64,000 nucleotides of DNA from contig NC_087250.1 of the NCBI RefSeq assembly GCF_037042905.1, positions 8,248,001 through 8,312,000 of the forward strand, given 5' to 3'. Positions 1 to 64,000 of the stretch are shown in pieces (positions within the stretch are counted from its first letter, which is position 1; every line of letters starts with the position of its first letter). This DNA is from Lytechinus pictus (taxonomy: Eukaryota). A model generated the notes under the pieces. That model was not told the origin of the DNA and searched no databases. It worked only from the letters and a program-made list of their open reading frames with translations. The position numbers and the translations under genes are program-made.

Positions 1-478
1 AATCAGAGTGCAGTATTCTTGTTTTCAAGCTGCTTTATGTACTTGGCAAATGAAAAGTGTGATCTTGACCCGATTAAACCAATTCTTATTTTGAAACCTA
101 TATCATTTCAAAGCATACATATTCAGCTTTATCATGATATAAAAATCATTTGGGCTCAAACAAAAATAAAGTGTGAAAATAGCAGCTTTTGTCAGGTGAA
201 AATATTTATTTTGTAGCATATTTTAGATCAAAATGTTCACCTATATTACAAAATCTTTGAATAAATCCAAACACATGACCTGAAAGAATGATTCTTCTTC
301 TTTACAATGGTACCAAATTCATGAAATTCGATGCACAATTAGAGCAGCAATGACCGAATGAAAAGAGGTGTTTTGGTCCGCATCAAGCTAATTAAATATG
401 CAAAACATCTCAAGTCATGAATATCACTTGGATGAAAGAAGCCACTTTCTTGGGACCTGCAGTCTGACTGATGTCCAA

Positions 479-670
479 GCCTTACCACATTGATCACATA
501 CATAGGGCTTTTCACCTGTATGGATTTGTTGATGTGTTATGAGAGTAGATACATGACTAAATGTCTTGCCACATTGATCACAAACACAGGTTTTCTCACA
601 CACAAAGCCTGTATGGAATTGTTTGTGTCTTCTCAATGCACTTTTATCACTTAATGCCCTACCACATTGA
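479..670 (-). pseudogene. Out-of-frame remnant fingers after the gene A stop (~2.3 fingers), cut mid-finger by unrelated sequence at ~478
   Basis: ORF 424..774 reads [66 protein letters not shown], then non-finger sequence. It matches fingers 19-21 of gene B, including the HTGFVCEKT linker. Confidence 0.8.
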
Positions 671-2766
671 TCACACACAGGGCTTCTCACCTGTATGGAT
701 TCGTTTATGTGCTTTGAGACTAGATTCATGTCGAAATGCCTTACCACACTGATCACAAACATAGGGCTTCTCACCTGTATGGATCTGTTTGTGTCTTCTC
801 AACGCACTTCTATCACTTAATGCCTTACCACACAGATCACACACAAAGGGCTTCTCACCTGTATGAGTTCGTTGATGGCTTTTGAGGCCGTTTTCTTGCC
901 TAAATGCCTTACCACATAGATCACATACATAAGGTTTCTCACCTGTATGAATTCGTTTATGAATTCTGAGATGAATTCCTTGGCTAAATGCCTTACCACA
1001 TTGATCACATACATAGGGCTTTTCACCTGTATGGACTTGTTGATGTGTTATGAGAGTAGATACACGACTAAATGTCTTGCCACATTGATCACACACATAG
1101 GGCTTCTCACCTGTATGGGTTCGTATATGGCTTGTGAGACGAGTTTTACTGATAAATGCCTTTCCACATTGATCACATACATAGGGCTTCTCACCTGTAT
1201 GGATTTCTTTATGTGCTTTGAGACTAGATTCATGTCGAAATGCCTTACCACACTGATCACAAACATAGGGCTTCTCACCTGTATGGATCTGTTTGTGTCT
1301 TCTCAACGCACTTCTATCACTTAATGCCTTACCACATAGATCACACACAAAGGGCTTCTCACCTGTATGAGTTCGTTGATGGCTTTTGAGGCCGTTTTCT
1401 TGCCTAAATGCCTTACCACATTGATCACATACATAGGGTTTCTCACCTGTGTGAATTCGTTTATGGATCCTGAGATTGGATTTTTCAAAAAACGCCTTAC
1501 CACATTGATCACATACATAGGGCTTTTCACCTGTATGGATTTGTTTATGTGTTTTGAGAGTAGATACACGACTAAATGTCTTGCCACATTGATCACAAAC
1601 ACAGGGTTTCTCACCTGTATGGATATTTTTGTGTCTTCTCAATGCATTTCTATCTCTTAAGACTTTACCACACAGATTACACACAAAGCCTGTATGGAAT
1701 TGTTTATGTGTTTCAAGATTAGATTCATGTTTAAATCGCTTACCACATTGATCACAAACATAGGGCTTTTCACCTGTATGGATCTGTTTGTGTCTTCTCA
1801 ACGCACTTCTATCGCTTAATGCCTTACCACACTGATCACACACAAAGGGCTTCTCACCTGTGTGAGTTCGATTATGGCTTTTGAGGCCATTTCTTTGCCT
1901 AAATGCCTTACCACATAAATTACATACATAGGGCTTCTCACCTGTATGGATTCGTTTATGTTCTGTGACATGGGATTTTACATTAAATGCCTTACCACAT
2001 ACATCACATACATATGGCTTCTCAGCTGTATGAATTCGTTTATGATTTCTGAGACGAATTTCGTGACTAAATGCTTTACCACATTGATCACATACATAGG
2101 GCTTTTCACTTGTATGCATTTGTTTATGTGTTATGAGAGTAGATACATAGCGAAATGCCTCACCACATTGATCACAAACAAAGGGTTTCTCACCTGTATG
2201 GATCTGTTGGTGTCTTCTCAACGCACTTCTATCGCTTAATGCCTTACCACACTGATCACACTCATAGGGCTTCTCACCAGTATGGACTCGTTTATGGCTT
2301 TTGAGGCCATTTTCTTGTCGAAATGCCTTACCACATAGATCACATACATAGGGTTTCTCACCTGTATGGATTCGTTTGTGTTCTGTGACATGGGATTTTA
2401 CATTAAATGCCTTTCCACATACATCACATACATAGGGCTTCTCACCTGTATGAATTCGTATATGTGTTGTGAGACTATAAGATTGACGAAATGCCTTACC
2501 ACACTGATCACAAACATAACGTCTCATTTCAAGTATATTTTCCTTGTTTCGTATTTTAAAAATTCTCTTTTCACCATGTGTAAAATCATTAGTTTTGCAA
2601 ATGGATTTTTGTATTTCTCCTTCGACAAATTGTAGAATGCTTTCCTTTGACGCATACGACGGCAAGACAACACCATTGAGCCCATGTTTGTACTTGAGAT
2701 GCCTTGCTAAGATGAGAGGAATAGCATAGACTGATCCACAGTACTCACATCTGTACAGTCCAGAAT
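671..2766 (-). CDS. Gene A terminal exon: isolated C2H2 finger ([24 protein letters not shown]), 55-aa spacer, then 22 tandem C2H2 fingers with HTGEKP linkers
   Basis: ORF 671..2788. Acceptor TCTTTTCTTGATAG|AT ends at 2767 and accepts the phase-1 G of the upstream exon (G+AT=Asp). Ends at TGA created by an apparent 2-nt deletion (CCC TGT GTG TGA). Confidence 0.92.
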
Positions 2767-2796
2767 CTATCAAGAAAAGACGATACATATTCTTAA

Positions 2797-3388
2797 AGGG
2801 GAATGAAAACTTTGGAATAGTAGGCTTTTGTCGAAACAGAAAAATTGAAGAAACAGATCAACAAAAGTTTAAGAAAAGTCGGACAAATAATGAGAAAGTT
2901 ATGAGCATTAGAATATTGCAATCACTAATGCTATGGAGATCCTCCCATTGGCAATGCGACATGGATATGTGATGTCACATGTGAACAACTTTCCCTTTGA
3001 TAAACTATAAAATACCACCAAAATGTCTTGTTTTGCTTTTTTTATGGTGATAAAACTCTTTATCCATGATGTATTCTTTAAAAATCTCTACTACATGCCC
3101 TCCGATAGAAAGAACTCATGATCTACTGATCTATGAGATAAAAGAGGCAATTTAAGTGAAATATATACTCGAGTAATGTGGAGAGTTGTTCACAAGTGAC
3201 ATCACACATCTTTGTCGCATTGCCAGTGTGAGGATCTCCATAGCATTAGTGATCGCAATATTTATTCAAATGCTCATAACCTTCTCATTATTTGTCTGAT
3301 TTTTCTCAAACTTTCATTAACTGTTTCTTTGATTTTTCTGTTTTCACACAAGCTATCTTGTTCTACATTGTAAAGGTGTCATTCTCCT
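2797..3388. mobile_element. Non-autonomous TTAA-targeting DNA element (Kolobok-like MITE) with long internal inverted repeats
   Basis: TTAA|AGGGGAATGA...TCATTCTCCT|TTAA. Removing it restores GATACATATTCTTAACTATTC, also seen at 3541. Other copies at 43916-44508 and 39109-39594. Confidence 0.75.
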
Positions 3389-4049
3389 TTAACTATTCGA
3401 ATAATTCTCTTAGGTTGACCTTTGCACGCATTGTGGTGCCCGCATTGATGCGTGCCAATGCGGGAAATGTTATGACATGACTTCCCTGTATTAGTGCACG
3501 CATTGTCCCGACACGTTCACGACATGTTTCCGCAAAAGACGATACATATTCTTAACTATTCAAATAATTCTCTTAGGTTGGCCTTTGCACGCATTGTGGT
3601 GCCCGCATTGATGCGTGCCAGTATGGGAAATGTTATGGCATGACTTCCCTTTATTAGTGCACGCATTGTCCCGACACATTCACGACATGTTTCCGCGTTG
3701 CTTGCGCGTTATTCATGCAATGTTCATGCACTGTCCCCACGTGCTTTCAGCAAATTTCCCCAACACCCTTATTCTGTGATGTAGTTTGCCAAAATTTCAA
3801 TATTCCTACATTCTGGTGTTGACGCCCTCTACGTTCATTGATAAGGACTTCTTACACTGATCTTGTGGTCTGCACAAACAATTTTTCGCATATCATTTGT
3901 GAACTATTCTTAACCTATGCGCAAAGTATGAGTAACCGTCGTGAGCTTGTCATGAAATGCATGCCATTACAATGGGGTGTGCCTACAATCTTTTGCACCA
4001 CAAATTTCTATTTCATGAACTATGAACTGGTCTATTTGTCACAAGATGG

Positions 4050-4260
4050 AGACTTGTTTCCAATTAACTATGCATATCGTAAGCTGCTAGATCGCAAGCA
4101 AAGGTACTCCATGGTTGAGCGCGAATGCTTAGCTTCGGCATGGGTAGTTAAGGAGCGCAAGCAAAGGTACTCCATGGTTGAGCGCGAATGCTTAGCTTCG
4201 GCATGGGCAGTTAAGAAGTTTTCCTACTACTTGTGCAGAAAGAAATTCAGATACCAAACT
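4050..4260 (+). pseudogene. Gypsy RT/RNase H relic with an internal 60-bp tandem duplication (copy at ~45170-45380)
   Basis: PINYAYRKLLDRKQRYSMVERECLASAWxVK resembles the retroelement RNase H motif P..YASRKL...E..YS..ERECLA..WAV. The motif is repeated twice. Confidence 0.65.
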
Positions 4261-5921
4261 GTGTCCTGTTTCATCAGGCTCATTATAATAAAAAAATTGT
4301 GATAACAATTTAAAGTTGAATTAAGAAGACGATTCCAAATATTGAGATATTTACATTAATAGCAACCTTACAACCCCCAAAACACTTAGAGGTGATTCGA
4401 CCCCCCATTTTCTTTTGTCAAAATAGTGAATTGAACGATTTATCCCTACCCATTTTCCCTGAGTTCGCTCCTGCAATGCCTACCGAGACGGGTGTTCTTT
4501 GACTGTGACGTCACCGGGGGGTATTCGGTCCAGGTGTAGTAAACAAGGCAGTGCCGTTTTGTGTACTATGTACGTACGCCTTCATATTTACTTTTGTGTC
4601 AAAACTTCATTTTATCGCTATTGATTTTATGTAAACGATACTGAAAGGAAGTAATAATTATTTAAAGACATATAGTCAATAATATATCCCTACATTGTTA
4701 AAAACAACTGTTCTTCTTTGTAGCGATTTTAGACGATTTTAATGCCTTGTTTTCGTTCGGGACTGGGTCCGTGGCGAAACAAGTCATAATGGAATAAACT
4801 GCAGTTGAAGTTGTATCTGCGAGCCGGAGAACTTGCAAAGAGGAAATGATTAAAAGTATGTTTATGGCCGTACTATTATTCCTAATATGTAAATTCCCTC
4901 AGAATGATACCATAGACCCTAAAGGAATAATTTCAAGGATTTTCAAGAATAATATGAAATTTGATCGAGATCTTCTCACCAGTCGATAACGTAGCAGACG
5001 TGTTATTATGACATATTTATCCGCGTGTGACGCGGCTCTTGCAAAAAACACAGTTGGTTGCGGAATTGCTTTGTGCCGACCGGCCGCCCGCTCCGGCTCA
5101 GCTAGCTGTCGAGCTACCGTACTATACCGCATACCTTTCTTGCTGTCTTCAACTCACTTGCGAATTGCGTTTGTATGTGTGACGATGACCTCTAGCGTAA
5201 TTAAATATAGAAAACAACTCAGAAGGCCGAGAAGAATAGTGCGTTTGATTCAAGATCGTTCTGTGGAATGAGCTATGAGTGGAAATGATCCAGAGGATAT
5301 AAAAATGGAGTCAAAGACAAAAGGAATGAAGAAAAATACGCCAGGGTATCGCCATAATCGCTGCATGGTCATGAACTGCGGGTCGACATACCGTACCGGT
5401 ACCAGACCACTACAGTACACTCAATGCCTGGGTGATGTGCGGTGTTGTGTGTATTGTATAGGCGTGCAGCGCGCGCAGAGCTGAGCTAGCCGCCGGAATT
5501 ACTTTCCAGCTACTCACTTGATGGAACATCGTGATAAAATAAATGAGAAATAGTGAAAATATCATTCAATAACTCACTGTTTGCAATCTTACATCATGAT
5601 TTAAGAGTTCATGATAGTTATTTATACTGTTTTTTATACAGGGAAAGTAAAGATTTGTACATACGATTCCTATTTTTTTAATTTGAGTTGCTTTGAAAAA
5701 AAAAGTTAAATCATCTTTCTCTCTCTGCATGGCATTTCTGTATTATATCCGGACACCTCTTATACTAAATTCCCCCCGGTGACGTCACACTCAGAGAGAT
5801 TTTTCTGTACACTCGTCTCTCGGGCTCTGACAGGTGGCTAATTTCATAGACTTTCAAAGCAAAATATCGAGAAGGCAGAGGATTTTTGTGACATGCTATC
5901 TGTTTGAACAACTGATATATA

Positions 5922-7651
5922 CACTACTCAAAAAAAGTTAAGGACCACTTTTTAATGTGTGTATACAATTTTCAAACCGGGTGTTGTATTTCTAGAAATA
6001 CCCGAATATGGCTGTCTTGAATCTCCTCAAACACCCTGTAACAATTTCACACATGGGTGGTTTCAGTTGTTGCATGATGTCTCTCGCATTATTGCATATC
6101 CTGAAAAGTGGGCCCATTGTGAAGTGGTACAAATGTGGATTCAAATGCATTTTCTGTCTTTAGTCTCTACAATCAACAACTTGCTGACAATAGCAATGCC
6201 AAGATACAGCTGTCCAGAATGCCATCAAACACAATGACATCAATTTCACACATGCAGTTCTTTCATGATGTCTCTGGCATCATTGCAGTGGGCCATAAGA
6301 CAAGTGTCTTCCAAAGCATTTTCCGTCTTTAGTCTGTACAATCAACAACTTGCCTACAACAGCAATGCCAAGACACCACCTAAGTGAAACAGATGTAGCC
6401 AGAGCCCTAGGGATGCTGGAAGCTGGCCTCAGTCAGCGAAGAGTAGCCAGAATGATGGGCGTGTCACACAGTGTCATTAGCAGAGCAAATCAAAGACACC
6501 GAGAGACAGGGCTATACTCCGAGAGACCCCGCAGTGGCCGACCAGTTTCGACAACCCCTAGAGATGATCGCTACTTGACGAATCTCAGCCTCCGCAACCG
6601 CTTTCACAGTGCACGCCGCCTCAACAATGACTTCGCTGCAGCAACTGGAGTGATTGTTTCCACTCAAACAATCCGTAACCGACTTCACAGAGCCAATATG
6701 TATGCCAGACGGCCAGCTCAGTGTGTCCCACTCACCCCTGCTCACAGAAGAATTCGTCTCAACTGGGCCCGGGAGCATGTCAGATGGACCAGACAGCAAT
6801 GGCGTAGAGTTCTGTTCACAGATGAGAGCAGATTTTCCCTTGACCACAATGATGGACGTTCGAGAGTCTGGAGGCGACCAGGAGAGAGATTTGCAGACCC
6901 CTGTATTGCAGAACATGACCGTTATGGGGGAGGCAGCGTCATGGTGTGGGGAGGCATCACCTACGCCAACCGTACTCGTCTCTACGTGGTCCCAGGGGGA
7001 GCAATGACAGGAGTGAGGTACAGGGATGAGGTCCTTGAACCTATAGTGGTGCCATTTGCAGAAAATGTGGGACAAAACATCATTTTCATGGATGACAATG
7101 CCCGTGCCCACCGAGCTAGGGTGGTGACCGAGTTCCTTGAGGGCCAGGGGATTGAGCGTATGGAGTGGCCAGCGAGGTCCCCGGACTTAAACCCGATAGA
7201 GCACGTCTGGGACATGATGGGGAGGAGTCTCGAGCAGCTCGAAGCCCATCCACTTGGACTGCAGCAGCTGGGTGTGGCTCTGGAGGCTGCATGGGATGCA
7301 CTGGACGTCAGAGACATCAATCGCCTCATCAGCTCCATGAGACAGCGCTGTGAAGCCGTTATTGCTGCAGGAGGTGGTCACACTCGTTACTGAACTGCCT
7401 GAAAGACACTCAGACATTCGTTTTTACCACTTCATGTCGGTAGCTGATACCCCTCGGGGCCCACTTTTCAGGATGTGCAGTGATGCGAGAGACATTGTGC
7501 AACAACTGAAACCACCCATGCGTGAAATTGATTACAGCGTGTTTAAGGACATTTAGGACAGTTGTACTGAGGTATTTCCAGAAATAAAACACCTTGTATA
7601 AAATCTTTATGTACGTTTTAAAAAGTGGTCCTTAACTTTTTTTGAGTAGTG
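5922..7651 (+). mobile_element. Full-length Tc1-family DNA transposon
   Basis: TA TSD. Perfect ~33-bp TIR CACTACTCAAAAAAAGTTAAGGACCACTTTTTA, extending as an imperfect ~195-bp inverted repeat. Empty site in the related element at ~43850. Confidence 0.95.
6365..7393 (+). CDS. Intact Tc1 transposase (342 aa from ATG 6365), DD34E
   Basis: N-terminal HTH and SGRP motif. Catalytic FTDES, MDDNA and SPDLNPIE with 34 residues between the second D and E. C-terminal GGHTRY. Confidence 0.96.
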   Translation: MPRHHLSETDVARALGMLEAGLSQRRVARMMGVSHSVISRANQRHRETGLYSERPRSGRPVSTTPRDDRYLTNLSLRNRFHSARRLNNDFAAATGVIVSTQTIRNRLHRANMYARRPAQCVPLTPAHRRIRLNWAREHVRWTRQQWRRVLFTDESRFSLDHNDGRSRVWRRPGERFADPCIAEHDRYGGGSVMVWGGITYANRTRLYVVPGGAMTGVRYRDEVLEPIVVPFAENVGQNIIFMDDNARAHRARVVTEFLEGQGIERMEWPARSPDLNPIEHVWDMMGRSLEQLEAHPLGLQQLGVALEAAWDALDVRDINRLISSMRQRCEAVIAAGGGHTRY

Positions 7652-9389
7652 TACTATATATTGTGTGTGGAACCCATATTTATGGAAACTCACCCCCTTC
7701 TTAATTCAACTTTAAAGCTACTGAAATCCTGCAATTTGATTGGTTGATTCAAAATTTGTCATAGAAACAAGTCTTAATGAAATGGGACCCAGATCATCAT
7801 CCTCTGTCTTATCTACCAAAACCACAACTAAAGAATCCAAGAGTTCTGTGTTTGGTGCTCAGATTTGAAGCATATGCACAGCATTCAGGTAATAAAGCCC
7901 AGCCATGGTGCAATTTCCTTCAGCAAGAAATTCATCCACATTGTGCTGCACTCAACCCAGGTGAGGTGAACGGGAACCCGGCGGGATTAATTCCTTAGTA
8001 ATTCCTTAGAATGCAAGAGCGCTGCAAGGCAGCTCGAGTTAAAGCCGAGGTAATAATAATAACAACGCGCCTTGGAATAGAATATTTCTAGATAGATGGC
8101 GCTATATAAATGCCTATTATTATCATCAATATAAAGGGAACAGAGAATGTACATGTAGGTGCAGATAATTTAAGTAGATGTCCTTAATTCTTTTTATTTA
8201 TGGCGTTTGTCTAAAGGAAGGGGAAGTTTGTAACAAGCAATTTTTTATTTTGACACTCAGGAAAAATCCTAAATTTTTATTTTTATAAAAGTGTTTAATG
8301 AGAAAACATGATGGTTTAATTTTGGGTGCTTAGTATAATCATGGACCTACTCCAACTGGACATTCAACGAATCCCCTCCTTTGGGCCTAAGACCGTTGCC
8401 GCTAATCCATTTATAAACAGAGCGCTGGCAGCTGACGCCCATCAAGCCGATCGTAAACAAGCCGTCACTGAAGGACAGCAGCAATCACTTGTGCCTCATA
8501 TAAATAGACCTTTTGCCCTCTACATGTAGATTACCTTTGACCCCATCACTCTCACAGGCTCACATGTGGTACATGTATTACCCAAAGATCAAAGGGTAAA
8601 CAGAATTGATGCAGAAATAAAGAAATTAAAGCAGTTTGAACAAAAACTTGACCTTTTGACCCTAGATGACCTTTGACACCATCATCCTCGGCAAAAAACT
8701 TGCGGTATTACCCAAGGATCATACGTAACAAGTGTGAACATAATTGATGCAGAAATATAGAAATGAGAGCAATACGAAAGTAAACTTGTAATTTTGACCC
8801 CTAGTTGACCCTTGACCCATCATACTCAACAACACACTCATGCGGTATTACCCAAGGATCCTTTGAACCAAATGTGATCAAAATTGATGCAGAAATAAAG
8901 AAACGTGTGAAACGTTGAACAAAAAACTTTAAATAAGAATGAACATGACCTCATATCATTTGACGTTTTGACCCCTAGATGACCTTGGACCCCATCATTC
9001 TCATGGGGTCAAATGTGTATTACCCAAGGATCATATGTCCAAGTATCAACATAACTGATTCACAAATAAATAAGAGCAAGTTGAACAAAAACTTCCACAG
9101 TTTGGAACAGACTAACAAACCTACAAACAGACCAATGGACTAACAGGAAAAACTTGTTCTCTGCCAAACTTCACACAACTTTTTATAACCAAGGTTGGAT
9201 TCTCCTTTAACCTTCCATGACCTGCCTGAGGTCTATTGGTTGTACAGTGCACTCAAATGGATGGATTCACAATACGGTGCGCCAGATCGGATGCAGCGGA
9301 CAGGCCAATTTCTAACTTATGTAATCCTGCGCAACGAGTATCATGAGTTCTTCTTGTTAGGGAGCAAAGTACCCTTTAGAACAGTTTAA

Positions 9390-9983
9390 AGGGGAATCAA
9401 ACCCAAACAAAAACTTATTTTTATAAGAAAAAGAAAAATCAGACAAGATGATAGGTGAAAGTTTGAACAATATTGGACAAACAACAAGAAAGTTATGAAT
9501 TTTTAAAAGTTGTAAATATTGGTAATCACTATACTCATGGAGACTTCAAATTGGCCGCATATGGGATGTCATAGTGATGTAAGGCAAGGACTACTCTTCC
9601 ATGTACTCCAATACATATTATGGCTAAAATGTCATTTTTCCCAAAAGTTTTATTTCAAATTATATTTTTCTTTCATGAGTACATTAAGCAATATACTACC
9701 TGGGTTATATTTAGATTACTGCCCCAGGGGAATGGGTACTTAGGAGAAAACCACAAATCCCTGATAATAAAGTACATGGCCTATGGGAAAGTTGTCCTTG
9801 CCCCTTGTCATAATTTACTTACCCAGTTGCCAATTTGAAATCTACATATAATAGTGATCTCAATTTTAAAGCAGCTATAACTTTCTTATTGCTTGTCCGA
9901 TTCCTTTCAAACTTTCGCCATTCTGTTTAATTTATTTTTCTCCTTCCCAACAAAACATTTTATGGCCAAGGCTGGATTCCCCT
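9390..9983. mobile_element. TTAA-flanked MITE (Kolobok-like); paralogous copy at 47114-47706
   Basis: TTAA|AGGGGAATC...GATTCCCCT|TTAA with inverted subterminal segments. Confidence 0.75.
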
Positions 9984-10583
9984 TTAAAGATGCCTGAGGT
10001 GTAGCCGAGGGCAATGAATTGATCTGTTCCACAGATAACAAGTGTGTGTGATCATTCCAGTCCTCTCTGATAATAATGAAACTAATGATAGCATCTAGTT
10101 GCCTATTCAATGGCGCACTTTATATTATCCTGGCTTTAGATTCAGTTGCTAAAGGCACTTCTTGCATTCAAGGAATTAATTTTTTTTTTTTTTTTTTTTT
10201 TTGTGTTTTGCATTCAAGGAATTAATCCTGTTGGACACCCATTTACCTCACCTGGATTGAGTGCAGCACAATGTGGGTATATTTATTGAAGGAAAACACA
10301 GCATGGCTAAAATTCGAACCCACATGCTTCTGATTGAAAGACGAGAGTAGTAACCACAAGACCATAATGACCCCATATTACCATTTATTTCATAACATAT
10401 TGAACTAAAGAGTTTCCAAAACTTTTGTCTATGTGACTCCTCCCACTTTAGTTTTCCAGACCCCAATATTCCTCTTGCATTCTAGTTTTTAAGAGCCAAA
10501 TTAGATGGACTAAATCATCAAGCCCCTTTAGTCATAAGCAAATTCATTTTTTCAGGGTATGGTTTAAGGCCACACACGCTTAC

Positions 10584-11118
10584 CCTTTTCATACATGGAT
10601 TGGAATTGGGTTGGAGTCTTGCTGCCTCCTGAAGCTTCTTCCGCCTTCTGATCACCTGATGATATTGAATCGGTTTGTGTCTGGGTAACTTCATCATAGT
10701 TCTTCCATCCCAGATCATTTATTTTCCCTTCCGCACTGTGATTAGCCTCACATATTTCTGTATTTTGTTCATATGACGGGGAGATGAGATCACCTGACTT
10801 GATCCTTTGATCACCTGCTGATATTGGATTGGTTTGTGCCTGAGTAACTTCATCATAGCTCTTCCATCCCAGATCATTGATTTTCCCTTCCGCATAGTGA
10901 TTAGCCTCGCATATTTCTGCCTTCTGATCACATGACAGAGAGATAGGATCACCTGACTTGGTACTTTGGTCACCTAATAATATTGGATTGGTTTGTGTCT
11001 GAGTAATTTCATCATAGTTCTTCCATTCCAGACCAGTAATTTTCCCTTCTGCATCATGATTAGCCTCACATAGCAGATTGCCATCATCATCATACTCGGC
11101 CTCTACTTTTATAGTGAA
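10584..11118 (-). CDS. Gene A internal exon (178 codons+1) starting FTIKVEAEYDDDGNLL, then ~2.7 copies of a 53-aa acidic/Ser-Thr repeat
   Basis: Acceptor TTTTTTCACATTTAG, donor AAGG|GTAAGC. Open in phase 0 to phase 1. Repeat period 159 nt (CEANHxAEGKINDLGWKxYDEVTQ...). The paralogue exon is open, with only in-frame indels. Confidence 0.8.
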
Positions 11119-11189
11119 CTAAATGTGAAAAAAGAAAATAAAACAGAACCAAGTTACTAAACATTCCAAACATGAAAATACTATGAAAA

Positions 11190-13700
11190 TACCTGCTTGT
11201 TATGCTTAAGTTCTGTTTACGCGCAAACCATCCGAAAGGTACACTGATTCTTTGCTTCAACACAGTTTCCCCGTGTGCTTGTACGCAGACCATCATATAA
11301 GCAACAACAACATACTTCCTCATGTTGAGTCCATGACACTGAGACATGATTTACTTCAATAACCAGATGACACCTGCATGTCATGCTACACCAACACATA
11401 CTTAGCCGTGGGGGGGTGTCTTAACAAGTAAGAGCGCAAAAACTAGGAAGACTACGACACGAAGGCCGCTGCCTTCATAGCTGTGAAGGCAAGATCCGCC
11501 TCATCTGACAGAAAGTTTTAAAATAAAAACACGTGAAGAATTTGCAGAATGCCAACAGAGGTCCAAGGAAAAATCGTCAAGTGGAATTCCACGGAAGGGG
11601 TTCACAATGACTCGATACTCCTAGTATAGTGGGCCTTCGCCTGCCAATCTAATTGCTTCCTCATAACAGCGTGAGAGGAGCCGCGAGAAGCTGTTGAGAC
11701 GAAAGAAGACAGGGTCGATCAATTACGAACAACTCTGTCTAGACGAGGTACCAAAACGGACCAGACCAGACACCAATATTTATCCTCAAGAGAAGGAAAA
11801 ATCTGTAGGGGAGTAAAAAATGACTCCACAAAACCAGGCGCGACTGGTTGGTTCGCGTCTAAACGAAGGTGTGGGAATCATGCGGATTCCACGCCTCTCC
11901 CTCCTAATGACACCAGGTGTAATCCACAAACATGTAATGAGCTACGTCTCAGAACGGAGGCGCTTGAAAAAGAAAGGCTGTCTTGACAGATAAAATAAGC
12001 AGACGCCTAAGCCAATGGCTCCAAAGAAATTCAGTCAAAGATTAAAGAACGGCTTCTAGGCCCCATGACGATGCAAAACTAACTTAGACGGACGTAAGAG
12101 AAAAAAATCCAGACAAAAAATTCGGAGCAGAGACATAGAGGGCTGCAATGGCTGAGCAATAGCCATTGATGGTCTAAAACGAACCATCTTTGTCGAAAAA
12201 AACCTTGACAAGAAACCCTGCGATAGGAGACGCTAGACTAGGTCGAGAAATGTATAAGCCTATACTCGAGTCTCTCGGGCTAACGGCTAAAACTAAGCCA
12301 CCTGTTCGGAGAACTCTAAGGCCCCGCATCCTCCCCGAGAGCAGCCAAGTACTGCTGGCTCCAGATGCACAATTTCCGAGAGGGGTTGAGACACCAGGTC
12401 CGCCCTCATTGGAAAGGGTGAAGGCTTCCCCCTGAAGTAGGGAGAGGAGTCGGGGGAACCACAATTTCCTGAGCCATATGGGGACTATCAAGCGATAATG
12501 ATGCAAACAGAGGAAAGTGAAACATCTCAGATGCCTCCCGTGAGGGAAAATATATCAATGAAGGCAGTCTCTGTTCTTTCACCCAAGAACAGAACACCAG
12601 CAACCTGGTCTAATTCCAGCAGCACAAAAGGCCTTGGATCGATCAAGAAATCTCTAAGTGGAGAGAACTCTCGGAGGGCAGGCAAGCATGACTAAGGAGC
12701 TCGACTAGTGCTGTCCTGCCGGTTTCTGTAAGCCGCAGCAGACTTGTCTGCCGAGAGGATTAACACAGACCAGCCTGAGCCAACCAATATTTTCTGGACA
12801 GTGTCAAGGAAAGCTGAGGACAGCTTGTGTCTCCAGCACAATCATATGTGTGTGCGGCTGATATCAGATCCCCGATACCATCTCTCCCACATAGTGACCG
12901 CCCTAGTCCGTCGACACCAAAGTGGGCGGGGGAAAAGTGTGAAGTAACTTGCCAAACGGCGTGCAGGTCTATGTGGCTAGGCTGTGATGGATGACCGTCA
13001 GTAGGGGGATCCAAAACAGCGGGTCTACGTCAGGCTTGTAATGGCAAAGAAGATGCCTCTGGAATGGCCTAAAGGGTAGGCGACAGTCTGACAACATGTT
13101 CGCTAAACCAGCCATTGTGATTGAGCGTACCCAGTCAGAAATGGGTTGAGTGAACTGGCTGAGAATGATTAACTCCATGCCCCAGCAAGCGAGACATGGG
13201 AGATGAATACAAAACCTAACTGCAGAAGTATGGCGACCTCAGTTGCAATGTACTGTTGGAGGAGGATGGGAATGCCAGTGAGGTGGCTCAAACCTTGACG
13301 TGACATTGGAACAAGGCTTCTATAGAAAAAAGAAGCTGTTCCATATGGCGGATAGGGCAAATGCGTCACGCATTACTCATTCCCATGCGTAAACGAAGTG
13401 ATGGCTGACCACCCACCTCTGTCCTTGCCACCATGGGTAACTTCAGCTTGTGGTCTGGCTTATGATTGGCAGACTGACGGGGCGAGAGTCCCGTAGTGAG
13501 TAAGAGCAGTCGCAGTCGCGGGAATTGGGGAACACCCTCGGTACAGGCGCCGATGGGCAGGAGACTTGAAGTCCTATAAATGAGCCTGGCACCTGGTCAT
13601 GGCCATCGATCCCTTCTTTGAACAAGGCAAACGCCAAGCGTTGTCTCGCCTGCATATTGCAGTCATGAAGAGACTGCATGTCAAATCTGAAGGGTAACAT
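11190..13700 (-). mobile_element. Degenerate DIRS-type (tyrosine recombinase) retrotransposon fragment; copy at ~49005-51560
   Basis: Minus-strand motif relics in DIRS order: RNase H (VLILSADKSAAAYRN), methyltransferase (FHFPLF; LIVPIWLRKLWFPRLL), recombinase (TINGYCSAIA; EDKYWC; AHYTRSI). Many stops and frameshifts. Boundaries approximate. Confidence 0.65.
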
Positions 13701-13929
13701 TTCAGAAACTTTGACAGCTTTTCTATTGTACCATTGGCAAATTTGTGTGAATATTATAAATGGTGCCAAGAACTATAGCTCATTAAATATATAACAACAG
13801 TTTTTAAAGAATAAACAAGTAAAATACAAAATCTGGTTCAGGTATAGAGAGTACTGAGTTCTGAAGTAAAATGTTAGTGTTAAAAAGTATAAAATTATAA
13901 AGTTCATGTCACTAGAGGAACAAAGTAGT

Positions 13930-14752
13930 GTGAAAGTTCATTGACCTTTGACCTTAATCAAATTCAACTCACATTCGAACCTGACCTGCACCTTCAAGAG
14001 ATGGACCTCTGTTACGAGTTTGGCGATCCCACCTCGAAGCTATAGAAAGTTATTGTGTGTACAATATAACACAGTGCCAGTCATGGAAAGTTCATTGACC
14101 TTTGACCTTAATCAAATTCAACTCACATTTGAACTTGACCTGCACCTTCAAGAGATGGACCTCTTGTATGAATTTGGCAATCCTACCTCGAAGATATAGA
14201 AAGTTATTGTGTGTACAGCACAGCACAGTGCCAGTCATGGAAAGTGCATTGACCTTTGACCTAATTCAAATTCGGCTCACATTTGAACTAGACCTGCACC
14301 TTCAAGAGATGGACCTCTGTTATGAATTTTGCGATCTTACCTTGAAGCTATAGAAAGTTATTGTGTGTACTACACAGCACAGTGCCAGTCATGGAAAGTT
14401 CATTGACCTTTGACCTTATTCACATTCGACTAATATTCGAACTTGACCTGTGCCTTCAGGAGATGGACCTCTGGTATGAATTTGGCGATCTCACCTTGAA
14501 GCTATAGAAAGTTATTGTGTGTACTACACAGCACAGTGCCAGTCATGGAAAGTTCATTGACCTTTGACCTTATTCACATTCGACTAATATTCGAACTTGA
14601 CCTGTGCCTTCAGGAGATGGACCTCTGGTATGAATTTGGTGATCCCACCTCGAAGATATAGAAAGTTATTGGGTGTACAACACAATTGTTGACGACGCCG
14701 ACGCCGGAAATAGTGATACCTATGTCTCGCTCCGCTACGCAGGCGAGACATA
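13930..14752. repeat. ~154-bp tandem repeat (~5 units) with TGACCTTTGACC core ending in a hairpin; Helentron-associated (HINE)-like element. Shorter copy at ~51793-52321
   Basis: Units recur at ~13937, 14091, 14245, 14399, 14553. Terminal TGTCTCGC...GCGAGACA stem-loop. Confidence 0.6.
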
Positions 14753-16241
14753 AATGAGGCTGCTCCTCCCCCGAAGAAGTGCTTATCTTTCCGGGAGACT
14801 CCGGGATAAAGCCTTGAATGCCCTTGGGAATAATCAACTTAAAAAGTAGCTTTTCCCATCAGGGGAACCATGCCGTACCAGCCGCAGTGGTAGGCTGTAT
14901 TCACTGACCTGAGATAGCATAGCTACAAGAGGTATGCTAACGTTCTCAGTGACATTCAACTCTGATGCTTGTGCCTGTAAGCCCGGCGGGGCTCCAAGAA
15001 TGGAGTAAGCTCAACCGCTGAGCGGTATTAGCAGGGGTTTTCTGTACAGATGAGTGGGTCGGCAATTCATGACGAATCACCAGAGACTCTCCAGAGTGTG
15101 GGATGGCGGGCATGTGCTTAATCAGTGACACGACATTTGCTCCTGCGACAATTGCTCCGGTCTTAATATCTCAGAAGGCATATGACTAGAGCTAGGATTG
15201 TAATAGGGTTTTTGGTTCAGAATAATGTAAAGATAAGGATTGAGGTTTATTTAGTTTTTGAGGTTAGATTTTATGTTTCGTTTAATGTGCAAACTTTCCA
15301 TCGGAGCAATTGTCGCTGGAGCAAAAGTCAAAGAACCGCTTAATCTGCTTGGAGCTTGGGGACACCGGCGACAGAAGCTGATATGGAGCTGGGGGAATAA
15401 ACCCGCACTGCTCGATGGTGTTCTGGGGCAACATATAAAGTTACGACACCTGGCCATTGGCACAAGAATCAGAAAAAAAAAGGTTTGCCCGAGGTAACAA
15501 GGCATAGGCTCTGTCTGGGAGCAGAAGGGACAGGAGACTGCTATGACTGATGAGATGCAAAGCAACACCTGGGAACAAGAGAAACAAAATATCAAATTCT
15601 TGTAAGGACCCGCAGACGAAAGACAACATCACAAATCATACTAAAACCCATAAGGGTAAGATTGTGAGTTGCTAAATGTGTAAAGAGCGCTATAAACGTG
15701 AAAAAAATTGCTAGATTTAAAAGCATTTACATGTAGCTGGACATCCATTTATGATGGAGGGCGAAACAGAAAGAGGAAATAGGCGTTCCTTATATGATGA
15801 GCTGTGTACAAGGGCAGGGTAGACTGCGTGCTGGCGCAAAGAATTGGTGTACCTTTCGGATGGTCTGCGCTGTTTACAGCAGAACTTAAGAATAACAGAC
15901 AAATTCAAATCCAACGATTCAAATTCAATTTATTCTTGATTATTCATTAATACATAATCAAATTTAACATTCGCATATACAATAAATTGATATTACAAGA
16001 AAAGGAGGGCAACAAAAAAAGTTTACACTTGAAAAAAAAGCCTCCAAAAATATGTTTATTGAAGTACATTTTGACTAGTCAACTGATGCAAGAAAAACAC
16101 ATGCTATTAACAGTATACCAACACAATGCAAGAAAGAATAGAAATACCATAGAAATGTGGGATTATTATTTAAGCATTAGCAAGAACTTAGCTGATTAAA
16201 AAATGTACTATCTTGTAATGGTTGGCAGCTCAGTATGTACT

Positions 16242-16724
16242 GGGCCCCATCTTACAAAGAGTTACGATTGATGGGATCAATCGTAACTCTATGGAATACC
16301 ATCAGTGTCATAATTTTTTCTACAGGAAATTTGCACAATGTCTTTTGAAAACAAAGAGAAGTACAGCAAGTTTTCAAGAAAACAAGGAATGTACGAATAT
16401 GCATCATTGTTAAAAAATGTTTTGAACAAACATGAATAATTAAAGATGTTGCTGTTGCTGGCTTTCCATAGTTGCAATTGATCCCATCAATTGCAACTCT
16501 ATGGAATTCCATCAGTGTCATAATTTTTTCTACAGGAAATTTGCACAATGTCTTTTGAAAACAAAGAGAAGTACAGCAAGTTTTCAAGAAAACAAGGAAT
16601 GTACGACTATGCATCATTGTTAAAAAATGTTTAAACAAACATGAATAATTATAGATGTTGCTGTTGCTGGCCTTCCATAGTTGCGATTGATCGCATCAAT
16701 TGTAACTCTTTGTAAGACGGGGCC
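16242..16724. mobile_element. Harbinger-like MITE with internal ~230-bp tandem duplication
   Basis: TIR GGCCCCRTCTTACAAAGAGTTRCRATTGAT, flanked by CTG. Collapsed to a hairpin in copy B (53930-53995). Confidence 0.65.
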
Positions 16725-16785
16725 CTGATCTGTCCCAATGAACTCAGAGGCGTGCAAATAAATTTTCCTGCATGCTCGTACTTAC

Positions 16786-16859
16786 TGTATTCAAATTCTC
16801 TTTGTGTAACTCATTCTTCTCTGTATGACATGGATTGGGATTATGAACATCAGAAGATC
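16786..16859 (-). CDS. Gene A 74-nt exon (G)SSDVHNPNPCHTEKNELHKENLNT
   Basis: Acceptor TCTTCTTTTCTAG, donor ACA|GTAAGT. Converts phase 1 to phase 0 exactly as the model needs. Conserved and open in copy B. Confidence 0.78.
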
Positions 16860-16975
16860 CTAGAAAAGAAGAGATGGATTACTAACTTCACAAAGTCATA
16901 TATATATATATATATATATAAATGTAAACAGGCATCCACTCTTTAACATGACTACTGTGTCTTGTACGAAATACT

Positions 16976-17452
16976 TAGGCGAAAAAATCACAAGACGATT
17001 TGACGTTGCTTGGAAGACCACTATTTAATCAAGCTTTCGGCTTGTGTATGTATGTGTATGTATATGTGTATGTATGTGTATGTATATGTGTATGTATGTG
17101 TATATTTACATATTTATGTATATATATATGTAGATGTTTATGTGCATGTATTCTGTATATGTATGTATTTGCATATATTGTATACGTACGACGTCATTGT
17201 TACATGTGTTACTACACCTGCATTATATGTCCATATGTTCATCTGTTCCTCCCTCTGTACCATTGATTATGTTACATATGTTATTATATCAGTATTATAT
17301 GTCCATATGTCCATCTGTTCCTCCCTTTGTAGTACTGATTATGTTTCGTTCACTTTTGTTTATAGAACCCATGAAGAAGGCCTAAGGCCGAAAGCTTGAT
17401 TAAATAGTGGTCTTCCAAGCAACGTCAAATCGTCTTGTGATTTTTTCGCCTA
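16976..17452. mobile_element. Copy-A-specific insertion in (TA)n with 66-bp inverted repeat; Penelope-like terminal fragment
   Basis: 16976-17041 is the reverse complement of 17387-17452. (TGTA)n microsatellite inside. Hammerhead-like TGAAGA-AGGCCTAAGGCC-GAAA at ~17372-17393. Absent at ~54170 in copy B. Confidence 0.55.
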
Positions 17453-18281
17453 TATATATATATATATATATATATATACTAGTATATTGTTATAGAATGG
17501 GTACCATGCATGAGTAATTAATGACGCATGGCCAGCCTTGCATCCGGTAATTACTTATGCATGCTTTATTTACCGGATGCATGGCAAGCCAGGTGTTGGT
17601 AATTACTTATGCATGGTTGTACAAATTTTTGTTTTCCCCAGAAAATTATATCATCATATAAAACAAATGATACACAGGTTTGTTTGTGCATTGGTCGGAA
17701 TTCTGAGCATGCAGTAACTATGGAAACTAGTCTAAAACCACTCGGCTGGGCCTCGTTGGTTTAACACTTCCATAGTTACCTAATGCCCACAAAACCTACC
17801 AATGCACTCGCATCTAAATATCAATTAATGCCGTCGCCATTGCTCATTTAAATTACATACTCCACTTCAATTTGTTTGTAACATAATCTTCTGGAATCAT
17901 CATGTTCAAACAATGAATCAAGTTCAATTACAATCAATCAGCAAAAATTGTATTCTGACTCTGGACAATTGAGATCCTTCATACAACACTTGACTCATAA
18001 AATAGGCCTTTATACCTTATACCTTTAGACAATTGAAAATCACTTTAAAATCAAATTTGTAAATTTGATTTACAAATTTGAACATTTTTTGTCATAAGAG
18101 AAAAGCTCTCAACTAAGGAATGTACAGTCATATGGAAAAATATGCTGTACAAAAGACTTTAAGCATAGCACTCTTTAAAAATGTGGAGCAAATTATGCCA
18201 GGAAAACTATTCCCTGTTCAGTGTGTAACTTTCACCAAGGTGACATTATTTTATTTTCAAAGTACACAAAAAACAATTTAC

Positions 18282-18308
18282 CTTTGCATAAACGGCCAAA
18301 AACAATGT
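18282..18308 (-). CDS. Candidate 27-nt microexon of gene A, (D)IVFGRLCK
   Basis: CTATTGACAG acceptor and AAAG|GTAAAT donor, phase 1-1. Present in copy B at 54974-55000. Not required for frame. Confidence 0.45.
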
Positions 18309-18398
18309 CTGTCAATAGAGCAAATCACAATTTAACAGTGTGACCTTCTGTTGATTTTATATTGCTAGGTTACATACATGTAGAAACATGGTAATTTC

Positions 18399-18891
18399 CG
18401 CATACATTCGTAATTCCGAAGGTTCGTTAGTCCGAAAACGAAATGAGATTCGTAATTCCGAAAGTTCGTTAGTCCGAAAATGAAGTGAGGTTCGTAATTC
18501 CGAAGGTTCGTTAATCCGAAAACGTAATGAGGTTTGTAATTCCGAAGGTTCGTTAGTCCGAAAACTAAATGATTAACGAACCTTATTTCATTTTCGGACT
18601 TACGAACCTTCGGAACAAGGAACCTTATTTCGTTTTAGGATTAACGAACCTTCGGAACAACAAACCTTATTTCGTTTTCGGATTAACGAACCTTCGGAAC
18701 ATCGAACCTTATTTCGTTTTCGGATTATCGAACCTTCGGAATAACGAACCTTCGTAATAACGCCACAAATGTTCGGATTAAGGAACCCTTTTACGTTTTC
18801 GGATTAATGAACATCGAGGTATAGGCAATTTACGTGTTTCGGAATTACGAACCTTCGGAATAAAGAACCTTCGGAATTACGATGTGTAACC
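18399..18891. mobile_element. MITE made of inverted TTCCGAAGGTTCG repeats, 8-bp TSD; copy at ~55091-55564
   Basis: GTAATTTC direct repeats at 18391-18398 and 18892-18899. Left-half repeats are inverted relative to the right half. Confidence 0.7.
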
Positions 18892-18905
18892 GTAATTTCA
18901 CAAAC

Positions 18906-19001
18906 CTCTTAACTCTGTCCCCTTATCCTCACTTTCTTCTAAGATCTCTTTCTGTAATCCCTGCTGACGCTGCATGAACATTGGTGGGTTGACCTGTACC
19001 C
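18906..19001 (-). CDS. Gene A exon 2: aKRAB continuation (G)VQVNPPMFMQRQQGLQKEILEESEDKGTELR
   Basis: Acceptor TATACACAG, donor AGAG|GTTTGT, 96 nt, phase 1-1. PxFM motif as in the PRDM9 (RPAFM) and SSX (LPPFM) KRAB tail. Confidence 0.82.
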
Positions 19002-20031
19002 CTGTGTATATAAAAAAAAAAAAAAATCAACATTGGTATGAAACACCAATATTAACAAAAAACAAATTGAATATTATTCAAACAAATTTCCAATGAAAAG
19101 ATAATTAATCTGATTATTTATAATGTGCTTTATACATTGAACGTATCTATTAAGCGCTTACAGATTTACTTATTGCTACCCCTGTCGATAGAATCAATCA
19201 TTCATTCCTGCACACAATGTATGCACATTCTCCACTCCCTGGGAGTATTCCAACAAGAGTTCCTAGACTCAATATTTAGGCATACTAATTAGACTTTCAC
19301 ATATGCCTACCATATCACACCTGGGCCCAATATGGTAACTTTGCAATCCAATGGTAACAATGATCAACTGCCAATCAAAATCAAGGAATCCATGAAAGAT
19401 ACCATTGCATGGCAAAGTTTCCATAATGGTAACTTTTTATGCGACGGGGGCCCTGGATGGAGAGTGGCACAGTACGGATGGACACCTTGCGAAAGGACGT
19501 TAGGCTGAAGTGGGATTCACACATGTGAAAAGTGGCCTAGCTTCAAATTATTTAAGGTTTGAACTACCAATGCAGCATAATAGAACACCTCAAGATTCCT
19601 AAAACAAAAGAAATAAGACTCTAGTTCGCTGACATCATAGCTCTCACTTTACATACATTAGGTTGTTGTGAGCATGGAAAAGACATAATAGAACCAAACT
19701 TCAGTGACTCAATTGATAAAATTCTATTGGGCAATTTTAATATGTATGTCCAACCCCATGTTTGTGGGACCTTCATAAAATTTTCTGTCTCTGATTTTGT
19801 GTTCTTCTGACAGTCTGTAATGCTCTCAAATGATTATAAATTGGTCAGTTTATAAAGTGATGTAAAACTTGAGAAAAATGGGGGTCGGATGTGCAAAAAG
19901 GTTGATTATAGAATTGCCCTATTGACAACTTATTGTACAGTATGTTTCTCTCATGACCCCCAAATTTTCAACATTTTTTCCCCAGAAATAATGAATGGAC
20001 AAAAGCTCCATTGACAAATTACTGCACTTAC

Positions 20032-20167
20032 CAACTTGTATCATCATCTCATAGTTTTCCTTGACATTCTGGATACAAATCCTCTCGTAATCGCTGATAT
20101 CTGCCCATTCATTGGCTGTGAAGTAAACCTGGACATCTGAATATTCATCTATCTTTGGCTGAGGCAT
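20032..20167 (-). CDS. Gene A first coding exon: ancestral (PRDM9/SSX-type) KRAB-A box MPQPKIDEYSDVQVYFTANEWADISDYERICIQNVKENYEMMIQV(G)
   Basis: D..VYFT..EW....D.E....NV..NY.....G matches the KRAB-A/PRDM9 pattern. GCCACCATG start with an upstream in-frame TAA. Acceptor at 20215. Phase-1 donor G|GTAAGT in the terminal Gly, as in KRAB-A exons. Confidence 0.88.
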
Positions 20168-21149
20168 GGTGGCATCACTTTACTTGGAAGCCGAAGTGAA
20201 GGTACCAATATTTTCCTAGGATGGAGAAGGATAAGACGAGTACCAAGTCTCATGCTTTATGTAGGATTCTTGCTCATCCCCCCCCCCCCCCCAATCCCCT
20301 TCTCATGGCTGTATTAACAGTCTATCCCCAGATACACAATTTCAGAGACAGTCTCCAGTTTGGGAGACCCATTTCCTTTGTTTACATTTGCTGCAAAAGG
20401 ATTACCTTGGCGGCAAATAAAAATGTGATCAGCAGATTCCTCATGAAAAATTACCTCTTTTCACCATCTACTTCATCTACTTTCATTTTGATAAGGATAT
20501 TTGTTGTCACCCACACAAAACAAATGGGCTTCTGACCTCAGTGAGACAAAACTTGGGGTCATGGGTGGAAAAAAAAACTTTTGTTGGTGTTGTTTGTTTT
20601 GTTCTTATGTGATGCAAGTTTCCAGTATGGGAGAATATCTCTCATATTGGAGAGGGTCTCTGATATTGGCCGTGCGCCTCTACTAGTAAATGGGGATTTT
20701 ATAGTCTAGAAAAATGTCAGAACTTGTTAAATTAATCCAAAGAAACGACGGTTATTCCTGTCTAGTCTCTGCCATGTGATTCAACATGCATTTTATTTTA
20801 TGTAGCTCTATATTCTATACAATTTTGCAGCGGTGCGCCACTCGACGGTCCAACTCAAAGTCTAACAAAAAAGTGTCACAATGCCAGAGATCAGCGACTC
20901 AGCTCAGCCTTGTAAAGTTGCAAGTTGCAAGTTGCAGAGAGAGTCGAGAGACGCCGCAAAGCCAAACAAAGGCAAAGGAAAAATGCACCCATGGGTGCAT
21001 TACTGCCGCCATGTACAGGAAAATTGAAGGCACGGCACATGCAAAATTGCAACAAATTCCCATGAATTTCAGAAGAGGATTTATAAAATCAAGCCCTCCT
21101 ACGAAACTTACCAAACGATGTTAAGTCAATTCCCCCTAATATGATGAAT

Positions 21150-21410
21150 ATGATAATAATATGCAACATTTATATAGTGCTTAATACAAATGTTTCTAAG
21201 CGCTGCATACTATTACCCCGGCTTTAGCACGGCTACCCTGATTGGGCACTTCAAGGAATTTCTTCCTACCGGGTACCCATTTACTAGACCTGGGTCGAGA
21301 GTGGCAAATGTAGATAAACGCCTTGCCAAAGGACGGTGCTGCGGTGGGATTTGAACCCCGGACCTTGTGGTTCACAGTCCGGAGACTTACCCACTGAGTC
21401 ACAACACCTC
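21150..21410 (-). mobile_element. tRNA-derived SINE; paralogous copy at ~58318-58589
   Basis: Pol III box A (TGACTCAGTGG) and box B (GGTTCAAATCC) head, followed by a non-tRNA body and (TAT)-rich tail. Confidence 0.7.
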
Positions 21411-21714
21411 TACATCCCTTAAATAGTGTCATTTAAGCGATGATTTTCTTCTCGTTGACAAAACACGGAGCTTGCTTGTATTTCCCAAATTTTTCGTCTA
21501 ATTAGCTAGAGGGTGCGCGATTTATCTTCATATCAAAGACACTACAAGGGAAAGACTAGGCACAAAAACTATTTGCCACGTCCAGTCTGTGCCCAGATGT
21601 CAGGAAACTGCCACTTGTTAGACCTTCATCCATATAATCGTGGTAAGTGCATACTTTCTGTTTTCACAATTCATTTGGAGAAATATTTAGACCATAAATC
21701 ACGCTAGTCCCTAA

Positions 21715-22169
21715 CCCAGGGGCTTACCGTGTATTTGACCATAGTCATCGGACTAGGGTGATTTATGGTCTAAATATTTCTCCAAATGAATTGTAAAAAC
21801 AGAAAGTATACAATTACCACGATTATATGGATGAAGGTCTAACGAGTGGCAGTTTCCTGACATCTGGGCACAGACTGGAACCTAAAAAAACCGAAAAGTT
21901 CTCTCCTTCTACCCCCTGCTCGATCGGCCATTTTTGTTAAAAATCGTAACAAAATGGCCGATCGAGACTGGGTAAAAGGAGAGAACTTTTCGGTTTTTTT
22001 AGGTTCCAGTCTGTGCCCAGATGTCAGGAAACTGCCACTCGTTAGACCTTCATCCATATAATCGTGGTAATTGTATACTTTCTGTTTTCACAATTCATTT
22101 GGAGAAATATTTAGACCATAAATCACCCTAGTCCGGTGACTATGGTCAAATACACGGTAAGCCCCAGGG
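21715..22169. repeat. Near-perfect ~455-bp palindrome (MITE-like), with a third partial arm at 21581-21711; related element at 59810-60254
   Basis: Arms mirror each other around ~21942 (GATCGGCCATTTT / AAAATGGCCGATC). Confidence 0.8.
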
Positions 22170-22266
22170 CTCCCGCCCGCTGCGCGGGCGGGAGCTCCCT
22201 GGGTTAGCTAGTCCCGTGAGTATGGTCAAATACACGGTAAGGCAAGCCCCTGGGCTCCCGCCCGCT

Positions 22267-23937
22267 CGGCCGTGATCTGGCAGAATTACGTATCTCCTTT
22301 TATGCGATTCCGAGATATTCGAGTTTAAAAATTCAAAATTGCTTCTTTGGCTTTCTTGAAAAAATGGAGAATGATGTTTCTGACTTTTTTGTTTTCCTTT
22401 GTCCTGTGGAACATATATAAGGAATTGGGACAAAAAAAAATTGATTTCTTCATTAAATCTTGTAATTTTCTTCAATTTTTAAAACTTACGTACTTTTACC
22501 TGATTAAATCGACGACTAGCTTTTATCAGGCAAAACTATGTATGTCCTGCGCATCGCAAAGTTTATCAGGCAAAACTATGAAGTCCTTGCGCATTGCAAA
22601 GTTTTATCAGGCAAAACTTAGTACTGTATGTCCTTGCGCATTGCAGAGTTTTATCAATATCAGGCAAAACTACGTATGTCCTGCGAATTGCAAAGTCTAA
22701 TCGGGCAAAACTACGTACAATGGATCATATTACCAGGGAGTCCCTGGTATAAGTAAACAATTATGAATTCAATATCAAAGTTATTCTAATAAAATTCATC
22801 AAACGTTCACCCAAAATACACAAATAAAAAAAAAATGCAAAAATTGCTGAATCCGTTTGTCTTTTTTTGCAATGTCAGCTTCCAATCGCACCCCCTTCGC
22901 ATATGAAATATTTTGGTCGCTTGAAAAGGATGTATTACCTCACGCATGATTTTTATGGAAAAAATTGAGACTGAAAGAACAAATCAGTGATTCTGTCTAT
23001 CAGTAGATCTACTTTGTTAAAGATCGAGATCTAACAGTAAAATTATATATAGGCCTAGCTAAGGCCACCCAAGGCCAGGGTTCATTACATGCCGCCGCGC
23101 ACAGAAAAATCAAGCCATAGAAGTCGTGTGTTGTGGACCCAAGAAGTGAGATCCCAGCACGCGCGACCCACTATGGCACTAGTTAGAAATCCACTGCCAA
23201 ACGCGGTTCGAGGTTAGTATACTAATACTAACCTCGCAATACGTGTGTGAGTGAGCTAAGGCTAGCCTAAGATGGATCGCTATCATCATGATCATGTAGA
23301 CAGCTGGCAGCCGTCTGTTTCGAGGAGTTTTTTAACATTTTTTTATATTTTTATTTCTCCTCATACACAGACGGCTCGCTAGCGTGCAGCCACCATTAGG
23401 GGACTTGCAATGCAAAATCCCCCCGTCGGGGCTCTTCAATTTTTGTCTTTAATGAGTAAAAATTTTGAAAATTCACGCGACCAAAATGCAAATTAATATT
23501 CCCTCTTGGCATCAATTGCCAAAAAACTGAGAAAAATCAAGTTAAAAGGAACAAAAACAGTGACTTACCTCGGGTGTCGCGCAAATTCACTTCCCCGTTT
23601 TATCCGATCTTAAGTACATAAACATATGGCCATTGAGTCCCCTGTACAGATCGCGCTAGAACTTCGGTCTCTGTATTTGGTGAGTGAAGCCAACGGAGTT
23701 CAGCTGAACAACCAACATAACAGAGACCGAAGCTTTTGGTCTACTGATCATGCTGATCATGTCTTTGTTGACTTATTTTTTATACAAAGTCTTTTATGAA
23801 AAAGACATGATAGCGATCCAGTTACATAGTCTTGACACAAACTAATTTTTTCCCTTTAAAATATGGCACAAACTCCAAAAAACTGAAAAACACCAAAAAT
23901 GACTTAGGGCCTACATAGTTTTGCCAGATCACGGCCG
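22267..23937. mobile_element. Non-autonomous DNA element with 4-bp TSD, copy A only
   Basis: TIR CGGCCGTGATCTGGCA. TSD CGCT. The uninterrupted target motif CCCGCTGCGCGGGCGGG is visible at ~22176. Internal ~38-bp tandem repeats at 22520-22720. Confidence 0.7.
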
Positions 23938-25096
23938 CGCTGCGCGGGCGGGAGCATCACGAGTGACCATGCCCATGGCTGGCATATGCACTGTCTGAAA
24001 TTAACTCACCAAAAATGATCTCCGATGAATTAATACATTGGAAAAATTGCAAAGATCTGCATTTATACCAATGAGTTTCTTGTTGGATTGAGAAACAAAT
24101 GGAAATTGGCACGCCGTATCGGAATACACCAGTCGGCAGACTGTACTTTATTAGAAGAAGAGTCGACCGCCAGCATGCAAGTTCAGATTTTTCCCTTTTT
24201 GGTTTGTATTGTTAAGCGTACAGTATAAGGGAAGTATGGAAAGCTATTTGTGCGCGCAAACTTATGGCAAATCACGAGCGGTCACTGATCAGTATCCAAA
24301 TGTTGCAACAACCAATTTGCAATAACAATTTAAAGCAAGTGAGATCATTAATTTTGATTGGCTGATAGTAAACTTGTTAGAGTATGCATTTATTATTATA
24401 ACACGTCTTAATGAAAAAGGACCATGATCAATGCAAACATTCATTCATTTTTTTTTTTTTTTTTTTTTTTGGGGGGGCGGGGGATTGATCACGGCTGCTA
24501 TCCTTAGGAGGGTCACTTCTTTTTTTCTTCTTAATCTTAGCTAGATTTGACTAGAAATGACTACTGATTTTCTTTTGTGAGAAAATAAGGCCGAACGACA
24601 TTATGGAATAAAGGGGATGGGAAACCAGATACAGTAATGTAGAGCTGTAGTGTGAACAGGGTTTTATAGATGTGTTCTTCATTATTCTTGATCATCCTCA
24701 AAATTCCATCTTTTCTTCCATCACCTTCTTTACATTCCCTTCAACATGCCAGATTCACTCTTCCATCCTTTTCTTTTGTTCATGCTCATGTTCACTCATA
24801 CTTGACTCTTGCTAAGTTCTTATTCTCTTATTGGTTCTCTCCTCTGACTATTCATTAGCAGCTATTTATTTGCCATGTATATTCATATATTTCTTTTATT
24901 TGATATATCTTTGATATTTGAATATTCATTATTTACCTTTGTAATATATAAATCATGCATGTTAATATTTTATGCCAAATAAACCCCTGAGGTTTAAAGT
25001 TATTCAGCCCAGGGCAGTTCATAACAGGCAATCATTGAGTGAGGTTGTCTCTATAGAACCATGCCCTTTTAATACTGCTCTGGCCACTCTACAAAT

Positions 25097-25141
25097 TGGT
25101 GGCAGCGGTGGGAACCCACGCCATCGAAATGACTGGTGCCT
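25097..25141 (+). other. Primer-binding site extended into an antisense tRNA-Leu 3' half
   Basis: TGGTGGCAGCGGTGGGA|ACCCACGCCATCGAAATGACTGGTGCCT is the reverse complement of CCA, acceptor, T arm (5 nt missing), long variable arm and anticodon 3' strand of a Leu(AAG/TAG)-type tRNA. Confidence 0.8.
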
Positions 25142-25526
25142 CAAAAGGTAAACTTCGATACATTTTGAATGACGTAATATACTAGATTTGTCAGTTGAAT
25201 TGTGAAAAGTTCAATTTAGGTGATATTTAATTAGAAAAAAAGTATTGAGATAAAAATGTCATTTTTAGGGAAATTTGAAAAAGTTTGCTTTCCCCACAAA
25301 AAATACTTTGCTTGGGTAATAATTTGACAATGCTACATAATTATTGTATCTAAAAAAATGTATATTTAGTCTCTTTATAAAAAAAAAGGTTTTCAAAGTT
25401 TAGGTCAAATTGATTATGACTTCGACAAATTGATGTAATTTGTTTTTCTCTGATAATAGAATTTGAAAGATACTCTTTTATGATGAAACAGTTATTTTAA
25501 CATGTTGATTAATTGATCGTCACGTC

Positions 25527-26064
25527 CCCGGGGGGGGGGGGGGGGGGGGGCACTCGACCAAAAAAGTGGTAGGGGTGTGCCTCGGGCGAGACAAAAAAAA
25601 ACCGGGGGCCTTGGAGCGGGCTTATTGTAAAAAGGAGGGTCCTCGGAACGGGCTTCGGAACTACAAATGTTTGTGAAAACAGGGGTCCTTGGAACGGGTC
25701 GCCTGCGTGCAAGTGCGTATGCATCCCCATGGAACGTGCATGCAGCTATATAGCCCGGCGGCACAACTGTCGGGCGCGCTAGCGCAGAGGCGATGGTCGC
25801 ACAGCGAGCTGCGGCCGCTTTTCACCAAAATTGCAACCAGAACGGCGTAACGGAAAATATGCGAAGCCCTGGAGCGGATTTTTTTTCTTCTTTTTTCTCG
25901 AGAAGAAATAAATGTTATGCTTTGGAGCGGCTTTCTTGGTTCTTTTCTCAATAAGACAAAAATGCTATGCCTCTGAACGGAAATTTGAGTGTAAAAATGG
26001 GGGTCCCCTCCGCGGCACATACCCACTATGCATTATATACTGAGTGCCCCCCCCCCCCCCCGGG
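25527..26064. mobile_element. MITE with poly-G/poly-C TIRs and 8-bp TSD
   Basis: GTCACGTC|CCCGGG(G)nCACTC...GAGTG(C)nCGGG|GTCACGTC. Confidence 0.8.
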
Positions 26065-26545
26065 GTCACGTCTTTGATCAAGGTATATAAAACTTTCATT
26101 GCAGAATTGATTTGTAAAGAAAGAAAAATACATATATTTTTTTTAAAACTTCAAACCGTTATATTTTGAAGTCCCCATTATTGATATGAAATGTAAACTT
26201 GATATGTACTTTATTAATTCAGATATCATATCATGAATATCATAGTTGAAAACATACATTTTTATATTGTCAAATATTTTTTTTCCCTAATAGATGAAGA
26301 TTACTGCAATTTTAAATGAGGACATTTTATTTGTAAGAGGAGATATTGTTTGTAGAGCTGTAGTGTGAACAGGGTTTTATAGATGTGTTCTTCATTATTC
26401 TTGATCATCCTCAAAATTCCATCTTTTCTTCCATCACCTTCTTTACATTCCTTTCAACATGCCAGATTCACTCTTCCATCCCTTTCTTTTGTTCATGCTC
26501 ACTCATACTTGACTCTTGCTAAGTTCTTATTCTCTGATTGGTTCT

Positions 26546-29500
26546 TAGAGGATTATGTGTTATGCACGCTGCATCATTGGTGTAAACGTTTGTTCTTTTA
26601 TGTGCACAGGGACCGTGTTCATTGTTAGCTGCCATAGCACCTGAAGCTTCATAGCCAAGAGCAACAAATAGACAAGGTTCTTATTTATGAACACGGTCAA
26701 CTTTCAAACATGCCTACCGTTAACTGCCCAATTCCCGGCTGTGACTACGCCACACCAGACCGTGATGCTGCCATCGTAGCTGCCCTTCTAACTGCCCACA
26801 GTACCATTCACACCTCTGGACAAGCCGCCAAGGTCGAGAAGGTCAAGAGACCAACGATTGCTGCTGCTGGCACCAGCGAGGAATGGGCGTACTTCAAGTC
26901 GCGGTGGTCCGACTACGTTGATGCCACTAAGATCACTGGGAAAGACAAGGTTGTACAGCTTCTTGAGTGTTGTGACGAGCCCCTACGGAAGGACCTCACG
27001 CGAGCTGCTGGTGGCAGCCTCACCAACAAAACTGAGGATGAGGTGCTGACAGCCATCAAGAAGCTTGCCGTACGAGAGGAGAACACCATGGTTGCCCGCG
27101 TGACACTTCACAACATGCGTCAAGACAGGGACGAGACAGTTGGCAGCTTCGGAGCCTGTCTACGGGGACAAGCAGATATTTGCAAATTCATCATAGCTTG
27201 CCCTGCTTGTAATGCTGATGTCAATTACACTGACGCAATCATGCGGGATGTGCTTACCAGGGAGATTGCCGATTCTGAAATCCAGCTCGATCTTTTAGGG
27301 AACAAAAACCAAGACATGGGCCTGGAAGAGGTTTTCCAGTTCATTGAAGCAAAAGAGGCTGGTAAACGCTCTGCCTCCTCTCTCCTCGACTCACACACGG
27401 AAACGGCCAGCAGCTCCTCCTATAGGAAAGCTAAGCAGGCGCACCCAGGGCCCAAGGACAAACAGGAACTGTGTGCCTACTGTGGCAAGAAAGGACATGG
27501 ACGGAGTGCCCCAGCTCGTGTCCGCCAGACGCAGTGCCTGGCCTATGGACAGAAATGTGGTCACTGCAACAAGTTCCACCACGTGGAGGACGTCTGCCGC
27601 ACCAAGGTCAAGCAGAAAACGTCACAGTCGACCTCCTCGGGTGAGCAGGAGGGGGCAATCTTCAATACCCTTTGTACTATCCGTGACCTAGGACAATCAC
27701 ATGGCCTCCCCATTGATCACCATGTATATGATGACATTTCCCAAGCATGGCACAGGAAGAGATCAACTCCTCAGCCATACCTCAATGTGACTGTAAGGGC
27801 TGTTCCGGAAGACTATCGAGCCCTCGGGTTTAACCTTTCATCCCCCTCACAAACCAGCGCCATCCCAGCCATGGCGGACACTGGGTGTCAGAGCTGCCTC
27901 GCCGGGTTAAAGGTCCTCCGCCGCCTTGGGTTACGTCAGCAAGACCTCATTCCTGTCACCATGGCGATGCACACCGCAACTGAGGGCGGCATTACGATCC
28001 TCGGAGCCGTCCCCCTACGCTTCTCTGGCCAAGATCCTCTTGGCCACATGGTCGAGTCACGGCAACTCACTTACGTCACCGACAGTTCTGATAAGCTCTT
28101 CCTCAGCAAAGAGGTCTGCATTGCCTTGGGGATCATCTCAAAAAGCTTCCCTAATCTTGGCATGACACAAGGGGCACACCAATCAGACAGAGCAGCCACC
28201 CTCAAGGAGGTTCCCAAGCGGGCCGCCTGTCCCTGCCCTCGGCGTCAACTGCCCCCACCGCCTCCTACAAAACTGCCATTTCCTGCCACTGACGCAAACC
28301 GTGAGAAGCTACAACAGTATCTCCTAGATTACTACCAGTCCAGCACATTCAATACCTGTGAGCATCAGCCCTTGCCACTCATGGATAGTCCCCCGATTAA
28401 ATTGATGGTGGACCCAGATGCGGAACCCATCGCTCATCACACACCTGTGCCAGTCCCACTCCATTGGCGTGATGCCGTCAAGGCTGATTTGGAGCATGAT
28501 GTGCAGTTGGGCGTGCTGGAACCTGTACCCATTGGGGAGCCTGTTACATGGTGCCACAGGATGGTGGTGTGTGCTAAAAAGGATGGTAAACCGCGTCGAA
28601 CAGTCGACTTTCAGGCCCTCAACGTCCATGCTACACGTGAAACGCACCATACACCATCACCCTTCATTCAGGCCCGCTCTGTCCCCCACGGGAAGAAGAA
28701 GACGGTATAAGATGCATGGAATGGTTATCACAGCGTCCCCATATGCCCGGAGGACCGACACCTCACCACTTTCATTACCCCATGGGGCAGGTACCGTTAC
28801 AAGACAGCCCCTCAGGGCTACATTGCCTCCGGAGATGGATACACCAGGCGGTATGATGAAATCGTCTCGGGCATCCAAAATAAGACGAAATGCGTCGACG
28901 ACGTCCTCCTGTGGGCTGACACAATGGAAGACAGTTTCTTCCAGGCTGTTGAATGGCTGGATATCTGCGGCCGCAACGGGATTACCCTCAATCCTGAGAA
29001 GTTCACATTCGGTGCGGATATCGTAGAATTTGCTGGCTTTGAGATCACTCCTGATGGCGTTCGCCCATGTGAGAAGTACTTACAAGCCATCCTTGATTTC
29101 CCACCACCCACTGGCATCACAGACGTGCGCTCCTGGTTTGGCCTTGTCAATCAAGTATCCTACGCCTTCAGTATGGCTGAGAAGATGCTCCCATTCCGTG
29201 ACCTCTTGAAGCCCAACACACCCTTCATATGGACCCCAGCCCTCCAGACAGCTTTCGACGAGTCCAAAGCCACCATTGCCAGTGAGATTGAAGAAGGCGT
29301 GCGCATTTTTGATCCAGACAAACCCACCTGCCTCGCGACGGACTGGTCCAAGAATGGCATCGGATTCTGGCTCCTACAAAAACACTGCAGCTGCAAAAAC
29401 ACTGAACCCTTCTGCTGCAATACGGGCTGGAAGATCACCCTTGTTGGGAGCAGATTCACCCATGCTGCTGAGGCACGCTATGCTCCAGTGGAAGGCGAAG

Positions 29501-31799
29501 CCCTAGCCGTAGCTGATGCCCTGGACAAGGCAAGATACTTTGTCTTGGGATGTGAGGACCTCACCATAGCTGTCGATCACAAGCCCCTTCTCAGGATCTT
29601 TGCCGATCGCGACCTACAAGACATCCCAAATCCCCGCCTGAGGAATTTGAAGGAAAAGACTCTGCGATACAGGTTCCGTATGGTCCACATTCCAGGTGTC
29701 AGACACCGTGCCACAGATTGTCTCTCGAGACACCCGACCGGTGAGCCTGCCATGTTCCTGCACTCCGTACCACTCATGGCAGGCCTCCGAACCATGGCCC
29801 CACAAGAGGACACTGTCGGGATTTGCACGCTTTCCTCAGCTATGTGTGCCCTGGAATCCCTCCACTTGAAGTCAGTCACATGGGACCGGGTCCGTACTGC
29901 CACAACTAGTGACGACAACATGCAAGCACTACTCAATGCTGTTGAAGCTGGCATGCCAGAGTTTCGTCATGAGCTCCCCTCACCTCTCTGCGAATATTTC
30001 CCATTCCGTGACGACCTTTATACAAGTGATGGTGTCATCCTCTACAAGGACCGCATTGTCATACCACCATCCCTCCAGGAGGAAGTATTGGCTCATCTGC
30101 ATGCTGCGCACCAAGGAGTAACTTCTATGACTGCCAGAGCGGAGTCCTCTGTCTTTTGGCCTGGCATCACTCCAGCCATTACAGCTCTCCGTGCCCGGTG
30201 CAACCAATGCAACAGGGTCGCACCCTCCAACCCACGTGCACCCCCGACCCCGTTGCTGTCTCCGGCCTACCCTTTCCAATGCATCTGTGCCGATTTATTT
30301 CACTACAAGGGCTGCAACTATCTGGTCATCGTGGACTGCTACTCCAATTGGCCTATCGTTGAGAGGTCCAATCAAGGGGCAACTGGACTCATTTCTTGCC
30401 TACGGAGGACATTCGTCACCTTCGGGATCCCGGATGAACTAGCATCGGATGGTGGCCCTGAATTTACAGCGGCTGCCACACGCCATTTCCTCACGGACTG
30501 GGGCATTCATCACAGACTTTCATCCGTTGCTTACCCACATAGCAACTGTCGTGCTGAGGTGGCTGTCAACTCTGTGAAACGTCTCATCATGTCCAACACC
30601 AGCCCTGCAGGTGCCCTCGACACTGATACCTTCCAACGGGCTATGCTGCAGTACCGAAACACTCCTGACAGGAACACCAAGCTCTCCCAGGCTATGTGTG
30701 TCTTTGGCCATCCGATCCAAGACTTCATCCCCATTGCCCCAGGCAAATATCTACCACACAACACATGGCGCGAGACCCTAGCAGCTCGGGAAGAAGCACT
30801 TCGTACCCATCACATGAGGGACGCAGAACGTTGGTCCGAGCATACTAAACGGCTCCTGCCCCTTACCGTCGGAGACCACGTCCGCCTCCAGAATCAGACA
30901 GGACCACACCCACTCACGTGGGACAGGACTGTGATCGAAGTTCGACAGTATGACCAATACGTCATCCGAGTTGATGGTTCTGGGAGAGTCACCCTACGCA
31001 ACCGGAAATTTCTTCGGAAATATGTGCCTGTGCAACAGCACCCACCTCCACTGACTATGGAGGAAGACATCTCTCCACATCATCATCAGGCACCCGCACC
31101 CCTCTCTGGCCGTGTGGGACAGGTGCTACTTTCTCTGCAACATACCGGCACTGCAGACGCCCCATGCTGCCCCCGTGAGCCTGCTTCTGCTGCTTCTTCA
31201 CCTCCGCAGGCAGCCAAGGATGCCCCTCGTGGAACGCATCCCCCCTCTTCCGTGGAGGACTCCCTCACAACGCCGCCTGAGACACCACCAGCAGCCCCCT
31301 GCTTGGGTACGGTTCCTGCACTGATCGCTGCTTCTCCGCCTGGCACTCCTCTTACAGCACCCCGGCGCTCTACCCGTCGCACCAGACAGCCCGTCAGGCA
31401 CTCGGACTATTCCATGTGATTTCAGCCAGTTCGACTGACATTAGTGTTGCGTTCAAGAGTTTCCTGTTATTTGCACTGGTGTTGACTTTGCGCATTGTTT
31501 TCGCGTTCCTTAGTGTTAGTTATGTTATTCCCACGGTTCTTGATTTTATACATGGAGCTTTATGGACTCATTTCCACGTTGCATCATCTTTGTTAGTTTG
31601 ACTTCTTCAGTCTTCGTTCCCGTATTGCCATCTTCTCTACAATACACACCAAAGACTTGGGGGGAGATAAAGGATTATGTGTTATGCACGCTGCATCATT
31701 GGTGTAAACGTTTGTTCTTTTATGTGCACAGGGACCGTGTTCATTGTTAGCTGCCATAGCACCTGAAGCTTCATAGCCCAGAGCAACAAATCTTATTTA
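26546..31799 (+). mobile_element. Near-intact Ty3/Gypsy LTR retrotransposon ('LTR-III'). LTRs 26546-26687 and 31668-31799
   Basis: GTTCT 5-bp TSD. The LTRs differ by 2 substitutions and a 10-nt indel. PPT GGGGGGAGA at 31659-31667. Domain order gag-PR-RT-RH-IN. Confidence 0.93.
26710..31419 (+). pseudogene. Single-frame gag-pol with one premature TAA (28708-28710) in RT
   Basis: Two Zn-knuckle-like motifs and protease ADTG. RT continues in frame after the stop (*DAWNGYH...TTFITPWG...KCVDD). RNase H ATDWS/EGEALA. Integrase HAAH..C..C and CAD..SDGG..AE. Confidence 0.92.
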
Positions 31800-32112
31800 G
31801 TTCTCTCCCTCTGACTTAGGCTCATTAATATTCAATAGTAACTATTCATTTGCCATGTATATTCATATATTTCTTTTATTTGCTATCTTTGATATTTGAA
31901 TATTCATTATTTACCTTTGTTATATATAAATCATGCATGTTAATATTTTATGCCAAATAAACCCCTGAGGTTTAAAGTAATTCAGCACAGGGCAGTTCAT
32001 AACAGGCAATCATTGAGTGAGGTTGTCTCTTTTCTCTGTAAGTTTTTCGAACCACGCCCTTTACCGCTCTGGCCACTCTACAGTAATAACAATTTTATTA
32101 CACCAACTTTAG

Positions 32113-33320
32113 GGTGCCACGCATTACGTCAAACCCCCGTTTGAGAATTTACCGCAGTTCAGATTGCAAACTGCGGTATTTCACCCCATTTTGCATTTGA
32201 AAATCTAAAACATCATTTCCAAGCCCAGGGGGCCGTTTCATAAAGCTGTTTGTAAGTTAAGAGCGACTTAAAGAGCGACTGGTGATTATCGCCAATGGTG
32301 TGTACCATTTACCGCAAGATAGGATCACCAGTCGCTCTTAACTTACGGACAGCTTTATGAAACACCCGCCTGATCAACCCCGCTTGCCCAGGTAATCCCC
32401 GCTGTCTCAATTTCACCTCCACAGGCCAGATTATGAGCGTTGAGCCAAGGACGAAATGATAAACAACAGCTGTGCTATTACGTAAGACTTCTCTGCCTGT
32501 AGTAGGACCTTCTGAATGAAATTATTGTATTCGATATTTAATCACGTTTTCAAAGGCATATTGTAATCAGAAATTCAATGTTAGTCCATTTTTAATTTCG
32601 ATCGAAGAAAATCGACCTCGAAATAAGGAAAGTAAGCGAATAGAAATGATGGCTTGCTTACCGGGTCCACACTCAGCGCTGCGCATGCATCCCATCGTGT
32701 GTGGCCCCCTGCTATGACTGTATATGCCGGGCTGTTGTGTTATCTTCGGACCGAGGTCAAGAAACAGGTGTTTTGATACTTACATTGCATGCTTGGGGCA
32801 GTAGGGTTTGTCATACGTGGAGAAGAGAATTTATTGCAAGGGAAACTGAGGTATAGTGTTCTCAAATGGAGGTTTTTCTTCATGCGAGCCTAATTACATC
32901 AGGAGGGCTAAAGATATTCTTTTGACCCAACCCATTCGATTGACAAAAATGTACGAATATGATTCAAAATCTAACACTGATTCTAGAAATGGTAACTACT
33001 GAACTTCCTTCGACCAAATTGGGAATTAAGATAAATAAGTGACTTGGAACTATTTTTTGACTGGCGGAATAATTAGGGTTATTTTACTGTTTCAGTTGAT
33101 GAATTCGATCCATTCATAGTTATCTTCATAAATGGCGATTTATTTTTAAAATGAGCTGGCTACGAGACCCTTTCCTGGTCAGATTTGGAATGTCAGATAT
33201 ATATCCTATCCATTGGTAGTAAACATTCCACCCTCTAATTTCACATTTATTTTTATGAATTTGTCAAAAGTGCCATTTTAACACACAAGTCTATGGGGAA
33301 TGTTTTACGCGCGTGACACC
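32113..33320. mobile_element. Non-autonomous DNA element (Kolobok-like) inserted in the LTR-I 3' LTR
   Basis: TTAG duplicated on both sides. TIR GGTGCCACGC...GCGTGACACC. Empty site at ~38084. Small nested MITE at ~32228-32370. Confidence 0.65.
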
Positions 33321-36300
33321 TTAGGACAAACCTCATTTACTGTGCGCGGCCATCGTAAGGGGCGATAAGACATCATCCCTCGCAGAGGGCGACATTTCAC
33401 AATACACATCAAACAATAACATATTGGCGCAACCACATTTCTCTGTCTTTCCATTGGAATTAAGTCAACCTCTAACCAATTGGCTTGGGGGACAATTACT
33501 TTCTAAACAACAAAATCAATTCACTCTTTTAAAAGGTAAAACAAAACTATATCTGTAGTTATCTCGTCAAACCATGGATTCCGGAAAACACACCGGTAGA
33601 CCTGCAAGGAAGGTATCACATATTAATCAAAGTAAGTTAAAAGATCAGTATCAATAAAAAGTATTGGCCATTACCATGGTTACTACATAAAACAAATTAA
33701 AAGGCATAATGTACCTTTAACCATTATATAACATGTACAACAAGCTTGGATAAATAAATAACCAACATATTATCTACCCTTCTATCTGTAGGCAAAACAC
33801 ACTCCAAATAGTCAATCAACATGACCTAATATATATCAAGCCAACCAAATTAAAAGGGGGAAAACTCTAATAGCCGTGAAGACATCACTATGCATGCTAT
33901 AAAAGTTATAACCCAAATTCATGGAGCAACATCAATATTGTCAACACACACTGTAAAACAAACAGTTCAAACATGACTAAGAATAAAAACTCAAAAAGGC
34001 ATTAGTAAAAAGAACACATAAACACAATCATTGTGGACACTGCAGATGCCATAAAACTATAAAGGGCATAGCAATACACAATGCATTCATCGTGTACACT
34101 TATGAGCCCATGCACCAATAGATACATACATGTGCAAATGTAAAATGCAACTTACATTTTTTGTGTGTTTCATGCGAAATATAAATGCAAATGAATAACA
34201 TCACTGCCTTGCATACTGAAGAAAAACAATCCACAATGAATGCATTGTGTATTGCTATGCCCTTTTAGTTTTATGGCATTTAAGTTTTATGGCCCCCATG
34301 CAACGGGCCCCATGCTGGGGCCCGTTGCAGAAAGAGTTGCAATCAAACGCAGTTCTAAAAATCATGCGCAACTTTATTTTCAACCAATCAACAGCGCGCA
34401 TTTTGGACTTGCCATTGATTTTTTCACTTGCGTTTAAACGCAACTCTTTCTGCAACGGGCCCCTGGGGCGTCCACAGTGATTGTGTTTATGGATGTGTAC
34501 TATCAAAGTAAGCACATAAACAATCTAATGATATATTTTTCAACTGTAAGAACGTGTAAGGATATGGAGGCCCACAAGTCCTGCTAAGCAAAAAACAGTC
34601 TTTGCACATACTAGTAATAGCAAACACTAAACAAAATGTAAAATAGGTGAAGGGTCACATAAAGCAAATACAAACCGAGATAGGTAAAGAAGAAAAACAT
34701 AAATGGGTACAAATTGTTCGAGTAGTAAAAAAAAATAGGTGATGGTACAATTGGCACTATCCAGCCACCACAGCTCAGCTATGAAATGTGCAATGTCTAA
34801 AGGCAAACCAACAAAATAAGAGCAGCCTACTGGACTACCATAAACTAAGGAAAGTTAAAGATGTATTTATGAAGTGCCAAAAGATTAGTAACCTAAAATA
34901 GCTGATAAAAAGTGGCATTCAGGCTCACACTATACATCCTAATACTAATATCTCAACATTTAATAAAAACCAGTATGACATGAATACATGTAATTTAAAA
35001 ACTAAAAATAATTATAGATATCGGATTACCAACTCATCACCGAGATGGAAATTACCAAAATAAACATGTAATCAATAACTTTTAGTCATAAATAATTTAT
35101 ATGCAAAAGGGAACAATCTGACACCTGAAAAACCGTATGGTACCCAATATAACCAAAGGGATACAATTTATTTAGCAATAATCAAAACAATGATAATATG
35201 GTACACTGGTACATTATACAAATAACAGTAAAGGCTGAAAATATACTAAATAAAAAACATGCACAAATCACATCACAAAAAAGGGGCAGAGAAAATAGAC
35301 AAGAGCACAACAGGAAAAGAAGAAAAAAAGAAGGCTGGAGTATATACTGTCCATAACAGGATGAAGAGCAAAGAATACCAGTTCACATACTGTCATGAAT
35401 GAGTCTACTGTATCGAAGTCCATAGGCGTCACTCACAGAACGTGATGGAACATTAAAACAAAGTCTTTGCCCATCGACGTTCCTGGAAGGGTCTCTTGAA
35501 GAAGGGTCATATTAGTCGGCAATCTAGAAAGGGGTCCTGCGTGATTTAAAGTCAATATCCGGAGGACGACCTGGGGGAAGTCCAATGTGTTCTCCAACGG
35601 GTTGACATGGCCGACTCTGTGAAGTCATGAGGACAGAAGTGAAGGGCACAACAGTGTCTGGCCACCTGAACTGAGGATCCAACATCTTGCAGCACTGGGG
35701 ATCACTGGTAGGACCTGAAGCATCACCGGGGACATCTCCAGGAGAATCCGGGGGTCGACCAGGAAGGTCATCAATCCGTAGGATACAAGGATGAGGATCG
35801 AGCCACATGATGATGCTCGGCGACGGTGATGTTGTGCATGAGAGGAACACAAACCTTGACCCCAGGAGTCGAAAGAGGAAGGGCATTCAGGTAGAACATA
35901 TTGTAACCATGCAATGCGGGATCCAATGACCGACTACGATCTGGCTGAGATACAGAAACAATATCAGATGAGTCATGGACTGCACAGTTACTATGGTGTA
36001 AAGATTCATGATCAGGAGCCGATCGATGGCTGTTGAGGAGTTATAAGCTCACTGATGGGCCCTGCGGCTATAGGATGTCTGTCTGAGTCAACAGTAGGTT
36101 CCATGTCTCCATGCAAGGGCTTCACTCATAGATGACTGGTCTGCAACAGCAGGATGGGCTCGTTCACAATTACGGGAGTCCGGAGTTGAAACAAGGTAAG
36201 ATTGGTCAACGCCATCGGAAGCCGAATCAGGTAAGCCTGCAGCAAGCGCATCGGATATATAGCAGGATAACCAAAGGACCGTACAGATACGATGGTCCAT

Positions 36301-38839
36301 CACCGAATGATACTACACGCTTAGCCGGTCGGATGAATACATCAGGTAATTCCATGAATGGAATTCCAGCCTGAACAGCAACATCCAAACCACTAATCCT
36401 TCGAAGAGAAACTGTCTGTTGTCCCTTGTGAATATGAGACAGGTCTCACCTACAATCGCAAGAGGGGAGGAATTGTCAGTAGGTTGAACTGATCGGGAAG
36501 TGGCGGTTATCACAGCCCCAAGATCTTGAACCGTAGAATGTAAAATCAAATTCTCCGTAGACCCACTGACAATGCTCACACGGACACACTGATCACCATG
36601 GAACAGTTCCACAAAGGGAGTCACGGGGGCCTGATTATGCACAATGAATGAACTAGCCACAGACCTATGTGGTGTACTGTGAGGACCTTGGACCTCGATC
36701 ATCTGACTCTGATGATTGTCCATTGCACCAGTGAGGGTCTCCCTGAATCGCCGACTCTGACTTCGAGTCATCAAAGCAACCAAGATGTAACTTAGGATCT
36801 ACAGAGGAACGATCCACAGCATATGATGAACAGTCAACATCTTTAGAAGGAATACAGCCTGGAACATGATCATAACCAGGGTCATGATCGACAATCAACT
36901 CATCGCAGGTATCACTACAAGTCTGGAAATTGGTGTAGCCGAGAATGCTAGCGGCCTTGCGAGCTCGAGTAATCATGCGCCTTTCATGGTCGGGCAAGAA
37001 TGGACAGTCACCAATATGGTGGCGGGAACAATGCTGACTAGCATAAAGACAAAATGGGCACACAACTTGGTTGGTTAACGTTAGGCAAATGATGAACTAA
37101 GGCGGGCCTAGGACTAGCCTGAATCGATGTAGGTGTCATGCTATAACTATCGGTAGCCTGGATATGTTCAGGACTCGACGTAAACCGATAGCAAGGTACA
37201 ACACACCGGGCGTCACACTTGTGGTCATCATTCATGTCATAATAGGCAGATCTATCATACATCTCTTTACTAGACCTACTACCGATATCATCGTCTCTCG
37301 ACTCATGATCATCGGACAAGGCTCGATGATCGTTAAGCTTATGGCTAGTTAAGTGTACGTGTAAAACTCTAATCTGATTCTGAGGATATGACTGGCAATG
37401 TAGATCTAGGCACGACTTTCATCTGGAATCATCCAACTTATAGCTTTCTTAATCACAATGAAAACTGTCAGAATCTTCTGCTTCATCCTCATCAACATAA
37501 TCATCGTCTGGCTCATTCTCAACCTCATAATCATTCTTCTCATCATACCCATGATTATCATCTTCTGGATCATTCTCCACTTCATAATCATAGTCCGGTT
37601 CATTCTCATTATCAAATTACGACCACTGTGTCTGTGACTGACATCAACAAATTCAACATTCTCATTATCATCCACACAATGATTCCTTGATCTATTGACT
37701 GTGTCTGTGTATAAATTTCTCGATTTACTAAGTGCATGTGTAATCACTTGAATTACTGATTGTATTGCTATAAATGTCATAACTCTCAGATAGGAAAGTA
37801 CAAGAACTAACTTGATTGGGGCGGCCTCGCTCTCGGGCCTGGGGGCGAGGTCTTGACCTCGGTGGGGAACAGCCATTCAAAGGACTGTATGTAGGACTAC
37901 GGCACTGAGGTAGTAAAAAATTGTTATCACGACACATTTTTGCCGACCAACTGGTTGCTCGGATAGCATGAATCCCATCGGTGTGCGGAGCAGGCAAGGT
38001 TCAAATCCCAGCTGTCACCAAGACATTAAGAAATAAAGGAGATGGAAAACCAGTTACAGTAATAACAATTTTATTACACCAACGTTAGGGCAAGCCTCAT
38101 TATCTTTGCGCGGCCATCGTCGTAAGGGCCGATAAGACATCATCCCTCGCAGAGGGCGACATTTCACAAGACACATCAAATTCAATAACATATTGGCGCA
38201 ATATTTTTTTCCTACTTCATAATTAGGTTTTTCATTCAACTTTTTATTCAATCATGTTAACAATATTTCCACATGTTCAGGGATAAATCAAACATAATCT
38301 AACATTATAATTAGGGGGGGGGAATGTAAATTTGAATAAAATAAAATACCAAACATAGTATTTCAATAAGCCCAATGCTTTTCAAATCTGCATTTTGTAA
38401 ACAGTACCATTATTTGCATACTTACAACCTCACTTACATACATATATCACTCCGCTGTTGTGAACATAAGCAAATCATGAAATGCAATACTTATGTACCC
38501 ATAAGTTCACCAGAATCCTGTGAAAATAAGCAAATCATGAAAAGCAATACTTCTGTAACCATAAGTTCACCATAATTCTGTGAAAATAAGCAACAATGTA
38601 ATACTTCTGTACCACACAACTTTATCATAATCCTAAAGTAAGCAAACAATTTAGATTAAATGCTTGCATTGCACACATGCCCTCCATATTACCCTTCGGT
38701 GAAAATAAGTAAGAATCAGTAAAACGCTAAACTTTGTCATTTTTATCAAATTTTGATATTTTTCCATTACTTTTCACTATTTACCATCATTTTCAAGAAA
38801 AAATCTAAACAATAAGTCAATGTCTTTTAAAAAGCACTA

Positions 38840-39045
38840 TTAAATAGAAATGTTTTCAGGTTGCCCTTGAAGGTGGTCGCTGAAGTCTGGGTTTTCAAAC
38901 TCTGTGGAAGAGAATTCCACAGGTTAGGCCCTGCATGAGCAAAGGCCCGTTTCCATGCATGATTTGTTAGCAACTGAAATATGTAAGAAATTAGATGATG
39001 AGGATCGTGTATTTCTTGAGGGATGGTGATTATGGATCAAAGACT
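38840..39045 (-). mobile_element. L2/CR1-group LINE 3' fragment
   Basis: Minus strand encodes RAFAHAGPNLWNSLPQ, the typical C-terminal motif of L2/CR1 ORF2. Confidence 0.6.
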
Positions 39046-39731
39046 TATTGTAACTGTTTGAGACTAAAGATCACAAATATAGTGCTTCTGGCCTGTATGT
39101 ATTCTTAAAGGAGAATGAAACCTTTGGAACAAGATAGCTTGTGTGTAAACAGAAAAATAAAAGAAACAGATCAACAAAAGTTTGAGAAAAATTGGACAAA
39201 TAATGAGAAAGTTATGAGCATTTGAATATTGCGATCACTTATGCTATGGAAATCCTTAAATTGCCTGGTTTATCACATCTATCAGTAGATAATGTGTTCT
39301 CTCTTTAGGAGGGCATGTAATACAGATTTTTAAAGAATACATCATGAATAAAGAGTTTGTATCACCATAAGAAAAAGCAAAAGAGACATTTTGAGTGACA
39401 GTTGTTCACATGTGACATCACACATCCTTGTCACATTGCCAATTTGAGGATCTCCATAGCATTAGTGATTGCAATATTCAAATGCTCATAACTTTCTCAT
39501 TATTTGTCTGATTTTTCTCAAACTTTCTTTGTTCTTATTCTTTGATATTTCTCTTTCGACACAAGCCTACTTGTTCCAAAGGTTTCATTCCCCTTTAAAT
39601 AATTTTGAATAACTAAATGGTTCACAAAACTTATCACACACAAAGGGCTTACCGGTATCACATGTATGGGTTTACTTCTTTTTCTGAAAGCAATTATATC
39701 TCTATGTGCCTTACAACTGTTTCACCTCAAT

Positions 39732-40125
39732 GGCCCAAATTCACGAAGGTGATTTTGAAAACCCACGGTTGAGTCCATGATTTATGCAGATCTCCTGTAT
39801 AAATCGGGCGCGTTAAAAAAAAAAGTCCAATGCTGATGCGCGCTTTTGTGACAGTGCGCCAAATTAATGCCTGTTGTCATAGTTATCCATGCTATTTCAT
39901 TCATGAGTCCACTCTTCAAACAGTGGACTCATGAATAAAATTGCGTATCTTACCATGGTAACAGGCGTACAATTTGGTGCACTGTGACAAAAGCGGGCAT
40001 CAGCATCGGACATTTGTGTTAAACGCGACCGATACGCACTAAATTAAGCGTAATTTATACAGGAAATCTGCATAAACCACGGATTCAACCGTGGGTTTTA
40101 AAAACCACCTTTGTGAATTCAGGCC
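39732..40125. mobile_element. Palindromic MITE just downstream of the gene B stop
   Basis: TIR GGCCCAAATTCACGAAGGT...ACCTTTGTGAATTCAGGCC with mirrored interior. Confidence 0.65.
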
Positions 40126-40188
40126 AATGGGTTTGTTTGTGTATCATGAGACTACAAGATTTACTAAATAAATGCCTTATCACATTGC

Positions 40189-42473
40189 TCACATATATGA
40201 GGGCTTCTCACCTGTATGGGTTCGTTTATGTAGCCTGAGATGATGTCCAAGACTAAATGCCTTCCCACATTCCTCACACACAAAAGGCTTCTCACCAGTA
40301 TGAGTTCGTTTATGGTTTCTGAGGCCATTTCTGTGCCTAAATGCCTTACTACATAGATTACATACATAGGGCTTCTCACCTGTATGGGTTCGTTTATGGT
40401 TTGTGAGGATATTTTCTTGCCGAAATGCCTTACCACAAAAATTACATACATAGGGTTTCTCACCTGTATGAATTCGTTTATGAATTCTGAGATGAATTCC
40501 TTGGCTAAATGCCTTACCACATTGATCACATACATAGGGCTTTTCACCTGTATGGATTTGTTGATGTGTTATGAGATTAGATACATTACTAAATGTCTTG
40601 CCACATTGATCACAAACACAGGTTTTCTCACACACAAAGCCTGTATGGGATTGTTTGTGTCTTCTCAATGCACTTCTATCGCTTAATGCCTTACCACACA
40701 GATCACACACAAAGGGCTTCTCACCTGTATGGGTTCGTATATGGTTTGTCAGGATATTTTCTTGCCGAAATGCCTTACCACAAAAATCACATACATATGG
40801 TTTCTCACCTGTATGGATTCGTTTATGGTTTGTGAGATGAGTTTTTCTACTAAATGCCTTTCCACATTGATCGCATACATAGGGCTTCTCACCTGTATGG
40901 ATTCGTGTATGTGTTTTGAGACTAGACTCGTGTCGAAATGCCTTACCACATTGATCACAAACACAGGGCTTCTCAACTGTATGGATCTGTTTGTGTTTTC
41001 TCAACGCACTTCTATCGCTTAATGCCTTACCACACTGATCACACACAAAGGGCTTCTCACCTGTATGGGTTCGTATATGGTTTGTGAGGATATTTTCTTG
41101 CCGAAATGCCTTACCACAAAAATCACATTCATAGGGTTTCTCACCTGTATGGATTCGTTTATGGTTTGTGAGATGAGTTTTTCTATTAAATGCCTTTCCA
41201 CAATGATCACATACATAGGGCTTCTCACCTGTATGGATTTGTGTATGTGTTTTGAGACTAGACTCGTGTCGAAATGCCTTACCACATTGATCACAAACAC
41301 AGGGCTTCTCAACTGTATGGATCTGTTTGTGTCTTCTCAACGCACTTCTATCGCTTAATGCCTTACCACACTGATCACATACAAAGGGCTTCTCACCTGT
41401 ATGGGTTCGTATATGGTTTGTGAGGATATTTTCTTGCCGAAATGCCTTACCACAAAAATTACATTCATAGGGTTTCTCACCTGTATGGATTCGTTTATGG
41501 TTTGTGAGATGAGTTTTTCTATTAAATGCCTTTCCACATTGATCACATACATAGGGCTTCTCACCTGTATGGATTCGTGTATGTGTTTTGAGACTAGACT
41601 CGTGTCGAAATGCCTTACCACATTGATCACAAACATAGGGCTTCTCAACTGTATGGATACGTTTGTGTCTCGTGACATGGGATTTTACATTAAATGCCTT
41701 ACCACATACATCGCATACATAGGGCTTCTCACCTGTATGAATTCGTTTATGATTTCTGAGACGAATTTCGTGACTAAATGCTTTACCACATTGATCACAT
41801 ACATAGGGCTTTTCACTTGTATGGACTTGTTTATGTGTTATGAGAGTAGATACATATCGAAAGGCTTCCCCACATTGATCACAAACACAGGGCTTCTCAC
41901 CTGTATGGATCCGTTTGTGTCTTTTCAATGCACCTCTATCACTTAATGCCTTACCACACTGATCACACTCATAGGGCTTCTCACCAGTATGGACTCGTTT
42001 ATGGCTTTTGAGGACATTTTCTTGCCTAAATGCCTTACCACAAAGATTACAAACATAGGGCTTCTCACCTGTATGGATACGTTTGTGTCTTGTGAGATGG
42101 GATTTTATATTAAATGCCTTACCACATACATCACAAACATAGGGCTTTTCACCTGTATGGATTCGTTTATGTGTTGTGAGACTATAAGATTGACGAAATG
42201 CCTTACCACACTGATCACAAACATAACGTCTCATTTCGAGTATATTTTCCTTGTTTCGTATTTTAAAAATTCTCTTTTCACCATGTGTAAAATCATTAGT
42301 TTTGCAAATGGATTTTTGTATTTCTCCTTCGACAAATTGTAGAATGCTTTCCTTTGACGCATATGATGGCAAGACAACACCATTGAGCCCATGTTTGTAC
42401 TTGAGATGCCTTGCTAAGATGAGAGGAATAGCATAGACTGATCCACAGTACTCACATCTGTACAGTCCAGAAT
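40189..42473 (-). CDS. Gene B terminal exon: isolated C2H2 finger, spacer and 24 tandem C2H2 fingers
   Basis: ORF 40189..42495. Same acceptor as gene A (AG at 42474-42475). The first 83 exon codons are protein-identical to A. A 4-finger (336-nt) block is repeated three times. Confidence 0.93.
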
Positions 42474-42503
42474 CTATCAAGAAAAGACGATACATATTCT
42501 TAA

Positions 42504-43911
42504 AGTTGAATTAAGAAGACGATTCCAAATATTGAGATATTTACATTAATAGCAACCTTACAACCCCCCAAACACTAATAGGTGATTCGACCCCCCATTT
42601 TCTTTTTTCAAAATAGTGAATTTGAGTTCGCTCCTGCAATGCCTACCGAGACGGGTGTTCTTTGAGTGTGACGTCACCGGGGGGTATTCGGTCCCGTTTT
42701 GTGTACTGTGCACGTACTCCTTCATATGGAATAACTGCAGATGAAGTTGTATCTGCGAGCCATAGAACTTGCAAAGAGGAAATGATTAAAATATTTGTGG
42801 CCGTACTATTATTCCAAATATGTGAATTCCCTCAGAATGATACCATAGACCCTAAAGGAATAATTTCAAGGTGAATAATATGAAATTTGATCGAGATCTT
42901 CTCACCAGTCGATAACGTAGCAGACGTGTTATTATGACATATTTATCCGCGTGTGACGCGGCTCTTGCAAAAAAACACAGTTGGTTGCGGAATTGCTTTG
43001 TGCCGACCGGCCGCCCGCTCCGGCGCAGCTAGCTGTCGAGCGACCGTACCGTTCTTGTTGTCTTCAACCATAGAGATGTATACTAATTACTATATATATC
43101 TTTCTGTCTTCAACTCACTTGCGAATTGCGTTTGTATGTGTGACGGTGACCCCTAGCGTAATTAAATATAGAAAACAACTCAGAAGGCCGAGAAAGAATA
43201 CTATACGTTTGGTTCAAGATTGTTCTGTGGAATGAGCTATGAGTGGAAATGATCCAGAGGATATAAAAGTGGAGTCAAAGACAAAAGAAAAGAAGAAAAA
43301 ACGCCAGGGGATCGCTGCACGGCCATGAACTAAGTCGACATACCAGACCATAACAGTACACTCAATGCCTAGCTGGGTGTTGTGTGTACTAGTATTATGC
43401 GTTCAGCGCGCGCTGAGCTCGCCGCCGGAATTACTTTCCAGCTACTCACTTGATTGAACATCGTGATAAAATAAATGAGAAATAATGAAAATATCATTCA
43501 ATAACTCACTGTTTGCTATCTTACATCATGATTGAAGAGTTCATGGTGGTTATTCATACTGTTTTTTATACAGGGAAAGTAAAGATTTGTACATATCAGT
43601 CATATTTGTTTGATTTGAGTTGCTTTGAAAAAAAAATGTAAAATATCTTTCTCTCTCTGCATAGCATTTCTGTATGACATTCAGGCACCTCTTATACTAA
43701 ATTCCCCCCGGTGACGTCACACTCCGAGTGACTTTTCTGTACACTCGTCTCTCAGGCTCTGACAGGTGGCTAATTTCATAGACTTTCAAAGCAAAATATC
43801 GAGAAGGCAGAGGATTTTTGTGACATGCTATCTGTTTGAACAACTTATATATACTATATATTGTATGTAGAACCTATATTTATGGAAACTCACCCCCTTC
43901 TTAATTCAACT
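42504..43911. mobile_element. Kolobok-like element Y, copy B (no Tc1, different TTAA site)
   Basis: TTAA|AGTTGAATTAAGAAG...CTTCTTAATTCAACT|TTAA. Confidence 0.75.
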
Positions 43912-46900
43912 TTAAAGGGGAATGAAAACTTTGGAATAGTAGGCTTTTGTCGAAACAGAAAAATTGAAGAAACAGATCAACAAAAGTTTAAGAAAAATCG
44001 GACAAATAATGAGAAAGTTATGAGCATTAGAATATTGCAATCACTAATGCTATGGAGATCCTCCCATTGGCAATGCGACATGGATATGTGATGTCACATG
44101 TGACCAACTTTCCCTTTGATAAACTATAAAATACCACCAAAATGTCTTGTTTTGCTTTTTTTATGGTGATAAAACTCTTTATCCATGATGTATTCTTTAA
44201 AAATCTCTACTACATGCCCTCCGATAGAAAGAACTCATGATCTACTGATCTATGAGATAAAAGAGGCAATTTAAGTGAAATATATACTCGAGTAATGTGG
44301 AGAGTTGTTCACAAGTGACATCACACATCTTTGTCGCATTGCCAGTGTGAGGATCTCCATAGCATTAGTGATCGCAATATTTATTCAAATGCTCATAACC
44401 TTCTCATTATTTGTCTGATTTTTCTCAAACTTTCATTAACTGTTTCTTTGATTTTTCTGTTTTCACACAAGCTATCTTGTTCTACATTGTAAAGGTGTCA
44501 TTCTCCTTTAACTATTCGAATAATTCTCTTAGGTTGACCTTTGCACGCATTGTGGTGCCCGCATTGATGCGTGCCAATGCGGGAAATGTTATGACATGAC
44601 TTCCCTGTATTAGTGCACGCATTGTCCCGACACGTTCACGACATGTTTCCGCAAAAGACGATACATATTCTTAACTATTCAAATAATTCTCTTAGGTTGA
44701 CCTTTGCACGCATTGTGGTGCCCGCATTGATGCGTGCCAGTGTGGGAAATGTTATGGCATGACTTCCCTTTATTAGTGCACGCATTGTCCCGACACATTC
44801 ACGACATGTTTCCGCGTTGCTTGCGCGTAATTCATGCAATGTTCATGCACTGTCCCCACGTGCTTTCAGCAAATTTCCCCAACACCCTTATTGTGTGATG
44901 TAGTTTGCCAAAATTTCAATATTCCTACATTCTGGTGTTGACGCCCTCTACATTCATTGATAAGGACTTCTTACACTGATCTTGTGGTCTGCACAAACAA
45001 TTTTTTGCATATCATTTGTGAACTATTCTTAACCTATGCGCAAAGTATGAGTGCCCGTAGTGAGCTTGTCATGAAATGCATGCCATTACAATGGGGTGTG
45101 CCTACAATCTTTTGCACCACAAATTTCTCTTTCATGAACTATGAACTGGTCTATTTGTCACAAGTTGGAGACTTGTTTCCAATTAACTATGCATATCGTA
45201 AGCTGCTAGATCGCAAGCAAAGGTACTCTATGGTTGAGCGCGAATGCTTAGCTTCGGCATGGGTAGTTAAGGAGCGCAAGCAAAGGTACCCCATGGTTGA
45301 GCGCGAATGCTTAGCTTCGGCATGGGCAGTTAAGAAGTTTTCCTACTACTTGTGCAGAAAGAAATTCAGATACCAAACTGTGTCCTGTTTCATCAGGCTC
45401 GTTATAATAACAAAATTCCGATAACAGTTTAAAGCTACTGAAATCCTGCGATTTGATTGGTTGATTCAAAATTTGTCATAGAAACAAGTCTTAATGAAAT
45501 GGGACCCAGATCATCATCCTCTGTCTTATCTACCAAAACCACAACTAAAGAATCCAAGAGTTCTGTGTTTGGTGCTCAGATTGCAAGCATATTCACAGCA
45601 TTCAGGTAATAAAGCCCAGCCATGGCGCAATTTCCTTCAGCAAGAAATTCATCCACATTGTGCTGCACTCAACCCAGGTGAGGTGAACGGGAACCCGGCG
45701 GGATTAATTCCTTAGTAATTCCTTAGAATGCAAGAGCGCTGCAAGGCAGCTCGAGTTAAAGCCGAGGTAATAATAATAACAACGCGCCTCGGAATAGAAT
45801 ATTTCTAGATAGATGGCGCTATATAAATGCCTATTATTATCATCATTATAAAGGGAACAGAGAATGTACATGTAGGTGCAGATAATTTAAGTAGATGTCC
45901 TTAATTTTTTTTATTTATGGCGTTTGTCTAAAGGAAGGGGAAGTTTGTAACAAGCAATTTTTTATTTTGACACTCAGGAAAAATCCTAAATTTTTATTTT
46001 TATAAAAGTGTTTAATGAGAAAACATGATGGTTTAATTTTGGGTGCTTAGTATAATCATGGACCTACTCCAACTGGACATTCAACGAATCCCCTCCTTTG
46101 GGCCTAAGACCGTCGCCGCTAATCCATTTATAAACAGAGCGCTGGCAGCTGACGCCCATCAAGCCGATCGTAAACAAGCTGTCACTGAAGGACAGCAGCA
46201 ATCACTTGTGCCTCATATAAATAGACCTTTTGCCCTCTACATGTAGATTACCTTTGACCCCATCACTCTCACAGGCTCACATGTGGTACATGTATTACCC
46301 AAAGATCAAAGGGTAAACAGAATTGATGCAGAAATAAAGAAATTAAAGCAGTTTGAACAAAAACTTGACCTTTTGACCCTAGATGACCTTTGACACCATC
46401 ATCCTCAGCAAAACACTTGCGGTATTACCCAAGGATCATACGTAACAAGTGTGAACATAATTGATGCAGAAATATAGAAATGAGAGCAATACGAAAGTAA
46501 ACTTGTAATTTTGACCCCTAGATGACCCTTGACCCATCATACTCAACAACACACTCATGCGGTATTACCCAAGGATCCTTTGAACCAAATGTGATCAAAA
46601 TTGATGCAGAAATAAAGAAACGTGTGAAACGTTGAACAAAAAACTTTAAATAAGAATGAACATGACCTCATATCATTTGACGTTTTGACCCCTAGATGAC
46701 CTTGGACCCCATCATTCTCATGGGGTCAAATGTGTATTACCCAAGGAGCATATGTCCAACTATCAACATAACTGATTCACAAATAAATAAGAGCAAGTTG
46801 AACAAAAACTTCCACAGTTTGGAACAGACTAACAAACCTACAAACAGACCAATGGACTAACAGGAAAACTTGTTCTCTGCCAAACTTCACATAACTTTTT

Positions 46901-48257
46901 ATAACCAAGGTTGTATCGGATTCTCCTTTAACCTTCCATGACTTGCCCTAGGTCTATTGGTTGTACAGTGCACTCAAATGGACGGATTCACACTACGGTG
47001 CGCCAGATCGGATGCAGCGGACAGGCCAATTTCTAACTTAAGTAATCCTGCGCAATGAGTATCATGAGTTCTTCTTGTTAGGGAGCAATTAGGTACCCTT
47101 TAGAACAGTTTAAAGGGGAATCCAACCCAAACAAAAACTTATTTTTATAAGAAAAAGAAAAATCAGACCAGATGATAGGTGAAAGTTTGAACAATATTGG
47201 ACAAACAACAAGAAAGTTATGAATTTTTAAAGTTGTAAATATTGGTAATCACTATACTCATGGAGACTTCAAATTGGCCGCATATGGGATGTCATAGTGA
47301 TGTAAGGCAAGGACTACTCTTCCATGTACTCCAATACATATTATGGCTAAAATGTCATTTTTCCCAAAAGTTATATTTCAAATTATATTTTTCTTTCATG
47401 AGGACATTAAGCAATATACTACCTGGGTTATATTTAGATTACTGCCCCAGGGGAATGGGTACTTAGGAGAAAACCACAAATCCCTGATAATAAAGTACAT
47501 GGCCTATGGGAAAGTTGTCCTTGCCCCTTGTCATAATTTACTTACCCAGTTGCCAATTTGAAATCTACATATAATAGTGATCTCAATTTTAAAGCAGCTA
47601 TAACTTTCTTATTGCTTGTCCGATTCCTTTCAAACGTTCGCCATTCTGTTTAATTTATTTTTCTCCTTCCCAACAAAACATTTTATGGCCTAGGCTGGAT
47701 TCCCCTTTAAAGATGCCTGAGGTGTAGCCGAGGGCAATTGATCTGTTCCACAGATAACAAGTGTGTATGATCATTCCAGTCCTCTCTGATAATAATGAAA
47801 CTAATGATAGCATCTAGTTGCCTATTCAATGGCGCACTTTATATTGTCCTGGCTTTAGATTCAGTTGCTAAAGGCACTTCTTGCATTCAAGGAATTAATC
47901 CTGTTGGACACCCATTTACCTCACCTGGATTGAGTGCAGTACAATGTGGGTATATTTCTTGAAGGAAAACACAGCATGGCTGGAATTCGAACCCACGTCC
48001 TTCTGATTGAAAGACGAGAGTAGTAACCACAAGACCATAATGGCCCCATATTACCATTTATTTCATAACATATTGAACTAAAGAGTTTCCAAAACTTTTG
48101 TCCATGTGACTCCTCCCACTTTAGTTTTCCAGACCCCAATATTCCTGTTGCATTCAAGTTTTCAAGAGCCAAATTAGATGGACTAAATCATCAAGCCCCT
48201 TTAGTCATAAGCAAATTCATTTTTTTCAGGGTATGGTTTAAGGCCACACACGCTTAC

Positions 48258-48948
48258 CCTTTTCATACATGGATTGGAATTGGGTTGGGGTCTTGCTGCC
48301 TCCTGAAGCTTCTTCTGCCTTCTGATCACCTGATGATATTGGATCGGTTTGTGTCTGGGTAACTTCATCATAGTTCTTCCATCCCAGATCATTTATTTTC
48401 CCTTCCGCACTGTGATTAGCATCACATATTTCTGTATTTTGTTCACATGACAGAGAGATGAGATCACCTGACTTGATCCTTTGATCACCTGCTGATATTG
48501 GATTGGTTTGTGCCTGAGTAACTTCATCATAGTTATTCCATCCCAGATCATTGATTTTCCCTTCTGCATAGTGATTAGCCTCGCATATTTCTGCCTTCTG
48601 ATCACATGACAGAGAGATAGGATCACCTGACTTGGTACTTTGGTCACCTAATATTGGATTGGTTTGTGTCTGAGTAACTTCATCATCGTTCTTCCATTCC
48701 AGATCATTGAATTTCCCTTCCGCATTGTGATTAGCCTCACATATTTCTGCCTTCCGATTACATGATGGAGAGATGCGATCACCTGACTTGGTCCTTTGAT
48801 CACCTGATAATATTAGATTGGTTTGTGTCTGGGTAATTTCATCATAGTTCTTCCATTCCAGACCAGTAATTTTCCCTTCTGCATCATGATTAGCCTCACC
48901 TAGCAGATTGCCATCATCATCATACTCGGCCTCTACTTTTATAGTGAA
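48258..48948 (-). CDS. Gene B 53-aa-repeat exon (~3.7 repeats)
   Basis: Same splice sites as 10584-11118. Length 691 nt = 535+159-3. Translated by hand with no stop. Confidence 0.8.
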
Positions 48949-51900
48949 CTAAATGTGAAAAAAGAAAATAAAACAGAACCAAGTTACTAAACATTCCAAA
49001 CATGAAAATACCTGCTTGTTATGCTTAAGTTCTGTTTACGCGCAAACCATCCGAAAGGTACACTGATTCTTTGCTTCAACACAGTTTCCCCGTGTGCTCG
49101 TACGCAGCCCATCATATAAGCAACAACATACTTCCTCATGTTGAGTCCATGACACTGAGACATGATTTACTTCAATAACCAGATGACACCTGCATGTCAT
49201 GCTACACCAACACATACTTAGCCGTGGGGGGGGGGGGGTGTCTAAGCAAGTAAAAGCGCAAAAACTAGGAAGACTACGACATGAAGGCCGCTGCCTTCAT
49301 AGCTGAGAAGGCAAGATCCGCTTCATCTGACAGAAAGTTTTGAAATAAAAACACGTGAAGAATTTGCAGAATGCCAACAGAGGTGCAAGGAAAAATCGTC
49401 AAGTGGAATTCCACGGAAGGGGTTCACAATGACTCGATACTCCTAGTATATTGGGCCTTCGCCTGCCAATCTAATTGCTTCCTCATAACAGCGTGAGAGG
49501 TGCCGCGAGAAGCTGTTGAGACGAATGAAGACAGGGTCGATCAATTACGAACAACTCTGTCTAGACGAGGTACCAAAACGGACCAGACCAGACACCAATA
49601 TTTATCCTCAAGAGAAGGAAAAATCTGTAGGGGAGTCAAAAATGAATCCACAAAACTAGGCGCGACTGGTTGGTTCGCGTCTAAACGAAGGTGTGGGAAT
49701 CATGCGGATTCCATGCCTCTCCCTCCTAATGACACCAGGTGTAATCCACAAACATGCAATGAGCTATGTCTCCGAACGGAGGCGCTTGAAAAAAAAGGCT
49801 GTCTTGACAGATAAAATAAGAAGATGCCTAAGCCAACGGCTCCAAAGAAATTTAGTCAAAGTTTCAAGAACGGCTTCTAGGCTCCATGACGATGCAAAAC
49901 TAACTAAGACGGACGTAAGAGAAAAAGATCCAGACAAAAAATTCGGATCAGAGACATAGAGGGCTGCAATGGCTGAGCAATAGCCATTGATGGTCTAAAA
50001 CGAACCATCTTTGTCGAAAAAAACCTTGACAAGGAACCCTGCGATAGGAGACGCTAGACTAGGTCGAGAAATGTATAAGCCTATACTCGAGTCTCTCGGG
50101 CTAACGGCTAAAACTAAGCCACCTGTTCGGAGAACTCTAAGGCCCCGCATCCTCCCCGAGAGCAGCCAAGTACTGCTGGCTCCAGATGCACAATTTCCGA
50201 GAGGGGTTGAGACACCAGGTCCGCCCTCATTGGAAAGGGTGAAGGCTTCCCCCTGAAGTAGGGAGAGGAGTCGGGGAAACCACAGTTTCCTGAGCCATAT
50301 GGGGACTATCAAAAGTACCCATGTCCATCCTCCCTAGCATTGCCTTATACAAGCGATAATGATGCAAACAGAGGAAAGTGAAACATCTCAGATGCCTCCC
50401 GTGAGGAAAAATATATCAATGAAGGCAGTCTCTGTTCTTTCACCCAACAACAGAACACCAGCAACCTGGTCTAATTCCAGCAGCACAAAAGGCCTTGGAT
50501 CGATCGAGAAATCTCTAAGTGGAGAGAACTCTCGGAGGGCAGGCAAGCATGACTAAGGAGCTCGACTAGTGCTGTCCTGTCGGTTTCTGTAAGCCGCAAC
50601 AAACTTGTCTGCCGAGAGGATTAACACAGACCAGCCTGAGCCAATCAATATTTTCTGGACAGTGTCAAGGAAAGCTGAGGACAGCTTGTGTCTCCAGCAC
50701 AATCATATGTGTGTGCGGCTGATATCAGATCCCCGATACCATCTCTCCCACATAGTGACCGCCCCAGTCCGTCGACACCAAAGTGGGCGGGGGAGAAGTG
50801 TGAAGTAACTTGCCAAACGGCGTGCAGGTCTATGTGGCTAGGCTGTGATGGATGACCGTCAGTAGGATGATCCAAAACAACGGGTCTATGCCAGGCTTGT
50901 AATGGCAAAGAAGATGCCTCTGGAATGGCCTAAAGGGTAGGCGACAGTCTGACATGTTCGCTAAACCAGCCATTGTGATTGAGCATACCCAGTCAGAAAT
51001 GGGTTGAGTGAACTGGCTGAGAATGATCAACTCCATGCCCCAGCAAGCGAGACATGGGAGATGGATACAAAACCTAACTGCAGTAGTATGGCGACCTCAA
51101 TCGCAATGTACTGTTGGAGGAGGATGGGGAATGCCAGTGAGGTGGCTCAAACCTTGCCGTAACATTGGAACAAGGCTTCTATAGAAAAAAGAAGCTGTTC
51201 CATATGGCGGATAGGGCAAATGCGTCACGCATTACTCATTCCCATGCGTAAACGAAGTGATGGCTGACCACCCACCTCTGTTCTTGCCACCATGGGTAAC
51301 TTCAGCTTGTGGTCTGGCTTATGACTGGCAGACTGACGGGGCGGGAGTCCCGTAGTGAGTAAGAGCAGTCACAGTCGCGGGAATTGGGGAACACCCTCGG
51401 TACAGGCGCTGATGGGCAGGAGACTTGAAGTCCTATAAATGAGCCTGGCACCTGGTCATGGCCATCGATCCCTTCTTTGAACAAGGCAAACGCCAAACGT
51501 TGTCTCGCCTGCATATTGCAGTCATGAAGAGACTGCATGTCAAATCTGAAGGGTAACATTTCAGAAACTTTGACAGAAGTTTTTCTATTGTACCATTGGC
51601 AAATTTGTGTGAATATTATAAATGGTGCCAAGAACTATAGCTCATTAAATATATAACAACAGTTTTTAAAGAATAAACAAGTAAAATACAAAATCTGGTT
51701 CAGGTATAGAGAGTACCGAGTTCTGAAGTAAAATGTTAGTGTTAAAAAGTATAAAATTATAAAGTTCATGTCACTAGAGGAACAAAGTAGTGTGAAAGTT
51801 CATTGACCTTTGACCTTAATCAAATTCAACTCACATTCGAACCTGACCTGCACCTTCAAGAGATGGACCTCTGTTACGAGTTTGGCGATCCCACCTCGAA

Positions 51901-52710
51901 GCTATAGAAAGTTATTGTGTGTACAATATAACACAGTGCCAGTCATGGAAAGTTCATTGACCTTTGACCTTAATCAAATTCAACTCACATTTGAACTTGA
52001 CCTGCACCTTCAAGAGATGGACCTCTTGTATGAATTTGGCAATCCTACCTCGAAGATATAAAATAGTTATTATGTGTACAACACAGCACAGTGCCAGTCA
52101 TGGAAAGTTCATTGACCTTTGACCTTAATCAAATTCAACTCACATTTGAACTTGACCTGCACCTTCAAGAGATGGACCTCTTGTATGAATTTGGCAATCC
52201 TACCTCGAAGATATAGAAAGTTATTGTGTGTACAGCACAGCACAGTGCCAGTCATGGAAAGTGCATTGACCTTTGACCTTATTCAAATTCGGCTCACATT
52301 TGAACTTGACCTGCACCTTCAAAGAACCGCTTAATCTGCTTGGAGCTTGGGGACACCGGCGACAGAAGCTGATATGGAACTGGGGGAACAAACCCGCACT
52401 GCTCGATGGTGTTCTGGGGCAACATATAAAGTTACGACACCTGGCCATTGGCACAAGAATCAGAAAAAAAAGGTTTGCCCGAGGTAACAAGGCATAGGCT
52501 CTGTCTGGGAGCAGAAGGGACAGGAGACTGCTATGACTGATGAGATGCAAAGCAACACCTGGGAACAAGAGAAACAAAATATCAAATTCTTGTAAGGACC
52601 CGCATACGAAAGACAACATCACAAATCATAATAAAACCCATAAGGGTAAGATTGTGAGTTGCTAAATGTGTAAAGAGCGCTATAAACGTGAAAAGAATTG
52701 CTAGATTTAA

Positions 52711-53488
52711 CCCTAACTAGGCCGGGCTTTTTTGGCTGTTCTGTGGCCGGGGGGGGGGGGGGGGGGGGGGGGGTTGATTCAACCCCCCCCCTAAGATCTT
52801 GGCCGCCGATCGCGCTAGCGCCGCAAAAATTTGCACGCTGGTAGTGTGCGATGTAATCTACAAGGCTGTATGGTAAAATTTTCCAAAATAATGAGATTTT
52901 ATTTTATATGAATTAATTATGCTAATTTATGCATAAATCATACTTTTTGCTCTAATTCACTAAATAAAGCTCCTAGAATGCTAATTTTTGGTAAAAATAT
53001 TCTTTGTAGCATTCTTAACAATGGCAATTGAAAAAAACCTTCGGTTTGGAAATCAATTTCTTATGTATTTTATGGTTTTATGAATTTCTTATGTATTTCT
53101 TTGTTTTTCAACCTTTTGTTTTTCTTTGTTTTTTTCACCAAATTTATTGCACAACCTTTTTGAAGCATAATTATGCTAAAATCAATTGCTTTCAGCTGTT
53201 TAAAGTAAAAATAATCATATCTTTATGAATAAGATGAGAAAACTCGATTTGCATTGACTTTGTACACAAAATCACGTTTTGGAACAATTTTTGGTCTGAC
53301 ATGCACTTACAAAATGTTGCGTAATTTCGGAACCACGTACCCGGGCGTCGTAAATTTGGTCTCAAAAGATGCGCGAGACTTAAAAGTATAAACTCTGCGA
53401 GTGGCGCGGTAAAAAAATTTCACGCGGCGGAATGATCGCAGAAAATGTTGAGGGGGGGTTGATTCAACCCCCCCCGGCCATTTTAGGG
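52711..53488. mobile_element. piggyBac-like non-autonomous element, copy B only
   Basis: TTAA|CCCTAA...TTAGGG|TTAA. Empty site CTAGATTTAAAAGC at 15711 in copy A. Confidence 0.85.
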
Positions 53489-54054
53489 TTAAGAGCATTT
53501 ACATGTAGCTGGACATCCATTTATGATGGAGGGCGAAACAGAAAGAGGAAATAGGCGTTCCTTATATGATGAGCTGTGTACAAGGGCAGGGTAGACTGCG
53601 TGCTGGCGCAAAGAATTGGTGTACCTTTCGGATGGTCTGCGCTGTTTACAGCAGAACTTAAGAATAACAGGCGAATTCAAATCCAACGATTCAAATTATT
53701 GATTATTCATTAAAACATAATCAAATTTTACGTTCGCATATACAATATATTGATATCATTACAAGAAAAGGAGGGCAACAAAAAAGTTTACACTTGAAAA
53801 AAAGCCTCAAAAAGCCTCAAGAAAAATAGAAATACCATAGAAATGTGGGATTATTATTTAAGCATTAGCAAGAACTTAGCTGATTAAAAAATGTATTATC
53901 TTGTAATGGTTTGCAGCTCAGTATGTACTTGGCCTCGTCTTACAAAGAGTTGCGATTGATCGCATCAATTGCAACTCTTTGTAAGACGGGGCCCTGATCT
54001 GTCCCAATGAACTCAGAGGCGTGCAAATAAATTGTCCTGCATGCTCGTACTTAC

Positions 54055-54128
54055 TGTATTGAAATTCTCTTTGTGTAACTCATTCTTCTCTGTATGACAT
54101 GGAGTGGGATTATGAACATCAGAAGATC
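54055..54128 (-). CDS. Gene B 74-nt exon
   Basis: Paralogue of 16786-16859; AG/GTAAGT sites intact and frame open. Confidence 0.78.
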
Positions 54129-54973
54129 CTAGAGAAAAAGAGATGGATTACTAACTTCACAAAGTCATATATATATTGTTATAGAATGGGCACCATGCAT
54201 AAGTAATTATTATAGAATGGGCACCAGGCACGAGTAATTACTGACGCATGGCCAGCCATGCATCTTGCAATTACTTATGCATGCTTACCGAATACATGGT
54301 AAGCCAGGTGTCGGTAATTACTAATGCATGGTTGTACAAATTGTTGTTTTCCCCAGAAAATTCTACCATCATATAAAACAAATGATACACAGGTTTGTTT
54401 GTGCATTGGTTGGAATACTAAGCATGCAGTAACTATGGAAACTAGTCTAAACCCACTCAGCTGAGCCTCATGGGTTTAACACTTCCATACTTACCTTATG
54501 CCCGCAAAACCGACCAATGCACTCGCATCTAAATATCAATTAATTACATACTCCACTTCAATTTTTTTTGTAACATAAATTATCTTCTGGAATCATCATG
54601 TTCATACAATGAATCAAGTTCAATTACAATCAATCAGCAAAAATTGTATTCTGACTCTGGACAATTGAGATCCTTCATACAACACTTGGCTCACAAAATA
54701 GGCCTTTATACCTTTAGACAATTGAAAATAACTTTAAAATTTAGCAGGGAATAATTTTGATTTACAAATTTGAACATTTTTTGTCATAAGAGAAAAGCTC
54801 TCAACTAAGAAATGTACAGTCATATGGAAAAATATGCTGTACAAAAGACTTTATACATCGCACTCTTTAAAAAATGTGGAGCAAATTATGATGCCAGGAA
54901 AACTTCCGTTTAGTGAGTAACTTTCACCAAGGTGACATTATTTTATTTTCAAAGTACACAAAAAACAATTTAC

Positions 54974-55000
54974 CTTTGCATAAACTGCCAAAAACAATGT
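54974..55000 (-). CDS. Candidate 27-nt microexon of gene B, (D)IVFGSLCK
   Basis: Paralogue of 18282-18308 with both splice sites retained. Confidence 0.45.
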
Positions 55001-55578
55001 CTGTCAATAGAGCAAATCACAATTTAACAGTGTGACCTTCTGTTGATTTTATATTGCTAGGTTACATACATGTAGAAACATGGTAATTTCCGCATACATT
55101 CGTAATTCCGAAGCTTCGTTATTCCGAAGGTTTGGATATTCCGAAGGTTCGTTATTCCGAAGGTTCGTATTTCCGAAGGTTCGTAATTCCGAAAGTTCGT
55201 TAGTCCGATAATGAAGTGAGGTTCGTAATTCCGAAGGTTCGTTAATCCGAAAACGAAATGAGGTTTGTAATTCCGAAGGTTCGTTAGTCCGAAAACTAAA
55301 TGATTAACGAACCTTATTTCGTTTTCGGACTTACAAACCTTCGAAACAACAAACCTTATTTCGTTTTCGGATTAACGAACCTTCGGAACATCGAACCTAA
55401 TTTCGTTTTCGGGTTATCGAACCTTTGGAATAACGAACCTTCGTAATAATGCCACAAATGTTCGGATTAAGTAACCCTTTTACGTTTTTGGATTAACGAA
55501 CATCGAGGTATAGACAATTTACGTGTTTCGGAATTACGAACCTTCGGAATTACAAAGTGTAACCGTAATTTCACAAAC

Positions 55579-55674
55579 CTCTCAACTCTGTCCCCTTATC
55601 CTCACTTTCTTCTGAGATCTCTTTCTGTAATCCCTGTTGACGCTGCATGAACATTGGTGGGTTGACCTGTACCC
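55579..55674 (-). CDS. Gene B exon 2 (aKRAB continuation with PPMFM)
   Basis: 96 nt, phase 1-1, AG and GTTTGT sites retained. Confidence 0.82.
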
Positions 55675-56709
55675 CTGAGTATATAAAACAAAAATTGTGT
55701 TTTCAACATTGGTATGAAACACCAATATTGAGAAAAAACAAATTGAATATTATTCAAACTAATTTCCAATGAAAAGATAAATAATCTGATTTTTTATAAT
55801 GCGCTTCAGATATACATTGAACGTATCTATAAAGCGCTTGCAGATTTATTCATTGCTACCCCTGTCGATAGAATCAATCATTCATTCCTGCACATAATAT
55901 ATGCACATTCTCCACTCCCTGGGAGTATTCCAACAACAGTTCCTAGACTCAATTTTTAGGCATACTAAATAGACTTTCACATATGCCTACCCACATCACA
56001 CCTGGGCCCAATATGGTAACTTTGCAATCCAATGGTAACAATGATCAACTGCCAATCAAAATCAAGGATTCCATGAAAGACACCATTGCATGGCAAAGTT
56101 TCCATAATGGTAACTTTTTATGCGACGGGGGCCCTGGATGGAGAGTGGCACAGTACGGATGGACACCTTGCGAAAGGACGTTAGGCTGAAGTGGGATTCA
56201 CACATGTGAAAAGTGGCCTAGCTTCAAAGAATTTAAGGTTTGAACTACCAATGCAGCATAATAGAACACCTCAAGATTCCTAAAACAAAAGAAATAAGAC
56301 TCTAGTTCGCTGACATCATAGCTCTCACTTTACATGTAGGTTGTTGTGAGCATGGAAAAGACATAATAGAACCAAACTTCAGTGACTCAATTGATAAAAT
56401 TCTATTGGGCAATTTCAATATGTATGTCCGACCCCATGTTTGTGGGACCTTCATGAAATTTTCTGTCTCTGATTTTGTGTTCTTCTGACAGTCTGTAATG
56501 CTCTCAAATGATTATAAATTGGTCAGTTTATAAAGTGATGTAAAACTTGAGAAAAATGAGGGTCGGATGTGCAAAAAGGTTGATTATAGATTTGCCCTAT
56601 TGACAACTTATTGTACAGTATGTTTCTCTCATGACCCCCAAATTTTCAACATTTTTCCCCCAGAAATAATGAATGGACAAAAGCTCCATTGACAAATTAC
56701 TGCACTTAC

Positions 56710-56845
56710 CAACTTGTATCATCATCTCATAGTTTTCCTTGACATTCTGGATACAAATCTTCTCGTAATCGCTGATATCTGCCCATTCATTGTCTGTGAA
56801 GTAAACCTGGACATCTGAATATTCATCTAACTTTGGCTGAGCCAT
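56710..56845 (-). CDS. Gene B first coding exon: ancestral KRAB-A box MAQPKLDEYSDVQVYFTDNEWADISDYEKICIQNVKENYEMMIQV(G)
   Basis: GCCACCATGG start, G|GTAAGT donor, 4 amino-acid differences from gene A. Confidence 0.88.
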
Positions 56846-57410
56846 GGTGGCATCACTTTACTTGGAAGCCGAAGTGAAGATACCAAGATTTTCCTAGAAT
56901 GAAGAAGGATAAGACGAGTACCAAGTCTCATGCTTTATTTAGGATTCTTGCTCATCCCCCCCCCCAATCACCTTCTCATGGCTGTATTAACAGTCTATCC
57001 CCATATACACAATTTCAGAGACAGTCTCCAGTTTGGTAGACCCATTTCCTTTGTTTACATTTGCTGCAAAAGGATTACCTTGGCGGCAAATAAAAATGTG
57101 ATAAGCAGATTCCTCATGAAAAATTACCTCTTTTCACCATATACTTCATCTACTTTCATTTTGATAAGGATATTTGTTGTTGTTGTCACCCACACAAAAC
57201 AAATGGGCTTCTGACCTCAGTGAGACAAAATTTGGGGTCATGGGTGGAAAAAAAAACTTTTGTTGGTGTTGTTCGTTTTGTTTCTTATGTGATGCAAGTT
57301 TCCAATATGGGAGAATATCTCTCATATTGGAGAGGGTCTCTGATATTGGCCATGTGCCTCTACTAGTAAATGGGGATTTTATAGTCTAGAAAAATGTCAG
57401 AACTTTTTAG

Positions 57411-57903
57411 AGGGGAAGTTCACCCTGAAGAAAATTTTGTTGTAAAAATCGCAGAAAAAATAATAAAAAATATTGGTGAAGGTTTGAGGAAAATCTGTTA
57501 AAGAGTAAGAAAGTTATTAGAGTTCAAAGTTTTGGATTTGTGACGTCATAAACGAGCAGCTGCCCCATGTGTTATGTAATATAAAATGCATGAATTTCAA
57601 ATTTTGTATGGTTCCTGATGACTTAATTTTGTTTTCTATTCATGATTGGGTGTGAAATAATTTGTCTATTGATATACAAAAGGTACAGAGAAAACAATTT
57701 TCAATTTTCTGAGAAAATGACATTTCATTGACTTTTTACCATTCGCTATGTAGGAATGCTGCTCGCATATGACGTCACAAATCAAATAATTGAAATTTAA
57801 GTTTTTAATTATTTGATGAATTTTTCTCAAACCTTCGACAATATTTTTTATTATCTTTTCTGCTATTTTTACAATAAACTTTTTGTCAGGGTGAACTTCC
57901 CCT
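57411..57903. mobile_element. Kolobok-like MITE, copy B only
   Basis: TIR AGGGGAAGTTCACCCTGA...TCAGGGTGAACTTCCCCT, TTAG/TTAA flanks. Empty TTAA site at ~20727. Confidence 0.75.
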
Positions 57904-60252
57904 TTAAATAAATCCAAAGAAACGACGGTTATTCCTGTCTAGTCTCTGCCATGTGATTCAACATGCATTTTATTTTATGTAGCTCTATATTCTATACAAT
58001 TTTGCAGCGGTGCGCCACTCGACGGTCCAACTCAAAGTCTAACAAAAAGGTGTCACAATGCCAGAGATCAGCGACTCAGCTCAGCCTTGCAAAGTTGCAA
58101 GTTGCAGAGAGTCGAGAGACGCCGCAATGCCAAACAAAGGCAAAGGAAAAATGCACCCATGGGTGCATTACTGCCGCGGTGTACAGGAAAATTGAAGGCA
58201 CGGCGCATGCAAAATTGCAACAAACTCCCATGAATTTCAGAAGAGTATTTATAAAATCAAGCCCTCCTACGAAACTTACCAAACGATGTTAAGTCAATTC
58301 CCCCTAATATGATGAATATGATAATAATATGCAACATTTATATAGTGCTTATTACAAATGTTTCTAAGCGCTGCATAATATTACCCCGGCTTTAGCACGG
58401 CTACCCTGATTGGGCGCTTCAAGCATTCAAGGAATTTCTTCCTACCGGGTACCCATTTACCAGACCTGGGTCGAGAGTGGCAAATGTAGATAAACGCCTT
58501 GCCACAGGACGCTAGTGCTGTGGTGAGATTTGAACCCCGGACCTTGTGGTTCACAGTCCGGAGACTTACCCACTGAGCCACAACACCTCTGGATCCCTTA
58601 AATAGCGTCATTTAAGCGATGATTTTCTTCTCATTGACAAAACACCGAGCTTGCTTGTATTTCCCAAATTTTTCGTATAAATAGCTAGAGGGCGCACAAT
58701 TTATCTTCATATCAAAGACACTACAAGGGAAAGACTAGGCACAAAAACTATTTGCCATGTAAATCGAGTCAAAGCATTACACAAAGTCGGCAAAGTTTCC
58801 AATCTTTTTACTATAAAGACTTTGGTGGAACATTTATTGCAGGGTGACCAGACGTCCCGTATTTTGCTCCTTTGTCCCAGCGTCCCGACAAACCCTTCCC
58901 CGGACGCCTATTTGTCCGTATTTCAGAATCTTGAAAAAATATACATAATTATAAAAATGACAAATTTTCATCAAATAACCAACAGATGACGAAGCAGAGA
59001 CAATAAAATTTACTGTAAACTTTTGCGAGTTCTGCATGCGATGATTTTCTTGCTTACCTAATACAGTACATTGCAAATGAATTGCCTCCTGCCTGTGTGT
59101 GGCAGGCTACTAGCTAGGCATGTAGGATCGGAGCAGATTGGCTTTCGTTTTGAATCTTGTTCCTGGTCTTGTTGTGAAGATGTTTCACTTCAATATTTTA
59201 TTCATTTCTAAAACATTTTAGTTGAAAATTTTAAAAATATATTAAAAAACACCAAATATCATTATGACATTTGTTAGATTGGATTTTTTTGTTTGCTTGA
59301 AGTTTGCACTTTTTTCTTCTTTCTTTCTTTTCTATCCTTCCTGCTTGCCCCTTTTTGTTCCATCTATCTTTCTTTCCTGGTGATCCTTTCTCTCTGTGTT
59401 CATTTTTCTTTCTTTCCTAATCTTTTCTTTGCTTCCTTTTCACTTCCACTCCTTTTTATTCTTCCTCTCCTCCCATTAATTTCTTTCTTTCATTCCCTCC
59501 TCCCTCCATTCTTTGTTCCCTCTCGTTCATCCCTTCTTTCTTTTTTTTATTTTCCTTTTCATTTTTCCATTATCCCTTTCTTTCCCTCCCTTCCTGTTTT
59601 TCTTCTTTCTTTCAAAGAATGAGGTTAAAATAAGGTGCGAGGTTAGTATAACCTCGCAATAGTATGATTCTGTGAGTGCATCAAGCCATGGCCCACTCAC
59701 ACATGTTGCGAGGTTATAATTTACTAACCTCGCACCATGAACCCTGAATTTGAGTGGCCATGGCCATGCCCGATTCTCGCCACCGGGCCGTTTGAACTTG
59801 ACCATCTAGCCCAGGAGCTCACCTTGTATTTACCCATACTCACGGGACAAGGGTAGATTATGGTCAAAATATCTAGCAAGATAAATTGTGAAAACAGAAA
59901 TTATGCACTTGTCTTATACCACGATTATATGGTCTACATGGTCTATGGATGAAGGTCTATCGAGTGGTAGAATCCTGACATCGAGGCACAGACTGGAACC
60001 TAAAAAAACCCAGAAAAGTTCTCTCCTACCCCAGTCTCGATCGGCCATTTTGTTATGATACTCAGTAATAGTACTACTCAATAGACTCATCCATATCTGG
60101 ATGTATACGATGCAAGGCCCTCCTGGGCATAAACGTGGTGAGTGCATAATTTCTGTTTTCACAATTTATCTTGCTAGATATTTTGACCATAATCTACCCT
60201 TGTCCCACTCATCCTACGAACGAGGTATGGGTACATACACGGTGAGCTCCTG

Positions 60253-62962
60253 GGGCCCGTTTCTCAACACCGTCATAAGTCTAACTTCTTGACTAAATCA
60301 GAGATAGTGAGCTACTTGTCCGCTAACCGTTTCACGAAGCCCTCTTTACCAAGATCGGGTACAACAACCTCACTAAATATTTATGACACCTCCGAACCTA
60401 TCATAACTTCTTTCTCAATGACGTAGTGGCATCACGTGCCACGGGGGTAGACTACATGTATGACATGCAAAAGTGTCTAGAAATTTGAAAATTATAATCT
60501 TACGTAATCAATCATAGAGGTTGAAATTACATCCCAAAACAAGTGGGATAATGCATTCAATTATCATTGTAATACAAAGAAACTATTAAAACTGTTGGCT
60601 AAACGCCACAAAACCATTCATTTTGAAATAGTAAAATATAATTCAATCGATAAAGATTCTACCACGTCAGGTCATCCATGACTAGACTTGTATTTGTGGT
60701 TTTCAGACCCCTATTAACATTTGGATAAATTCTATCTCTAATTTAGGCATAGATTTTGTCAAATAGTAAGTTTCGGTATCAAAGATTTAAAAACAAATTG
60801 TTAAACTATATTTCGATGATGTTTGGAATCGTAAAATACCGTATAATTATCATCATTTTACAAAGAATACCGTTATTATTTATGGTTCACTTTTGTAAAC
60901 TATCAAAATTGGATATCCCGGGGCGGGGGTACCCATCTCAACGTCCAAATTGTGATTTTTAGTCATGAAATAAATTATTCATAATTCCATTTTTTCTGCA
61001 ATTGAATGCCCAGTCTTCATGGTCTAAGAATATATTATGATGCATAATTTACCTGTGCTATCATTTTTAAAAGATGTAATTCCCAATTCATCACAATATT
61101 TGCAATTTTGTCAAAATTTTTCTTTTTGAAAGTTTTGCTTTTGCTATTGTGACTAGGCTAAGGCTACTAACAGTAGAGGCCAATATTGGAGACTGTCTCC
61201 AATGTGGGAGATTATCTCCAATATCAGAGACTTTTGTAAAGAATTTGGGTATCCAATTTCATTTTCAGAGACGGTCTCCAATTTCGGAGACCAATTTCCT
61301 TTGTTTACATTTGCTGCAAAAGGATTACCTTGGCGGCAAATAAAAGTGTGTTAAGCAGATTCCTCATGAAAAATTACCCTTTTTCACCGTCTACTTTAAA
61401 AATTCACCGTCTACTTTTGTTTTGATAAGGATTTTTGTTGTCAATCACACACAAAACAAATGAAATGGGCTTCTGACCTCAGTGACAGTGAGACAAAATT
61501 TTGGGTGTTGTTTCTTTTGTCCTTTTGCAAAGCAAGTCTCCAATGTGGGAGATTGTCTCCCCTATTGGTGAGAGTCTCCCATATTGGCCGTGCGCCTCTA
61601 CTGACTAACCTCGTACTAGTAGTAACTAGTAGTAGGATGGGGGGGTCGGGTGTCCGCACTCCTAGTACCAATGAGGTCCAAACATTAGCATGTATGGACC
61701 TCATAGGCGACAATGCGTTAAAAACAGGTTAGAACTTCTAACCGTACTGTTTCCTGCACCCAAGTATGATATTACTCCCAAAATATGAGTTTTGTCCTCG
61801 TTTGTTTATCATTTATTAAAAGATTGCCCATTAAATATATTCCTATTCCTAATTTGAATTTAATAAAATAAAGGGAAACTTACATTTGAGTCATTTTTCG
61901 ATCTTTTTTTGGCAGTCAGTCCGGTCACCGTCGAGTGCGATCAAAGCGGTATGAAGCTGATTTTCAGATCACGTGATACGTGTGGTCATCACCTGATCAA
62001 TCGACTATCCTTTTTTAAAGACCGCAACAATTATAAATTTTATTATAAAATATATATAGAATAAATTATTGCATAATATTATGTATATTTCTACAATTAA
62101 AAAATATTTTGTGATATAAATTTAATATTTGACGTAAAAATCGCTATTGAACAAAATATTTATTAAAAAATAAAAAATCAAACAAAATAAAAAAGCCTTG
62201 GACACAGTGCAAAAAACCTAACAATTTGGCTGCGTTGTTAACAACTATCGTAAGGGGCGCTTTATTTATAAATAAAAAAAAATGTACAGCTGTCTACCGC
62301 GACGTGGTTTGTCGCAAGATTTGGGACAAATCCGTGGGAATTCTGGAGAAAATACATCAAAAGAACTGGTGAGTACCGTTTAAACATTATCAAATTACTA
62401 AATAGATTATACATACCTTGTAGATTTAGTTTTTAAGGTGATATTAGTGCTTAGTTCTAAGCTAGGGAGGCCCAAACGCGCGTGAGCGGAGTCCCACTTT
62501 ATTAACACGGGTAAGTATTGCGGTGTCGCCTAGACTAGAGTGGGGTGTCCGGACACTTTATATTTTTGAAGCCTTCTTTTTTGTCTTTGGATTACACTAA
62601 AAATATGAATTCAATAGTTGTAATCATCTTCCATTTTGTTCTCCATAATATTTCCTTATATTTTGTACGAAAAATTGATGAAACTTCGCTTGTAAATTTT
62701 TCCAAATGACTTTCTAAAATTGATCGTCCGGACACACAACTGGGTATAGTACTAATACTACTACTAGTACTAGGCCTACTGCTGTGAGTGGGCTACTGGC
62801 TACGTTTTGGCTGCTGTTTTTACCGATTAGTATATCGATATCAAGGTATTCTAGCTAGGAAGCCTTTCGTGAAACAGGTTTAGTAAGATTGGAACTAACT
62901 CCGTGGTTGGTGGATAAAGATAAAGATATGACTAACTTGTCCAGGTGTTGAGAAACGGGCCC
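60253..62962. mobile_element. 2.7-kb Harbinger-like non-autonomous element with nested repeats
   Basis: TIR GGGCCCGTTTCTCAACACC...GGTGTTGAGAAACGGGCCC and CTG TSD. Confidence 0.65.
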
Positions 62963-63713
62963 CTGGGGCCTGGGCGCCGGCTCACGAAGCGGGCCGGCGC
63001 TCCCGGGGTTATCGACCATCATGACCATATAATTATAATAATAATATCGCACTGTCTGAAATTAACTCACCAAAAATGATCTCCGATGAATTAATACATT
63101 GGAAAAATTGCAAAGATCTGCGTTTTTTACTAATGAGTTTCTTGTTGAATTGGAAACAAATGGAAATTGGCACGCCGTATCGGAATACACCAGTCGGCAG
63201 ACTGTACTTTATGAGAAGAAGAGTCGACCGCCAGCATGCAAGTTCAGATTTTCCCCTTTTTTTTGGTTTGTATTGTTAAGCGTACAGTATAAGGGAAGTA
63301 TGGAAAGCTATTTGTGCGCGAAAACTTATGGCAAATCACGAGCGGTCACTGATCAGTATCAAAATGTTGCAACAACCAATTTGCAATAACAATTTAAAGC
63401 AACTGAGATCATTAATTTTGATTGGCTGATAGTAAACTTGTTAAAGTATGCATTTATTATCATAACAAGTCTAAATGAAAAAGGGATCATGATCAATGCA
63501 AAGATTCATTTTTTTTAATTTTTTTTTTGATTTTTTTTTTTTTGGGGGGGGGGGGCGGGGGATTGATCACGGCTGCTATCCTTATAGAGTCACTTTTTTT
63601 TTTCTTAATCTTAGTTAGATTTGATTAGAAATTACTACTGATTCTATTTTGTGAGAAAATAAGGCCGAACGACATCATGGAATAAAGGAGCTAGATGGAA
63701 CCAGTTACAGTAA

Positions 63714-63905
63714 TGTAGACCTGTAGTGTGAACATATATAGATGCATGTGTTCTTCATTATTTCTTGATCATCCTCGATCTCTTCTCTTGTTAGTCGTCA
63801 ATATTCCATCTTTTCTTCCATCACCTTCTTTACATTCCCTTCAACATGCCAGATTCACTCTTCCATCCCTTTTTTTGTTCATGCTTTATTATGTTCACTC
63901 ATACT
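63714..63905 (+). mobile_element. Start of the LTR-II 5' LTR in copy B, interrupted near the window end
   Basis: ACAGTAA|TGTAGA junction and sequence homologous to 24638-24805. Confidence 0.7.
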
Positions 63906-64000
63906 CAGGGTGACCAGATTTCACAAAATGAAATACGGGATCTAGAGGGCGGCAAAATCATGAGCGGTGCTAGATTAAAAAGTGCTAAAATGTCCAACCA

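Follow-up and report, generated by a model that had tools for sequence, protein, structure and literature searches.

Rearranged finger arrays in two tandem copies of a predicted SET-less aKRAB zinc finger gene from Lytechinus pictus

Known array systems and the predicted gene

Finger duplication, conversion and change at contact sites are established for PRDM9 and KZFPs (literature including PMC2779102 and PMC5120217). Tetrapod KZFP clusters diverge through in-phase deletion and duplication of fingers (PMC3971581, PMC4592553), and in cyprinids the FiNZ-ZNF genes are a tandem-finger family peculiar to that lineage, positive selection being confined to some of its clades (PMC10547256). Genes that join an ancestral KRAB (aKRAB) to fingers but carry neither SSXRD nor SET were found only in coelacanth in a 2022 survey (PMC8835667). 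The titles and abstracts of a mostly open-access literature hold no description of such genes in sea urchins; Table S1 of the same survey may list echinoid sequences.

The 64-kb stretch of L. pictus DNA analysed here (the window) carries tandem copies, A and B, of one predicted five-exon gene, both on the minus strand and related as a direct duplication at an offset of 37-41 kb (Table 1). The five-exon models have GT-AG junctions and predicted open frames of 1093 codons in B and 978 in A; the terminal ORF runs over 40189-42510 (-) with 24 array fingers in B, and over 671-2857 (-) with 22 in A. The parts follow each other as ancestral KRAB, acidic linker, PRDM9-type leading finger and C2H2 array, the leading finger and the tandem array all within one terminal exon.

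Table 1. Predicted exons and array segments of the two gene copies in the window
Feature	Position	Strand	Basis or remark
Gene B exon 1, ancestral KRAB-A	56710..56845	-	Pfam KRAB 23.2 bits (cut-off 20.4); KRAB tree
Gene B exon 2, KRAB-B-like	55579..55674	-	Alternative in-frame donor would end exon at 55606; homologue P0002 favours longer form
Gene B exon 3 (predicted)	54055..54128	-	GT-AG, frame-consistent, matches P0002
Gene B exon 4, acidic linker with 159-nt repeats	48258..48948	-	Homologous to linker of Lytechinus PRDM9-like proteins
Gene B terminal exon: PRDM9-type leading finger, spacer, 24 C2H2 fingers (42225-40201)	40189..42473	-	ORF; Pfam zf-C2H2
B fingers 1-7	41638..42225	-	Collinear with A fingers 1-7 (2518-1931); 40 differences/588 nt
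B triplicated 336-nt block, fingers 8-11, 12-15, 16-19	40651..41672	-	Offset-336 run over 40651-41336 with 20 mismatches
Gene A exon 1, ancestral KRAB-A	20032..20167	-	Motif scan, copy comparison, KRAB tree
Gene A exon 2	18906..19001	-	Gene model
Gene A exon 3	16786..16859	-	Gene model, A/B alignment
Gene A exon 4	10584..11118	-	Gene model, A/B alignment
Gene A terminal exon: leading finger and 22 fingers, closed by 2-nt frameshift	671..2766	-	ORF; A/B alignment
A out-of-frame tail: two more fingers and start of a third, like B19-21, then unrelated sequence	473..680	-	A/B alignment

The best relatives of the gene are L. pictus and L. variegatus proteins. Its aKRAB, above the Pfam cut-off, is 60-65% identical to the KRAB of Lytechinus PRDM9-like proteins, its leading finger is 87% identical over 31 aa to that of the L. 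variegatus PRDM9-like P0013, and KRAB, one linker segment and leading finger are common to the window gene and the PRDM9-like proteins of the genus. The likeness to PRDM9/Meisetz (echinoid PRDM9-like L. variegatus XP_041466345 and XP_041466715, L. pictus XP_063956537) takes in the aKRAB, the acidic linker segment and a leading finger that opens the terminal exon, and extends to a single-exon array of 84-nt units with finger duplication and conversion (PMC2779102). Unlike PRDM9, however, the window gene is without SSXRD, knuckle and PR/SET: residues 243-262 of P0013 (SSXRD) have no tblastn match in the window, the PR/SET motif scan was negative and the best window match to P0013 residues 267-430 has an E of 5.6, and tblastn with three PRDM9-like proteins gave no match below E 1 in the window to their SSXRD, knuckle or SET residues. 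In the predicted model exon 4 joins the terminal exon in frame, with no SET exon between. The array differs as well, being heterogeneous and of 22-24 fingers where PRDM9 has 5-10, with a contact share (defined below) of 0.27 and a dN/dS of at most 2, and it is not the homogenised array of complete PRDM9 with diversity concentrated at positions -1, 3 and 6.

The gene resembles tetrapod KZFP clusters in pairing KRAB with a long C2H2 array without SET and in its tandem duplication, yet its KRAB is ancestral and groups with echinoid SET-less proteins, not with modern KRAB-A by descent. In a KRAB tree of 60 columns and 30 rows, including four modern KRAB rows and one coelacanth row, 12 SET-less rows, A and B among them, come together (96/98) and stand separate from modern KRAB, three of the 12 being short proteins whose missing SET may reflect incomplete gene models. 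The tie of this group to echinoderm PRDM9 is weakly supported (67/86), and the link to echinoderm PRDM9 is made mainly because the linker and leading finger are common. Membership in an echinoid SET-less aKRAB-ZF family follows from a KRAB within the SET-less Lytechinus clade together with the common linker and leading finger. Coelacanth aKRAB-ZNF genes differ in being usually single-exon (PMC8835667), against five exons here, the window gene keeps echinoid PRDM9 linker sequence, and the lone coelacanth row groups apart. From FiNZ-ZNF the gene differs in an unrelated N-terminal domain, and in FiNZ-ZNF transposon repression has been tested (PMC10547256). In sum, the array behaves as those of KZFPs do and the gene is of PRDM9 descent, and it belongs fully to neither group.

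No close orthologue or allele stood among the best 120 of 7883 matches to the array (top identity 68%), and a search for exon 4 homologues gave no match among 745 candidates, even though relatives exist. The linker too varies in repeat number, since the 159-nt coding repeat of exon 4 (10644-11072, 48318-48899) has 2.7 copies in A and 3.7 in B. Three gene models of the same family (P0019, P0068 and P0016) carry an extra PHD finger or THAP domain, which may be real fusions or annotation errors.

Layout and divergence of the two arrays

It had been noted from the letters alone that B carries the block RHESS-NRKTH-RQENI-SDRSA three times and that A reuses RQENG-SDRSA-RHESS, and both repeats were recovered: HESS-RKTH-QENI-DRSA recurs in B8-11, B12-15 and B16-19 with a period of 336 nt (6/336 and 13/324 mismatches between copies), and A14-16 differ from A20-22 at 4/252 positions with a spacing of 504 nt. 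These repeats and the finger comparisons bear out the proposed block duplication and shuffling, and A and B, as putative recent paralogues, differ by fingers gained or lost. The block copies differ by 1.6-4%, about the A/B age. That the arrays cease to be collinear after finger 7 holds from finger 8 onwards, but collinearity partly returns at the 3' end, where A18-19 match B20-21 with 6 and 1 differences of 84, and where the A tail (667-473, after the 2-nt frameshift) matches B19-21 with 10 differences in 195, a shortened-linker scar being common to both. The frameshift itself (680-690) is a 2-nt loss and, because it falls within a short T/TG run, could be a consensus error instead of a real allele. 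Beyond the truncated array of A, window positions 1-478 match nothing else in the window and are perhaps an insertion.

As a set the fingers are heterogeneous, with a mean pairwise difference of 26% of nucleotides, and some classes are copy-specific: QENG..KS (A) versus QENI..TN (B), HESSLKA versus HESSLKT, and E versus R at the sixth position. Of the three helices that had been called unique to A, FEKSN alone is so, lying at least 14 nt from every other finger; ISKTR and KHESN are mostly derivatives, the former 7/72 nt from B9 and the latter 11-12 nt from the HESS class.

Against what background should the arrays be judged? Orthologous non-array blocks differ at 317/12566 sites (2.5%; block range 1.3-4.7%), one of the blocks kept including the 74-nt exon 3 and element Y being left out with its 6.2% divergence as its copies are non-orthologous. 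Fingers 1-7, at 40/588 (6.8%), exceed this background (Poisson p 5e-8), and the differences are spread as 3, 8, 6, 7, 7, 2 and 7 of 84 nt per finger. The first 83 codons of the terminal exon had been said to differ by three synonymous changes, and so they do (3/248 nt, all silent), although the flanks, at 1.3-4.7% per block, are more divergent than this pre-finger exon and not its equal.

It is the kind of difference within the collinear fingers that is most telling. Over fingers 1-7 pS is 0.185, contact pN 0.106 and non-contact pN 0.026, so that silent sites carry the greatest excess. Of the 40 differences 22.5 are synonymous, and these, roughly 22 on 121.8 sites, are more than expected from the 2.5% background (p 3e-12) or from the orthologous block that has diverged most (p 2e-7). 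Since silent divergence is up sevenfold, selection on the protein cannot be its cause. CpG hypermutation was considered as a source of the silent excess and set aside, with only 5/40 differences being CpG transitions.

For 37 of the 40 differing sites in fingers 1-7, each of the two bases is also present at the corresponding position of other fingers, compared with 18.7 expected under random mutation and 30.4 under purifying filtering (p 0.008). Exact tracts are common to sibling fingers (B2/B7 nt 51-72, A2/A7 nt 21-55, A4/A9 nt 5-56), and the E-to-R change at position 6 falls within the 22-nt tract common to B2 and B7. Over the whole array there was no bias towards same-copy donors (19 vs 21 sites, p 0.87), and in the four-gamete distance test site incompatibility (48% of 105 pairs) showed no increase as sites lay further apart (p 0.77). 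Of the five codon changes at contact positions in fingers 1-7, three (B2, B3 and B4) have codons that no other finger carries; these are probably point mutations, about as many as the 2.5-2.8% background would lead one to expect (p 0.28). The A-QENG and B-QENI fingers are 11-13/72 nt apart; because this is more than flank age allows, we infer that both types predate the A/B split or that one came from another paralogue.

Such distances could also be read as a duplication older than its flanks imply, in which A/B gene conversion homogenised the flanks while selection protected the arrays. The patchy flank divergence (1.3-4.7%) and the 15-18% between some finger classes of the two copies would fit, but within the arrays A6 and B6, and likewise A19 and B21, are identical over 72 nt, and the differences mostly match sibling fingers and are not independent mutations; we hold this to be very unlikely. 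Taken together, the silent excess and the states common to sibling fingers point instead to conversion and unequal exchange, not to adaptive helix substitution, and overall we think it probable that a SET-less aKRAB gene of PRDM9 descent was recently copied in tandem to give A and B, and that their arrays have outpaced the rest because their 84-nt units recombine with one another.

How this would proceed can be sketched. Unequal exchange between 84-nt units would duplicate or delete blocks of three to six fingers, the block changes being in plain sight and their cause proposed, and short conversion tracts from sibling fingers would bring silent and coding differences into collinear fingers, a step that rests on the site statistics, with individual donors putative. 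Exchange would thereby reorder a stock of about eight older finger classes, and each new order should, by the established C2H2 recognition rules, alter the long DNA site of the protein. Purifying selection meanwhile keeps zinc ligands, core and reading frame, as a dN/dS of 0.04 over ligand and core codons shows, and in the long term change at contact residues would be tolerated or mildly favoured (dN/dS 1.3-2.0). The product is most likely a sequence-specific DNA-binding regulator with target turnover.

Might the array change be no more than unselected repeat instability in copies that are decaying or nearly neutral? Copy A has its frameshift and truncated tail, exons 1-3 differ between A and B by seven replacements and one silent change, exon 4 by eight and five, and the 120 matches listed include no near-identical protein. 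Yet B is open throughout its 1093 codons with GT-AG junctions, ligand and core codons are constrained as just noted, and the pre-finger exon shows no replacement at any of 193 sites (p 0.0045), which makes decay a rather improbable account. As to exons 1-3 (20167-16786 and 56845-54055), several of the replacements look B-derived when compared by eye with P0002.

Selection on contact codons

The original prediction went further and saw helix substitution as a driver of the fast divergence, with diversifying selection on DNA-binding specificity as in PRDM9 and KZFPs. All the recognition-helix differences it listed for fingers 2-4 are present in the A/B alignment. As a driver, however, helix substitution is not supported: contact pN is below array pS (Fisher p 0.21), and more than half of the differences are silent, as given above.

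A codon model put contact dN/dS at 1.33 (p 0.15) for one tree of 46 fingers and at 1.68 (p 0.008) when a different finger tree was used. With branch lengths refitted the estimate is 1.70-2.00 for B (p 0.033, 0.005) and a non-significant 1.55-1.58 for A (p about 0.10), where other helix positions reach 1.75-2.0. Position -1 taken by itself reaches 1.83 (uncorrected p 0.033). Conversion does not inflate these values, as in 42 diversity-matched neutral simulations with conversion and block turnover there were two false positives at an LRT of 3.84, none reached a dN/dS of 1.96 and four reached 1.53. A first set of 80 conversion simulations was replaced as too diverse (0.37 vs 0.26). The 16 closest finger pairs have one contact replacement on 156 sites (pN/pS 0.19); new blocks copy helices intact. 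We infer mild long-term diversifying selection on contact residues: the predicted selection is found, modestly, over the deeper finger history, chiefly in B, though the result varies with the tree and the newest copies show none of it.

In a stronger form of the idea, A and B differ because their DNA-binding specificity is under strong diversifying selection, as in PRDM9 or in KZFPs that chase transposons. Contact sites in fingers 1-7 have a pN fourfold that of non-contact sites (7/66 vs 10.5/400, Fisher p 0.005), contact dN/dS is above 1 in B, position -1 reaches 1.83, and a putative L. pictus/L. variegatus orthologue pair has a contact excess, differing at 14/36 contact, 10/81 variable framework and 33/298 N-terminal residues (a protein-level count, without dS). 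The same count for A versus B is 5/28 contact against 6/63 (p 0.30). Against strong selection stand the contact pN below array pS, the contact changes, which counted as four independent events do not exceed background (p 0.12), and the single contact change on 156 sites in the 16 closest pairs. Moreover, a dN/dS of 3 was detected in 12/12 simulations with LRTs of 11-57, where the observed LRTs are 2-9, and values of 10-14 have been given for human PRDM9 (PMC2779102).

A further measure is the contact share, the fraction of amino-acid diversity found at positions -1, 3 and 6. It is 0.26-0.28 in the A and B arrays and 0.21-0.26 in six SET-less Lytechinus relatives, against 0.38-0.56 in six SET-bearing Lytechinus genes, 0.62 in rat and 0.83 in mouse PRDM9; muntjac PRDM9 has 0.32 and one S. 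purpuratus gene 0.28, and complete vertebrate PRDM9 spans 0.33-1.0 (Table 1 of PMC5519329). The contact share of A and B is that of ordinary finger arrays, not of PRDM9, and at 0.27-0.28 against the SET-bearing Lytechinus genes and mouse it too counts against strong selection, which we regard as doubtful. Of the parallels drawn with known systems, that with KZFP-type finger gain and loss survives; that with PRDM9 does not, given array homogeneity and contact share. The first reading of this DNA was thus right on shuffling and block duplication, and overstated helix substitution and PRDM9-like selection. One lesson is that paired dN counts at helices mislead where units convert each other.

Age of the copies, wider setting and neighbouring sequence

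Since their 2.5% divergence equals the 2.9% heterozygosity reported for L. variegatus (PMC9557091), A and B could be haplotypes of one gene, misplaced in tandem by the assembly or captured through unequal crossing-over between homologues, so that the array difference would be allelic. The copies also differ in the presence and absence of transposons, as haplotypes might. The join between them, however, is free of gaps and of any N, and the substitutions that separate the B block copies keep the frame, which stays intact through 2285 nt; a collapsed or expanded repeat would look different. We consider a haplotype origin unlikely. A duplication arising by crossing-over between homologues would itself begin at allelic distance. 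Whether A and B are haplotypes or paralogues, their arrays were rebuilt over a period roughly comparable to that of variation within a species.

The mode of change, finger conversion with gain and loss of blocks, is already well known from PRDM9 and KZFPs; what is less familiar is the invertebrate setting, in which a SET-less aKRAB-finger gene is caught very soon after duplicating, over half of each array being rebuilt and the flanks 2.5% apart. The pair offers a tractable embryo model for the question of whether arrays turn over only with the PRDM9 hotspot mechanism or whenever a finger array is long. It is tempting to speculate that sea urchins run an independently evolved KZFP-like system, in which an offshoot of PRDM9 rebuilds 11-15 fingers within the coalescence time of two alleles, arrays are hypervariable from one individual to the next, tandem copies capture different alleles and selection on finger order tracks transposons, although we put this forward tentatively and would not bet on it. 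TRIM28 recruitment and transposon binding, known for KZFPs, carry over to the window gene by analogy only, and the same holds for its possible targeting of transposons.

Several other features of the window deserve mention. Intron 4 has a 163-nt tandem duplication in both copies (3389-3696 and 44508-44815), the junction of which carries a short copy of the sequence adjoining the terminal-exon splice acceptor. A GC-richer stretch at 35500-37900 has several frames of 80-160 codons, of which 10 were scanned with no Pfam match above cut-off; none was obtained either in 16 ORFs from 35.5-37.7 kb and 49.5-52.6 kb. Upstream of copy A, a Gypsy-type LTR retroelement (24849-32082) has RT, RNase H and integrase, its LTR-like repeats being 87% alike with gaps. 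A TTAA-bounded element with terminal inverted repeats lies at 42500-43914 and at 4310-7690, on opposite sides of the same 1.5-kb block in B and A, a placement that suggests two separate insertions or a local hop. Nested within this element, in copy A only, is a Tc1/mariner element (5915-7659) with an open transposase frame of 364 codons.
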